A stretch of 64,000 nucleotides of DNA from Selaginella moellendorffii (GCF_000143415.4 NW_003314266.1:2068463-2132462); one strand, 5' to 3'; counted from the first letter of the stretch, positions 1 to 64,000 are shown. Numbers and translations are program-made. Notes: generated by a model from the letters alone, not told the origin.

Positions 1-205
1 GGCACAACGTGGAGCTGACGTGGCAACCACAAATGAGACAATGGGGAATAAAGAAATGCTTTACCTCGTCCTGGAGACTCGCTGTCGCGTCCGGGAGACT
101 GGCTATCGCGTCCACGACTGGCTCGGAGACTACGATCAAAGGCTCCTAAACCAGAGATTGTTAAAAGTAATGGGATGCCAGGATTCTTACCTCGAGAGAC
201 GCCAT
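1..205 (-). CDS. 5' end of an unidentified spliced gene running off the left edge
   Basis: ATG at 205; exon 205-191 (MASLE) with a GTAAGA donor; 45-nt intron; exon 145-65 (EPLIVVSEPVVDAIASLPDATASLQDE) with a GTAAGC donor; telo-box AAACCCTAG at ~225-233. No recognisable domain. Confidence 0.35.
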
Positions 206-302
206 TCCTCCGCTTGCTCCCGGAAAACCCTAGGGAACAGTGAAAAGGGTTCGAAGTTTTATTTATTCGGGCTCACAAAATCTGTGTAGACTTGAATCTG
301 GT

Positions 303-420
303 AGCTGCTGGTCAGGCCAGGATGGATAGAGCTCAATGCTTCCTTAGATCATTTCCTGCTAGCTGCTGGTCAGGCCAGGATGGATAGAGGTCGATGCTTC
401 CTTAGATCGTTTCTTACCTG
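303..420. repeat. Imperfect tandem duplication, ~58-bp period
   Basis: agctgctggtcaggccaggatggatagag..atgcttccttagatc starts at both 303 and 361. Confidence 0.85.
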
Positions 421-2648
421 AGCTATACCAGATGCTAGCTGGATGGTTTCCAATTTATCATCTCCAGGATGGGGTCTGGCCTTTGCCAAAAGCAGCAAGA
501 TCTGGAGCAGCTTTCCAAAAGATCTGGAAGAAAAAAGTGAACAAAAAAAAGACTTTTGAGATGATGGAACCAAACTTACAGCCCCCAGAGGATGGTGTTG
601 AAAACGTCCATGCGTTCCACTCCTTTTTCAAATCTCCAGCGTGGGTTCCAGAGCTGGAATCCTCCTGAACGAATAAGTAGACAGTTTTTTAACTTGCTGG
701 AAGCAAGAACTTTAGCTTTCAAAGTTTCCAAAAACTTTGATCACCTGCGCACCAATGTTTCCAAGGCCTTTTGGTTATTCGTCGTGAGTCCTAAGTGATA
801 ATCCACAGCAGGCGAAACACGGACGAGAATTCAACTGCAAAGCCTAGTCTCCAGATCAACCGAAGAAAGACTTTAGCCTTTTGATGTGAGGGATTGTCGC
901 TCGGCTCTGAGAAGAACTTTTAGAGCTCGCTCAAAAGGAGAAGGAACTGATGGAGTAAAGAGAGGAAGAAGAAAGTACCTTGTCAACGCCATGGCCGAGG
1001 TCCAAACTCATCGATGAACTGGAGTGATTACAATCCGTTTGCCATTCAGTCTTCCTCCCGGGAGAGTAATCGATCTCTCTGCAATCTGAAGCTAAAAACA
1101 GTGAACATTAGAAAACAAGGACTTGCGGAGGCTTTGGACACTAGATCACCTGTTCGTGGGGAAAAAGATGATCCCGACCCGACCACACGGCGCCATCAAG
1201 CTTGCAGCTGGGAATCAAAACCATGAGCCATTGAGCCACTGCCAAGTGCCAAGGCGCTTACCTTGCGGGAGCTTCTGCTGCTGAGCTCTTGAAAATGGAG
1301 GGTAAGGGAGCGATCAAAACTGTGAGCCAGTGAACCGTAGAATGCGCTTACCTTGCCAGAGGAGCAATCGCGGACGGCCCTAAGGATCATCATTTGCTGA
1401 CATAGCCATATGCTCGGCAGAGAATCCAGCCCATGTGGATATGGATACGATCGTATATCGTATATTGGATCGGACTGTATATAACTGCATATCCCAAAAG
1501 AACGGGTAACTTGGTGATATCTACAAGGCCTGGGATCTTAGACGCCACTGGATTATACGGCGCCAGTTTTTGATGATTCTTGTGAATCACTGCTTCACTG
1601 CATATGGATTTTATGTAGCTACCATATATTGAACCCCTCAGTTATCTGCAGAAGTGAGGGATCTCACTCTTAACAAGTAAGCTTTTGTGTTTTTTTTTTT
1701 GTTCTTTTTTGTCTAACAAGAGGTCTCTTCTGTACCTCCTCTTTGGTCGAAAGAAACCCGTTACATATGGTTTTCTTGTTGGAGGCATCAGTGGTATCCT
1801 TTCCACAATGAGCACAGATCCAAGGGTGGTGATCCTGCTGGGGGTGATGTTTTTCTGTGGATTCTACACTCCGGCAATACAACTGGCTCCTGACGATTGG
1901 TACGACACGGTCAGTTGCTTCGTCATGACCGTGATCTTCACCACAAGGTGTCTGCTTTACAAGAGAAGGCCATTCAAGCCTTGAGGGAGTTTGCCGAGGC
2001 AACAGGGAATACTTTACCAGAAAATCTCAAGAGCCTCAAGGCACCGGAGTGAATATTAATATTTGTGGCTACTGTTAGATTTAAAGAGTGTAGAGATTCA
2101 GTTCCGAGAAAGCCTTCGTTACATGTCCCTAAAATGAGCTTTGTAATTTTCCCGAGTTTTATTTATTATAACATAAATATTTCAGCTAGCGCGGTGGCCA
2201 ATCATAGCCACGTGAATTTAGTGTTCTCTACAATCTATTTAAATCTATTGTTAGTGTTGTAGACATTCAGGTGAAAGTTCGAAACTTTCACGCACGGCTG
2301 GAGGAATTCTGCTGGTCAACGGCAGCAACCCTTATTCAAATCGCAGACTTTGTATGAATCATTTTTTAAATGAAATGAAATAAAATGAAGAGCAGGACCT
2401 TTGGTTTTGGTCAGCTCTAGTTAAACTGCTAATAACCAGTCTCTTTTGATTATTGTGACTATTTTCCCTGTCATCACTTTTTCGCCATCTGATCGTACGT
2501 AATAAAGAAAAAGGAAAAAGAAATGTTTCCACTAATTATCCGCCACGTGGATTTCGTTTAGTCCAACGTGTCGCAAGGGCGTCCACCCACATTCGTGGTG
2601 GGAAAAAATTAAGGCTAGCCATGGTTTGAAGCTCTCTCCCAAGTTCCC

Positions 2649-4924
2649 ATGGCGATTCTCTCCGTGTCCATGATTTCTCGCGATCCTTGCTGCGGCGGCT
2701 CCGCCAGATCGGGGCTTAGGAGCGGCTTCTTGGGGCATCGATCGAGCGGGGCGAGATGGGAGCCGCGGCGGCGGCGCGGCGGGCATCGATCCAGTGCCCT
2801 AGTCGCGGTAGCAGGGATGGATTGGATGGATGCATTCCACGGTATTGTGATCGGGGTTGGGGTTGGATTGCCTTGCACGGTGATGGAGTGTGGCGATGTG
2901 GTGTATCGGAGCACGCTGCCCAAATCCAATTCCTTGCAGGTAACAGGGCCCGGCGCTGCTTTGGCGGTGCTCGCAGTCACTTATTTGTGGGCGACTCCTG
3001 GTGTAGCTCCTGGATTCTGGGACATGTTTCTTCTAGCACCGATAGAGAAGAGGCTCCGGCCTTCTTACACAAAGGTATTTCTTCGTTGTTTACGTAAGTT
3101 CTAGCGTTTTGGATTGAAACGAGGTGTTTGTTTCGTCCAGGATGACTTTGTCCTGGAGAAGAAGATTGGAGAAGGAGCGTTTGGATCCGTCTACAAAGGA
3201 TCGTTTGCGAATCCTCAAAAGAAGGTGCGTGGGTTTTGTAGTTCTTTTGCTTTTTGCTCGATCACTTTGAAACATTTGTTTGTTAACGCGCAGTCGTTTC
3301 CAGTGGTGGTGAAAAAGGCTAGTGAGTATGGAGAAGTGGAGGCTTGGATGAACCAGCGTGTGCGACGGGCATGCCCGGGCAAATGTGCTGACTACCTTGA
3401 CGGATTTAAGATGGTATGCTTGATCTCTCCTTCTTTTTGCTTGTCAATGACCTTTTATATTGGTTGGTTTTAGAGAGTCAATCCAAAGAGGAAGGAGTTT
3501 TGGCTTGTGTGGCGTTACGAAGGTGTGGCGACTCTCGCGGACTTCATGAGTAGCAAGGATTTTCCTTACAATGTTAGTGAGTTCTCAGTTCATGCAAGGA
3601 TGGATTTACTGAAAATCTCAAATCGCGACAGACAGGTTGAAAAGGCGTTGAGCTTGAAGACTACACAGCTTGCCAAAGGTGCCGAGCGAGAAAACCAGAT
3701 CATCCAGTCCTTACTTCAAGAGCTATTGAAATGTTTGAGGGGGCTGCACGATACTGGGATTGTTCATCGCGACATAAAACCGCAAAATATCATTTTCTCC
3801 GACGGTAAGCCTGTAGATACGTAGCCATTGTTTCTTATCAGTTTTACTGTTTCGTAGAGTCGAAGTCCTTCAAGATTATTGATCTCGGCGCTGCTACGGA
3901 CTTGCGAGTTGGCATCAACTACATTCCGCAAGAGTTCCTACTGGATCCAAGGTCTATTTCTTCTCAACTTCGCGTAAAGAAAGTTTCCTGACATTTTTTC
4001 TATGTTCAAGGTACGCTGCACCTGAGCAGTACATTATGAGCACTCAAACTCCCTCGGCTCCATCGCCTGTCATTGCAACAGCACTCTCTCCAGTTCTATG
4101 GCAGGTTTATACCAGTGAATATGTTTCCTGTGACAAATCACGATGTTTGTTGATCGTTGCAGCTGAACCTCCCGGACCGCTTTGATATCTACAGTCTCGG
4201 ATTGATGTTCTTGCAAATGGTAATGACATTAGTACTTCATTTCCAGCTGATATAAAGCTTTCATCTGTCAATGACAGGTCTTTTCGAATTTGAGAAGCGA
4301 CAGTGCTCTCATCCAGTTCAACCGGCAGCTGAAGCGCGTGGACCACGACTTAGTTGCGTGGAGAGACTTGGTGGACGCTCGGCCAAATGCGGACGTTCAA
4401 CGTGGATTCGAGATTCTGGACATGGACGGAGGAGCTGGCTGGGAGCTGCTCCAAGCGATGATGCAGTTTAAAGGTCGCCAACGTATCAGTGCCAAGGCTG
4501 CTCTCGGCCACCCTTACTTCGTCAAGTTGGGACTTCTCAAGGCCTCGCCCGTACAGACACTGTGGCTGGGCTTGATCAGATTTGCTCAGCAGGATAGAAC
4601 GCAAGCTCTCCAATGGGTGCTGGGATTAATGGCGAAGGGATTCACCGAGGCCGAGCTCGAAGAACTGCGGGTAAGGTTTCTCTTTCCTTTTTCAGTTTGC
4701 TCGTTGTCTAAAGTTTTCTCGGGCAGGAGCGAGAGCCAAAGAAGAAATCGACCTTCCAGAGAAACGCGCTAGCATCGGCTTTGCGATTGCAACGCAAGGT
4801 TGCTCAAACTGTTGCTGCTAGCGTGGACGAGAAGATGGGAAAGAGAAAGATCTGGTGGATGGAGACGATTGATGAAACACTGGACGGACTCGAGACCAAG
4901 AAGAAAAGTTTCTGGTGGATCTGA
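2649..4924 (+). CDS. STN7: Chloroplast thylakoid Ser/Thr kinase STN7 (state transitions), multi-exon
   Basis: Transit peptide-like N-terminus, [18 protein letters not shown] segment [16 protein letters not shown]. Kinase motifs [60 protein letters not shown], spread over GT-AG exons (first donor 3075). Ends KKSFWWI-TGA at 4922-4924. Confidence 0.9.
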
Positions 4925-7900
4925 TTGATGGCTGGCTGGCCATCTCTGTGTGCTCCACCCACGCTCGACATGAAGTTAACAGGCATTAAAAACGTGGAAG
5001 CACCGCGCTATAGCCACACTAATAGTACCAGTGTGAAGAAAAAGTTTTTAAAGACGATGGAGTGTGTCTCCCAGTATGGGTCACGAAAGATCATGGTCAC
5101 ACGACTCAGAGATCTCGATCGTGGAGTCCATTTCGAGTTTGGTGTAAAAAAAAACTCTCGTAGTTACTTCGATGGTCTTTTGATATAAGATAAGAACTCC
5201 ACTCGAGCCAAAGACCAGAACTTTGTGCCGCTAGATCTTTAAGTTTGTTCCTACATGCTGATCTTGCCAAGTTACACAAGCGCGCTCGTGTAGACTCCGT
5301 TTAAAACGCAAAGCTTACAGTATCACAAGGATTTGGCACATTGACACATAAAAGACCGTGTAAGTTTGATCACTTGCAGAAAAGAGAATGGTCGCTTTCA
5401 ACTCCAGTCCACTTGATCCCGCGACTCGTGGCGAAGAACAAGCTTTGCCTGATTTTCGATGAGAGCGACCACCGGTCGATCGAGCGAGCTTATGAGTTCC
5501 AACTTGTCAGCATATAAATCTCCTTTGCTGGATCTTGATTGATACCGATACAAATAGTTATCATATATAAGTTGATAATAATTATAATAATAGTAACAAA
5601 TAATGAATAGCAATAGTAATAGTTATTAGTTACCAGGAGAAAAGTGGGAAAATATTCGAGGCTCTCTTGGCCTTCCTCATAATATGGATCCACAATCTTT
5701 CCCCCCAAATGCGCAGAAATATATACTTTTTGGTAAAAAACGATTTTTGATCAATAGAAAAGAGTTCTTTTATAATATTACGTTCCTCCCCTTCGCGTTT
5801 GCGTTGCTTTCCTCTTCACCCACATTGCGTGTGTGTGTTTCTCCTCGGGCAGTCTCTTTGTCTCTTGGAAATTCTTGTTTTTCTTCTTTTTTCTTTTCTA
5901 CAGTCCCAAAAGGTTGATTGGGAACAGAAAATTCAACCGTTTTCTTGCCAAGAGAAATAAATTCAGCCTGACCAGTAAACCAGGAAGAAAGCTGAGATGC
6001 GAGGAAGAAAAAGGAGGTGGAAACTTCAACTTTGGGTGCATGGAATGCGTTGAAACAGTCGTAACTTTCTCTTATCCTCGATACGTAGGCAGAGTGAGAT
6101 TGACGGGCAGGAGAAAAAACCAGCAGGAAAAAAAAAAGAAAAAAAAAAGAGAGAAGAACCTCGCGTTCCAGTCAAGAGCCAGTTGAAAAGATCGTCGTTA
6201 ATGGCATCTTCCGGCTACTTCTTCGGAAAAATCCCGACACACACACACATGCATTCATGGAACAAATGCTGCTGCAATAGAAAAAGAAGAGATCATTTTT
6301 TGAGGGAAAAAAGCAAGGAAATTCTTAAAGCAAAGCGAGAAAGGGACCTGGAAGCATATATGGTGCTGCGATATACGAAATTGACACACGATTAAATCAA
6401 CGATGACTGCCTCGCGCCAACTTGTAAGTTCTTCTCCCCTCCTTCCTCCTTTCTCTGAAACGACAACAGTCAGGCAGCGAAAGGTGAGTGGCGAGAAAAA
6501 GAAAGCTCCGATCGATCGATCCAGTCGAGTCGAGTCGGAAGAGAGCGAGGATTACAGCTAGCGACCGAGCGAACGAGCGAGCGAGCATGGCAGAGACTGA
6601 GCTTACTCTGGAGTCCAAGGAATGGAACACAAGTAGTCAGAGCTCCTGGAGTCACTGACGGACGGGGTGGAAACACTCGTGTGACTGAGTTACTTCTTTA
6701 AGCTGGAAAACAAAATGTGAGCGAGCGAGAGAGGAAGAAAAACTTTAGAACTAACCGCATGCTCCATAATAGCCGGAACTGGAAACGCACGGACGGTGTC
6801 AAGATGCACGGATAGTCCTTCACAAAGAAAAAAAGAAAAAAAAAATGCTTTTCAAGTCATGCTTACAGTAATCGTGCCCATCCATGAAAGTCAGAGCCTG
6901 GAAAACGAGTGTCGCGTTTAAAAACTAAGTTGGAAACCGAGATTAACTCACTTCTTGGTGACTTAACATGCCTTCGAAGTTGATCTGGCATAAAACCGCG
7001 ACCACCATGCAACGGAAAGCACGGACGAGTTTAGCATCAGTGACTGCAATCAATGAATCGAGCTCGCATATAAATACACTTACGCACGGCGAGGGGGTAA
7101 GGTTTTAAGCCCGGAGAGGAGACCTGGAACAAAGAACGTCGAGCGAAAAGGAGGGATTTTTACGAGCTTGGACCAAGACCAGCTTAGCGGAAAGAAAAGC
7201 TGTGCTTGTGCTCGCTATACGTGTGCGTGGTGTGAGTGTCAATCAATCAATCATCTGCAGAATAAGTTGCTTCGTGTGTCAAACTTCTGCCTGACACAAG
7301 AGCGGAAAAAAAAAGCGAGAAAAAAGGAGAACACCACCTCCAAAACGTAGCAGTAGCAGCCCCGGAGGAGTCATAGCCTGGACAGCGAGAGGCCTCTACA
7401 CACACAGATCAGATAAAGTGCTCCCGTTAAGAGAAAAAGAGAGAGTTTGTAACGAAAGGACTTGCCTGGAGCTTGTAGAGTCGTCTTCTTCTTCCTCCTC
7501 CTCTCGCCAATAGCTCTCTCAACTTTTTCTTTGAGGTCCTTCTTAGAAGTGTCAGGCGAACCAAAGAAGATCTCTAGCGGGATCCGTGCTTGGCTACTTA
7601 AGATCCTTTCTCCTTGCTCACTTTCCTCTTTTCTCTCGTCGTCGTGAGCGTTTTCGAGAGATAATTTCGATTTGCTGATCCATTCTTCTTCTTTGAATTT
7701 TTCGCAGTTTCCTGCAATTCGTAGCGCTTGAGTTGCGGACCATTCTTGAGTTTCGTGCCGTGATTTCGAAAAAGAGAGAGTTTGTGAATGTTTTCCTGTC
7801 TGCTGCTTGTCGCGCCTAGCATTCCTTGATACCCGGGGCTTTAGAGTTTCTCTTTCTCTTCTTCCTCAACTTCTCCTTTTAGACCTCTCTCTCGGAGAAT

Positions 7901-8058
7901 TCCAAGTCTTTTGAGAGAGGTCCTCGCCTAGAGCTCTACATAGCTTTCCAAGCTATCCAGCCGAGAGCAAAAGCTTCCCTCTCGGCTCTCAGCAAATTTC
8001 ACTTCTTTCTGTCAAAAGTATAGAAAGAATTTCAGCCATCGATCGAGAAGAAAGGGAG

Positions 8059-9622
8059 ATGGGACGAGCACCTTGCTGTGAGAAAGTCGGCCTTAACCGA
8101 GGTCCTTGGACACGAGAAGAAGATCTTCTCCTCACCCAGCACATCAGCCTCCACGGCGAAGGATCATGGAGAACACTTCCAAAAGCTGCAGGTAAAATTC
8201 ACATAGTTGTAAATCACTCGAAAAAAGAGAGCGAGAGAGAAAACTCTCGGAAGAGAATTTTCGTAGCTTACGCATTGTTCGTCCCAGGACTTCGTCGCTG
8301 TGGCAAAAGCTGTAGGCTCCGGTGGATAAACTATCTTCGTCCAGATCTCAAGCGTGGAAACATCTCCGAGGAAGAAGACCAGCTGATTATAAAACTGCAT
8401 TCGCTGCTCGGCAACAGGTCTGGAGTTTTCACTTCCATCTCCAGTGTCATCACCTTTGCATTCTCCCCCTCCTCCCAATCTTCTTCCCGTGATATCTCCA
8501 ATGCTCACGAGTTTCAAGTCACACTTCCTTTGTTTCTTGCTCCTCCACCGACAAGGAACCATTTTTGATAGCTCGCCAGCCGCCACGCAAATCTCCCCAG
8601 CGAGTTAAAAAAGAACTCCCCCGTGATTCTTGTCTCGCGGTTTTTCTAAACTTTCCTTCTCGCGTTTGTCTCCATCTCTCAGGTGGTCTTTGATCGCTGG
8701 ACGGCTCCCTGGAAGAACTGACAACGAGATTAAAAACTATTGGAACACCCACCTGAAGAAGAAGCTCCGCAACATGGGCATCGATCCCCAGACGCACCGC
8801 CCGCTACCACAGCACGACCCGAGCTGCCCGTCCTTCCACTCCAAAAACACCGCCGCGGCATGCAGCTGCCACCCGGACGCCGCGACGCTGGAACAAAACA
8901 CCGGTGCCGCCAGCGTCACCGCCGCCGCCACCACCACCTCCGCTGGTATCACCATGATATCTCCATCTCCATACGCCGCTACCACGGACGAGCGTCCTCG
9001 GCCAGGAGGAGAAGTCTTCTCGTACCAAAAACTCCTGGGGATGGGCTCGGACCAGATTCTCGACGTGGAGGAGGAGGACGAGGAGGAAGCCCGGCTCAAA
9101 GGACCACCATCCTCTCCCATCAGCATCCTCTCGCAAAACAGCTCTGGCCTCACCGAGCGCTACCACCACAAGAACATCAAGTCGGGGGGCTCCGGGGATC
9201 ACTCCATCACCTCCTCGGCCGCGCGGGACATGGAGTTTTGCGAGCTGCCGAGCCTGTCCGCCACCTGCGACACAGCTACCAGCTGCTGCTCGGGGACCAT
9301 GATGATCAAACCGGGCGACCTCGGATCGTCGCCGTCTTTCGAGTTGTATCCCGTGGCCGCGGTGGAGTGGGATGATCAGCACGGCAAGCACGACGCAATG
9401 CATGTCCCCATCCCGCCGCTGTTCAGCGAGGCCGAGGCTCACAAGGATCATCACCACTCGTCCAGCAGCCTGCTGCTAAATATCATCAACTCGGACGGGC
9501 TGTGGGACGTGGAGATTGTCCGGCCTATCGAGGAGTTGGATCCGTCCATGATCATCACCGAGGCCGCGAATACTGATCTGTGGGAGTCGCATTATACGTC
9601 TTGCGTAGCGACAGGGCTGTGA
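8059..9622 (+). CDS. R2R3-MYB transcription factor (exons 8059-8191, 8288-8417, 8683-9622)
   Basis: [78 protein letters not shown]. Exons 1 and 2 have the canonical 133 and 130 bp sizes. Confidence 0.97.
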
Positions 9623-11749
9623 GGATCAATCGATGGGTCTGTGAAGAAAAAAAGTGATCTTTAAAGAGATATAAGAATACTCCCTTGCGAGGAGAATTGG
9701 CTTACTCGCAATGCAAATGCTGCAGAGCTTCCATGTCCAAACTTGTTTCGCTCCAGGTGGAATGAAAACGTCAAATGGAGATCATCACCTTTTGTACACG
9801 TAATCTGTTCATAGGAAATTCTTAAGTTGGAGAAACTCGTTGAAGATCTGGAAAGTTTACAAGAAAAGGTATAGTTGCACACGTGAAGCCTGGTGGATAC
9901 AATGTTTCATAATGTGTCGTCATTTATGGAATCGTTGTGGGAAAATATTTGGCTCCCATTCAATTGCTTAGAAGATGCTTCTATGAAAATTTCAATCAAG
10001 AGAAATTGTCTTGTGGATATGAAAGGAAAAACAATGCAAGTTGTATCTCTTGAAATTCATGCCTTCTTCACTGGAGACCGCCCGATGCTTGAATATCCAC
10101 AGTCTTGACGGGGAGAAAGCTCGTCATTGCAATCTTAAAATTCTCGAGTGAAGATCGCAAGTTATTATCTTTGAAGAAACGCTTAAACGCTCCTGGAGTG
10201 ACAGAGAAATGCTCTGATCTATGGTGGGGTGAGTGTGGGATCAGGACTCGGGAGTGTCTTTGGCATTCGGTGAAAGAACAGTGCAGTAGACATAGAAATT
10301 GCAGGGCTTTAAAATGCCACCTGGTTTTAGTGATGTTTGCCACAACGTTGGCTAACGTGCCATGTTGCCATGTTATGTGAGCGCAACACGTCGGCACACC
10401 AGGCACAGAATCACAATATGGAAGCACAATGAAGCAAGCAAAAAGAGGGAGTACAGGGCCAAGAACTTCTAATTTATTGGGAAGCAGGTTGCAACTGACT
10501 AGATCAAGTAAGACTACTATGATCAAGCCATAAACCAGCTCACCAAGACAGCCAAGCAATGATCAAGAAGAAAGAAGGAGCTATGGAAACAAAGAGAATG
10601 TGGGCAAAGGCAACTCAACTTTCAAGCCAATAATTAGCCAAGATTATTGCTAAAAGATGCGATGGAACAAAGAGAGGCCAAGAGCTCTCAACCCATTGAA
10701 ACTAAGAAGAATAAGCACTTATGAAAGTGTGATGTATTCCCAATTGAAACATCAAAACATAAAACACCTCAGCCATAAATATGGAATTATTATCTGAAAG
10801 AATCCATTCTGAACAAGAATGTTGGAACACTACTCAATTGAGGAGTAAATATCCAATAGTAATTGTAGATGCGCTAACAAAAGCTTTAACTTTCATCTAG
10901 CAAGTCAAGTAGTCAAAAATAATAATGACATACTCATTATCAATAGTTGATCATGGAAAGGGTCTTATTAGATTAAACACCACTAACTCAAATAAATAGG
11001 AAACTGCAATTGACTCAACATTTTTTTTATAGCACAAGGGGAAATATTACAAGTTTAACACCAAATGCAACTATGTATATATCAAATAATATCATATTGC
11101 ATCTCTAACCAATAAAAAGACTTGCATAACTTTTTTGCCATACAACGATGTCCTATATGACCACCTAGAACATGAGAATCATGGTCAGTGTGGAGGTTGC
11201 ATGGAATAAAGATTGAAGACACCACTAGTCGTAAATGATCATTAGGATCCATCCCTACAAAATAAAAAAACTAACCTCAAAGCAATATTAAGAATGTAAA
11301 TGTTGAAATAGCAAGTCATTAGTGAGTGATGCAAGATTCTTAAACCCAAAGCTTTCGAATCCACAACTCAATCTTTTAAACCTTATGAACCTCATCAAGA
11401 GAAGGTAAATTTTTCTTTGCATCTTATGGATACTTAACATCAAATACAATAATCACGGATGGTACAGAATCTTCATTTAAAATATCCACAGATGTTAGAA
11501 CAATAGGCTCATTAAAAACATAAAAAGAGAATGAAGAAGGAAAAAAAGTTTGAAAAAGGGTATTAGCATCAGCTATAGAACTCTTCAGCCAATGAATAAC
11601 ATCAAAATTGAAACTCTAAAACCTATTGAGCAGTATGACCAACCAAGTTCTTCCACTTTAATAATGAAGTAACTGTAGCATGATCATCTCCAAGAACCAT
11701 GTAATTATGCATGAAATTTCTTGAAACCCTAAATTGTTACTAAACACTC

Positions 11750-14700
11750 ATTCTCTGTTGTGGAGTAGTTCACCTCCACTGGTTGTAAAGTACAGGTGAT
11801 ATATACAATAGGATGATACTAACCAGGTACACTTAGGCTCTCTTGTATTAACACATCTCTAAAACTAATATCAGAAGCATCCACATACAAAATGAAAAGT
11901 TGAGTATAATCAGGATATGCCAAAATTGAAGGAGTTGTCAATACCTCATTGAGATCTATAAACACATGCTCACAGTCCATATATAAGATGAAAGACAATA
12001 TTGACGACTTTAACAATGTTTGTAATAGTGCAACATAATCAGAAAGATGATTAACAAAATGGCTAAGATACTACATTTTGCCTAGGAAGTGTTATACATC
12101 ATTCACACACTTCAGATTAAGGAATTTTAAAATAACCACAAGTTTGTCAAAATCAATTTACAAGCCTTCGTACCCAAGATAAGTTGTGTCCTTAAACCTA
12201 AACAACACTTCAACCGCTTCAATTTTAAACCAACTTCCCGTAGCCAATCTAACACCTTATGAATATCATGGATGTATTCCTCTTATGTCCCCTTCGAGTG
12301 GATCAAGACATTATTGATTAAGTTAGTAATCACTTTCGGTATGTGGCAAAGAATTTCGTCCATCATTTGCTAAAAAGTTGCTAGAATATTGTTCAAATTA
12401 AATAATATCACTAAGAACTCGTATAAACCAAATAGTGTATGAAAAATAGTCCTAGGAATATTTTCCTTGGCCATTGGCACTTACTAGTACTCAAAAGCAA
12501 AATCTAACTTAGTGAACTAACAACTTCTCCCTAGATGATCTAATAGATTAGCAATGTGAGGAATAAGGTATACATCCAAAATCGTCACTTTGTTTAATAA
12601 ACAATAGTTGATGTAAAAATAAATACTCTTATTAAGCTTTGTCACAAGATGAAGTTCATATATCTAAAGAGTCCGCAATTTTCAAATAACACCTTTTTCT
12701 AACATCTTCTTGACGTTTGCATGTAAAATCTTGATTTCTTTTGATGATTGATGATGAACAAGAACTTTGACAAGCATTCCTAATTGGAATAGGATGACAT
12801 ATTGCAATCTTGGCCTTAAACGACATGTCAAATTCAAAAAAATTGACATACTCGTTTATGAACTGATCAACCATTGCAATACAAAGACCATCGAAGAGAT
12901 CTAAAGAGGGAATAAAGGAACAAGATGGATCTATAGGAGGAAGTAATGGGGAGATAAAAGTGATGGAAACAGAGGTAAAAGCAAAAAGATAAAGAAGAAC
13001 AAAAGTGAGAGGAATGGAAAAAGTATGAGACAAGAGGGAAAAGCCTCAAAGTTACACTTGGCATGATTGCACCACAACCAATCTATACCAAGGATAAGGT
13101 TAAAAGCTTGACTTAGCACCATCTGTAATAACTATAGCTCAAGCTCAAGATTACCCATATGCACAATTAGATCCACTTTATCCTATGCATATGTGTGTGT
13201 ACAACCATTGCAATATGGCTTTGCCACACAATACAAATGTAGATGGCAACATGTAACAATAGGCTAAGCAATAGAAAATGAACTTAAGTTTATATTAACT
13301 AATATAGAAAGAATAATAGGAAACCTCTTGTTGTAAAAACAAGCTTAGAAAGTAAACACTAGATGAATTAATGCCAAGTGAACCCCTTGATGATACTTCC
13401 AAAATAAAGATAAGTGTTATAAATGTGACTATGGGTATCGAAAATTATCTGTTCGCTAGTTTTATTGGATATTCTTTCCTTACTGCCACAATGGCAGGAG
13501 GTCAATATTGTTAGACCCTTTATTAGTCCCTCTTGTTCAAGTGTTAATAAACTTTACTTAGCATTTGTACTTAGTATGGACATAAGGTAAAAACTTTTTG
13601 CTGAGTATACCAGGAGTTAGTCTCTAGGACTAATTTGAAACTTATTAAATATGGAATTATGCTTGATTGCGATTTTGGGCATGGGATGAACACCATTGTG
13701 TTCAGAACAATCTCTACATTCCAAGATATGCCAAATTAGTAAATCTAGATAATTTCTATAAATAGCAATTAGGATCGAATAGAACTAACACAAGGTGCAT
13801 GATAGCGAAAATGTTTGGCAGACATGGTAAGTTATCATCTGGTGATATTGAAAGATTAATCTCAATATACAAGGGTTCTTGTTAAGCTAATGTAAGATAA
13901 AACAAAAAAGAACTAAAAGCCAGGCCAAAGGGGGGGGACTTGTGGGGGGTTTCAAATGTATAATAGGGATAGTGGGTAAGTCAAGCATAGCCAACTAACA
14001 TAAAGCATAGTCTAGCTCCTGCTTATGTGGTTATTCTTGTTCTACGTTTAACTTGGGTCTAATCTTAAGTTCACCACTATGCTAGTTAGTGGAGTACCCA
14101 TATCTTTGTGTTAGGAGGCCACTGATATGTTGAAATAGCGTCATACTCTATTTGACTCCGTTTTGCATACTAGTTTTGGCATTAGAATGTTAGATGCTCT
14201 AAAACCATTCCAAGTCGTTTTATGCTCCTATCCCTTCACTCCTTGGGTTGTACATTTGAGAGCTGTTTCGTGCTCCAGAACCTTCAATCCTTAGCTCTAT
14301 GCTTCGGAGTTTGGCTCCATTCCTTCATTCAATGGTCCAAAGCTTTAAAATTTAGGTTTCATTCCATTGTCCTTGGACATGTGGCATGTGGCACATGACA
14401 TGTGACACATGGCACATAGAGGATTAAGTTCTACTTTATAGTTATCCTATGGTAAACCACCATAGAATAAAAGGTGAAAACCATATGTGCTATAGGAGGG
14501 GTTACTAACTTATTCATACAAGTACCCTTCACTATTCATGTGATTCCTTGTTTCCTAAAAACATTTCGGTGTCTAGACCTTTTACTACACCAACACCAAT
14601 AGAATGTTGTTGATGCCAAAGTCTCCACCCAAGAAATAGAGGTCGTCAATATGGAAAATACTGACAATGTTGATAAATGTAACCAACTTTATCACATGTT

Positions 14701-15560
14701 CAACTTTGGACATCATGGCCACGACTATGTCCTCGCCCTTGTCCTTGAACTCGGGTAGCAACAACATCAACCTCTATTAGAACAAGACCATCTCCCATAG
14801 GAAGTGGAGCTAAAAGACATGTAGGAAGAAGTGGAAAAGGTAACTTCTCATAATATTGTGCCAAGCAAAAAGTATTATCAAAGGAGGCTAGAGCAAGTGT
14901 GCACAAGTCCTGCAAGATTTTGAGAAAGTGTTGGCTACAACATTCCTAACTTGATCTACTTTGACATATTTGGCTCTGCACGAAGCAAAAAGCTTCAGGA
15001 TTAAACACTAAATTACATCATAAACTCATATGGCTTTTGACAAAGATAATGCAATTGTTAGAAGGCATCATTACAATTGTTAACATGTCCAAATGCATGT
15101 TTAAAGATGTCTAGGAGAATGCTCCAATCCTCACAAGTGGTTGCAATCAAACTATTGTACCATTATAGTGTAGTCCCTTATAGACATATGGGAAATTCAC
15201 ACAAACGCTAAACATCATCCCAAGAATGATATGTGGCAATCACTATGTGTCTATAAGTAGTTGAACCAATAGTACATATCATCCCCAAGATTCTCATGGC
15301 AGAACTCCGACCGAACTCAAGGATTGGCAGCAAAAGCAAGAAGAGTTGTACCACATACTGTGAATGCCACTATCAACTGAGTTTGATTGTTCAATTGCAA
15401 TTGCATAGCATTGAGCAATTGCATTAACTACTACTTTAGAGTTAAAGGAAGAAGAGGTTGCTACTCTACCATAAAGATAAACAAAAAGGAAAAAGCAAAA
15501 GAGAAGAAACTAAGAAAAGCTATAAGAAAAAGGAGATCTAGATAATGAAAAAGCTAGATC
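11750..15560 (-). mobile_element. Heavily decayed Ty3/Gypsy LTR retrotransposon internal region (gag, protease, RT, RNase H remnants)
   Basis: RNase H-like LTTPSILAYPDYTQLFILYVDASD (~11830-11950); RT-like QVPMAKENIPRTIFHTLFGLYEF (~12415-12485); protease-like FNLILGIDWL (~13080-13110); gag-like WDD..RLCEFP..L.GT..WYNSL (~15150-15230). AT-rich, CpG-poor, many stops. Boundaries and LTRs are uncertain. Confidence 0.75.
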
Positions 15561-15854
15561 TAAAACAAAATCCCACTCCTCAAGAATAATTAAAGTTGCC
15601 TTTCTCCTCCATCAATATGAGTGCATAGAATATGGAAACAAAATACAAAAATGTGCATATCCATTAGCCTAAAAATCCCTAGCTTATATACAAGAGTGAG
15701 TGGTCTGGAATTTAATGGCTATCAAAATCCCATTATGTTAATATTAATATACGGCATTGTAGCCACACTTGGACCTTACAGTAATTAAGGTAATTATTAA
15801 TATGATTTAACTGGAATATAACAAAAAAGTATATATATATCATTGGATCAGTTT

Positions 15855-16700
15855 CTCATCAATAAACTCATAAACTCATCTTATTAAGTTGATTAGTTAT
15901 CACTAGATCAATCAACTCATAGATAACTCAACCAACTCATGCAGGACTTGGATGGGCAGCCCTGCTTGCCCTGCCCAGCCTGCCCAACTCAGGACTTGGA
16001 TGGGCAGGGCATCAGAGTGTATGCTGCTACAACTGACAGGGTGACCTTGTGGTTTTGAAGGTGCATGTGGCTGGACCACGTGTGGCAACGATTTCAGCTA
16101 GAATGTCCGAGCTCCCTTTTTTGGGACGTGGATCCCTTAGGCACACGTTGGAATTGTTTGTTAATCTTAAAATTTGTGAGCTGTGTGTGTAAGTGGTGTT
16201 TCAGTGAAAGAAATTGCAAATGTGGTGCAAGTTCATTGGTGTACTCTTTCTTTTGCTGTGCAAACTAAGAGTCACCACAAAAGTTCATCTCCCTCTTAAT
16301 ACGCTTTGTGATGTTATGAGAAATGTTGTTGCATTGGACAGAGGAGGCTCGAATTGGGGAGTTAGATCAGTGCAGAAAAGACTGTTGGATTTTAGCCTTT
16401 GTGTTCCCTGTGAAAATGTGAGGTTGGCATTGAATACTCTTGATCTTGAAACAGCTAAAAGGTGTCATATAAGCACTATCAATAGCCGACAATATGATGT
16501 TGAAGCAGCAATGGAGTTATGGTATATGGATTGTAATTTTTTTAATGTAATCATCTTATTAAGTTGATTAGTCATCAAAAGATCAATCAACTCATGAATT
16601 GATCAATCAATGAACAACTCAACCAACTCATAAAGTGATCAATCAACTCAGCATGAATTGATGTGAATTGATCAATCATCATAATTCAATTAGATCAAAT
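15855..16700 (+). mobile_element. Relic of an IS3/IS3EU-like DDE transposon: transposase fragment flanked by arrays of short (ATC)AACTCA repeats
   Basis: ORF 16214-16567 contains LNTLCDVMRNVV..GSNWGVRSVQKRL..VPCENVRLALNTLDLETAKRCH..RQYDVEAAMELWYMDCN, the pattern of the HTH leading into the first catalytic D (WH[IM]D). catcttattaagttgattagt occurs at ~15878 and ~16552, with many atcaactca units around both. Confidence 0.5.
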
Positions 16701-18661
16701 AAACACTTTATCCACTGTACACCACTCCCCCTTAATGGGAGGATTGAATATCTTGATTGGTTCCATCAGAAGATCTAAGAAAGTGCAAAACACTTTTGAG
16801 CTCATGAGCTCCAAAGTTAGAGCTGAGCTCAATTTGTACTTCAAACAACCTTATTAAACCTTAGGGCCTTACAAATGTGATGAGGCTTGGGTTTAAAGAG
16901 GGGCTTCTTGGGTCAAGGGCCAGAGATGTTGAAGCTTGTTGCCCTAACAGAAACAAAATGCATGCCTCATAAGAGCTTGCAGCCCCAGGCAAAAATCAGT
17001 TCAGAAGTGAACCAGTTTTTTTCCAATTGGTTTGCATGCGAATCAAATTTGGCCAAACCAGTTCAAGTGCAAACCACATTTTGCCGAACCAGTTTAGCTA
17101 AGTCCAAATCGAGGTTGCACTAATGGCCACCTCAAGCAGCAAGAGGGGGTAGAGTGGTTTACTTTGTAAATTGAATTATTTTGGTTAGCACGAAAGTTTC
17201 TTACTAGTTTTAAGGTGTTAAAATTAGTTTTAAGGTTGAACTAGATTTTATAGTTTTAAGGTTTTTTATAAAAAAAAGAAAAAGAAATCTAGTTCGCATA
17301 CAGGAAAATTTAGTTTGCATATCTACACACCAATGAGACTTTAAAAGCTAGAAAGTGTGTAGACTTTAATTTTAACAAACAGATAGCAAATTAATTGAGG
17401 ATCTATATTGTTTCAAGATTTATAGTTGATTATGTTGATTTCCATTGACTTGAGCTCAATTGACTTCAACTCATGAGCTTAATTCAATTTTTTGGACATC
17501 TCCCTATAACAAGACAAGTTAATAGGTATCATAAAATATATCTATCTTGAAGATTTTGATGATGTGTTTGCTGAAATAACATGAGTAACTCAGCAAATGT
17601 TGGTCGTTAGCAAAGTTTTTTGTGGATAAAAAATCGTATATGCTTGTCAATCTCCTCTACATTGCTTCCAGAGTCTTTGAACCAGAGTACACCTGTGCCT
17701 TGAAACCTGGCTACCAGGCCCTCAAAATCCTCCCCCTTGGACGCCGGATCATAGCTTAGCTCGCTTAGAAGGCCAAAATTAACATATTTTCATCAACCTC
17801 GCTCCGTCTCCGAGCAGGAGCTGGCTTTTATGCAAAGCGGACAGGAGCTCCTTGAATTGGCTGTTTGTGACGTGAGGCCACCGCCATGCGTCAGGATCTC
17901 GCTCCACCTCCGCTTCCATGTCCTCGGTCCGGTCTATTTCTGGGTCAGGACTCCGATATAGCCAAGGACGAAAGTGAGGCTGCTCCGGTAATCCTTTTCC
18001 CAGTCCTCTGCCTCAACTGGAACGTAGCCTTCTTTGTAGAGTTTGGTCACCTCGCGTTCCACAGACTCTAGACGATCGGCCTCCTTGATCCTGCTCCGGA
18101 GAGTGGCCAGCGAGGTGGCACAGCTCGGCCCAGAGGAAATAAGTGCTTCGAACAACTTTGTCTACAATGGTGCGAAGCTTGCCATCGCTGCTTCCTAAAG
18201 AACCAGTGAGACTTAGTAGAAGCCTCAGTACCTTTCCCAATATTCTTCGACTGCATCCAGAGCAAGCATGGTGCCATCGGTGCTCAGTGCTCCCGCGGGG
18301 AGAGGCTGGAGGAGTGAAAAAGTTGACAAGAATGGAGAGGGCTTCCTCCGTGACGCTTGCCAAGGATGCGCAGGCACGGAGCTCGGCAGCGTTGCCCTTG
18401 AGCAGCGACGACAAATACGCCTCGGGAAGCCAGTCGGGATCGTTGATTCTGATTTACCTGCAATGTGTGGAGGCCTCTGGAAAGAGCAATGTGTAGGTGG
18501 TTCTGAGACTTTGGATCTACTGCGAGTACTTCTTTAGAATGACCGGTGGTATGGTTGGGAATGAGCGGTCTTATGATGCCGGATTGCAGAATTTGAGGCA
18601 AATGGAAGTCTTTTATTTCTTAACCCATTTTATCATCATCGTTTGCGCTTCTTGACTTCTT

Positions 18662-19472
18662 TTAAGGGGGACAAAATGTGGCAATTATTTCAGAGGCTCC
18701 CAAGCACGAATAGCTCGAGGTGTTTGCTTCGCAAGGATAAGTTGACGACCTTGGGCACGCGGCCTTGAAAGCTCTCGCGTATTGGCTTGGGCTGCACTTG
18801 AGAGGACAAGTGTATCTCCCCCGGCAGCAGTACTGATCCTCGTTGAGTCCCAGGCATGGGCTCTTGCAAGCAATCACTCGTCCAATGTTGCTCTTGTCCA
18901 CCACCGCCAGCTCCTTGGGACACCCAGAGTTTGCATCGCTGCCGGATTTACAACCCGCCCAGGAGCACGACGAGTTCCTGGGAGCGATGGAGATGGCCAG
19001 ATTGTAGCCCTCGAGCAGAGAGACGGAGTACCGGGCCGGGAGATTGAGCTGGGCGATGGTGGCTGGCGGAGTTCCACGCTTGGAGCAGGATATATCGCCC
19101 GAGCCACAGTCGCCTGTGTCGCAGATGAATCTGCTGGTACTGGATCCGGGTGCCTGGCGCCAGGAGCACCCCGTTCTTCCCCAAAACCGGCCCGACCAGT
19201 CACGCGGGACGAAGAGCGAGAAGGTCTCGTCCGCGCTGAGCTCGGTTCCACTCGAAAATGGATTCGACACGCCCGGGTCAGTGGTCCATGCTGCCCACAC
19301 GGAGAAGGAGCACGAGTTTCTCAGTCGGATCAACACGCTGCTGTCTTGGGCTCTCGATCCATGCCCTGTGTCAGAGAAGGTTCGATTTTTGGATCTACGG
19401 AAGAAGAAGAAGAAGAGACTTGCCTGCTGCGAGTGCGAGGAGGAAGACAAGAGCAAAAACTCCACGACACAT
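18662..19472 (-). CDS. Thaumatin-like protein (PR-5 family), secreted; exon 1 19472-19424, GC-AG intron 19423-19366, exon 2 19365-18662
   Basis: NSCSFSVW, WSGRFWGRTGC, CDTGDCG, YSVSLLEGYNL, CKSPC..YCC, YARAFKAACP..YP. The spliced N-terminus MCRGVFALVFLLALAAG is a signal peptide. Confidence 0.92.
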
Positions 19473-20237
19473 CTCCAACGTTGTTGATGATGACTTTGGG
19501 AATTGCTCATGCGATTCTTATAGCAAGCGAGCCATTTGACTTGAGACAGTGATGCTGGCGGGCGCTGTTTCGAAAAGTCTTGGTCTCATTGCTGCTGATA
19601 AGATTGACAGCTGCTTCATTGAGTGTGACCGATCACCAGCTTTCGACCGACAACCAGTGAAGGATTAGAATGGTCAATCCTTCATTTCTACGCAGAACCT
19701 ATCTTCATAGGAGAATCATAGTACCAGTTTTGCGCTCGTACACGATCAAACTGAGGTCCTGGAGAACAATGAAAGATGAGAAAGAAGCTTCAGTGCACAA
19801 GATGGCTCTCGGTGGAAATTTTGTTTGAATAGATAAATTCTTATCAGAATTTGTTCTCGCTTCCTGGGTGCGTCTGGGTCATGTGCGCTGAGGCAAGTTC
19901 AAGAGCTGGATCGAACCACCATATTTAGCCCATCTCGGAGTCGGATGTAGAGTCCGAGGTCTGGGACTGGGCTTGGTGGCGTGGGCTAGTGGGATGTCGA
20001 TCTGTAATTCATTGCTGTCATGTCTCTGTCCATATGCTTGTCGTCAGCGCTCCAGACGGGATGTGAACGATCTAGTAGCACACTACTTCATCTGTGAGAG
20101 TCAAATAGTATATCTACGCTCGGGCAACTTTCTCAAAAATCAAATATCAAATATGAAGTTTATGAAATTTCTATGAAGTTTGGCCTAAACTTGAGACGTC
20201 TCATGTACTGGACAGAAAGTGGCAGTTGTCTCCATAT

Positions 20238-20328
20238 AGTTTGCTTCGCAAGGATAACCTTTCCTTGAAAGCTCTCGAGGGGCTGGACAAAGATCTGCCA
20301 GGGCAACAGTAGTGATCCTCGTTGAGTC
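20238..20328 (-). pseudogene. Short deletion-riddled copy of the 3' part of the adjacent thaumatin-like gene
   Basis: gtttgcttcgcaaggataa / ccttgaaagctctcg / ggca.cagta.tgatcctcgttgagtc match 18722-18849 colinearly, with internal gaps. Confidence 0.75.
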
Positions 20329-22138
20329 AAATTTGACTTCTGATTTAGAGTCACCTTAATCTTTAGTGTCATGAAGTCGTCTGTTTTATCCAGGCAGTTA
20401 GTTGAGAGTCTGATATGGTCTTTGAAGAGAAGTGACCAAGAGATAGAGCAACCCGAAGAAGATTGATGGAGAAGCGCAAGCACAATGCCTTGTCCGTGAC
20501 CGATGACATGTTGAGAGGCCCGATGAGATCATCTGGCTGCTGGCCGAGTCTCATTGCCCAGGATGCCATTTGCTCGCCTGCTAAAGCCACCCGATGACCA
20601 CTGCACCGGCCCATCATTGAACTTACTAACTAAATCTTGATACGCGTCATTCAGCGTGTCCCTGTTCTCCTCAAACTTTGGCACAGAGCCCATTCCGAGG
20701 CTGTGCTTACTCTTGCAAAAAGAACCACACGTATAGTTTGACTGATTATGGCGTTTTTACAAAATGTGGACGATTAAATCTGCTGAGTAATCGACGCTGC
20801 GATCAAACTGGACAGTGGATATATCAGCCAGAGACGACAGAAGGCGAAATCCCAGACAGACTGCAGAACGTTTGCGGACATGGCGTGTGAAAAATCTGTT
20901 GTTCGTGAGATGAATATCGTGGCTGCAGATGCAACTATCTCCGACGGGTAGAGGCTGGTCGGAATAAAGTCGGCAGCCATCGTAGAACCCTATAGTAGCG
21001 GTGATCGGTCCTTCTGTTGCTTCGATGGCGTTGTCTCCAGAAACGTAATACTTGACAAGATCATTGCTTGCTGGAGACAAATCCCTCTCTTGTGGTGGCA
21101 TTCTCCGGCTCGAGAACAGCGCCACCTCTCACTCTGACCAGAGCAATGCGATTGAGGCCACAACGCCGCGATCGCCCAGCTGCAAATCTGTGCACATGGA
21201 ATGCGAATTCCGCCCTAGCGGTCCACAGACGCAATGGGACACACTCCATAGCTATCGAATGGCTCTAGGCGATAGAGCAAAGATCACTAACTGAAAAGCT
21301 GTGATCCGTGAGATTCACTGAAAACTATGAGCGTTCTTTACCCTCGTCCAAGCTGACCAGGAATTGCACAAATGTGTGAAAGACGTACCGCCATTGAAAC
21401 TCAATCCCGGATAAGGCACGTGTACAATACGTGGCATGCGTATCTATACACACACACAAGTATTGAGAAATTCTTTTACAGTGCGAGAGTCGCGCTCTTG
21501 GGACAAGTCATATATGTCTTTGTCAGTTGCTAGCTTGAATTCTACCATCACCGTGTATCACATGCAAATAAATATGCAAGAAAACACAGAAACATAGATA
21601 TGACAGACGAGCAAAACAATGCATAGTATAATTGTTCAGCGACACAATCTCAGAATCGTCAACACGGAAAATCCTGTAACCCATCTGCAAGAAAACTTAT
21701 TTTTCCCTGAGATTTCAATTGGTTGCTAGCGAGCAAGAAGCGTGACACTCATACATAGCAGTGCCAATGGGCATTGGCAGGGGCAGCGGCTCACGGAGCG
21801 CTCTCTTCAAGCCCTCGGGCTCCAGAATGGAGAAAGGGAGTGGCTTCTAGCCCAAGCTTTGCTATTGTCCATCGCAGCTGCTAAAGCAAACATTCAAGAA
21901 AAGTTACAAGAACTGAGGGCAAGGAAGATCTTGTCATCGGCCTTGCAGCGCTAGCTCAAGAAGCCCTCGTCCAAGCTCACCCATCCCAGATCGCGATGTA
22001 GGAATCGAGCGCTGTCGCTGACCTTGGGCGCCCTGATTCTTTATATGCAGTCGAGAAGCGTGGTGCCTGGAGCTTGCAAGAAGGGTGCTGCTTCACGGCA
22101 GCTTGATCCGGCGCGAGAACTTCACCATCGCCAACCAC

Positions 22139-22377
22139 ACAGTACCGCCACCTATTTCCTTATAACCTAATGTTTCAACTTTATAAGGCTCTAAAATATT
22201 CGAATATTCTTATACAACTATTCGGACATACTTTTCATACTAGTCAATCCTGCTGACAGTACCGCCACCTATTTCCTTATAACCTAATGTTTCAACTTTA
22301 TAAGGCTCTAAAATATTCGAATATTCTTATACAACTATTCGGACATACTTTTCATACTAGTCAATCCTGCTGACAGT
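22139..22377. repeat. Perfect 117-bp tandem duplication in the promoter region of the U-box gene
   Basis: accgccacctatttcc...caatcctgctgacagt starts at 22144 and 22261; ACAGT lies at all three junctions. Confidence 0.97.
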
Positions 22378-22496
22378 CAAATGCCATGCCACAAGGGTTT
22401 TGTCTTGCGCGATCACAGGTATGGCGCATTCTCGGCCTTGCTCGGTGACGGCTATGGCGCATTCTCTGCGGCGCTGACGGCACTCTCGCATCGAGA

Positions 22497-25400
22497 ATGC
22501 TGCCGGGGCGATTTGGCGGCGTTGTTCTAGCGCCGGTGTCGGAGCTCCTGGCCAGGGTTCTCGTCCAGATCGCAGAGACAGTCGTGGCGGCGAAGGATGT
22601 GCTCATCGAGAAGGAGAGCTTCAGCCAATTGGCCAGGTATTTGGAGAAGATCCGGCCGCTGCTGGTGGAGCTCCAGGACAAGATCGCGGACGATGTTCCT
22701 CCGCTCAGGAAATCGCTCGAGACCCTGAGCAAGGAGATGAGGAAGTCGCAGGAGCTCATCGCGCACTGCAGCTCCAAGAGCAAGATCTACTTGCTCATCA
22801 ATTGCCGCTCCATCGTCAGCCAGGTCCAGGGAATCACCCAAGAGATTGGGCGGTGCTTGAGCCTGGTGCCAATGGCGAGCATGAATCTCTCGGCCGACAC
22901 GAGGCAAAATGCCATGGGTCTTCTCCAGGACATGCAAAGCGCACAGTTCAAGGCAACTCTCGCGGGGGAGGAGATCGTGGGAATGATAGAGAATGGAGTG
23001 AGGACGCGTCGTCTTGACAGTAACTTCTCCAATGATCTGCTGCTACAAATCGCTCACGCGGTTGGGGTTCCAGTGAATCCAGTGGCTCTTCGCCAGGAGC
23101 TCTTGCAGTTTAAGAAGGAGAAGGAGGAGATAGAACTCCACAAGGACCAGGCCGAGGCTTATCAACTCGAGCAGATAATTGGGATCTTAAACGCGGCCGA
23201 TGCCGCGACCACGGCAGCCGAGAAGGAGTCGACGTACAGGAGGAAGAAGAGTTTCGGGGGGATTCACGCTCTACCTCCACTTCAAACTTTTTGCTGTCCG
23301 ATCACGCAGGAAGTCATGGAGGATCCCGTGGAGATAGCTTCTGGACAGATCTTCGAGAGGAGTGCCATATCGAAGTGGTTCTCGGCTGGAAAGAGGACGT
23401 GTCCGACAACCAAAGTGGAGCTGGACTCGCTGGAAGTGAAGCCGAACTTTGCTCTTCGCCAGTCCATCGAGGAGTGGAAGGAGAGGAACGTTATCATCGG
23501 TATCGGAGTTGCGCGGTCGAAAATTCTTTCGGATAACCAGGACGACATTCACAGTGGTCTTCGTGACTTGCAGAAGCTAAGCGAAGAGAAGTCCCTGCAT
23601 CGATACTGGATTGCCTCGGAGCGCCTCATTCCTGAAATTGTAAGGCTTCTCAAAGATGGCGGACGAGATACAAGGAGAAGGGCTCTAGAAACGCTGTGCA
23701 GTCTTGCAAAGAGTGACGAGATCAAGGTACTCTACTTTTTCTTTTCTCTCTCCCTCTCCATCACTTCTGAGGACTCTCGTGTTAGTGGATCAGGAAGAAA
23801 TCACGGCAGAAAGCGCCATCCCGATCATCGCTCGCTCTCTAGCTCGTGACGTCGGGGAGAGCAGGCAGGCTGTAGCACTGCTGCTAGAACTGTCGAAAAT
23901 TCCTACGAGCTTGGAGCAAATAGGAAAGGCTCAAGGCTGCATTCTGCTTCTGGTGGCCATGCTGAGAAGTGAAAATTCGAGCGCGGTGGAAGATGCTCGA
24001 CAGCTGCTGGCAAACTTGTCCGGCACTGACGCCAACGTTATCCAGATGGCCGAGGCGAACCATTTCGGGCCCTTGATCTCACGTCTAGATGAAGGTGAAA
24101 TGCTATGCGTTTTTTCTTGTTCTGACAGAAGTTTTGCAGGGAGTGACGCGACAAAAATTCTCATGGCAACTGCGTTGTCGGAGATGAGCTTGACGGACGA
24201 AAGTAAAGCTACGCTTGGCAAGACAGGAGCAATCCAGCCTCTGGCGAGCATGCTCTCTTCTGGTAAGCCTGAATTCCAACAGCCAGCTCTTGGAGCTCTT
24301 GCGAGCTTGTCAACGTATCCTAGCAACAGGGAGGCCATGATCGCGGCAAATGTGCTACCTCCGTTGCTCCAGCTATTGTTCTCCATTGCCTCGGTGGTGA
24401 TGGCTCTCAAAGTACAGGCCGCTGCTACGATAGCCAACATTTCTTCGTGGGACGGTAGTGTAGCTGGGGACCAAGGGGACGTGGTAGACAAGTTTAGGAT
24501 TCTCCAGAGTGAGGATACAGTGGCTCGACTTCTCGCGATGCTCAAGCTCACGGATCCTTCGGTGCAAGCTCACATACTATACGGACTGGTGGCAATGTGC
24601 TCGAGAAGCAGCGCCAAGACTCTCCGACTAAGTCTGAGACACGCAGGGGCCATGGCGCTGCTTATCAGCTTGTTTCTGGAAGCCGAGGATCAAGAGGTTA
24701 GAACAGGTTCCTTGAAGTTGGTGTTTTGGATCTCCAGGGATACCACAGGCAAGGATCTGGCCTCGCACGTAGACTCTCCATGCATGGAAGCTCTAGTGAA
24801 GTTCATCACCTCTTCGCAAGACGCTGGAGCCAGCAGCGCTGCCTTGGGAATCATTGGCATTCTCCCACAGGCGGATGCTCAAGTCATGCGGCTCCTCCAA
24901 CAAGCCAGGGTTTTGCCTGCCGCCATCGACGCTCTCTCCGAAGCTCTGTCCAGGATCTCGACCAAGGAACCATACAACACTCTCCTCGAGAACGTAGCGG
25001 GAGCGCTGTTACTCTTCACGAACCCCTCCAACGTCGAGGTGCAAACGCAAGCCGCCGGAGTTATACCATCGCTGGTGAGGCTGCTAGAGGTCGGGACGCC
25101 GCTAGCAAGGTCCCGGGCAGCCACAGCGCTGGGACAGTTCTCGGAGAACTCGGGCAAGCTGAGCTCCAGAGCTCCAGCTTCCAGAGGCTGCTGTAGCCTC
25201 TTCGGGCCTCGCCGCGACTTGGGCTGTCCAGTTCACGGTGGCAAGTGCTCGGTGCGATCGTCATTTTGCTTGGTGGAGGCGTGGGCGATCGCGCCGCTGG
25301 TCCAGACGCTGGGTAACGAGGACGGTCTCGTTCACGAGGCTGCGCTTGGGGCCTTGACAACTTTGCTCTACGATGATACGTGGGAGAATGGAGTTCACGT

Positions 25401-25650
25401 CATCGCGCAAGCGCAGGGCGTGAGGCCAGTGGTGCGGCTGTTGACGAGCGGGAGCGCGGGGGCCAAAGAGAAGGCGGTGTGGATGCTGGAGAAGTTCTTC
25501 CGGTTTAGAGAGTACCAGGAGGAGTATGGCAGGGCGGCCCAGATGCCACTGATTGATCTCACGCAGAGAGGTAGCGCGTCGACAAGGCAGCTTGCTGCGA
25601 AAATCTTGGCTCATCTGAATGTTCTTCACGACCAGTCGTCATACTTTTGA
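22497..25650 (+). CDS. U-box/ARM-repeat E3 ligase, PUB43/PUB44 (SAUL1)-like; introns 23727-23793 and 24095-24139
   Basis: UND region (SKIYLLINCRSIV), U-box (FCCPITQEVMEDPVEIASGQIFERSAISKWF..CPTT), NVIQMAEANHF, CPVHGGKCSVRSSFCLVEA, C-terminal LAAKILAHLNVLHDQSSYF. Confidence 0.92.
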
Positions 25651-27894
25651 AAAAATCATCCTAGATTTCAACCATGCGATGATGGAATATAGGCTTTTAA
25701 ATATATAAAGACAAGCTCCAGCTGGAGCTCCACCTTCTCAAGCCAAACAGGATCACTTACATGAACAATCCTGACTAAGAATCACTGCTGCTTAGCATTG
25801 TCACTAGCTTTGTTGGCGACCTTTGCAAGAACCTCTGCTGGGCTGTGGCCACAGGTTGGACAATTCACACAGATTAGTTGATCTTGAGCAATTCTTGCTG
25901 TGATGCACTCTTCAAACACTTCTAGTCACTATTGCACCACCAACCTCCGCTCTACGCACTCCAAGGCTGTTGGATGAAGCATCCTTCCAAAATCCTTTTC
26001 TTTTATTCTACTCCTTTCACTTTTACACATGCTGGAAAACACCCTCTCATCAACCTCCCTTCCAGCCAAATATTCCACTATAAAGAAGGATTACTCTTTA
26101 GCTGGCTCTGCAACAAATCGTCTTGTCTTGCAGCCATGGAGGATGGCTTCAACTACTTCGCTACCAGGATCACAGTCCTGGCCACCACCCACCACTTTGG
26201 CTCCTCATCCTTGGCCACGTCAGTGCCAGCAGATTTAGTCTTGTGCTGTCTCTGATCTGGGCCTGCAAGATGCACAATAATTCCAAGTGAGTAGCGGCAC
26301 ACCAGGCTATTGAAGTTGTTAATAAGCATGATGGCTGGAAACGGGCAAGCTTGAATGGCTATGATGGATGGGGGTATGCCCCATCATATGGACCACATTA
26401 TTCTTAAGATATAGAATCTATTTGGAGGATGCCGCTGTCAATGGTCTTGATTTACAAATAACACGCCATACCATGGACGGCTTGGAGACATGAACCAAGT
26501 ACTTAAGCTGGTCCAAACACGCTCGGAGACAGGCTTGCAGCATATAACATGTACAGAAACGTGTTATGACATGACAGATATCTTCTTCTACTACAAGGAA
26601 CCAAAGGGTCTATTAATGAATCTACTTAGCTAAACACATTTTGTATTAGTGATAATTATGAAAATTATAATTAAACATGTATTTATGCCTAATACAAATA
26701 TTATAAAATATATTTTAAAACTTTTTGAATTGGTTTTTGGTTTGCTTAAGCAAACCTGTAGGAGGACTGAGATGGTAATGAATATACTTAGAATATGCTT
26801 GAATATTCTTGGATATTCTATCATCCAATGGTGGTTATTCATTTAGATTAATTTCATATTTATAATTTATAAACGTGTTTATAATTTATAAACTTTTCTA
26901 ACCACTTTATATCATCATGAGCATACGTGGTTTTTGGAGCATGAGCCAAAGAAACTATATAATGTATAGTGCATTGGTTAAGCTCTATGTCCATAATGGC
27001 AATTACAAGGGAGCTCTCAAAGTTCCACTGCCAAGGCCCTCAATCCAGGATCTGCCATGAAGCAGAGAATCTAGAGCCAAGATGGACGAAGCAGCCATTG
27101 ATCCACATGAAGGGTAGAATGAAAAATAGGAGGAGCACTCATAGAGGCCTCCCAGCCTCAATTGTGACAAGCATGAAGCATTGAAACCAGCTCAGGGATT
27201 TGAGTAGTGCCCCCTCGAGATCAATCATGATGCTATCGTCATTCCCGGCCGCTGCATTGTCCACTGGCTCCAATGGATTGCTCTTGTCCCTAGGAAGCAT
27301 CAAGAAAATCATATTTGGACTAGTGAATTGATTGAGAATTGGCTCTCCCTGGAGGTTTGAGCTGAGAGCCACGATCCAGGATCAGAAACCCGCTATGGTG
27401 GTACTGATTGATTGCCCAGAATCAATCAATCAACCTGGAACGCATCTATGGATGGAGCTTAGATCTTCCTCAGTATGGCTCCCTATTATGTGAGTGGGCA
27501 GTGGGTAGAAAACAAAGATCAGTGGAGGACAATCTTTCTATTCCTATTCATTCCTCTTTTCTAAAGCGACTGATAGAGGGAGATTGTAGCAGCTGAGGAG
27601 TACAGTCAGGCTGCTTCTAGCTTCAGCTTGGTCGATGATGAGAAGTATCTGGCAAGGATGTTTACAAATGAGGAGAGTCAGTGCACGAAAAGGTTGAAAA
27701 GGTTCAGAAGCTGCCGAATTGGTTTATTGTCTACCGTAACCCTAAGTTTGGAAAAGTTGACGGATTTTAATTTTTAGCTCAAAGTTTTATTCTTTTATGT
27801 TTTTGATTCTTCAAAGTGAAGTCTAGTTTATTTTAGGATTTTTTTACTAGTATAAATTAACTAGAGGTAATTCTATTTAATCAATCACATAGAT

Positions 27895-29498
27895 ATGTCA
27901 GATTTGGATTGTGCTATGGATATTGTTCAGTCATCACCAGCTGAGGATTTGTCTACAGAATCAAATTCTTATGAAGGTTTGGTTTTTCTCTTTATTCCTT
28001 AGTATTTCTTGATTTATTTCTCTTTGGTTTTGTAGTTTCACAAGCAAAGAGGACAAAGTTGACCATCCTAAAAGCCACTATTGCATCACTTGTCTTTGAA
28101 AAAGCAAATTCAACCAAAATTCTTGAGCTGAAGGTTTTATCTACGTATGGTTTTGAAATCGTTTTTTTTCTGTAGTTTTGATTTGCTTTTTGCCTAGGTA
28201 TGGAACTTATAAAGTTCATCTTGCAAAGAACACTCTGCGAAGTGCAAAATACTTAACTTATATAATGGATTGTACAGATATGCATGGCTTGCAAACTTTA
28301 ACTATATATGGTGATTCATCCATGTGTGCATGATTATATAATAAATTTATGGTTGGTAAATGTTTCTCACTTACAAGGTTTGTAATTTTTTAAAAAAAAA
28401 TTAACAAAATTATAATTCTCTCACTGCAGATGGGTTGAACAACAGAAAAACCCAATTTACCACCATGGAACTTCAGAAAAAGTTCTTTATATTACAGATT
28501 CTTCTATCATTCAAATTATAGATGATTTTGATGTTAAATTAAGATTACAGCCAACTAGAGGAGCTTCTATATCATCTTTAATGGCTACTAGAGTTTATCC
28601 ACAAGCTATACATGTTGTTGTAATCAACACTGGTGTTTTTCCTAAAATAAAGATTGCTTCTTCTGATAATCCTTTGGACGTAACTATGGTAATGTTTTTT
28701 TCTATTTAATTTTCTATTTCTAAGATATTTTCACAGCTCTATATGCATCTGGAGCATGAAGAGCAATATCATCATATTGTAGCAGATTTATATGCTGGAT
28801 ATATGCCAAAGTTTTTATTTTTTAATATTATGAAAAGCATGAGTGCATCAGGTGATTTAGCAACACTTGGAAATACTTTATTTTTGCCACTAGTTGATTC
28901 AAACGAAATTCAGAGGCTCAATGAAGTTTATAAAACACACCGTGGTCTCACTTCTAAAGACAAGGTAATGTAAATTGTTTACATCTACTTTCAAATCTAA
29001 CTTCCAATTATACAGATTAGTGGATATTTCATCCCTGACAACCAATAGAGTCTCACTCAAGCTGAAAGTCTTTGCTCATTTTGCTCTTTCACAATGTTAG
29101 AGCAGAGAGAAGATGGTTTTGTTGTTTGCGCAAAGTGTAAAGGGCGTTCCATCCCTCGTAAATCAGCTACAATAACTGGTTCTATTATATCAAATGACAT
29201 GATGGAATATAGAGTTACAGTGCGTGATAAAATGGTGGATAAAATTTATAATTTGGATGAAGGGTCTATGGTCAAGTTTGCTATGGAGTCCCCAGAAAAG
29301 ATTGCTATTTATCTATCTTCAAAACCAACAGGATTCTTTCTATTGAATGAGGCAAATATTATTGTCCATTTTGAGACACCAAACAATTCAGCTATGGAAA
29401 TTGCCAACAACCAGATACAATTGTCTCTTGTCTATTTTTCAATTGCTTTCTCTATAATACAAATATCTATTCATGAAATCTTGCAATGCTTCTCTTAA
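27895..29498 (+). pseudogene. RPA70-like OB-fold ssDNA-binding gene carried by the Helitron (about 6 exons, two in-frame stops)
   Basis: Spliced translation gives MDCTDMHGLQTLTIYGD...LYNKFMVGKCFSL, ..NPIYHH..LYITDSSIIQ (DBD-A-like), and C4 zinc finger CSFC-x13-CAKC followed by ATITGSII..YRVTVRD (DBD-C-like). GT-AG introns. Stops are TGA 28331-28333 and TAG 29046-29048. Confidence 0.65.
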
Positions 29499-29803
29499 CA
29501 ATTTCTAGATTTCAAAGCACACAAACTAGAAATCCCATGGCAACGACTCACAAGATTGTTGCTGATTGCATTGCACATTCAATTAGAGAACTAATATGTG
29601 AGAATGATCGTGCTCTTACTGGATCCTACTGGATAACTTACAAAAGAAAAACAAAACAGCTTAGAAGAAAGTTAAATGGGAAGGCACACATACATCAAAG
29701 GTTTGTTTTGGTTCTTGGCCCTCGATATCCATCTCTGGCAATGTTGAGCTCTCCTTCACCCTATAGTAGCTCAAAAGAAATCATTTCAAGTAGAACCTAC
29801 ATC

Positions 29804-30402
29804 AAGACATCTCACTTGACATTTTGAATAACTTTCTTTGGACTTGGCTACCTTGTCCAGAGCTGTCACTATCAGTAGAGCCTGAAGATGCTCTACTGAC
29901 AGTGAAAAAAAGAAATCATTTCAAGTAGAACCTGCATCAAGGTATATAAAAAAAATGTCCTAACGAGAAAGAAAGTTACAAACTACTTCAAACCATCTTT
30001 ACGTCCATCGACTTTTCAGGGACTTGTCATTGGATGTGCGAGGGTTTTCCACACCCAACCCTGTAAACTGAAAACATCATGCTAGATACCAGTCTCCATA
30101 GTGAGAACAATGTTACTTGTTTGTGGAATCATCCTGCCTAGTCGAAGATATCTCACTTGACATTTTGAATAACTTTCTTTGGACTTGGCTACCTCGTCCA
30201 GGGCTATCACTGTCAGTAGAGCCTGAAGATGCTCTATTGACAGTGAGAAAAAAAAATCATTTCAAGTAGAACCTGCATCAAGGTATATAAAAAAATGTCT
30301 TAACAAGAAAGAAAGTTACAAACTACTTCAAACCATCTTTGAGTCCATTGACTTTTCAAGGACTTGTCATTGGACGTGTGAGGGTTTTCCACAGCCAACC
30401 CT
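29804..30402. repeat. Diverged ~258-bp direct repeat (29804-30062 and 30145-30402) inside the Helitron
   Basis: atctcacttgacattttgaataactttctttggacttggctacc...gagggttttccaca occurs twice; a partial third unit lies at ~29773-29805. Confidence 0.92.
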
Positions 30403-30903
30403 TGCACGTCCAATCAAAATCATTTCACATGGATTCTTGGGCAAGACCCAAGAATCCATGCGAGGTAGTGGCGTTAAACCCAAAAGAGATCTAGAAACAA
30501 TACAATTGAGCAGGCAGTCAATTACCTAAGTATGCATGAGTCTGGTACTTGTGCTCACATTTCTCTCATAAGCCCATTTTAGGCCCATTTAAATAAAGAC
30601 TTAATATAGCTTTAGGGCATAAATGGCTTTCAATGGAATAACATTGAGAAGTAAGTAAAAGGTCTTTGACTGGTCTAGATTATCAATTATCAGCCTTCAC
30701 AAAGCTGTTGATTGAAAGATAGAGAATTAATACTTGCTGAAAGTAGGCTAAAAATAGTCCATTCGGTTCGATTGTTGAATCTCTTTAAACAATCTTGATC
30801 AGCTAAACAATCATAGAAAAAATTAATCTGGATGCACCCACCTATCCAGTGGGTGTAAGGACATCAAGGGCAATAAGGGCATTTAAGTATAAAGGGCAAA
30901 ATT

Positions 30904-33900
30904 ATGACAAAGAGAAAATTTGAATGGACAGAACTTTTAGATGCAAAATTGTTATCAATTCAAGGATCTGCAAAAAAAAAAGCAAAAGAACTAAAATTCA
31001 ACCATAATATTGATTTAACTGAGCAACAAATTGTTTCTAGATACTATTATTTATCAAGAAAGAATAAAAATGAGCAAATAAAAACTATTAATATATCCAA
31101 AGAAAAACATGAAGAAAGTACTTTACAAAACCAATATACAACAGAAGAAGACAAAATACTTATGGAAACTTAGAACTCACAAAAACAAACAAATGAAAAA
31201 ATAAATATTTTTCGACAAAGAACAGGGAGTACTATATCAGATGAAAAACTTAAAAGAAGAGTATATTATATTAGAAGTAAAGAAAAAAAATCAATAAAAG
31301 AGAAAGAACAACAAGAAAATGAATATGACATAAACAATCCAAAAAGTATGAAAGCATTACAAATGTATAATGAAGCTATACATGATATACCGATACATCC
31401 ATGTAAAATATGTAAAAGACTTTGGTTTAAATATAATAAAAAACAAGAATATGCATGCAATCAATGTATGACAAATAAAGAAAAATATAAAAGTCCAGAA
31501 AAAATAAGAATGAATCAAATTGATCAATATACAGAACAACTAAATGATATTGAAGAGAAAATGATAGCTCTACGTATTTTATTTGCAAATATAACAATAC
31601 CAAATCAACCTCAATGTCAGCAGCGCATAAAAGGAGGAATAATAAATGTCCCAACTAATATTAAACCAATAATTAATAAACTACCAAGAACATTTGAAGA
31701 AACACAAACAATAACAATTCAGCTGAAACGAAGATTAACTGATAAATATTATTATAAATATGGAATAGCCAGACCACATTATATTTATAATAGTATAAAA
31801 CAATTACAAGAAACCGAACTATATAAGAAAAATAAAATTAATATAGATGAAAACTGGTTTCAACAAGCACAAAATTTAGATAATATAGATAATAACGCAC
31901 AAATAATATTAGAAAACGAATTACAACAAGAATTAAATGAAGATGATGAAAGTGTAAATCTTATAGACAACCCTGATAATGAGATATTACCAACAGATAC
32001 TATGGTAATTAGCTTCTTAGATGCAAATCAAATAGATAATTTTACAAATAAAGTTTTAGTTATAGCACCTAGTCAAGGACAACACCCATTAGGATTATTT
32101 GTAGATGAAAATGCTGAAGAAATGGCATATCCAAAACTATTTGGTGGAAAACCAAGACCATTAGATATAAAAAATAAATTTACATATCAAGAAATAATCC
32201 AATGGGAATTAATGAATGAGGATAGAAAATTTGCACGACATATTGAACATATATTTACAGCAGCAGTAAAAACTGAAATCAAATTTGTTAATCAAAATGC
32301 AGGTTTTAAATTAAGAAAATTTACTTATGAAGGAAGAAAAATCACATCAAAAGATGTGCTTGTAAATGGAAATATGGATAAAATATTAAAATCAAACATA
32401 GGTTTTAGAGATTTAAAAAATCTAAGAACATCACCAGATAATTTAGAAGCACTAAAAAAAGATGCATTTGCCATGATAAGACAATTAGGACCACCAACAC
32501 TATTTTTAATTTTTAGTTGTTCAGAAAGACATTGGGAACCATTAATAAATGCTTTAAAACATTTAAATACAGATATATTACAAAAAGAAGAGATAGAAAA
32601 TTTAAATGAAAAAGAGAAAATATATAAAATACTAAGAGCTGATCCAATCACCACAATACGATATTATGCACATAAAACATCAGCATTTAGAAAAATATTA
32701 ATGTCCAATTATCACATATTTGGAAGGAAAGTAAAAGACTATATATTTGTAACACAATTTCAACAACGTGGTACACCACATGAACATGCACTAATATGGT
32801 TAGAAAATCCACCACAAACATTAGAACAAATAAAAGAATATGCTAATGAAAATATATGTACTGATTTAGAGAAACTACCAGATAATATAAAAGATGTTCA
32901 AACTCATAAACATAGAAAAACAAGTAAAAAATATAAAAATATAAATTGTAGATTTAATTACCCAATTCCTCCAATGCCACAAACAGAAATCTTAGAGCCT
33001 ATAAAAGACATTACAAAACATGAAAAGGATTCATATACAATAATTTACAAAAAAATAAAAACAATACTAGAAGATAAAACTATAGATCTAAAAGATTTAG
33101 AGTTTGATGAATATTTAAAAATAATAGGAATAACATATGAGCAATATAAAGCTACAATAAGATCAACAATAACAAATACAAAAAAATTTTATAAACGAAA
33201 ACCAAAAGACATAAACACAAATACTTTTAATAACAAATTATCAAATCTGTGGCAATCAAATGTAGATATACAAATTATTCTTGATCCATATGCAGCAGCA
33301 TCATATTGTTTATCATACATTGCATGTATTGAAACAGAAATAACAAAGACATTATCAACTGTATTTAAAAAATGCCAAAAAGAAGGAACAAATGCATTTA
33401 ATAGAGTTCGGTTATTAGGAAATAGCTTCATACGTGGTAGGGAAATGCCAATTCCACAAGCACTTTTTTTAATATTGTCAATCCCATTTCATCATATGTC
33501 TAGAACTGTAAAGTTCATTGATACTAAACCACAAGAACAACGAACAAAGCGTTTAAAAATGAAACAAGACCTTGCAAAAATGCAAGAAGATGAAACAGAT
33601 ATAGCAGTATCTGGACTAATTGAAAAATACATGCAAAGACCAGAAGAATTAGAAGATTTAACATTAGCAGAGATAACAACTGAATATATAATTGAAAAAG
33701 AAGTAACAACACGAAAACATAAAAAAAAAAATATAATTAGATATATAAACTTTAGTAAAGAAAAAGATCCAGAAAAGTGGGCATTTGAAAGATTAATCTT
33801 ACATAAAAAATTTAGAAAAGAAGAAGATCTTAAAGAAATGTACACAACATACATGAATGCATATGAAGCAAATATGGAACAAATAAATGAAAAACAACAT

Positions 33901-36246
33901 CGATACATATATAAAAAAGTAACAAATGAGAATGAATTTGATTGGGAGAATCCAGAACAAGAATCAAATAAATTATTAAAAGAACAAGCACAGTATATAC
34001 AAGAAATAAACACAAACCAAACAGATGAATTTGATATAAAGAAAGATTTATTCAAAATGAAAATTAACAAAAAATTAAATTTAAATATAAAAGATAAAAT
34101 TTTAACAAATACAACAATTATAATACAAGATGAATACCTTATGGAAACTAGTAAATATCACCAATTATTAAGAACTCTTAATAAAAAGCAAAGAATAATA
34201 CATGATGACTTCATATTGAAAAAAATAAAACAACCTAACAAAAAATTATGCTTATTTTTAACAGGAGGAGCAGGAACTGGAAAATCAATGCTTTTAAATA
34301 CACTTATAAAAACACTCAAACGATATTATAAAACAAACCAAGATATAAATAATGAACCAGGACAAACAATATTAATAACAGCACCTACAGGAAAAGCAGC
34401 TTGTAATATAAATGGTTCAACAATACATTCAGCTTTTGCATTTCGACCAGAAGCATCAAAACAACGTCAAACAATATTAACAAATGACACATTAGATAAA
34501 TATAAAAGAAAGTTTTCAACAATAAAATGTTTAGTAATAGATGAAATATCAATGGTAAGTATAGAAATGCTACAAGATATAAATAGAAGATGTGAAAGCT
34601 TCAAAACAACATATGGAATAGACTTTGGTGGGATGGATTGTATATTTACAGGTGATTTCTATCAATTAAATCTTACATTTGAAGCACCAATTTATTCAAC
34701 AAAAACATATAGACCTGAAAATGATGTCTCCATACACCACCCATGGAAAAATAATTTTAAAATCTATGAACTTACTGAAATAATGAGGCAAAAAGATGAT
34801 ATAATCTTTATAAAAGCTTTAAATAAAATAAAAATAGGAGAACAAACAGATAAAGAGCTAGAATATATAAATAAACAAGTCACTACAGATACATATAACA
34901 CAGAATACTATTCTATATTTGCAACTAATGAACAAGTAAGAGAACATAATGAAAAAATAATACAACACATACAAGGTAAAGATATAATTATAGAAGCACA
35001 AGACAAACATGGAAATTCCTGTCCTACACATTTTTCGCTGCCAGATGACACAAGAAAAACACAAGGACTACATAAAATATTACATTTGAAAAAGAAAATG
35101 GCAATTGAAATAACACAAAATATAGCAACAGAAGATGGATTAGTAAATGGAGCAGATGGAGTATTACAAGATATAACCCAGATTGAAGAAGAACAAATAA
35201 TGTGGATAGAATTCCCAAATATAAAAACAGGTGAAAAAACAAGAGCTAAAGAAAACATAACAATAAAGCAAAATAATGAAAAAAACTGGACACCAATAAA
35301 AAAAATAACAAGAACAATAAATATTACTAAAAATAAAAACTATGTTATAAGTAAAACCCAATTTCCAGTACAACCATGCGCAGGAAGAACAATACATAGA
35401 GCACAAGGATCAACAGTTATGCAATTAGGATATGACCCATATAAAACAAAATATCTAGGACAAGCATATACTGCATTATCAAGAGCACAAACATTAAAAG
35501 GGATACATTTATATAGACCAATTGAACATAAACATATTAAAATCAATAAAGATGCAGCTAAAGAAATAATAAGAATGACAACAGAAGCACCATGGCAAAT
35601 TGATCTAATAGATTTACAAAAAGAAAAAACAGCTAAACAAACAATTATACAAGTTCTAAATACAAGATCTATTACTGCACATCAAGAAGATATAAAGAGT
35701 GATTCACAATTATTAACATCAGATATAATATGTATGCAAGAAGTAAGAACACAAAAACATGAGGATTTATATTTTAATAAATATAAATCATATATACATG
35801 AACAACCCCCACATATAGCAATATTGCATACAAATGACTACAAATCAGAAATAGTAGAACATTTAAAAACAGAAACAATGGCAATGTCATATGTATCACT
35901 AGAAAAAAATAAAAAACAATTACAGATAATAAATTTACATAGAAAACCTGGAACAAATATACATATATTCATAAAACAACTACAAAAATATATACAGAAA
36001 ATAGATAATAAAAAACCAGTAATAATTACAGGAGATTTTAATATTGACTACCAAATAGAAGAAGTAAAACCACTTCAAACAATAATGGAGAAAGAAGGAT
36101 ATATACAAATAATAAAACACAATACACGTAATAATAAATTAATAGATCATATATGGATAAAAGATATAATATATACAAAAGCAGGAATAGCACCTGCATA
36201 TTGGACAGATCATAACAAATTATATATCATAATAAAAAATATTTAA
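30904..36246 (+). CDS. Helitron RepHel transposase: two Myb-like repeats, HUH Rep, PIF1 helicase and C-terminal AP-like (EEP) endonuclease; one premature TAG at 31171-31173 (longest open part 31348-36246)
   Basis: Rep motifs GPPTLFLIFS, QFQQRGTPHEHALIW, DPYAAASYCLSY. Helicase motifs TGGAGTGKS, TAPTGKAA, IDEISMV, GDFYQL, EIMRQKDD, TIHRAQG, QAYTALSR. EEP motifs LNTRS, ICMQEV, IITGDFNID, IDHIW, WTDH. Intronless. Confidence 0.95.
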
Positions 36247-36782
36247 AAACAAAAGCAAACCAAGCGTTGCTGCAACGCAATGCGCAGCAATTTATTATAA
36301 TAGTGGCTAATTAACAGCTTCTTGCTGTAGCTAAATCATTCTTCACATGAGTCAATTTATTGTCCTGCCAACTCAAAAACCTAGAGCTGTTACTATATAG
36401 TCCTATATTTCCAACTCAAAGAACAGGATGAAGTGGTGTGGATGGCACTCGTCACTGGGTTTGCACAGCAGAAAGATTGCAAGATTGCAAGCTTAGCATT
36501 AGATGGCATGAAGGTTTACATGATGGGGTTTAAGAGAAACTCTAGTAAAATGTGTTAGATCCAGCTTTAGTGTACCTTTCTTCTTTATTTCCTCGGCTTG
36601 GACAAAATTTTAAAGTTGGTAGAGCCAATGTTATGATCCAATGCAAAAAGACAAAAATCTAGTCTCCCTAGACTATGTTATACCACCCAACCACCCTTGA
36701 CTTCTACTGTGGCACCTTTAAGAGTCTGGAAACTTCTGACACTTTTGCTCAATGCAGCATATCCAGGGAATTCAAATCATCA

Positions 36783-38675
36783 CTACTTGTATTCGTTGAG
36801 GAGCTCCTTACCTGGTGGGAGCTTAGTGGGAAGAGTGCCAATCTCAAGATATCCCAGCAACATGGCCACAACGTCACTCATTGTTGGTCGAGCTTCCTCA
36901 TGTTCTTGCGTACATAGCATGGCAACACGGAGCAGTCTAGAAACCTCCTCCACCACATAGACACTGCCCAGCCTCTTGTCAATGCATTCGCTCATCCTGT
37001 TTGCCATGACGAGTTTCCAAGACTGCAGCCATGAAAGCATTGGTTATCGGTTCTAATTTGATCGACTTACCAGTTGAAGTAAGAGCTCCTCTGCCGCTGG
37101 CGAGCTCTAGGACGAGGATTCCGTAGATAAAGACATCGGCTTTGGCTGTCAATCGCCCTCGAGTTGCGTACTTGGGTGCCATGTATCCACTAGAAGAATG
37201 GCGTGAGTTTTGTCCAGACTGCGGAAGGAAGAGGATTACAATGTGCCGGCCACCTTTGTACTCATGAAGCTTTTGTCCAAGTTTGATATCCCAAAGTCGG
37301 AGATCTTTGGCTGCAGCTTGATGTTGCTGGCTTTGATGTCTCCGTGGATAACCTGGACATGGGACTCCTCGTGCAAGTAAGCAAGACCACGAGCTATCCC
37401 AATGGCAATTTGAAAGCGTGACTGCCAGTCAACGAACGCGTTTGATCCAGAACCTGCGGATAAAGCTTATCGTTAGAAAGAATGGAGAGAAACAAGGATT
37501 ATTACTGAAGAGCGCTCGGTCAAGGCTGCCTTTGTTGAGGAAGTCGTAGACGAGCAGCCTTTCATCTGCCTCAACACAATAGCCTTTGAGCCTTACAAGA
37601 TTTCGGTGCTGAATTCCCATGATAATGATGATCTCGTTCACGACCTCTCTTTTGCCTTGGTTAGACTGCAAGGAGAGCTTCTTCACTGCTACTTGCGAGC
37701 CACTGTTTAAGGTGGCCTACAAGAAACAAGATAGTTCTAGGCGTGCAACTTCACAGAATAAAGAACTAACCTTGTAAACAGTTCCAAATCCACCTTGTCC
37801 AAGCTTGTTCTTCTCGCTGAAGCTATCAGTGGCTAGAGACAAATCCTGGTACTTGAACACAAGAGGACCTTCAATGCTTCCTGTTGTCAACGAAGCAAAC
37901 CACGTCAAAAACGGGAAGAACACTCGAGAGAAAATAACACTTACTTTCGATGTCGGTATCGTCTCCACGCCTCTGGCGCCAAACCAACTTGGTATGTATC
38001 CTCCATCTCCATATGGCAAAGCCAGCAACACCCAAGAGCAAACAAAGTCCCACTGCTCCTCCCACGAGTCCCCATGGCCAAGAAGAGGAACTGGATGCTC
38101 GAGCCGGAGGAGAAGAACTTAATGGAGGTATTGGAGCTAGCGCAGGAGCTGAAACATTCGGACCCAGCACCCCCAACACACCTACAAGCACAAGCTTCTC
38201 ATACGAGATGCATCTAGTGATATTAGAGAAACTTACTCATTTTGACCAGCTCGGCAGTAAAGTTGTAGTTCTCGAATCTCAAGCGGCAACGATTGGAGGT
38301 GTCGTTGATCCAAAGCACGCCACCCACGGCAAGAGAAGCCACTTGCTGGAACTGACTGTAGGCCTGCTGGATGCACGAGGCGCAGCTTGTCTGATCCGAC
38401 ATGTTGTAGCAGCCAATGTGGCCGTGAGTGGTGTCGGGGAAATCACCATAGCCAAGGCATGAAGCGAATCCATTGGGAGGATTGTGCTCATAGAGGAACT
38501 GGATGACCGTCTCCACATTCTTCTGGAACTGGCTCCCTTGGGTGGTCTTGCGGGTGGCGTTATACACGACACCAGGTTTGGCGTCGCTGCTTGGCTCGTC
38601 GGGTGGAATGCCTTGTGCTGCCGAGCGATCGAGCAAGAACAGGGGAATCATCCATAGCAAGATCAAGAGTGCCAT
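36783..38675 (-). pseudogene. Single-DUF26 cysteine-rich receptor-like kinase with a damaged kinase domain (pseudokinase or pseudogene)
   Basis: Signal peptide, one DUF26 (C-x8-C-x2-C: CYNMSDQTSCASC; CRLRFENYNF), TM helix, LGQGGFGTVYK, HRNLVRLKGYC. The catalytic loop reads [19 protein letters not shown] (lacks LLD), and APE is replaced by APK. Confidence 0.75.
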
Positions 38676-38920
38676 TGCTGTGCTTCACGCGGCTGAGCCA
38701 AAGAGAGTATGTCAAGTCCAAAGCTAGCAATGTTAATATTAAAGTTTAACATTAATTTAAAATAAAAATTCTTTTATCCTTTTTCTTAATTATAACGAAA
38801 GAAAATACGACTGGATAAGCATACGTGTCATATCTGCGGCTTCCTATTGGCACAATCCGAATCTTTAGAATATGCTTCATCAATGGAGGGTTTTCTCGCG
38901 GAGCCGGTTCGTTGTTGGCT

Positions 38921-39511
38921 ATGGCAGCAGCGGCAATGGCATTCTCCTCCTCCTTCCTGCGACTTCCCAAGATTTACGCTCCACAGCAGGTACCGCAATC
39001 GCCTCCTTCAGCTAGAAATCTCTCAGGGGTAGCAAGATCAAGCGTGGAGCATTCCAATCCCATTAGAATGATCCAGGAAGAAAAGTTGGAGAGCCCACCG
39101 TCGCTCTCGCGGAGGCAAGCGGTGTTGGCTTCCACCACCGGCATTGTGTTGGCGGGGATGATGGAGCTCCATCCCTGCGCGGCATTGGCAGACTTCATCG
39201 AGGATTACAAATCGGACACCGAGGCCGTGATTGCCAAGGTGAAGGAGACGCTGGCGCTGGAGAAGACCGATCCGGCAAAGCCCAACGCGGTGGCGAGCCT
39301 CCGGCAGAGCTCAAACTCTTGGGTCGCCAAGTACCGGAGAGAGAAGAGCGTCGCCGGGAAGCCCTCCTTCAGCAACATGTACTCGGTGCTCAACGCCATC
39401 TCCGGGCACTACATTAGCTTCGGGCCCTCGAGCACCATCCCGGCCAAGCGCCAGCAAAGAATCCTCGAGGAAGTGAAAGACGCCGAGAAGGCGTTGAGTA
39501 GGGGACGATAG
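38921..39511 (+). CDS. PSB27: Photosystem II assembly/repair protein Psb27-H1 (thylakoid lumen)
   Basis: Transit peptide, twin-arginine LSRRQAVL, A-L-A cleavage site, WVAKYRREK..SFSNMYSVLNAISGHYISFGP..IPAKR..RILEE..AEKALSRGR. Confidence 0.95.
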   Translation: MAAAAMAFSSSFLRLPKIYAPQQVPQSPPSARNLSGVARSSVEHSNPIRMIQEEKLESPPSLSRRQAVLASTTGIVLAGMMELHPCAALADFIEDYKSDTEAVIAKVKETLALEKTDPAKPNAVASLRQSSNSWVAKYRREKSVAGKPSFSNMYSVLNAISGHYISFGPSSTIPAKRQQRILEEVKDAEKALSRGR

Positions 39512-39609
39512 AACAAGGCTTTGACCAATAATCAAAATCTGGCATATTCACTGAACGATGCCAAGAAATTATGGACTAATTTAGGTGGTTTATGGACAGT
39601 AGATGGAAT

Positions 39610-41095
39610 AGTTTAAAACCCTTAAAACCTTTGCAAAACACGAGCCTATACCTGAAAGCAAGGCAGTGCCAGGCTTTGCAAGCGAATCGAATACCTGGTG
39701 TGTGCTCTGCACCGAGCGTATGAATCCTGCAGCAAGCACGGGATGATCGCGTTCTCGTCTGTGATTCCACGCCGGCATATCTCCGAGCGGGTGGTGACCA
39801 TGGTGCCGCTGGCCTTGAGAACAGCCACGAAGCTCTGAGTGTCCGGCTCGTTTGATCGTCCATAACCATGAACGCTAGCTCTTCTTCTCCACAATCTGCG
39901 AATCCTGTATGAGCGCGTTCCATGTAACCAAGTCGCGGTTCCAGCACCAGCAAAGCGTCAGCCATGCTCCCACACTTTGCATACGCGTCTACCAAAGTGT
40001 TCTTTATGAAACCATCCGCCGGTAAAGCGTGCACGGCCATGGATTTCTCCACCGAGACTGGCTTCATCATCGGACTCCTCCAATCCCAAACTCGTACAAG
40101 CCATACACGAAAGTGTGACCATCAAAATGGAAGCTTGTGCTACACTCCATACTTGCACGAGCTCACGTTGGCCATTCTCGGCGTATGAGGGAGTTCCAGG
40201 AGACGACGCTATGGAAATCCATTCTGGCGAAGACTCCCACCATGGATGCTAACCAGCGTGTTTGCAATGTAAATGCCAGAGTCGTGTCCATTGTGGCGAG
40301 GTGAAAGAAGAGCTTTCAAAGAGGAAGGAGAAGAATAACTTACAGAAAAACTGCATTCTAGCCTTGCTTGAACAACTTGAGAACGCATTTTCGCATCGCC
40401 GGTCAAGTTTGTATTGAGTTCGATGATATCAGAGCGAACTTAACACTATTGTGAAAAACAATTCTTATCAGTGTTTGACTACTAACTTGTTTTCTCTTGC
40501 GCAGCTAGGCTCAGGATCTAGCACGAAACATCAAAAGCCTGCAAAGATTAAACAGCCACAAAGTTTCCAATTCAAGTATGGCCAAGCGAGAGATAGTTCT
40601 CTCGAGACGAAGCTAAGAGCCATCTCCCATGCGACTCTGGAAATCCAGTTTAGAAGAATAAACCACTTCTAGAGTTGGACTCTTACTGCCGATAACTGAA
40701 GGAAAAGATCAGAGGACGTCAATCTTTTATAGAACGACGTCACATCGTTTTGTTCATCAGGCTCAAGAACTGACACAAAGTTCTTCCAAGAAAACGGGAA
40801 GATTGAGCTTCCACCGCCATGGTAAAGAAAAGTCCACACTTTCACCTGTTTGTAGATCCAATCGGGCGAAACAAGCTGTGATATAAGCGCAGTGACAACT
40901 CCCGGATAAACTTGTGTGTAAGCAAGTCCTACCGTCTCTCCCGAAGAACCACCAAGAACAAGCCATCTTTCGAAAAGAAAAAACAAAGAACGAACACGTT
41001 GAAATTGTTTTGGGTTTCAGTTCTTCATGGAGGTCCAAGAGCTGGATGCACGCGAAGACACGCACAGTTCTTCGATCTCAAGCACTATCGTGTGA
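39610..41095 (-). pseudogene. Rearranged, deletion-shredded duplicate of the neighbouring PPR-DYW and proline iminopeptidase genes
   Basis: ~39635-40295 is the reverse complement of ~41612-42810 with many gaps; ~40320-40985 is a direct copy of ~44120-44905 including introns; ~41018-41092 is an inverted copy of the exon at ~45103-45176. Confidence 0.9.
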
Positions 41096-41476
41096 CCCTA
41101 CTAAAAACTTTAAATTCTAAACTCTTAATACATGCTATTCCCTTGATTTGTATCAACAAGGCAAATGGGAAGAGATCCAAACGGAATTGATTCCAATCTC
41201 TTTGAACATGGAGATGGTAACATTGGCAAATTTATAGACTTGTTTGATTGTTTTGATTGATATAAAAAAGTGGTATTTCGATTGATGATATGGGGAACGT
41301 TACTATCTAATTTTTTGTGGGAGGGGGGCCACCGGTAGCTTGCTACCACGTGTCATTTTGGCCTTACACCAACCCCGTTTAAAGTTTAATTCTAAGAAGC
41401 ATAGTTGTTGATTTAGGGTTTATGGGCAATTTTTTTAGGGTAGTGGTGGTTCATGGGCGATCCTGGCTCAACATGA

Positions 41477-43672
41477 ATGGAGCTTTTTCAATCGCTCCAA
41501 TATCCTCGAAACGATCAATGCTTTGAGGTAATCTCCCAGCTCGTCACTGCCTTGAAATCGTGCAGGAGCTCCAGAGACCTCCCAAAGGGAAGGCTCGTCC
41601 ACGCAAACGCCGCTCACAATGGACACGACTCCAACATTTACATTGCAAACACGCTGCTCAGCATGTACGCTAAGTGTGGAGCCATGGTGGACGCTGCTCG
41701 AGTCTTCGCCAAAATGGATCGCCACAGCATCGTCTCCTGGAACTCGCTCATCCTGGGATACGCCGAGAACGGCCAAGGCGAGCTCGCGCTGGTTCTCTTT
41801 GCAAGCATGGAACGCAGGACAAGCTTCCACTTTGATGGTCGGACTTTCGTGGCTGCGCTGAAGGCTTGCACGAGTTTGGCCGTGGAGGAGTCCAAAGCTT
41901 CCGGCAGCAAAACGATGGTGAAGCCTGTTTCACTGGAGAAATCCATGGCTGTGCACGCTCTCGCGGCAGCCCGAGGCTTTCAAGAGGATGTTTTCGTGAA
42001 GAACACTTTGGTGGACGCGTATGCGAAGTGTGGGAGCATGGCCGACGCTTGGAGAGTTTTTGCCGGTGCTGGGAACCGCGACTTGATTACCTGGAACGCG
42101 CTCGTACAGGGATTTGCAGACTGTGGAGAAGAACAGCTAGCTTTCGAGTTTCTCTCGATGATGGAGGTGGAAGCTCTTCGAGCGGATGGTTTGAGCTTTA
42201 CTGCCGGTTTTAAGGCCTGTGCCGGGCTGGCCGAGAAGGAACAAGGCCGGGAGATCGACGGGACGATGGTAAAGACCAAGGCTCTCGAGAAAACCATGGC
42301 TTTGCACGTCCAAGCTTCTCGCAAGAACTTAGACTCGCACGACATCATGGTGGGGAACGCTCTGGTTGACGCCTATGCCAAGAGTGGGAGCCTCACGGAC
42401 GCGAGCAGGGCCTTTGCGAGGATCCAGAAGCGAGACTTGGTGCTGTGGAACACGCTCCTCGCGGGACACGCGTCAAACGAGCAAGGAGAGGAAACTTTGG
42501 ATCTCTTCTTCCAGATGATCATGGATGATCACACCGAGCCGGATGCTCGGAGCTTCGTGGCTGTGCTCAAGGCCAGCGGCACCATGGTCGCCTTGAGCGC
42601 CACCCGGTTGATCCACTCGGAGATATGCCGGCGTGGAGTCGCGGACGAGAACGAGATCATCGCGTGCTCGCTGCTGGATTCATACGCTCGGTGTGGAAGC
42701 ATGCAGAGCGCACTCCAGGTATTCGATTCGCTTGCAAAGCCTGACTCGGTGCTGTGGACTGCGTTGCTTTCAGGATATAGCCGCGAGGGAAACACCCGGC
42801 TCGTGTTTGAGACGTTCTGCGCGTTTCTCGACCAAGGCTTTCGTCCAAACAGTGTGACTTTCGTGTGCCTTCTCACGGCGAGCAGCCACGCCGGCCTGGT
42901 CGCCAAAGGCCAGGCGATCTTCCAAGCGATGGAGCTAAAGTTTGGGATCCAGCCAGGGCCGGAGCACTACCTATGCATGGTGGATCTCTTGGGACGCGGT
43001 AACAGGCTAGACGAAGCCGTGAAGATGGTGGAAGCCATGGAAGATGCTACAGTCGGGCACTGGATGACCGTCTTGGGGGCTTGCAAGAAGTGGAAGAACG
43101 TAGAGATGGCAAAGCTCGCTTTCGAAAAGGTCGTGGAGCTGGACGAGAGAGATCCTGCTGCTTACTCGCTCATGCTTGCGACTTATGCGAGCTTGGGGAT
43201 GTGGCAGGAGATGCCGCGAGTTTACGAGATGAGGAGGAAAGGTGGCGGGCTTGCGAGGCCGGGATTGAGCTGGTGGACGGACGAGACGGGGGCAGTGCAC
43301 AAGTTCGTGGCCGGGGACGTGCGGCATCCACAGATGGAAGAGATCCAGCGAAAGTTGGGAGAGCTCGCGGTGAAGATGAACGAAAAAGGCTACGTTGCGG
43401 ACTTGGCGAGCGCTGCGAGGAAGAGAGCTTCCGATGCCGACAAGGAGAGGTCGCTATGTTGTCACAGTGAGAGGCTGGCGATCGCGTGTGCGCTCGTGAA
43501 TTCCTCCCCCGGGACTACGATCAGGATTGCGAAGAACTTGAGAGTTTGCGACGATTGTCACTCGGCGACGGCGTTTTTTTCCAGGATTGAGCGGCGGGAG
43601 ATCATTTGTAGGGACTCGAGCAGGTTCCACGCGTTTCGCGATGGTGCTTGTTCGTGTGGAGACTTCTGGTAA
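41477..43672 (+). CDS. PLS-class PPR protein with E/DYW deaminase domain (organellar C-to-U editing factor), intronless
   Basis: Repeated NTLL/VSMYAKCG and VSWNSLI motifs, PG-box RPGLSWW, HSERLA, KNLRVCDDCH, ends RFHAFRDGACSCGDFW. Confidence 0.96.
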   Translation: MELFQSLQYPRNDQCFEVISQLVTALKSCRSSRDLPKGRLVHANAAHNGHDSNIYIANTLLSMYAKCGAMVDAARVFAKMDRHSIVSWNSLILGYAENGQGELALVLFASMERRTSFHFDGRTFVAALKACTSLAVEESKASGSKTMVKPVSLEKSMAVHALAAARGFQEDVFVKNTLVDAYAKCGSMADAWRVFAGAGNRDLITWNALVQGFADCGEEQLAFEFLSMMEVEALRADGLSFTAGFKACAGLAEKEQGREIDGTMVKTKALEKTMALHVQASRKNLDSHDIMVGNALVDAYAKSGSLTDASRAFARIQKRDLVLWNTLLAGHASNEQGEETLDLFFQMIMDDHTEPDARSFVAVLKASGTMVALSATRLIHSEICRRGVADENEIIACSLLDSYARCGSMQSALQVFDSLAKPDSVLWTALLSGYSREGNTRLVFETFCAFLDQGFRPNSVTFVCLLTASSHAGLVAKGQAIFQAMELKFGIQPGPEHYLCMVDLLGRGNRLDEAVKMVEAMEDATVGHWMTVLGACKKWKNVEMAKLAFEKVVELDERDPAAYSLMLATYASLGMWQEMPRVYEMRRKGGGLARPGLSWWTDETGAVHKFVAGDVRHPQMEEIQRKLGELAVKMNEKGYVADLASAARKRASDADKERSLCCHSERLAIACALVNSSPGTTIRIAKNLRVCDDCHSATAFFSRIERREIICRDSSRFHAFRDGACSCGDFW

Positions 43673-43718
43673 GATTAAAGAGGTACTTTCATTCGCAAAA
43701 ACGTTTTCCATTGCAACT

Positions 43719-45507
43719 CTAAGCTAAGAACTTGTTTGTAGCTAAAACAAGCTCTCTTGCTATACCTTTCTCATACATGGAATGGCCAGAATCTCCCACT
43801 GCGAGTATCACCAGTTTAAAACCTTTGCGAAAAGCTTCTCAAGCATACCGATTTTCAGCTCAGCCTCTGGCCACGCGCAGTGAAGGTCGACCGCATTCTG
43901 GAAAGACGAAGCTTCCTGTAAGAACTAGCAGAATGGGAAGGAAAGAATCGCGAATGACTCACAACAACGGGACAGACAAAATCGTAGCGACCATGGATGA
44001 TCACACAAGGAATGTGTCTGATCCTCCTTACTCCTTCCAAGAGCTGCTGGTCTTTCAGGAATCCGTTTCTCATCTGTGGATGTGTTAGCAATGAAACAAA
44101 GAAGAAGAGAAAGAGAAAAAAGGAGAAGAACTTACAGAGTAATGGCATTCTAGCCTTGCTTGAACAACTTGAGAAGGCATTTTTGCATCGCCGGTAGGAA
44201 GCCACTCAAGAGTTTGATGATCTACGAAAAAGAACATGCAATGGTCGTGAGAAACAATTCTTATCAGTGTTAGACTACTAACTTGTTTTTTCTTCCGCGG
44301 TTAGGCTCAGGATCTAGCACGAAACATGAAAAGCCTGCAAGTATTAGAAGCAACAAAAAGATCAAACAGCCACGAAGGATTACAGCAATACTCTTACTTT
44401 TCCGGAAGGATTCGAGTATTGCTCTCCATTCCAAGCGAGCGATTGTTCTACTGAGAAGAAGCTAAGAGCCATCTCCCATGAAAACCAGGCCCGACTCTGG
44501 AAATACCAGTTATTTTAGAAGACGAAACGAGAGCTGGATTCTTACTGCTGATAGCTGGCGGGAGGGATCAGAGGAAGTCAATCTTTTGTAGAACGACGTC
44601 AAAACATCGTTTTGTTCGTCCGGCTCAAGAACTGACACGAAGTTCTTCCAAGAGAACGGGAAGATCGAGCTTGCACCGCCCTGGTAAAGAAAAGTAAGGT
44701 GAAAAAAGAAAAGAAAAACTCTAAGCTCAAGTCCAAACTTTCACCTGTTTGTAGATCCAATCGATCTCCCTCTGGCGAAACAAGCACACTCCTCGCAATA
44801 TAAGCGCATGGACAACTTGTGGATAAGCTTGTGCGTAGGCAAGTCCCAGCGTTGCACCCCAAGAACCACCAAGAACAAGCCATCTTTCGATAAGAAAAAA
44901 CAAAGAAAGAACGATTGAGTGACGAGATCCTTCTTGGAGAGTTGAAAGTAAAGAGAGAAAAGTTCCAAGATGACGAACCTCTCGACGTTCAAATGCTTCC
45001 GTAGCTTCTCCAGATCATCCACAAGGTCCCAAGTCGTGTTCTCTTGGAGGCATCCTTTCGGCGTGGATTTGCCACAGCCTCTCTGATCAAGCAGCACAAT
45101 GTGATAGCGCTGGGAATCGAAGAACTGTGCATGCCTTCGTGTGCATCCAGCTCCTGGACCTCCATGAAGAACTGCAAAAAAAATTTTTAAAAAAAAATCC
45201 ACTTGAGAACTCACAGATTTCTACGCAAGTAAGACGCTCGATCGATCACCACTTACACACGGCTGATTGTCCGCAACGATTTCCAAAAGTCTCATAGTAA
45301 ATGGTGTGGAGCTCCGAGACTTTGAGGTAGCCATTAGAGATGCTGGAGCTGGGAGCAAACAAACTGGAAGAAACCGCGGCTCTACAAACAAAACGAAACA
45401 TAAAAGACTTTGGGTCGATGGGTAGCAAACCTGGAGGATTGGAGCGACACATTTCTATGGTGGTGATGGACATAGCCGCCAGTGGAACCAAAGAACACCA
45501 TCGCCAT
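43719..45507 (-). CDS. PIP: Proline iminopeptidase (prolyl aminopeptidase, S33), multi-exon
   Basis: GYLKVSELHTIYYETFGN, VLHGGPGAG, DQRGCGKSTP..NTTWDLVDDLEKLR, GGSWG nucleophile motif, IIHGRYDFVCP, GDSGHSMYE. Likely exon 1 is MAMVFFGSTGGYVHHHHRNVSLQSS from ATG 45507; stop TAG at 43721-43719. Confidence 0.9.
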
Positions 45508-45553
45508 TCTTGGAAGAACTTAGGTCCTTCCTTTTGGAGCCAAAACGAGAAAA

Positions 45554-45578
45554 TGCGGTGAGCGTGGATCGAACACGC

Positions 45579-45621
<43 letters not shown>

Positions 45622-45626
45622 CCCGC
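45554..45626 (-). tRNA. trnF-GAA: tRNA-Phe (GAA), cytosolic
   Basis: GCGGGGATAGCTCAGTTGGGAGAGCGTCAGACTGAAGATCTGAAGGTCGCGTGTTCGATCCACGCTCACCGCA, 73 nt, canonical plant tRNA-Phe, followed by TTTT. Confidence 0.98.
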
Positions 45627-45751
45627 TTATCCGTAAAATTAAATCTTATTATCAGATTTAAGCACGATTTGTTCTTAAGCTAAACGAAAGGCGAAAAAAA
45701 ATATATTCCCTTGATTCGTATCATCAAGCTCTTGTCTATGGCCGAAGAAGA

Positions 45752-48700
45752 TCAAACTGGGGACAGGAGCTGCGATTGCGAGGATGACAGATCCCCAAAA
45801 TCCGTGCTGCTCTCCTCCTTGTTCTTCCCGGGCCTGGCATCCCCCAGCATTTGCACAACATCCCGCATCGTCGGCCTGTCCACCGGGAGATCGCTCGTGC
45901 ACAGCAGCGCCACTCTCAGCACCAGCATGATCTCCTGGAGCGGCAAATTCTCCTCCCGGATCCGCGAGTCGAGCACCTCCAGCACCCCGTCCTTGGTCTG
46001 GATCTTCTTCCTCACCCATTGGACAATGTCCACTCCATCGCCAAACTCCGGCTCGATCGGCCGCCGCCCCGACACGAGCTCCAGCAGCACCACTCCAAAG
46101 CTGTAGATATCGCTCTTCTCGTTCACCTTGAGCGTGTAAGCATACTCTGCGAAAGTTCCCAAAAGTTCGTTAGAACCGGACACTCAAGAACCCTAAAAAA
46201 CCACCTCAAGAACCCTAAAAAACCGTCTCTCACCTGGGGCGATGTAGCCATAGGATCCGGCGATGGAGGACATGGATTCCGATTTCCCCGAGTCCTGGAA
46301 GAGCTTGGCGAGGCCGAAATCCGCGACGCGCGCCTGGAACTCGGCGTCGAGGAGGATGTTGTTGGATTTGACGTCGCGGTGGACGATGAGCGGCGAGCAG
46401 TCGTGGTGGAGGTAGCACAGCCCATTGGCGGCCTGGAGCGCGATCTTGTAGCGCGTCGCCCAGTCGAGCATCACGGCGCCCTTGCTGGATCCATGGAGCG
46501 CCTCCCCGAGGCTGCCATTGGGCATGTATTCGTAGACGAGGACGTTGGTCTCCTTGTTGGAGCAAAACCCTAGGAGCTTGACGATGTTGCGGTGCCGGAT
46601 CTTTCCCAGGGTCTGGACCTCGGCCGAGAATCCGTGATCGCTGTGGCTCATGGAGCCGCCGATCTTGCCGCGCGCTACCCCTGCCGCGGCCGCGGGATTG
46701 AATCCCGAGAGCTTCTTCACCGCCACGATCTCGCCGGATGGCATCACGCCCTTGTAGACGATGCCCGATCCGCCGCGGCCGATGATGTTGTCCTCGTTGC
46801 TCAGGCATTCCAGGATGTGGGCGACGCTGAATCCCCCCAGCTTCTGGAACGCGGTGAGCTTCCAGGCCCCGGCGCCGCGCGATCGCGGGCGCAAGAACCC
46901 TAGCCGGCAGAGGTAGCGTCGGTACTTCCGGAAGAAGCAGCACACGCCCACCACCAGCACCAGCAGCGCCGCGGAGAAGAGCGCGCCGACGAGCCACGCC
47001 AGGAGCTCCGGATCGCTGCGCCCGCGCCCATGGCCGCCATAGCCGCGAGAATTAGGGTTCTTGGGGCACGGCCCCAGCGGCGCGCCACACAGCCCGAGAT
47101 TCCCCACGTAGCTGCTGCGATTGAAGGCCTGATCCGTGGCCGGGATGGCGCCGCTGAGGCGATTGTAGGAGAAATCCACCGAGTTGAGGCTCTGGAGCAG
47201 CGCGATCCCCCGCGGGATCCCGCCCGAGAATGCGTTCCTGGAGAGGTTGAGCACGCCCAGCACCTCGAGCGCTTCCAGCGATCGCGGGATCTCGCCGGAG
47301 AGCTGGTTGACGCTGAGATCCAGCATTGTGAGCGAGCGGCAGCTGCCGATCTCTGGAGGAATCCCTCCCGAGAAGAAATTGTGAGTGAGATTGAGCTGGA
47401 GGAGCCATTGCATCCGCCCCAGCCCCGCCGGCACCGCGCCCGCGAGGCGATTGTAGGAGATCTGGAGCTCCTTGAGCATGGAGAGCGCTCCAATCCCCTC
47501 GGAGATCTCCCCCCGGAGAAGATTCTCGCTCAGATCGATCTTCTCGAGCTTGGGCGCGGCGAATTCCTCGTCGCCCATGACCCCATCCAGCTTGTTCCTC
47601 ATGAGCTCCACCATGTCGAGATTGGGCAGCGCGAACAGCCCCCGCGGGATCGCGCCCGAGAGGAGATTGTCGCCCAGCCGGACCTTCTCGAGACTAGCGC
47701 ACGATCCCAGCCCCTCGGGGATGGATCCCGAGAGGCGATTTTGCTGGAGGATGAGCGTCGCTAGCTTCCCTCCCCGGCAGAGGCTGGATGGGACGCTCCC
47801 ATTGAGCGCGTTCTTGGAGAGGTCGAGCATCCATAGCTGACCATTCCCGCCCAGGAACTCCGGGATGGCGCCCACGAATCCATTCCCCCAGAGGAAGAGC
47901 ACCTCGAGATTGGGCATGTCGCCCACGAAGGAGGGGATCTCCCCGGAGAGATTGTTGCGGAAGAGATTCAAGAGCTTGAGCTCCTGGAGCTTCTCCAGGC
48001 TCGCGGGGATCCCTCCGGTGAGCTGGTTGCACGAGAGATCCAGCGATTGCAAGGCCCGGAGGCCGCCGATCGCGTCAGGGATGGATCCGGCGAGGGAATT
48101 GAGCTGGAGGAAGAGCGTGTCGAGGCGGCGGAGCCCCCCCAGCTCGATCGGGATGGAGCCATTGATGCCGGCGCTGGCGAGATCGAGGCGGCGGAGGCTC
48201 TTGAGCCGCCCAAACGATCGAGGGATTCCTCCGGAGAAGTGGTTGTAGTAGCCCAGGTAGAGCTGCTCGAGCGACTCGAGATCGCCCATCTCGGCCGGGA
48301 TCTCGCCGCTAAGATCGTTGCCCGAGAGCGCGAGGTAGCGGAGGCTCTTGATGGATCCATACTCGCGCGGGATGGAGCCCGAGAAGAGGCTGCCACCCAA
48401 GTGGACGTGGGCGAGCAATGGCAGCGCCGAGAGGCCGATTGGCAGCGCGCCCGTGAAGTTGTTGTTGTAGGCGTCGAGGATCGCGAGCGATGGCGAGGCG
48501 GAGGAGAGATTGGCGGGGAAATCGCCGCTGAAGTTGCAGTGGGAGATGTTGAGGTAGCGGAGGAGCGGCAGCGCTCCCAAGAGCTCCGCCGGGAGGGCGC
48601 CGCCGAGATCGTTGACGTCGAGGGAGAGATTGGCGAGCGCGGAGAGGCGCGAGAGCGTGCCCGGCGCGATCGATCCCGAGAGGCTCATGTTGGAGAGCGT

Positions 48701-48910
48701 GAGAGAGGAGACGCGGTTCTGGGAGTCGCAAGTGATTCCTGTCCAGCGGCACGGCGTTGCGTCGGATTCGTTCCAATCGCGCAGGTGGGTCGCTGGATCC
48801 TCGATTGAGGCCTTGAATGCCAGGAGTGATTGGCCATCCGGTGTCAATCCCTCTGCCGCGGTCGTGAAGAACACGACGATCGCCAAGAACAGGGGAGTGA
48901 TGGGCGTCAT
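45752..48910 (-). CDS. LRR receptor-like kinase subfamily XI, BAM/CLAVATA1-like; intron 46233-46147
   Basis: Signal peptide, about 21 LRRs including LYLGYYNHFSGGIP, TM helix, [90 protein letters not shown]. Confidence 0.95.
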
Positions 48911-51391
48911 CCCTGATTTGGCGATCGCGATGGGAATGGAATGTCGTTGATCTTGGGACGAGGAGAGCTAAGCTAGAGCTGGACAGTTCACCTGATTCGC
49001 GATGACGCGTCGCGCTCGCCCGCCATAGCCAGGAAGAATCAATCAAGCTATGGTGGCGATGATGAGCGCTGTGATGGAGGGGCAAATTCGGGGAATGGCA
49101 ATGCTGCTCCCGGGCGAGTGTGCGTGATGGGGGGATCGATCTTTTGCGCCATTGGGTCCCTCACATTCGCTCCAAATCATCACTTTGACGCCGCGCTGTG
49201 GCTCGCACACTGTGGACAAAAGATTTGGGGAAGAACAGAGTGTCGAGAGGAGGGAGAAAAAGATGGAAAAAAAAGTTCTTTTGTTTGTTGCTCGTCGTCT
49301 TTGTGTCAGATCACTGCTGAAAAGAGAGAGGGGCGAGCTGTGCGCGAATCATCCACGGATGCGCAGAATGACCCAGGGGAAAAAATCGCTAGAAAAAAAA
49401 GAAAAGGAAGGACCGAGAACTCCTCGCTACACAGCACTAATCCGTGAAAGCTATGGCGTGTCTGTTGGTCGGTCCCCAGCTCCAGCGGAAAAAAACTAAA
49501 AGAAAGCCCTCTTTCTCGATCGATCGATCGATCGATCTATCGATTGTTCGCTTCGTCGTCGTCCCCCTCTTTCTTTTGATTTCTAATCACCACCCGCACT
49601 AGCACACACACACTCTCGAGAAGAACAGTGAAAGGGCGCGAATCAATGCGGGGCCTGGCGGCTGCAAAGACGAGATTCTAAGACCGCCCAATTCGACCCA
49701 TCATCCCGATGCATCGACCAAAGCCGCCAGAGATCCAGCAATCCAGAGAAAAAAGATATGAAATCTCTCTCGCGCGCAATCGCAATCAGCTGGCGGCCGA
49801 GCTCTCAAGCTCCAGTGCTATGCCTAGGACTGAGACGAAAAGATGAGAAATTCGAGATTCGAGATTCCTCTTTTGGCCGCGACTCGCGAGGAAGAAGAGG
49901 AGAAGAAGAAGAAGAACCCTAGAAAGCTATGAGATGCGTACTCCTGACTGACACAAACAAATTCTGGCAGTCAAAGGGGAGAAATTACTCGCTGCGATCT
50001 CTCTGCGATCGCGCGCAACAATGTCGACTGCTAGACGACGCAGAGCTCACGGACAGTGAGAGCGATGTAGGCGATCGATCAAGTCACTGTGTTTCTTCGT
50101 TTTTCTTTTTCTCTTCTTTGGAGGTTTCGATCAATCGACAGCGCTGGGGATGAAAACAACCCCCCCCGACGCGAGCGTTTTTGAGCGTTTTTAATTCTCC
50201 TGGCCGAGCCAGCTCTTATCTTCTTCTTTTAGGGTTCTTGCCCGCCTTTTAGGGTTTACAACAATTTCACCTGGCACATTTACTGCGCACTTCAATGTAG
50301 TAAAAACTGGCAGTGCTGTCCTTGTTGTTTGATTTACATGAAATTACTTTTGACTGCGCCCGTGCGACTTCTAAAATCCCGCTTAAAACTTAACTCTATC
50401 TAATCCAAGGACGTAGCGTAGGTAGTAGGTACGGCGCGGGTGCATGCATGGGTACGTACGGGATACCCCACCTTCTACGTCGCCGTCAACTTGAATGAAA
50501 AATATTTTGATCCTGGCCTGTGTTCGTATGATTTTAGGGCTTTGTGTCACTCTCGGAGAGTTCTTTGTCACCAGGGGGATTATTAAATCGCTCGCTCGCT
50601 GCTTAAAGAATCGAGACAAGGACGCTATAGCATATGACAAAGAGACAAACTCCTCCAAAAGATTATGCGATTCGAGGCATGTGATGAACACTCTCTGCTA
50701 AAATGGATCAAAACGCGAGGGCGATTGACAAAGATGAGCGAGCGTCTAGGCCTAGCAGACAATAAACAAGCCAAAGCGCTTGTTCGCAAATCGCGATCTC
50801 CAAACCTCGTGCTTTGGTCTAAGTTATCAACTTGGTCTAAACAAGACTTGCAGCCAGGGACTTTTTACGGAAGAGGTAAGCGCGATAAAACAAGGAAAAC
50901 TTTACAGGATTGCGTAAGCCGGCGATGAGAGCAATGAGATGAGATGAGATGAGATGAGATTCACGTTGCCACGGCTCCCGTGACGCAAGCTCTTTGACCG
51001 CGATGAGTCCATTCAATCCCATTAAAAACACTTTAGGGCTTTCCTCCAGCGCGGCGTGTACGGTGATTCCGAGCAAAGTGTTGGAAACATGTCTTCGGAG
51101 GAATCTGCGTGCTGTCTTCCACTCAAAAAGCCAAGAACGCGAAATTATTCCAGATACTATAGCATATTCTAGTTCAGAGCATCTTTCTGTAATATGCTAA
51201 TTTTTAAATTTTTATTCCAGGGCGGGAATTGAACCGAGAACTTGGAATGCCAGGTGTTGAATCTGCCGCGCTCGGTTTCATGCACGAATTGCCGCCACCT
51301 TCGCTGGTTTTTAGGTCTTTCACTTCTTCTTCGTCGATCCTTGGGTGGCGAAGCGAGAAGAAGGCGCGCGATTGGAGTGGATTGAGAGGAA

Positions 51392-53082
51392 ATGCTGGAT
51401 TCTTCCTCCTCTTCCGGGGGAGAGATCACCAAGGAATGGCTTCGCAAGCACTGCCGGAGATTAGGGCTCTATGTCACGCCCTCTCTCAATGACAAGCTCT
51501 ATCTCCACTACCAGGGCTTTGGAGAGATCAAGAACCTGGAAGAATACACTGTGAGCGATCTTTGTTTTCTTTGATTGCTACATTTTCATGGTTTTGCTTG
51601 TGTGCAAGCCAGGGACTGAAGATGCTGTTCCTCGAAGGGAATTTCTTTGAGTCTTTGGATGGTCTACAGCCACTGGCGGAATTACGATGCTTGTAGGTAG
51701 TCTCTCTAAAACTTCTAGTTTTCTCAGTTTCGATTTGAACGCGGAGAAAAAAAAAAAAAAACCTCTTTTCCAGGTACGTCCAGAAGAATCAAATTGCTTG
51801 TATCAACCATCTCGAGGATCTTAAAATGCTGGACACCTTGGATCTCAGGTTGGTCGCTTCTTCTCTTCCACGAACTTCTCTTGTTTGAAGCTCTCGTTTT
51901 GCTCGATGATGCCGACAGTAACAACTGCTTGAAAACGCTCGAGAATCTCTCGGCTTGCCCGAGCCTCAAGGTCCTGCAAGTCTCAAACAACTATCTCAAG
52001 TCTGTGGAATCCATCGAGCACCTCAAAGACTGTACCTCGATATGGTAAGCATTGTCATCTCTTTCTTCCAGCTTGTGGTTGTGACCCTCGAGCTTGGAAA
52101 ACTCCATGAAGCGTTCTCGACGTATCGTCCAACAAACTTGACGATGGAGAGGGAGTTTTGGGAGTTCTTAAAGCCATGCCCGAGCTTACCGTGCTTTACT
52201 TATCCGGTAATCCATGCGTAACGAACCTGCAGCCCTATCGCAAGGTAAGTCCATGTTTTAAACTTGAGAGAAGCTTACCACTTTGCTGTAGACTGTGATC
52301 TCGAGTCTTCCCAAGCTCAACCATCTGGATGATCGGCCAGTGTTTTGGGACGAGCGTCTTTGTGCCGAGGCTTGGTAAATGAGCTCGCTTGATCTTTATC
52401 TGCCCTGCCCTGTTGAGTTGTAAGACCACTGCAGGGCCAGAGGTGGATATCAAGCTGAGCAAGAGGAACGAGAGCGTGTTAAAGCTATAAGGAGCGAAAT
52501 GGAGATAAAGCAACTGGAAAGTAAGTTTGTTTACCTGATGAAGAAGTTCTTTTGAGAGAGACTTGTGGCACAGGCATGAGAAAGATAAGAAACGATGCTC
52601 TCGAAGAAAGAGCCCGGTTGGAAGCTGTGGAAGCGATGGAGGAGGAGGAGAGAAGTACCAAGGACGCGCAAGTTGAGGCATGCTTTCAAAGTCGGGAGTC
52701 TACCGCTGTAGCCGAGGAGGTCGAAGAGGAGCTGGAGACTTCTGGCTCCGAGTGTTTCACTCTGGACAGTGATACTGAGAACTACAACGACATCGAGCTT
52801 ACACGATCAGACGAGCAGAGGCTTGGCTCGGATACTCCTGTGACAAACGAGGAGATGACAGAGACCAAGGAGGACGAACGAAAGGACAGTTCTGGGACGA
52901 TAGAGAACCTTAGTCCAGAGACAAAAGAGGACGAACAGAAGATTTTCTCGAAGAAATCTCAGGACGAACGAGTGCTTAACTTGAACACAAGGGAAGACGA
53001 ACACACGGTCAGTGAGACCAAAGAAGAGGACGAACAGAAGCTTAGCTCGGCAGCCGATGCAAAGGACAATAGTGTCTGTTAA
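51392..53082 (+). CDS. DNAAF1: Dynein axonemal assembly factor 1 (ODA7/LRRC50) LRR protein, multi-exon
   Basis: [38 protein letters not shown]|[13 protein letters not shown]22-type LRRs, [30 protein letters not shown], acidic tail. Confidence 0.88.
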
Positions 53083-53223
53083 AATTGAACGGACAAATGT
53101 AGAATCAGCAAAATTTCAGCCTCCCTAGAAACCACTCACAGAAACCACATGGCCATGTGATGCGAAAGCTATGGTACAGGCGAGAGAGTTACTCACACGC
53201 TTATTACTCTTGTGAATCTTCTT

Positions 53224-54518
53224 TCACTTTGGAAGGTCATGGAGGAACTCGACGAACTCGTCAATCAGATATGGCCATGCTCCCTCGGAGTCGTAGTTGG
53301 AAAGCGATGAATCAATCGACTGCCAGGGAAGATATCACGCAAATTAGTTTCACAGACTACAAAGCGCTTACTTTGGAGAACTCGAACAGCTGCGACCACG
53401 TATCTTTCGATATGGCCTTGTTGTGCTTAGCCTGCGATTCACATGTATAACTTAGTTTCTCAACCAAGGTTCGAATTGTATACGTACTTGTAAAAACTGG
53501 CACCAAGGCTCTACCAGCGGCCAAGGATGCTCGTTAAACAGTAGGCGCCACATACCCAACGCCGTATCTAATGCAAGCGATTTTTGACCCTGAAAGATCC
53601 AGCATAAGCCCACTTGGACAAAAAGAAACACAAACCTTTTCCTTGGCCCAGTTGAATGCAAAGTTATAAATCTCTCGAAACTTGTCTGCAACCATGTAGA
53701 AAGCGTTTGCAATGAGAAAGCTAAACGCATGGTGAGGGTTAGAAAATCATACTAAGTGAGAAGGCCTACGTTCTTCTTTAAGCTCTGCCCGAAGGGACGG
53801 AAGAAGTGACTTTAGCTTATCGATGGAGTCCACCCTGAGCGAGACACCGACTTAGAACGATCATGATCATCGAAGGATAGAAACCAAAAACTCACCCAAG
53901 AGATTGAAAGCCAGTGATGAACTCTTGCCTCGAAAACTCACACATTGTGGCCGCTCCCATATGCCACGAGATGACGAGCATCACAACATCTCCAGGGTCG
54001 ACTTTGAGATCGTCACAGAAAGCCGAGATGCCATCGACCAAGATCATATCCGAGAAACGATCTGAAAGTTGGAAAACAATGGATCGTCAAAGAAAAGAAA
54101 AGTTTTCCATCACCCCATACCTTTGTAACGCATGTAAAGCTCCTCTAAGTGCCGAGGATCCGCCATTGGCTTGGACACTGGCTGGTTCGTATAGAAGTAC
54201 TCGAAAGCCCCTTCCAAGTTCCAATCGCTCGCCTTCAGTGCTGTCAAGGAGGCCTTCTCACTGCCATGGAAGAACAACATCAACGAAGAACAAGAAGAAG
54301 ATTCAAGCAAAACAAAAAAGAAAAGACAATCTCTACATACGTTGCTCCCGCGATTGACATGAACTGATGGACTTTGTCCCGCTGTGATCTCCCCAGCTTA
54401 TGCTGAAAGAGCGCATCGATCAAGGAAATCGAAATTTGCGAAAGAAACCTAAATGGCGCTAGCATCGAATCGATGCGCCGCGCAAAGATTATGCTCGCAG
54501 TCGATAGAAACGTACCAT
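53224..54518 (-). CDS. DCN1: DCN1-like protein (defective in cullin neddylation), multi-exon; the first exon carries only the ATG
   Basis: M|[28 protein letters not shown] (UBA-like), [36 protein letters not shown]. Confidence 0.92.
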
Positions 54519-54797
54519 CTTCGTGGTCGCGCCGCCCAGCGCTAGGTCTCCCTCTCTCTCCTATCTCTCTCGCATTCCCTCGTACGAAGGAGCTATATAC
54601 GCGAGTGTTATTTTCCCCTTCCTTGTATAATCAGGTTTGAACCCTAGACCTAAAGATCTTTATAAAACGAATATGCTTTAAACATGCTTTAAGCATATTC
54701 TTTGGATATAGGAAATCTTTGTCCGGTATTGAACCCCCGACGCCTGGGGAATAAAGACTTTGGCTATGGTAGACTACCACAACGAACTGTCAAGGCG

Positions 54798-56079
54798 ATG
54801 GCGATGGCGGCGTCTCCCGGAGCGTCCCATTTGCATGCCAGATCGGGATCCTCGAGGTCGCCAGCGAATCAGGCGCTCTCCGCCTCGTCGATCGCATTGC
54901 CGCAGCGGTGCATCGAGTGCCGGATTTCGTCGGCGTCGTCCCCCAGCCAGCGCCAGATCGTCCACGCCGTCGCCAGGGAGCCGCTCAAGGTGATGATCTC
55001 CGGCGCGCCGGCGTCGGGCAAGGGGACGCAGTGCGAGCTCATCACGGACAAGGTATGCCGATCGTCCTCCTTCTCTTTGCCCCGATAGGATTTTGCGCAT
55101 TGGGGCCTGGACGATCGATCTATGGGTCTCCACGGCACGATATTTCGACCGGAAGTCGATCGATTGATCGCTTGATTTTCATTTGTGTCTAACTCACAAG
55201 TTCTTTTGTGTGATCACAGTATGGTCTTGTACACATAGCAGCTGGAGATTTACTGCGAGCCGAGGTAGCCGCGGGTACTGAGAATGGAATCAAAGCGCAA
55301 GAGTATATGAACAAAGGCCAGCTCGTTCCAAACGAGATCGTAGTGTCAGTAAGAACACTTACTCTAGCCTCTTATAGTTCTAATCTAACACGAGTTATTC
55401 ATCGTTTTGTGCTTGTTTTGTTCTAGATGGTGAAGCGAAGACTGGAAGAGCAAGACGCGCAAGAGAAAGGCTGGCTGCTGGATGGCTACCCGCGAAGCGT
55501 GTCGCAAGCCGACGCGCTGGAAGCTCTAAACATCCGGCCTCACGTCTTCATCCTCTTGCAAGTAAGTGGTCGTTTAGTTTTTCTTTGTCTAACCTGAAAC
55601 GATCGAGCTTCTCTTACCGATTTTTATCCAGGTTCCCGAGGACATTCTCGTGGAAAGAGTGGTCGGTAGGAGATTGGATCCCGTCACGGGAAAAATCTAC
55701 CATCTTACGTATGCTCCTCCCGAGACTCCAGAGATCGAAGCTCGGCTAACTCAGCGAAGCGACGACACGGAAGAGAGGGTAACGTAGCATTAGAAACTTT
55801 CCCTGACTAAGTTTTCTCTTTGATTTTCTTCCTCCAGGTGAAGCTCAGGCTTAAAACTCACCGGCAAAACGTCGAGGATGTGCTATCGATCTACTCAGAC
55901 GTGATTGTTCCTGTAAGTTTTGGATCGATCACAAGCTCTTTATTTGCTGAGAAGTCTCGATTTGTTTGACACAGGTGGATGGAAATCGGCCCAAAACCGA
56001 GGTTTTCTCGAGCATCGATTCGATTCTAAACGAGATGGTACAAAGCGAGCAATTAGGAGAGGCCATGAGCTCGAGCTAA
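54798..56079 (+). CDS. ADK: Adenylate kinase, plastid-type, multi-exon
   Basis: Transit peptide, P-loop [56 protein letters not shown]; stop at 56077-56079. Confidence 0.93.
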
Positions 56080-56215
56080 AGAGCAAAATAAAATTTTTTG
56101 GCGAATATGCCCGTAGATTCTTTACAAAGAATATGCTTAAAATACTCGTTAATGTGGGAGATGCTTATAGTGGATTCTTTAATGGCCAAATTCTAGGGTT
56201 GTTGCGCTTGTGGCG

Positions 56216-58472
56216 ATGGCGATCCTCGAGTCCCCGCGCGTCGGCGCTGGAATGCTGGATCGCATCCGATCCCTCACGGATGTCGGCACCATGAATCGGA
56301 TGCTCCACGAGAGCATTGCGTACGAGCGCAGCATCGACGGCGAGCTGGAGAGCCTCCTCGCGCAGCGCCAGGAGGTGGAGAAGAAGCTGCTAGGGCTCCA
56401 CCGGACGGGCGAGGTGCTGGAGATCGTCCGCGCCGACGCGGAGCAGATGCTCCGCAGCGTGGAATCGACGTGCTCGCTGGCCAATCTGGTGAGTGGCAAG
56501 GTGAGGGAGCTGGATCTGGCGCAGTCGCGGGTCCAGGAGACCCTAGCCCGGATCGAGGCGATCGTGGATCGCGGCAGCTGCATTGACGGCGCCCAGAAGG
56601 CGCTGGCGAGCGAGGATTACGAGTCGGCGGCCAGGAACGTGGAGAGATTTCTCCAGCTCGAGGAGAGGATGGGGGGCCTGGTGGATCCCGCGAGTGACCA
56701 GCACGTCCAGCTGCTGGAATCCAAGAGGAAGCTGGAGGAGGTGATCAAGAAGAGATTCTACGCGGCAGTGGACGCGAGAGATCACGCCGGGGTGGTGAGA
56801 TTCGCGTCGCTGTTTGCTCCTCTTGGGCTCCACGAGGAAGGGATCAAGGCCTACGTGAGCTACCTGAGGAGATCGGTGGATCATCGCGCTCGCGATGGCT
56901 TCGCGGCCGTGAAGGAGACTCCAGACCAGGCGGACTTTGTGGCGGCGCTCAACAACATCTTCAAGGACATCGCCGAGGCGATCGAGGAGAACGAGGAGCT
57001 CCTCAAGAGCTTGAATGGAGAGGATGGGCTCGTCTACGCGATCCTGGAGCTGCAAGAGGAGTGTGACTCGCGCGGCTCGGCCATCGTGAAGAAGTATATG
57101 GAGTTTCGCGGGCTGGCCAAGCTGGAGAAGGAGATCATCGCGCAGACAAACGCGGAGAAGGACATCGTCGCGCAGTCCAAGCTCTTGATGTCCGCCAGTG
57201 GCGCTGTCGAGGGGCCGGATCTCCGCAGCATCGAGATGTTCTTGGAGGAGATCCTGCTCTTGATCCAGACCAGCGAAGACTACACGCAGTATATGATCGG
57301 GAGAGTGAGGGAGGCTGGATCTTCCGGAGCTCACTTCAGCCCGCGCGCCACCACATCTTTCAAAGTCGGGAGCTTCTACCGCGCGGTGCAAGAGCTGACG
57401 AGCCACTATCGCTTGCTGGAGGAGTACTTCATGGCAGAGAACGTCCGCAAGGCGATCAAGCTGGACGAGTTCCCGGCCAATTCCCTGACGACTTCGGTTG
57501 TGGACGACGTCTTCTACGTGCTCCAGAGCTGCACCAGACGCGCGGTCTCCACGTCCAACGTCCATCTCACGCTCTCGATCGTCACTTGCGCGGCCAACCT
57601 ACTGGGAAACGAGTACAAGGACGCGCTCCAGAGGAAGATGCGCGAGCCAAACCTGGCGATGAAGCTCTTCGCCGGAGGAACAGGGGTGGTGAAAGTGGGA
57701 ATGGAGGTGGCGGCGGCGCTAAACAACATGGACGTGAGTGCCGAGTACGTCCTCAAGCTAAAGGCCGAGATCGAGGAGCAGTGCAACGAGGTAAGCGGTG
57801 CTTCTCGTTTGCTTTCGTCTTTTCTCACGGCTTTAGCAACAGATCTTCCCCGGCCCCGCCGAGAGGGAGAAGCTCAAGTCCTCGCTACTGGAGCTGGGCG
57901 AGGCGAGTGTCTCGTTGCGGCAGATCACAAACTCGGGCCTCGAGCAGCTCGCCAACTGCATCGCCCCTCGGCTGCGCTCCACGCTAGACGCGGTGGGGAC
58001 TGTTTCTTACGAGCTCACCGAAGCACAGTACGCCGAGAACGAGGTGAACGATCCGTGGGTCCAGAAGCTGCTGCACGGAGTGGAGGCCAACGTGAGCTGG
58101 TTGCAGCCGCTGCTCACGGCCGGGAACTACGACACGCTCGTCCACCTCGTCATCGACTTCATCGTGAAGCGGCTGGAGGTTGTCATGGGCCAGAAGCACT
58201 TCAACCAGCTGGGGGGACTGCAGCTGGACAGGGACGCGCGAGCGCTGGTGGGGCACTTCTCGGGGATGACGCAGAGGACGGTGCGGGACAAGTTTGCGCG
58301 GCTCTCGCAGATGGCCACCATCCTCAACTTGGAGAAGGTGTCGGAGATCCTCGACTACTGGGGGGAGAACTCGGGGCCCATGACGTGGAGGCTCACACCC
58401 AACGAGGTCCGTCGCGTTCTGGGGCTCCGGCTGGATTTCAAGCCCGACGCCATCGCCGCGCTCAAGCTGTGA
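56216..58472 (+). CDS. COG4: Conserved oligomeric Golgi complex subunit 4; intron 57791-57842
   Basis: VSGKVRELDLAQSRV, ELQEECD, TTSVVDDVFYVLQ, FNQLGGLQLDRDARALV, RDKFARLSQMATILNLE, WRLTPNEVRRVL. Confidence 0.93.
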
Positions 58473-59668
58473 GCCATAGCGACGTCCGAGTCTCGATCGA
58501 TCGATGGGAACTTTTGTCCGTCGGGTAGAGGAGAGAAGCTCAGCTCCCCCCCGGAAAGGTCCAAGACTCTTTCCAGGAGGACGACGTTCCAGCGCTCGCC
58601 ATCGCCATTGCTCCAGCGGTTTCTCTTGCGGCTTTAATTTTCTCGTTGGAAAGGTATGTTTGCGAGCTGAGCGTTTGGATCCATCACCTCTTTTTCTTCT
58701 CTCTTTTCTTTCTTTTTTCTTTGCAGGAAGATGGCTTGAATGAATTTGTAGCTGGCAAGCACATGTAACTGGCGGCTGGTGGCCAAGGATGGAGCTTTCA
58801 TTCACACTGGAGATTCCACTGTGTTGGTAGAATATTCTCCCTTTATAAAAAAAATTCTACTCTGTTGGTAGAATATTCCTCCATTTTTAAAAAAGAGAAC
58901 TATACACGCTTGGAAACCAACGAACTCCCTGGCGCGAGAAACAATCCATCCATCCGTCCATGCGTTTTTTTGTTTGGATCTCTCTCACGCTTTGTACTTA
59001 CAAAACAATATCATTCACCTATCATTCATCTCGTTCCATTGTCTCGAGATTGATCGATTCGCTTCCACTCAATTCTTTCTCTCTTTTTTTTTTTGGGTTT
59101 CTTCGCACTCTTTCTATCTGGTGCTGGCTGCCTGGCTTGATTTTTTCCGTGATCGAGTCCTGTCCAATCCAGGGGAAACCATTCTTTTTCTCGCGATCAC
59201 GATTCCAGAATCGAGTTGTTCCTGGATTTTTTTTCTTGCCTTTCCCCTGTTCCTCGCTTTGCGCCCCGCCGCTTGTGAAGGATCATAGCAGCAATGCTTT
59301 CCTCTCCAGTGGAGCGAAAGCACCACCTCCCTTTTCACGCAAAATTCTTCGCCTTTGCTGCTGCTGCTGCTGCTGCGATGGATGATAACTTTGTGCCGGT
59401 GTGTTCCTGCTGTTGAGCACTGGCGAGCATTAACAAAGCCCCCGGAAAAAAGAAGACCTGCTGTAGCACGATCCTGATCCCTGACGATGTAGAGATATAT
59501 ATCCCCATCCACTGCTGCTTACCACCACCACCACCACACCTTTCTCGCTAGCTAGAGCCGATCCTGTCCAAAAAATTTATGTACCGAAGGCCTGATTGCC
59601 AGACGCCAGCGCAATCTCACCACCACCTGGAGATAGATCCCCACTGCTCTTCCCATCTTTTCCTCCTT

Positions 59669-61072
59669 TCACGACAGCTCCTTCCTCAGCTTTCGAGAGA
59701 AAGGCTGGCAGGCGTCGATGCTCAAGTCCACCGCGGCTGCCAGAGCCATGAACACCGCTGCGTCCTCGGCGCAGGTGATGTGCCGCATCGCCAGCTGAAC
59801 CAGCGGCCTGCCGGAGGAGCTCTGCCGCTCGCCCCGCGTCGTGCAGCTCATCACGAATCCCCCCGACGCCGGCAGCCCGACGTTGATGAAGTTGCAGTCT
59901 CCGCTGCTGCGGGGGCTCTGCACGGGAGTTCTCGCCGGCGACGGCGTTGCCGGACGAAACCTCGCCGTGTCGATCGAGAACTCTCCCCCGGAGTGTGAGC
60001 TGATGACCGTCTCCGAGACCAAAGCGCCCCCAACGTTTGCCGTGCCGCCACCACCATTCTCCGCAACTAGCTGGAAACGAAGCCCGAGGCCACCTTTGCT
60101 GCCTCTTTCTTTCCACGCCTCGAGTCTCCCCCACGGCTCCCAGCTGTCTCCACTTGTGGAATCCGGGCGGAGGATGAGCCAGGCCCCGGGATTGGAGCGG
60201 CTGACGCGGTCACTCCCCGCCGACGGCACGAAAGGTGTCACCATTGACGCAGCAGCCACGGGGGAGCCGGATAGATCATGGATCATGATCAGCCACCCTT
60301 TGCGTTCCTTCCTCTCCTTGTGATCATGGCCTCCCAATGGACCCGACCACTTCCCCGCACCGCTACGAGGAGTCTCACACAGTCCCAGCCTGAGAGAAAA
60401 AATCCAAAGAGTTAGACCACCAAACTCTCTCCAGGAAAAACTCTGACAAGCTCACCTTGATCGGCTCAGTCTATCCCTGCTGAACTTGCAGCTGAAGAGC
60501 GGTTGCGTGATCTTGCCTTGAATCTGCACGATCTGGGGGCTGGCCACCGTCTCCCCATCAAACTGGAAAATGTAGCGAGGATCCGCCTCCACTTTGATGA
60601 CGAGATGGAGCTCGGCTCCCGGCTTGCCATCGGTGGAATTCCCCTTGCCAATGCCCGTCCAGCCGCTGTGGAGCTGGATGGGCTTTCCTTCCATCCACTG
60701 CGAGCTCACCGGCAGCGAGAATGTCCCCATGAGCTTCCCTTCTTTCACTCCACACCGAGTTCCCTGCCGTCCAGTGTAGACCAGAACTTCCAGGCATGGA
60801 AACGAGCTCTTGAAGCACGAAGTTGGCGAGAGGAGCTTGTCGAGAGCCGACTCGTCGAGGTAGAAGTTGGCGGCGATGCCGCGATCCGGGGGTGGCGACG
60901 TGGGCGAGACGAGCGGCACTGGCGTGGTCTGGACTGGGTAGCCTGGAAGCCGGACCTCGCAGAAGAATGGCGATGTCGAGGAGTGGACTCCTGTTCTAGC
61001 GGGCTTGGAGGCGAGCGGCACCCGGACGCCCAGAGCACTCACCGAGAGCTTGATGAACGCGCGAGGATCCAT
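59669..61072 (-). CDS. DUF1005 family plant protein, 2 exons
   Basis: MDPRAFIKLSV, DPRYIFQFDGE..SPQIVQIQG, ERKGWLIMIHDLSGSPVAAASMVTPFVPSAGSDRVSRSNPGAWLILRP, AAAVDLSIDACQPFSRKLRKEL. Confidence 0.9.
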
Positions 61073-61904
61073 GTCGATTGCTGGCGAGTGATCCTTTTGC
61101 CCATGCTCAGAAGATCGCTGCTATGTAGTGATGGAGTGCCATGATCTTTGGATTGATAGTGTGATCGCGGCCCGCCTCTCTTCTAGCCTTGGAAGGCACT
61201 GTAAAGGAATGCTTGCTTGCCTGGATAAATGCTGTGCTTTGCTCGTAACGTAAGCGAGGGAGAGAGAGAGAGGAAGAGGGGGAGATAGAAAAATCGGCAA
61301 GAGAATCGAAAGGGGAGAACCTTCCAAAAGCAAAATCCCTCGCAAGGATCCCGAATTCTTTTCTTTTCACTCTGCTATCCAGCAAGAACCCCAGGAATCG
61401 CGAATCGACGAAACGCACGAGAAAAGAGGAGAGGAGGGGGGAAGGAAACCTGGAGCGCCGCTGCGCGACCTTCACTCGAAATGCGCGTCGACGACCACCG
61501 ATCCAGCCGCGAACAAAAGAAATCCCCTGAGAATCCACTGGAGCGCGGTAGAATATCGAGGATGGAGAGCAAGATTTCCGGCAGGGATTCGTGCGCGCCG
61601 GCCTGGGGCTCCTCGCTCGCTCTGGATGGATCGATCTCTCTAATAGGAGAGAGAGGGATTGAAAGAAGAGAGAAGAGAGAGAGGATCTTCCAGCCCAGTA
61701 CACTACACACACAGCCAAGCCTCGCCTGTATTCCAGTAGGGTTTTTCGCGTTTTCTTGCCAATGCCGTGCCAACTCACACACCCCCTTTCACAGCCAGGC
61801 AATTAACAGCCTGGCGGGCAAATGGAGGGACCGGCAGTCCGCGACGGCAATATCCAGCAGCTAACAGCGACAAAAAAGCCCAGCTGACGTGGACTAGCCA
61901 GTTG

Positions 61905-61965
61905 TCTAAACCCTAACTCTTAGGGTTTTAACCCTGTTTTAGGGTTTTACCCACTTTTAGGGCTC
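61905..61965. promoter_or_regulatory. Cluster of telo-box-like motifs in the divergent DUF1005/F-box promoter
   Basis: aaaccctaa, tagggtttt, aaccct, tagggtttt and tagggc within 60 bp. Confidence 0.45.
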
Positions 61966-62224
61966 TTGGAACTTTTCCCACGACGTGACATTGCTTCTGC
62001 GTGCGCCCTAACCGACACTAGGTAGGGGATCCCCGCAAGCAAGCATTGCGTGAACACCTGGCCGGTCCAATAGTGTTCTCGCTTGTATTGTCCGAGCGGG
62101 GCATCGATCCATCCATCCTTGTTCGCGTTGTTTGCTTTGGCCGCTCCAACAGTGATCGATCGGCCGTTTCCACGCGCTGCGAATTGGAGCCCTCCTCTGG
62201 ATCGCGCGATCTTTGGCTTCCTTC

Positions 62225-63445
62225 ATGGCGATTGGAGCTACTCTGGAACAATTAAAACCACGCGTGAGCGTCCGAGGAGAAGAACAAGAGGAGGAAGAAA
62301 GATTTATGGAGAGTACCATGGTGATCTGGGAGGAGCTCCCGCGGGATCTCGTGAGTAGCGTCGTTTCGTGGCTGCCAATCACCGACATTCTTCGATCGCG
62401 CACCATCTCCAAGCAGTTCCATGCGTGGATCAGCAGCATCAGCTTCCTGGACGAGATCGCTCGAGTTCCATCGCAAAGTTCTTGGCTGGTTCTCTTCCCC
62501 AGCTCCACACCATCCATCGCCAGTGCCTACGATCCATCGCTGGACTCCTGGCTCTCGCTTCCGGTCCCGCTGCAAATCCAGCCACTGGCTTCTTCCAGAG
62601 GATTGATCTGTGGAGCTCCAAAACCCGATCTTGGGAGCGGCAGTAGCAGGAGCAGCAAAGAACTCCATGTTTGCAATCTCGTGACGAGATCATGGGTGAG
62701 AGTTCCTCAGCCTCGGGAGATGTCGCGATTCTTCTTCCTCGTCGTCGGGATGGTTTCCACCGGTAGGAGCGGATTCACGATCGTCGTCGCCGGATCCGAC
62801 CTCGTCTCCCACCACGCCTCCGCCAACTTCAAGCTCTCCGCCTGGGTGTTTGAGTCGCGCAGCTGGAAGTGGACGAAAGGTGGCACTGTTTTGATCGACG
62901 CGGCCATCTCGACGAGCAAGGCGATGAGCGACAGCACGCTGTTCGTCGTGTCTGGAAACCGCGAGCTCGTAGCGTATGATCTTGGTCGAGGAAGCTGGCG
63001 GCGTGTGGATCTTCCAGCGAAGGAGCTCACGTCAGTGAAGCTGGTTGATCGTCTGGGAAGGCTGGTGCTCGTTGCTCGCACTAACCAGGACGAGATCGCC
63101 ATCTGGGAACTCCACCAAGAACAGCCCAGAAGCCGCAGCGATGGAGAGAAATCTCTTCCAAGCGATGATCCAAGCTTCTGGATAGAATTGGACAGAATGC
63201 CTCGGTGCTTGAGCGACGAGCTTCTTCTCAAATCACCGTCGCGAAGAATTGCGTGCGTTGGAAGCGGCGATATGGCTTACTTCTCCAGCACCAAGTGCGC
63301 ATCGATCCTCGCCTACACATTCTCGACCAGGAGCTGGCGATGGACGAGCTGCTGCTCCCGCGTGACCAAGAATCCCCATTACGACATGCTTCGGGGCATC
63401 TGCCTCGAGCCCCGGCTGGAAATCAGCCCATCCAAGAAATTGTGA
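62225..63445 (+). CDS. F-box protein with kelch-like/beta-propeller C-terminus, intronless (start may be 62306)
   Basis: IWEELPRDLVSSVVSWLPITDILRSRTISKQF; AYDPSLDSW, ASSRGLIC, VCNLVTRSW, AYDLGRGSW. Confidence 0.85.
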   Translation: MAIGATLEQLKPRVSVRGEEQEEEERFMESTMVIWEELPRDLVSSVVSWLPITDILRSRTISKQFHAWISSISFLDEIARVPSQSSWLVLFPSSTPSIASAYDPSLDSWLSLPVPLQIQPLASSRGLICGAPKPDLGSGSSRSSKELHVCNLVTRSWVRVPQPREMSRFFFLVVGMVSTGRSGFTIVVAGSDLVSHHASANFKLSAWVFESRSWKWTKGGTVLIDAAISTSKAMSDSTLFVVSGNRELVAYDLGRGSWRRVDLPAKELTSVKLVDRLGRLVLVARTNQDEIAIWELHQEQPRSRSDGEKSLPSDDPSFWIELDRMPRCLSDELLLKSPSRRIACVGSGDMAYFSSTKCASILAYTFSTRSWRWTSCCSRVTKNPHYDMLRGICLEPRLEISPSKKL

Positions 63446-63658
63446 GAAACCCTGTAAGATTGTTCTTCCACTCCAAAAACATACCATTGGATTGAGATCT
63501 CTTTCGCCTCGTTCGCTTGCGGTAAGAAGCTGGAATGGATGGGGGCTCGAGCGAGCGCCTTCCAATCTCTCCGCTTGCGCTAGACCTAGAAATATTGCAA
63601 GAAATGTGAGCTTTGAGTTAAACCTAGAAGGGGGTTTTTCTTTCTCTTTGATGGAGTG

Positions 63659-64000
63659 ATGGGAAAGAACAAGCGCGGCGCCCCCGCCAAGAGCAAGGGC
63701 AAGGGCAAGGGCAAGAGCAAGGCGCGGCAATCAATTACCAGCAATGCCAGCGACGACGGCGATGCGCTGCTCGACGAGGAGATCACCGCTTTGTAAGTTT
63801 CACGCGAATTGTAGCTCAGCCGACTGAATTCTCCTCGATCAGATCGGCGATATTTCAGAACGATTTCAGCGTTGTCGCGGATCATCCGATCAAGGAGATC
63901 ACGATAAATCTTCGGTAAGATTTATCTTCGTGAGAATTTCTTTTTATCGAGTAGTTATCTTCCAGACCACATTCTGAGAATGACAACGATTTTGCTGCTC
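63659..64000 (+). CDS. GCN2: 5' end of eIF2-alpha kinase GCN2 (RWD domain), continues beyond the window
   Basis: Spliced MGKNKRG..KGKGKGK..DALLDEEITAL|SAIFQND..EITINLR|PHS matches the basic N-terminus and LLxEEITALSAIFQ RWD start of plant GCN2. Confidence 0.75.

What the first reader, a model, noticed from the sequence alone, without database searches (positions are those of the whole stretch)
26737..36290. Plant Helentron/Helitron2 combining an AP-endonuclease-fused RepHel with its own RPA70-like gene
Seen: a 1632-aa open frame with HUH Rep, PIF1 helicase and a C-terminal EEP/AP-like endonuclease. Upstream, in the same orientation, is a spliced OB-fold/C4-zinc-finger gene. Established: canonical plant Helitrons (TC...CTRR ends) often carry RPA-like genes but lack the endonuclease. 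EN-fused Helentrons are best known from animals and other non-plant eukaryotes. The Rep motifs here (RGTPHEH instead of RGLPHAH, DPYAAASY..Y) look Helentron-like. Inference: this may be a little-described self-sufficient rolling-circle lineage in an early vascular plant, encoding nickase, helicase, endonuclease, SSB and a DNA-binding module.
Basis: partly seen in the sequence, partly recalled or inferred. Interest (0 to 1): 0.85.

Follow-up and report, generated by a model that had tools for sequence, protein, structure and literature searches.

The report
Spikemoss Helentron transposon with RPA-like gene
This is a real, about 9.6-kb rolling-circle "jumping gene" of the Helentron type in the spikemoss Selaginella; its transposase is intact, its single-strand-DNA-binding helper gene is broken, and the design is already known from animals and has been reported in land plants since 2024.

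Summary
Window 31348-36246(+) is an intact 1632-codon ORF with DUF6570, an HUH Rep, a PIF1 helicase and a C-terminal LINE-type AP endonuclease with all catalytic residues. Upstream on the same strand lies a spliced gene with GT-AG introns and matching phases. Its OB-fold/RPA identity rests only on indirect evidence. This copy carries an in-frame TGA and probably a frameshift.

The element (about 26735-36290) sits among ordinary plant genes. It is multi-copy in independent Selaginella moellendorffii DNA reads and shows almost no reads in two RNA runs. A deletion derivative on another scaffold joins the RPA-like part to the RepHel part.

It is a Helentron (endonuclease-bearing HLE2). Its nearest relatives are only 32-34% identical and form a deep sister clade to the animal Helentrons.

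The novelty was overstated. Helentrons that carry both the endonuclease and an RPA gene were described in 2014. HLE2 elements, including the endonuclease-rich subgroup, were reported in land plants in 2024. I found no paper describing them in Selaginella.

Two features are unusual: GC3 of 12% in a genome of about 50% GC, and a very abundant 160-bp unit at the 5' end.

The scan's first-stage readers noted about ten Helentron-type stretches elsewhere in this genome. Two have the same layout. I did not check those notes.

The parts
26735..36290 (+). Whole Helentron-type element, about 9.56 kb. The 5' end is good to within a few T's. The 3' end is inferred from structure only and could lie up to about 36310.
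   Evidence: Read depth jumps from about 22 (26500-26699) to 150-12000 from 26700 onward. Contigs of another run lose similarity exactly before 26735. An 11-bp subterminal inverted repeat and a 3' palindrome are present. A GC drop coincides with the element.
26737..26756 (+). 5' subterminal inverted repeat (26737-26747), nested in a perfect 18-nt palindrome (26739-26756).
   Evidence: The reverse complement of 26737-26747 equals 36253-36263. The palindrome folds at -6.4 kcal/mol with z = -3.0, and 0 of 200 shuffles fold as well. It is unique in the window.
26735..26896 (+). A 5' terminal unit shared with a very abundant short repeat. It is probably a non-autonomous HINE-like partner, and it also occurs in tandem.
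   Evidence: Summed k-mer depth is about 12000, against about 22 in the flank and 150-1350 in the rest of the element. Go-back joints run 26891->26735 with 16 letters in between, in two runs. The unit has its own hairpin at 26859-26892 (z = -3.1).
27895..28149 (+). Possible first exons of the RPA-like gene (ATG at 27895). The junction to the next exon is unresolved, and a 1-nt frameshift in a T-run is possible.
   Evidence: Reading of the three frames. Inference only.
28176..28377 (+). RPA-like gene exon (N-terminal OB-fold part) with an in-frame TGA at 28331-28333.
   Evidence: When joined to the next exon it aligns to the DUF223/REPA_OB_2-like ORF of relative L003 with score 74, against shuffles of 29 +/- 4.9 and a maximum of 50.
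28430..28688 (+). RPA-like gene exon (rest of the OB fold).
   Evidence: AG acceptor at 28428-9, GT donor at 28689-90, and the phase fits. 93% identical to L002 from 28607 onward.
28737..28964 (+). RPA-like gene exon (linker).
   Evidence: AG at 28735-6, GT at 28965-6, phase 0 on both sides. Conserved in L002.
29049..29408 (+). RPA-like gene last exon: a CxxC-x14-CxxC zinc-ribbon motif plus a beta-rich domain (candidate DBD-C). The true C-terminus is unknown, and the frame stays open to 29495.
   Evidence: Atlas features score 0.86 to Rep_fac-A_C clusters, followed by CTC1, POT1 and SSB OB clusters. 84% identical to SELMODRAFT_428853. Homologous to L003:11783-12073.
29804..30402 (+). Two tandem copies of a 341-bp unit with a palindromic core. 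Read depth here is lower than in the rest of the element, so this is probably a nested insertion or duplication present in only some copies.
   Evidence: 93% identity. Depth 50-185.
30904..31170 (+). An 89-codon ORF in the same frame as RepHel, cut off from it by a single TAG (31171-31173). It forms a three-helix domain of unknown family.
   Evidence: AF2 pLDDT 82.7 with helices 8-18, 23-34 and 40-88. No Pfam hit and no significant fold match.
31348..36246 (+). Intact RepHel-EN transposase ORF of 1632 aa.
31525..31860 (+). DUF6570 domain, published as a marker of HLE2. It is preceded by a Cys-rich motif at 31402-31467.
   Evidence: E 2.5e-8, above cut-off. PMC11417382.
32413..33321 (+). Rep (HUH) nuclease. 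The H-x-H motif is at 32776-32793 and the two-tyrosine motif (Y-x3-Y) is at 33304-33321.
34177..34800 (+). PIF1-like SF1 helicase core. Walker A is at 34264-34287 and Walker B at 34534-34551.
35620..36243 (+). AP/LINE-type endonuclease (EEP fold) with complete catalytic residues.
   Evidence: E 1.6e-16 to LINE endonuclease structures. Motifs are N at 35656-70, E at 35734-45, GDFN at 36031-42, and D-H at 36139-56 and 36202-16.
36253..36290 (+). 3' subterminal inverted repeat (36253-36263) followed by overlapping 6-7-bp GC-rich hairpins (36264-36290). The RepHel stop codon lies only 7 nt upstream.
   Evidence: The hairpin energy is not better than shuffles (z about 0).

Best explanation
This is a nearly complete copy of a multi-copy, endonuclease-encoding Helitron-like element (Helentron, HLE2) resident in the nuclear genome of Selaginella moellendorffii.

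Inferred mechanism, from what is established for Helitron-like elements:
- The HUH Rep domain nicks one strand at the left end, using its tyrosines.
- The fused PIF1-type helicase unwinds 5'->3' and peels off a single strand up to the right-end signal (subterminal repeat plus palindrome).
- The single-stranded intermediate is inserted at a T-rich site.
- The accessory RPA-like OB-fold/zinc-ribbon protein would coat the single strand.
- The C-terminal LINE-type endonuclease probably nicks target or donor DNA. Its role is not known for any Helentron.

Shown here: the domains and their catalytic residues, the spliced accessory gene, the terminal repeats, the 5' boundary, the multi-copy state and the physical linkage of both genes.

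Inferred: all activities, the exact 3' end and the T/T target.

This copy has an intact transposase. Its RPA-like gene is broken (an in-frame TGA and probably a frameshift). It has a stop between an upstream three-helix ORF and RepHel, and a deletion of about 695 bp. In the two RNA runs examined only three reads, each fitting only in part, were laid on it.
For: Domains:
- Pfam DUF6570, Helitron_like_N and PIF1 are above cut-off, and EEP is weak.
- The EN profile hits LINE endonuclease structures at E 1.6e-16 with invariant catalytic residues.
- HUH, Y-x3-Y and Walker A/B align with Helentron proteins.

Relatives:
- All 120 listed homologues share RepHel architecture with DUF6570. Many carry EEP and OTU domains. 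They are marine invertebrate Helentrons plus unnamed contigs.
- In the tree the window protein joins P0001-P0003 (SH-aLRT 100) as sister to 43 animal-type sequences.

Termini and residence:
- An 11-bp subterminal inverted repeat, a 5' palindrome and a 3' hairpin are present.
- The 5' boundary at 26735 and 10- to 60-fold excess depth appear across 26900-32499 in an independent DNA run.
- A deletion derivative on scaffold GL377673.1 joins 29779 to 33511.
- The flanks carry plant genes: a U-box/ARM gene, Psb27, a PPR-DYW gene, an LRR kinase gene and a thaumatin gene.

Accessory gene:
- Splice sites and phases fit.
- It aligns to an ORF of relative L003 (z about 9). That ORF scores DUF223 at E 0.0025 and 0.93-0.96 to DUF223/REPA_OB_2 clusters.
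- The last exon scores 0.86 to Rep_fac-A_C clusters.
Against: - No canonical Helitron (HLE1) reference was available, so the HLE1-versus-HLE2 placement rests on nearest neighbours and the DUF6570 marker, not on a rooted tree.
- The window branch is very long (1.75) and compositionally deviant.
- The 3' hairpin is no more stable than shuffled sequence.
- An 11-bp inverted match could arise by chance if its position were free.
- No empty site was seen, so the 3' end and the T/T target are unproven.
- No direct Pfam, PDB or HMMER match ties the upstream gene to RPA.
- The single-sequence AF2 model of its last exon was unusable (pLDDT 52).
- The very abundant 5' unit has a different 3' end from this element, so the relation between the two is unclear.
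Confidence: 0.9

Rival explanations
1. The family is a recent horizontal arrival in Selaginella from an AT-rich donor, or belongs to an AT-rich Helentron lineage that moves between hosts. This adds to the main reading rather than replacing it.
For: - The ORF has 26% GC and GC3 of 11.6%, among flanks of about 50% GC.
- Copies are 91-100% alike, and their differences are balanced between transitions toward and away from AT. The AT-richness therefore predates the amplification.
- The nearest relatives also lie on AT-rich contigs (30-38% GC). In L003 the element is 33-38% GC against a 47-55% flank.
- The best protein match anywhere is only 34% identical.
Against: - No donor or close relative is known.
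- The accessory gene has short GT-AG introns and a higher GC (30-38%), which is compatible with long residence in plants.
- The relative L003 lies beside a plant-type zf-RVT/RVT_3 gene. The clade may therefore simply be an old, vertically inherited plant lineage with its own composition.
Confidence: 0.3
2. The upstream spliced gene is not RPA-like. It is an unrelated captured host gene or a family-specific orphan.
For: - There are no Pfam hits for any exon, even at E <= 1.
- There are no PDB hits for single exons or for a 3-sequence profile.
- HMMER against 1.84 billion proteins found only a Selaginella paralogue.
- The AF2 model had low confidence and its fold matches were meaningless.
Against: - It aligns significantly to L003's ORF, which scores DUF223/REPA_OB_2.
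- The Atlas leads for the last exon are all OB-fold ssDNA binders: Rep_fac-A_C, CTC1, POT1 and SSB.
- A CxxC...CxxC motif sits where RPA70 DBD-C has its zinc ribbon.
- RPA genes are the usual Helentron companion (PMC4067079).
Confidence: 0.2
3. The AT-rich block is foreign DNA or an assembly artefact (contamination or a chimeric join), not part of the plant genome.
For: There is a sharp composition break. No annotated protein matches it.
Against: - An independent DNA study of the same species holds the block (share 0.55) and shows it to be multi-copy.
- A fragment sits on another scaffold of GCA_000143415.2, next to plant genes.
- Plant genes flank it on both sides in the window.
Confidence: 0.02
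4. It is a canonical Helitron (HLE1) that happens to have a C-terminal extension.
For: Plant Helitrons often carry RPA-like genes. Many canonical Helitrons exist in this genome, according to unverified scan notes.
Against: - The DUF6570 marker of HLE2 is present (PMC11417382).
- The EN domain is verified.
- All nearest homologues have Helentron architecture.
- The Rep motif reads G-T-P-H-x-H, not G-L-P-H-x-H.
- There are no TC...CTRR ends, and there are terminal inverted repeats instead.
Confidence: 0.02

Closest known systems
Animal Helentrons with an RPA ORF, for example the mite Metaseiulus occidentalis Helentrons and DINE-1/HINE partners (Thomas et al. 2014, PMC4067079)
   Same: - One ORF carries Rep, a PIF1-type helicase and a C-terminal AP endonuclease.
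- A separate RPA70-like ORF is present.
- There are subterminal inverted repeats, and the 5' repeat is nested in a palindrome.
- There is a 3' palindrome and T flanks.
- Abundant short non-autonomous partners share the termini.
   Different: - The transposase is only 27-31% identical and forms a separate deep clade with three unnamed sequences.
- The RPA-like gene is spliced and too diverged for Pfam or CDD.
- There is no OTU protease.
- The Rep motif has T where animal Helentrons have S (G-T-P-H-E-H).
- The host is a lycophyte.
- GC3 is 12%.
HLE2 elements of land plants found by HELIANO, for example HelenSM92 of Sphagnum magellanicum, with land-plant members of subgroup b (Li et al. 2024, PMC11417382)
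   Same: - It is an HLE2 in a land plant with short terminal inverted repeats and T/T-type flanks.
- DUF6570 is present.
- The EN domain is typical of subgroup b, which that paper says includes land-plant hosts.
- The RPA gene lies upstream of RepHel, as that paper reports for HLE2.
   Different: - That paper reports RPA only in subgroup a and EN almost only in subgroup b. Here both occur in one element.
- HelenSM92 carries a GIY-YIG domain.
- Selaginella is not mentioned in the paper's main text, and its supplements were not available to me.
- I could not place this element in their subgroups.
Canonical plant Helitrons (HLE1) with RPA-like genes
   Same: It is a rolling-circle RepHel transposon with an accessory OB-fold single-strand-binding gene of the DUF223/REPA_OB type.
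   Different: - HLE1 has TC...CTRR ends, A/T targets, no DUF6570 and no endonuclease.
- In HLE1 the RPA gene is usually downstream of RepHel.
Proto-Helentron of Phytophthora (PMC4067079; revisited in PMC11417382)
   Same: It has Helentron-type coding capacity in a non-animal host.
   Different: - Proto-Helentron has Helitron-like ends (5' TT, 3' hairpin-CTAG).
- This copy ends with an inverted repeat plus a palindrome and has no CTAG.
- The abundant short unit sharing the 5' end does end in ...CTAGTATAY. I did not follow that up.

Membership tests
Helentron (endonuclease-bearing HLE2) | Rep domain with an HUH motif and a two-tyrosine motif | tested here: met
   P-H-E-H-A-L at aa 477-482 and Y-C-L-S-Y at aa 653-657 align with homologues. 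Helitron_like_N scores E 1.8e-19.
Helentron (endonuclease-bearing HLE2) | PIF1-like SF1 helicase fused to Rep | tested here: met
   PIF1 scores E 3.1e-24, above cut-off. Walker A and B are conserved.
Helentron (endonuclease-bearing HLE2) | C-terminal AP (LINE-type) endonuclease domain in the same ORF | tested here: met
   The profile of 12 C-terminal domains hits LINE endonuclease structures at E 1.6e-16 over nearly the full length. N14, E41, D139, N141, D176, D197 and H198 are invariant. The single-sequence Pfam hits alone were below cut-off.
Helentron (endonuclease-bearing HLE2) | DUF6570 domain (published HLE2 marker) | tested here: met
   E 2.5e-8, 34.9 bits against a cut-off of 24.3. Its marker status comes from PMC11417382.
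Helentron (endonuclease-bearing HLE2) | Diagnostic residue: S (not L) between G and P before H-x-H | tested here: inconclusive
   The window has R-G-T-P-H-E-H, so T is neither S nor L. The three closest relatives have S or Y. The rule is from PMC4067079.
Helentron (endonuclease-bearing HLE2) | Subterminal inverted repeats, with the 5' one nested in a palindrome | tested here: met
   26737-26747 is the reverse complement of 36253-36263 (11 bp). The 18-nt palindrome at 26739-26756 has z = -3.0. The 5' position coincides with the read-defined boundary.
Helentron (endonuclease-bearing HLE2) | Palindrome or hairpin at the 3' terminus | tested here: inconclusive
   Hairpins with 6-7-bp stems are present at 36264-36290, but their energy equals that of shuffles. 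The 3' boundary was not verified by reads.
Helentron (endonuclease-bearing HLE2) | Insertion between T and T without a target-site duplication | tested here: inconclusive
   T lies on both sides (26734 and 36291), but the ends lie in T-runs and no empty site was available.
Helentron (endonuclease-bearing HLE2) | Transposase groups phylogenetically with HLE2, not HLE1 | tested here: inconclusive
   All 120 listed homologues carry RepHel domains and nearly all DUF6570, and the tree places the protein beside animal Helentrons. No HLE1 references could be included.
RPA70-like accessory protein | OB-fold DNA-binding domain recognisable as RPA DBD (REPA_OB_2 / DUF223 / cd04474-5) | tested here: inconclusive
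   There are no direct Pfam or PDB hits. Indirectly, it aligns with z about 9 to L003:10833-11306. That ORF scores DUF223 at E 0.0025 (below cut-off) and 0.93-0.96 to DUF223/REPA_OB_2 clusters.
RPA70-like accessory protein | C-terminal OB fold with a C4 zinc ribbon (Rep_fac-A_C) | tested here: inconclusive
   A CxxC-x14-CxxC motif is present at the start of the last exon. Atlas similarity to Rep_fac-A_C clusters is 0.86, which is a lead only. There is no Pfam or PDB hit. The AF2 model has pLDDT 52.
RPA70-like accessory protein | Intact reading frame in this copy | tested here: not met
   There is an in-frame TGA at 28331-28333, and no stop-free single-intron link exists.

The most novel reading that the evidence does not exclude
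The element may represent a deep, previously uncharacterised Helentron clade. That clade would be extremely AT-rich (GC3 about 12%), would carry both the AP endonuclease and an old co-inherited RPA-like gene, and would live in much GC-richer, probably plant, genomes. Its only relative with genomic context (L003) has the same two genes in a different order and lies next to a plant-type retroelement gene. Either this is an ancient plant-specific branch that bridges the published 'RPA' and 'EN' subgroups of HLE2, or it reached Selaginella by horizontal transfer.
Probability: 0.3. Interest if true: 0.5.

Novelty: new member of a known kind. Interest (0 to 1): 0.35.

Why it matters
Until 2024, Helentrons were thought to be absent from land plants. 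This is a well-preserved lycophyte copy with an intact 1632-aa transposase, defined ends, an accessory single-strand-binding gene and an abundant short partner family. It offers a concrete plant model for a question still open for all Helentrons: what the fused endonuclease and the RPA-like protein do during rolling-circle transposition.

The extreme codon bias relative to the host is a useful handle for asking whether the lineage is old in plants or was acquired horizontally.

It does not reveal a new kind of system.

Tried and rejected
- **Phage tblastn.** It gave only distant helicase hits and was irrelevant.
- **Exact-product look-ups.** I tried the RepHel, the PPR and the thaumatin proteins, hoping to fetch the allelic haplotype and an empty site. 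None is on record.
- **Searches for annotated Selaginella paralogues.** The first search, on the mid-part of RepHel, found no paralogue. The second, on P0121, returned only SELMODRAFT_428853 itself. Full-length sister copies could not be fetched.
- **Direct tests of the upstream exons.** I ran Pfam at E <= 1, phmmer against the PDB, a 3-sequence profile against the PDB, and phmmer against 1.84 billion proteins. None showed an RPA link.
- **AF2 of the last exon without an alignment.** It gave pLDDT 52. The Foldseek and VIA matches to beta-sandwich and cupin folds are meaningless and were discarded.
- **AF2 of the 89-aa upstream ORF.** The model was confident, but no fold match reached E < 1. 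A Myb, SANT or homeodomain reading was not adopted.
- **Comparison of that ORF with the N-terminal extensions of relatives.** There was no significant similarity.
- **Two 12-mer matches of the 5' end in L002.** They turned out to be one chance match copied by a 12-kb host duplication.
- **Second copy in the window.** None was found.


Full report
**Observation**

The window holds an intact ORF at 31348-36246(+) of 1632 codons. The ORF has 26% GC and a strong A excess on the coding strand. The surrounding DNA is about 45-55% GC. With this composition about 9% of random codons would be stops (my estimate), so the frame is maintained and not accidental.

Pfam finds the following domains:
- DUF6570 at aa 60-171
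- Helitron_like_N at aa 356-483
- PIF1 at aa 944-1151
- two C-terminal EEP hits below the curated cut-offs

I tested the endonuclease separately. I aligned the last 208 residues with the equivalent parts of eleven homologues (alignment A1). I then searched that profile against all solved structures. The best matches are LINE-type endonucleases (2v0s, 2v0r, 1vyb and others), at E 1.6e-16 to 1e-12 over nearly their whole length. Exonuclease III and APE1 follow. The residues N, E, D-x-N, D and D-H are invariant in the alignment and present in the window protein. The HUH motif, the Y-x3-Y motif and Walker A/B are also conserved.

**The upstream gene**

Between about 27.9 and 29.4 kb, on the same strand, there are short open stretches separated by short AT-rich gaps with GT..AG borders.
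- Exon 28176-28377 ends in phase 2, and 28430-28688 supplies the third base.
- Exons 28430-28688, 28737-28964 and 29049 onward join in phase 0.
- The last exon begins with CxxC-x14-CxxC.
- The exon 28176-28377 contains an in-frame TGA (28331-28333). No single intron gives a stop-free link.
- The junction to the putative first exons (ATG at 27895) works only with an implausibly short 26-nt intron or with a 1-nt change in a T-run.

This copy's gene is therefore broken.

Direct similarity searches found nothing RPA-like:
- Pfam at E <= 1
- phmmer against the PDB
- phmmer against 1.84 billion representative proteins, which found only one protein, P0121

P0121 is SELMODRAFT_428853 of S. moellendorffii. 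It is an annotated fragment of the same exon at another locus.

The indirect evidence is better.
- The language-model search placed the last exon nearest to Rep_fac-A_C, CTC1, POT1 and SSB-type OB clusters. The score of 0.86 is a lead only.
- The closest RepHel relative with genomic context (L003, a 17.5-kb metagenome contig) carries a split gene downstream of its RepHel-EN.
  - One ORF of that gene scores DUF223 at E 0.0025 and 0.93-0.96 to DUF223/REPA_OB_2 clusters.
  - My joined exons 28176-28688 align to that ORF with score 74, against 29 +/- 4.9 for 500 shuffles with a maximum of 50.
  - Its last ORF aligns with my last exon, including a shared G-x-F-x-x-N-E-x-N-I-x-x-H-x-E block.

I rate 'RPA70-like OB-fold/zinc-ribbon protein' at about 0.8. 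Single-sequence AF2 of the last exon failed (pLDDT 52), and its fold matches were disregarded.

**Extent, copy number and residence in the plant genome**

The flanks encode ordinary plant genes:
- a U-box/ARM ligase at 22.5-25.6 kb
- Psb27 at 38.8 kb
- a PPR-DYW editing factor, an LRR receptor kinase, COG4 and thaumatin

Earlier scan notes name the genome as Selaginella moellendorffii. I confirmed this through P0121 and its scaffold GL377673.1 of GCA_000143415.2.

Independent DNA runs of the same species label hold the AT-rich ORF, with a share of 0.55.

I laid one DNA run on 26500-32499. The results were:
- Summed depth is about 22 in the flank (26500-26699), 150-1350 across 26900-32499, and about 12000 in 26700-26899.
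- 1844 contig pieces are 95-100% identical.
- The depths are sums over contigs and not exact copy numbers. Even so, the family is clearly multi-copy, and both the accessory-gene part and the RepHel part are repeated.
- Contigs of a second run (organism B, coded) lose similarity exactly before 26735.
- Go-back joints 26891->26735 appear in two runs.

The 5' end at 26735 is therefore supported by data independent of the assembly.

A deletion derivative on GL377673.1 (L002) joins window positions 28607-29779 directly to 33511-34394, at 91-93% identity. The same junction appears as a loose end in organism B. The two genes therefore belong to one mobile unit.

L002 and organism B also show about 695 bp between window positions 29577 and 29602 that this copy lacks.

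Among 13 listed variants in the first 1.15 kb of the ORF, 4 are synonymous and 9 are not. Two of the nine are nonsense changes in other copies. The neutral expectation for the synonymous share is 0.32. Copies therefore decay neutrally after insertion, as transposon copies do.

Two RNA-seq runs, of which about 12% was read, gave three partial reads. The copy is essentially silent in those samples.

**Ends**

The sequence at 26737-26747 is the exact reverse complement of 36253-36263.
- The 5' repeat is nested in a perfect 18-nt palindrome at 26739-26756 (z = -3.0).
- The 3' repeat lies 7 nt after the stop codon. It is followed by overlapping GC-rich hairpins up to 36290 and then by T's.

This is the published Helentron end structure: subTIRs, a 5' inverted repeat nested in the subTIR, a 3' palindrome and T flanks (PMC4067079).

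There are caveats. The 3' hairpin is no more stable than shuffles. No empty site was available.

**What it is**

All 120 listed homologues in 5.8 billion proteins share the RepHel architecture with DUF6570. Many have EEP and OTU-type domains. The named ones are from sea cucumbers, bivalves, corals and hemichordates, which are classical Helentron hosts.

Identity is low: 34%, 32% and 32% to three unnamed sequences (P0001-P0003), and 27-31% to the rest. In a quick ML tree the window protein joins P0001-P0003 (SH-aLRT 100) as sister to the 43 animal-type sequences. Its terminal branch is very long, and its composition deviates from that of the other rows.

According to the HELIANO study, DUF6570 marks HLE2, and the EN domain marks its subgroup b, the classical Helentrons. 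I could not include HLE1 references. The formal HLE1/HLE2 test is therefore incomplete, although nothing points to HLE1.

**Comparison with the literature**

Thomas et al. 2014 (PMC4067079) describe Helentrons that encode Rep/helicase/endonuclease in one ORF plus a separate RPA70 ORF. They also describe abundant non-autonomous HINE/DINE-1 partners that share the termini.

Li et al. 2024 (PMC11417382) overturned the view that land plants lack HLE2.
- They found HLE2 in 13 species of 6 land-plant classes.
- They list land plants among the hosts of subgroup b.
- They note that RPA lies upstream of RepHel in HLE2.
- They also state that RPA in HLE2 is limited to subgroup a and EN to subgroup b. 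An element with both is somewhat off their pattern, but not off the 2014 description.

No paper in the searchable library mentions Selaginella together with Helentron, Helitron2 or HLE2. The HELIANO supplements were not available.

First-stage notes of this scan list about ten Helentron-type stretches on other pieces of this genome. Two are described as complete copies with the same RPA + RepHel-EN layout, and one as a HINE-type family with an empty site. These notes are unchecked. They agree with the read-depth evidence, and I used them only as leads.

**Unusual points**

1. GC3 of the transposase is 11.6%, with 59% A at third positions, in a genome whose neighbouring genes are GC-rich. Differences between copies are balanced transitions, so the bias predates the amplification in this genome. 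The three nearest relatives also sit on AT-rich contigs. In L003 the element is about 36% GC against a flank of about 50% that encodes a plant-type zf-RVT/RVT_3 protein. The AT-richness is therefore either a trait of this Helentron clade or a trace of horizontal transfer. I put transfer at about 0.3.
2. The first 160 bp (26735-26896) belong to a repeat about 500 times deeper than single-copy DNA. That repeat occurs in tandem and ends differently (...CTAGTATAY) from this element. It is probably a HINE-like partner or satellite, but I did not resolve the relation.
3. An 89-codon ORF (30904-31170) lies in frame with RepHel and is cut from it by a single TAG. It folds confidently into three helices (pLDDT 82.7). 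It has no Pfam match, no significant structural match and no detectable similarity to the N-terminal extensions of relatives.

**Verdict**

This is a genuine, well-preserved but not fully intact Helentron of Selaginella moellendorffii. It is a new member of a known kind. It is of moderate interest as a plant representative of a deep Helentron branch, and it is not a new system.

Noticed in passing
window 26735-26896: The first ~160 bp of the element has summed read depth of about 12000, against about 22 for single-copy flank. It occurs head-to-tail (joints 26891->26735 with 16 letters between) in two runs. In other copies it ends ...CTAGTATAY followed by T, unlike this element's 3' end. It is probably a HINE-like non-autonomous family or a satellite built on the Helentron 5' end.
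   Followed up: partly
window 31348-36246: Codon bias is extreme. GC at codon positions 1, 2 and 3 is 38%, 28% and 11.6%, and third positions are 59% A. Ile plus Lys make up 24% of residues. The host region is about 50% GC. An earlier scan note reports another intact, extremely AT-rich gene 9.5 kb beyond the window's end.
   Followed up: partly
window 29577-29602 versus L002:10635-11331: Other copies (scaffold GL377673.1 and contigs of 'organism B') have about 695 bp here that the window copy lacks. The content of the extra piece was not identified.
   Followed up: partly
window 29804-30402: There are two tandem copies (93% identical) of a 341-bp unit containing a 40-nt near-palindrome. Read depth here is lower than in the rest of the element, so it may be a nested small element present in only some copies.
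   Followed up: no
L002:700-5092 and 12382-17071 (S. moellendorffii GL377673.1): This is a direct duplication of host sequence with a period of about 12 kb and 79-97% identity. The Helentron fragment (9670-12379) ends 2 bp before the second copy begins. The transposon may have been involved in the duplication.
   Followed up: no
L003 (JGI metagenome 3300072920, 17.5 kb): This is the closest relative with genomic context. Its RepHel-EN (2174 aa) has the RPA-like split gene downstream (10533-12076), not upstream, plus an unknown 471-aa ORF upstream (380-1795) with no Pfam match. The element is about 36% GC, beside a flank of about 50% GC that encodes a plant-type zf-RVT/RVT_3/RNase H protein.
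   Followed up: partly
window 10001-18000: There is a second AT-rich block (34-40% GC) without long ORFs, between a GC-rich region and a thaumatin gene (18662-19510, minus strand). It shares no similarity with the Helentron.
   Followed up: no
window 22497-25650: The U-box (22497-23849) and Armadillo-repeat (23704-25650) ORFs overlap in different frames. This is either one PUB-type E3 ligase gene with an intron or frameshift, or a broken gene. It lies about 1.1 kb upstream of the Helentron's 5' end (26735).
   Followed up: no
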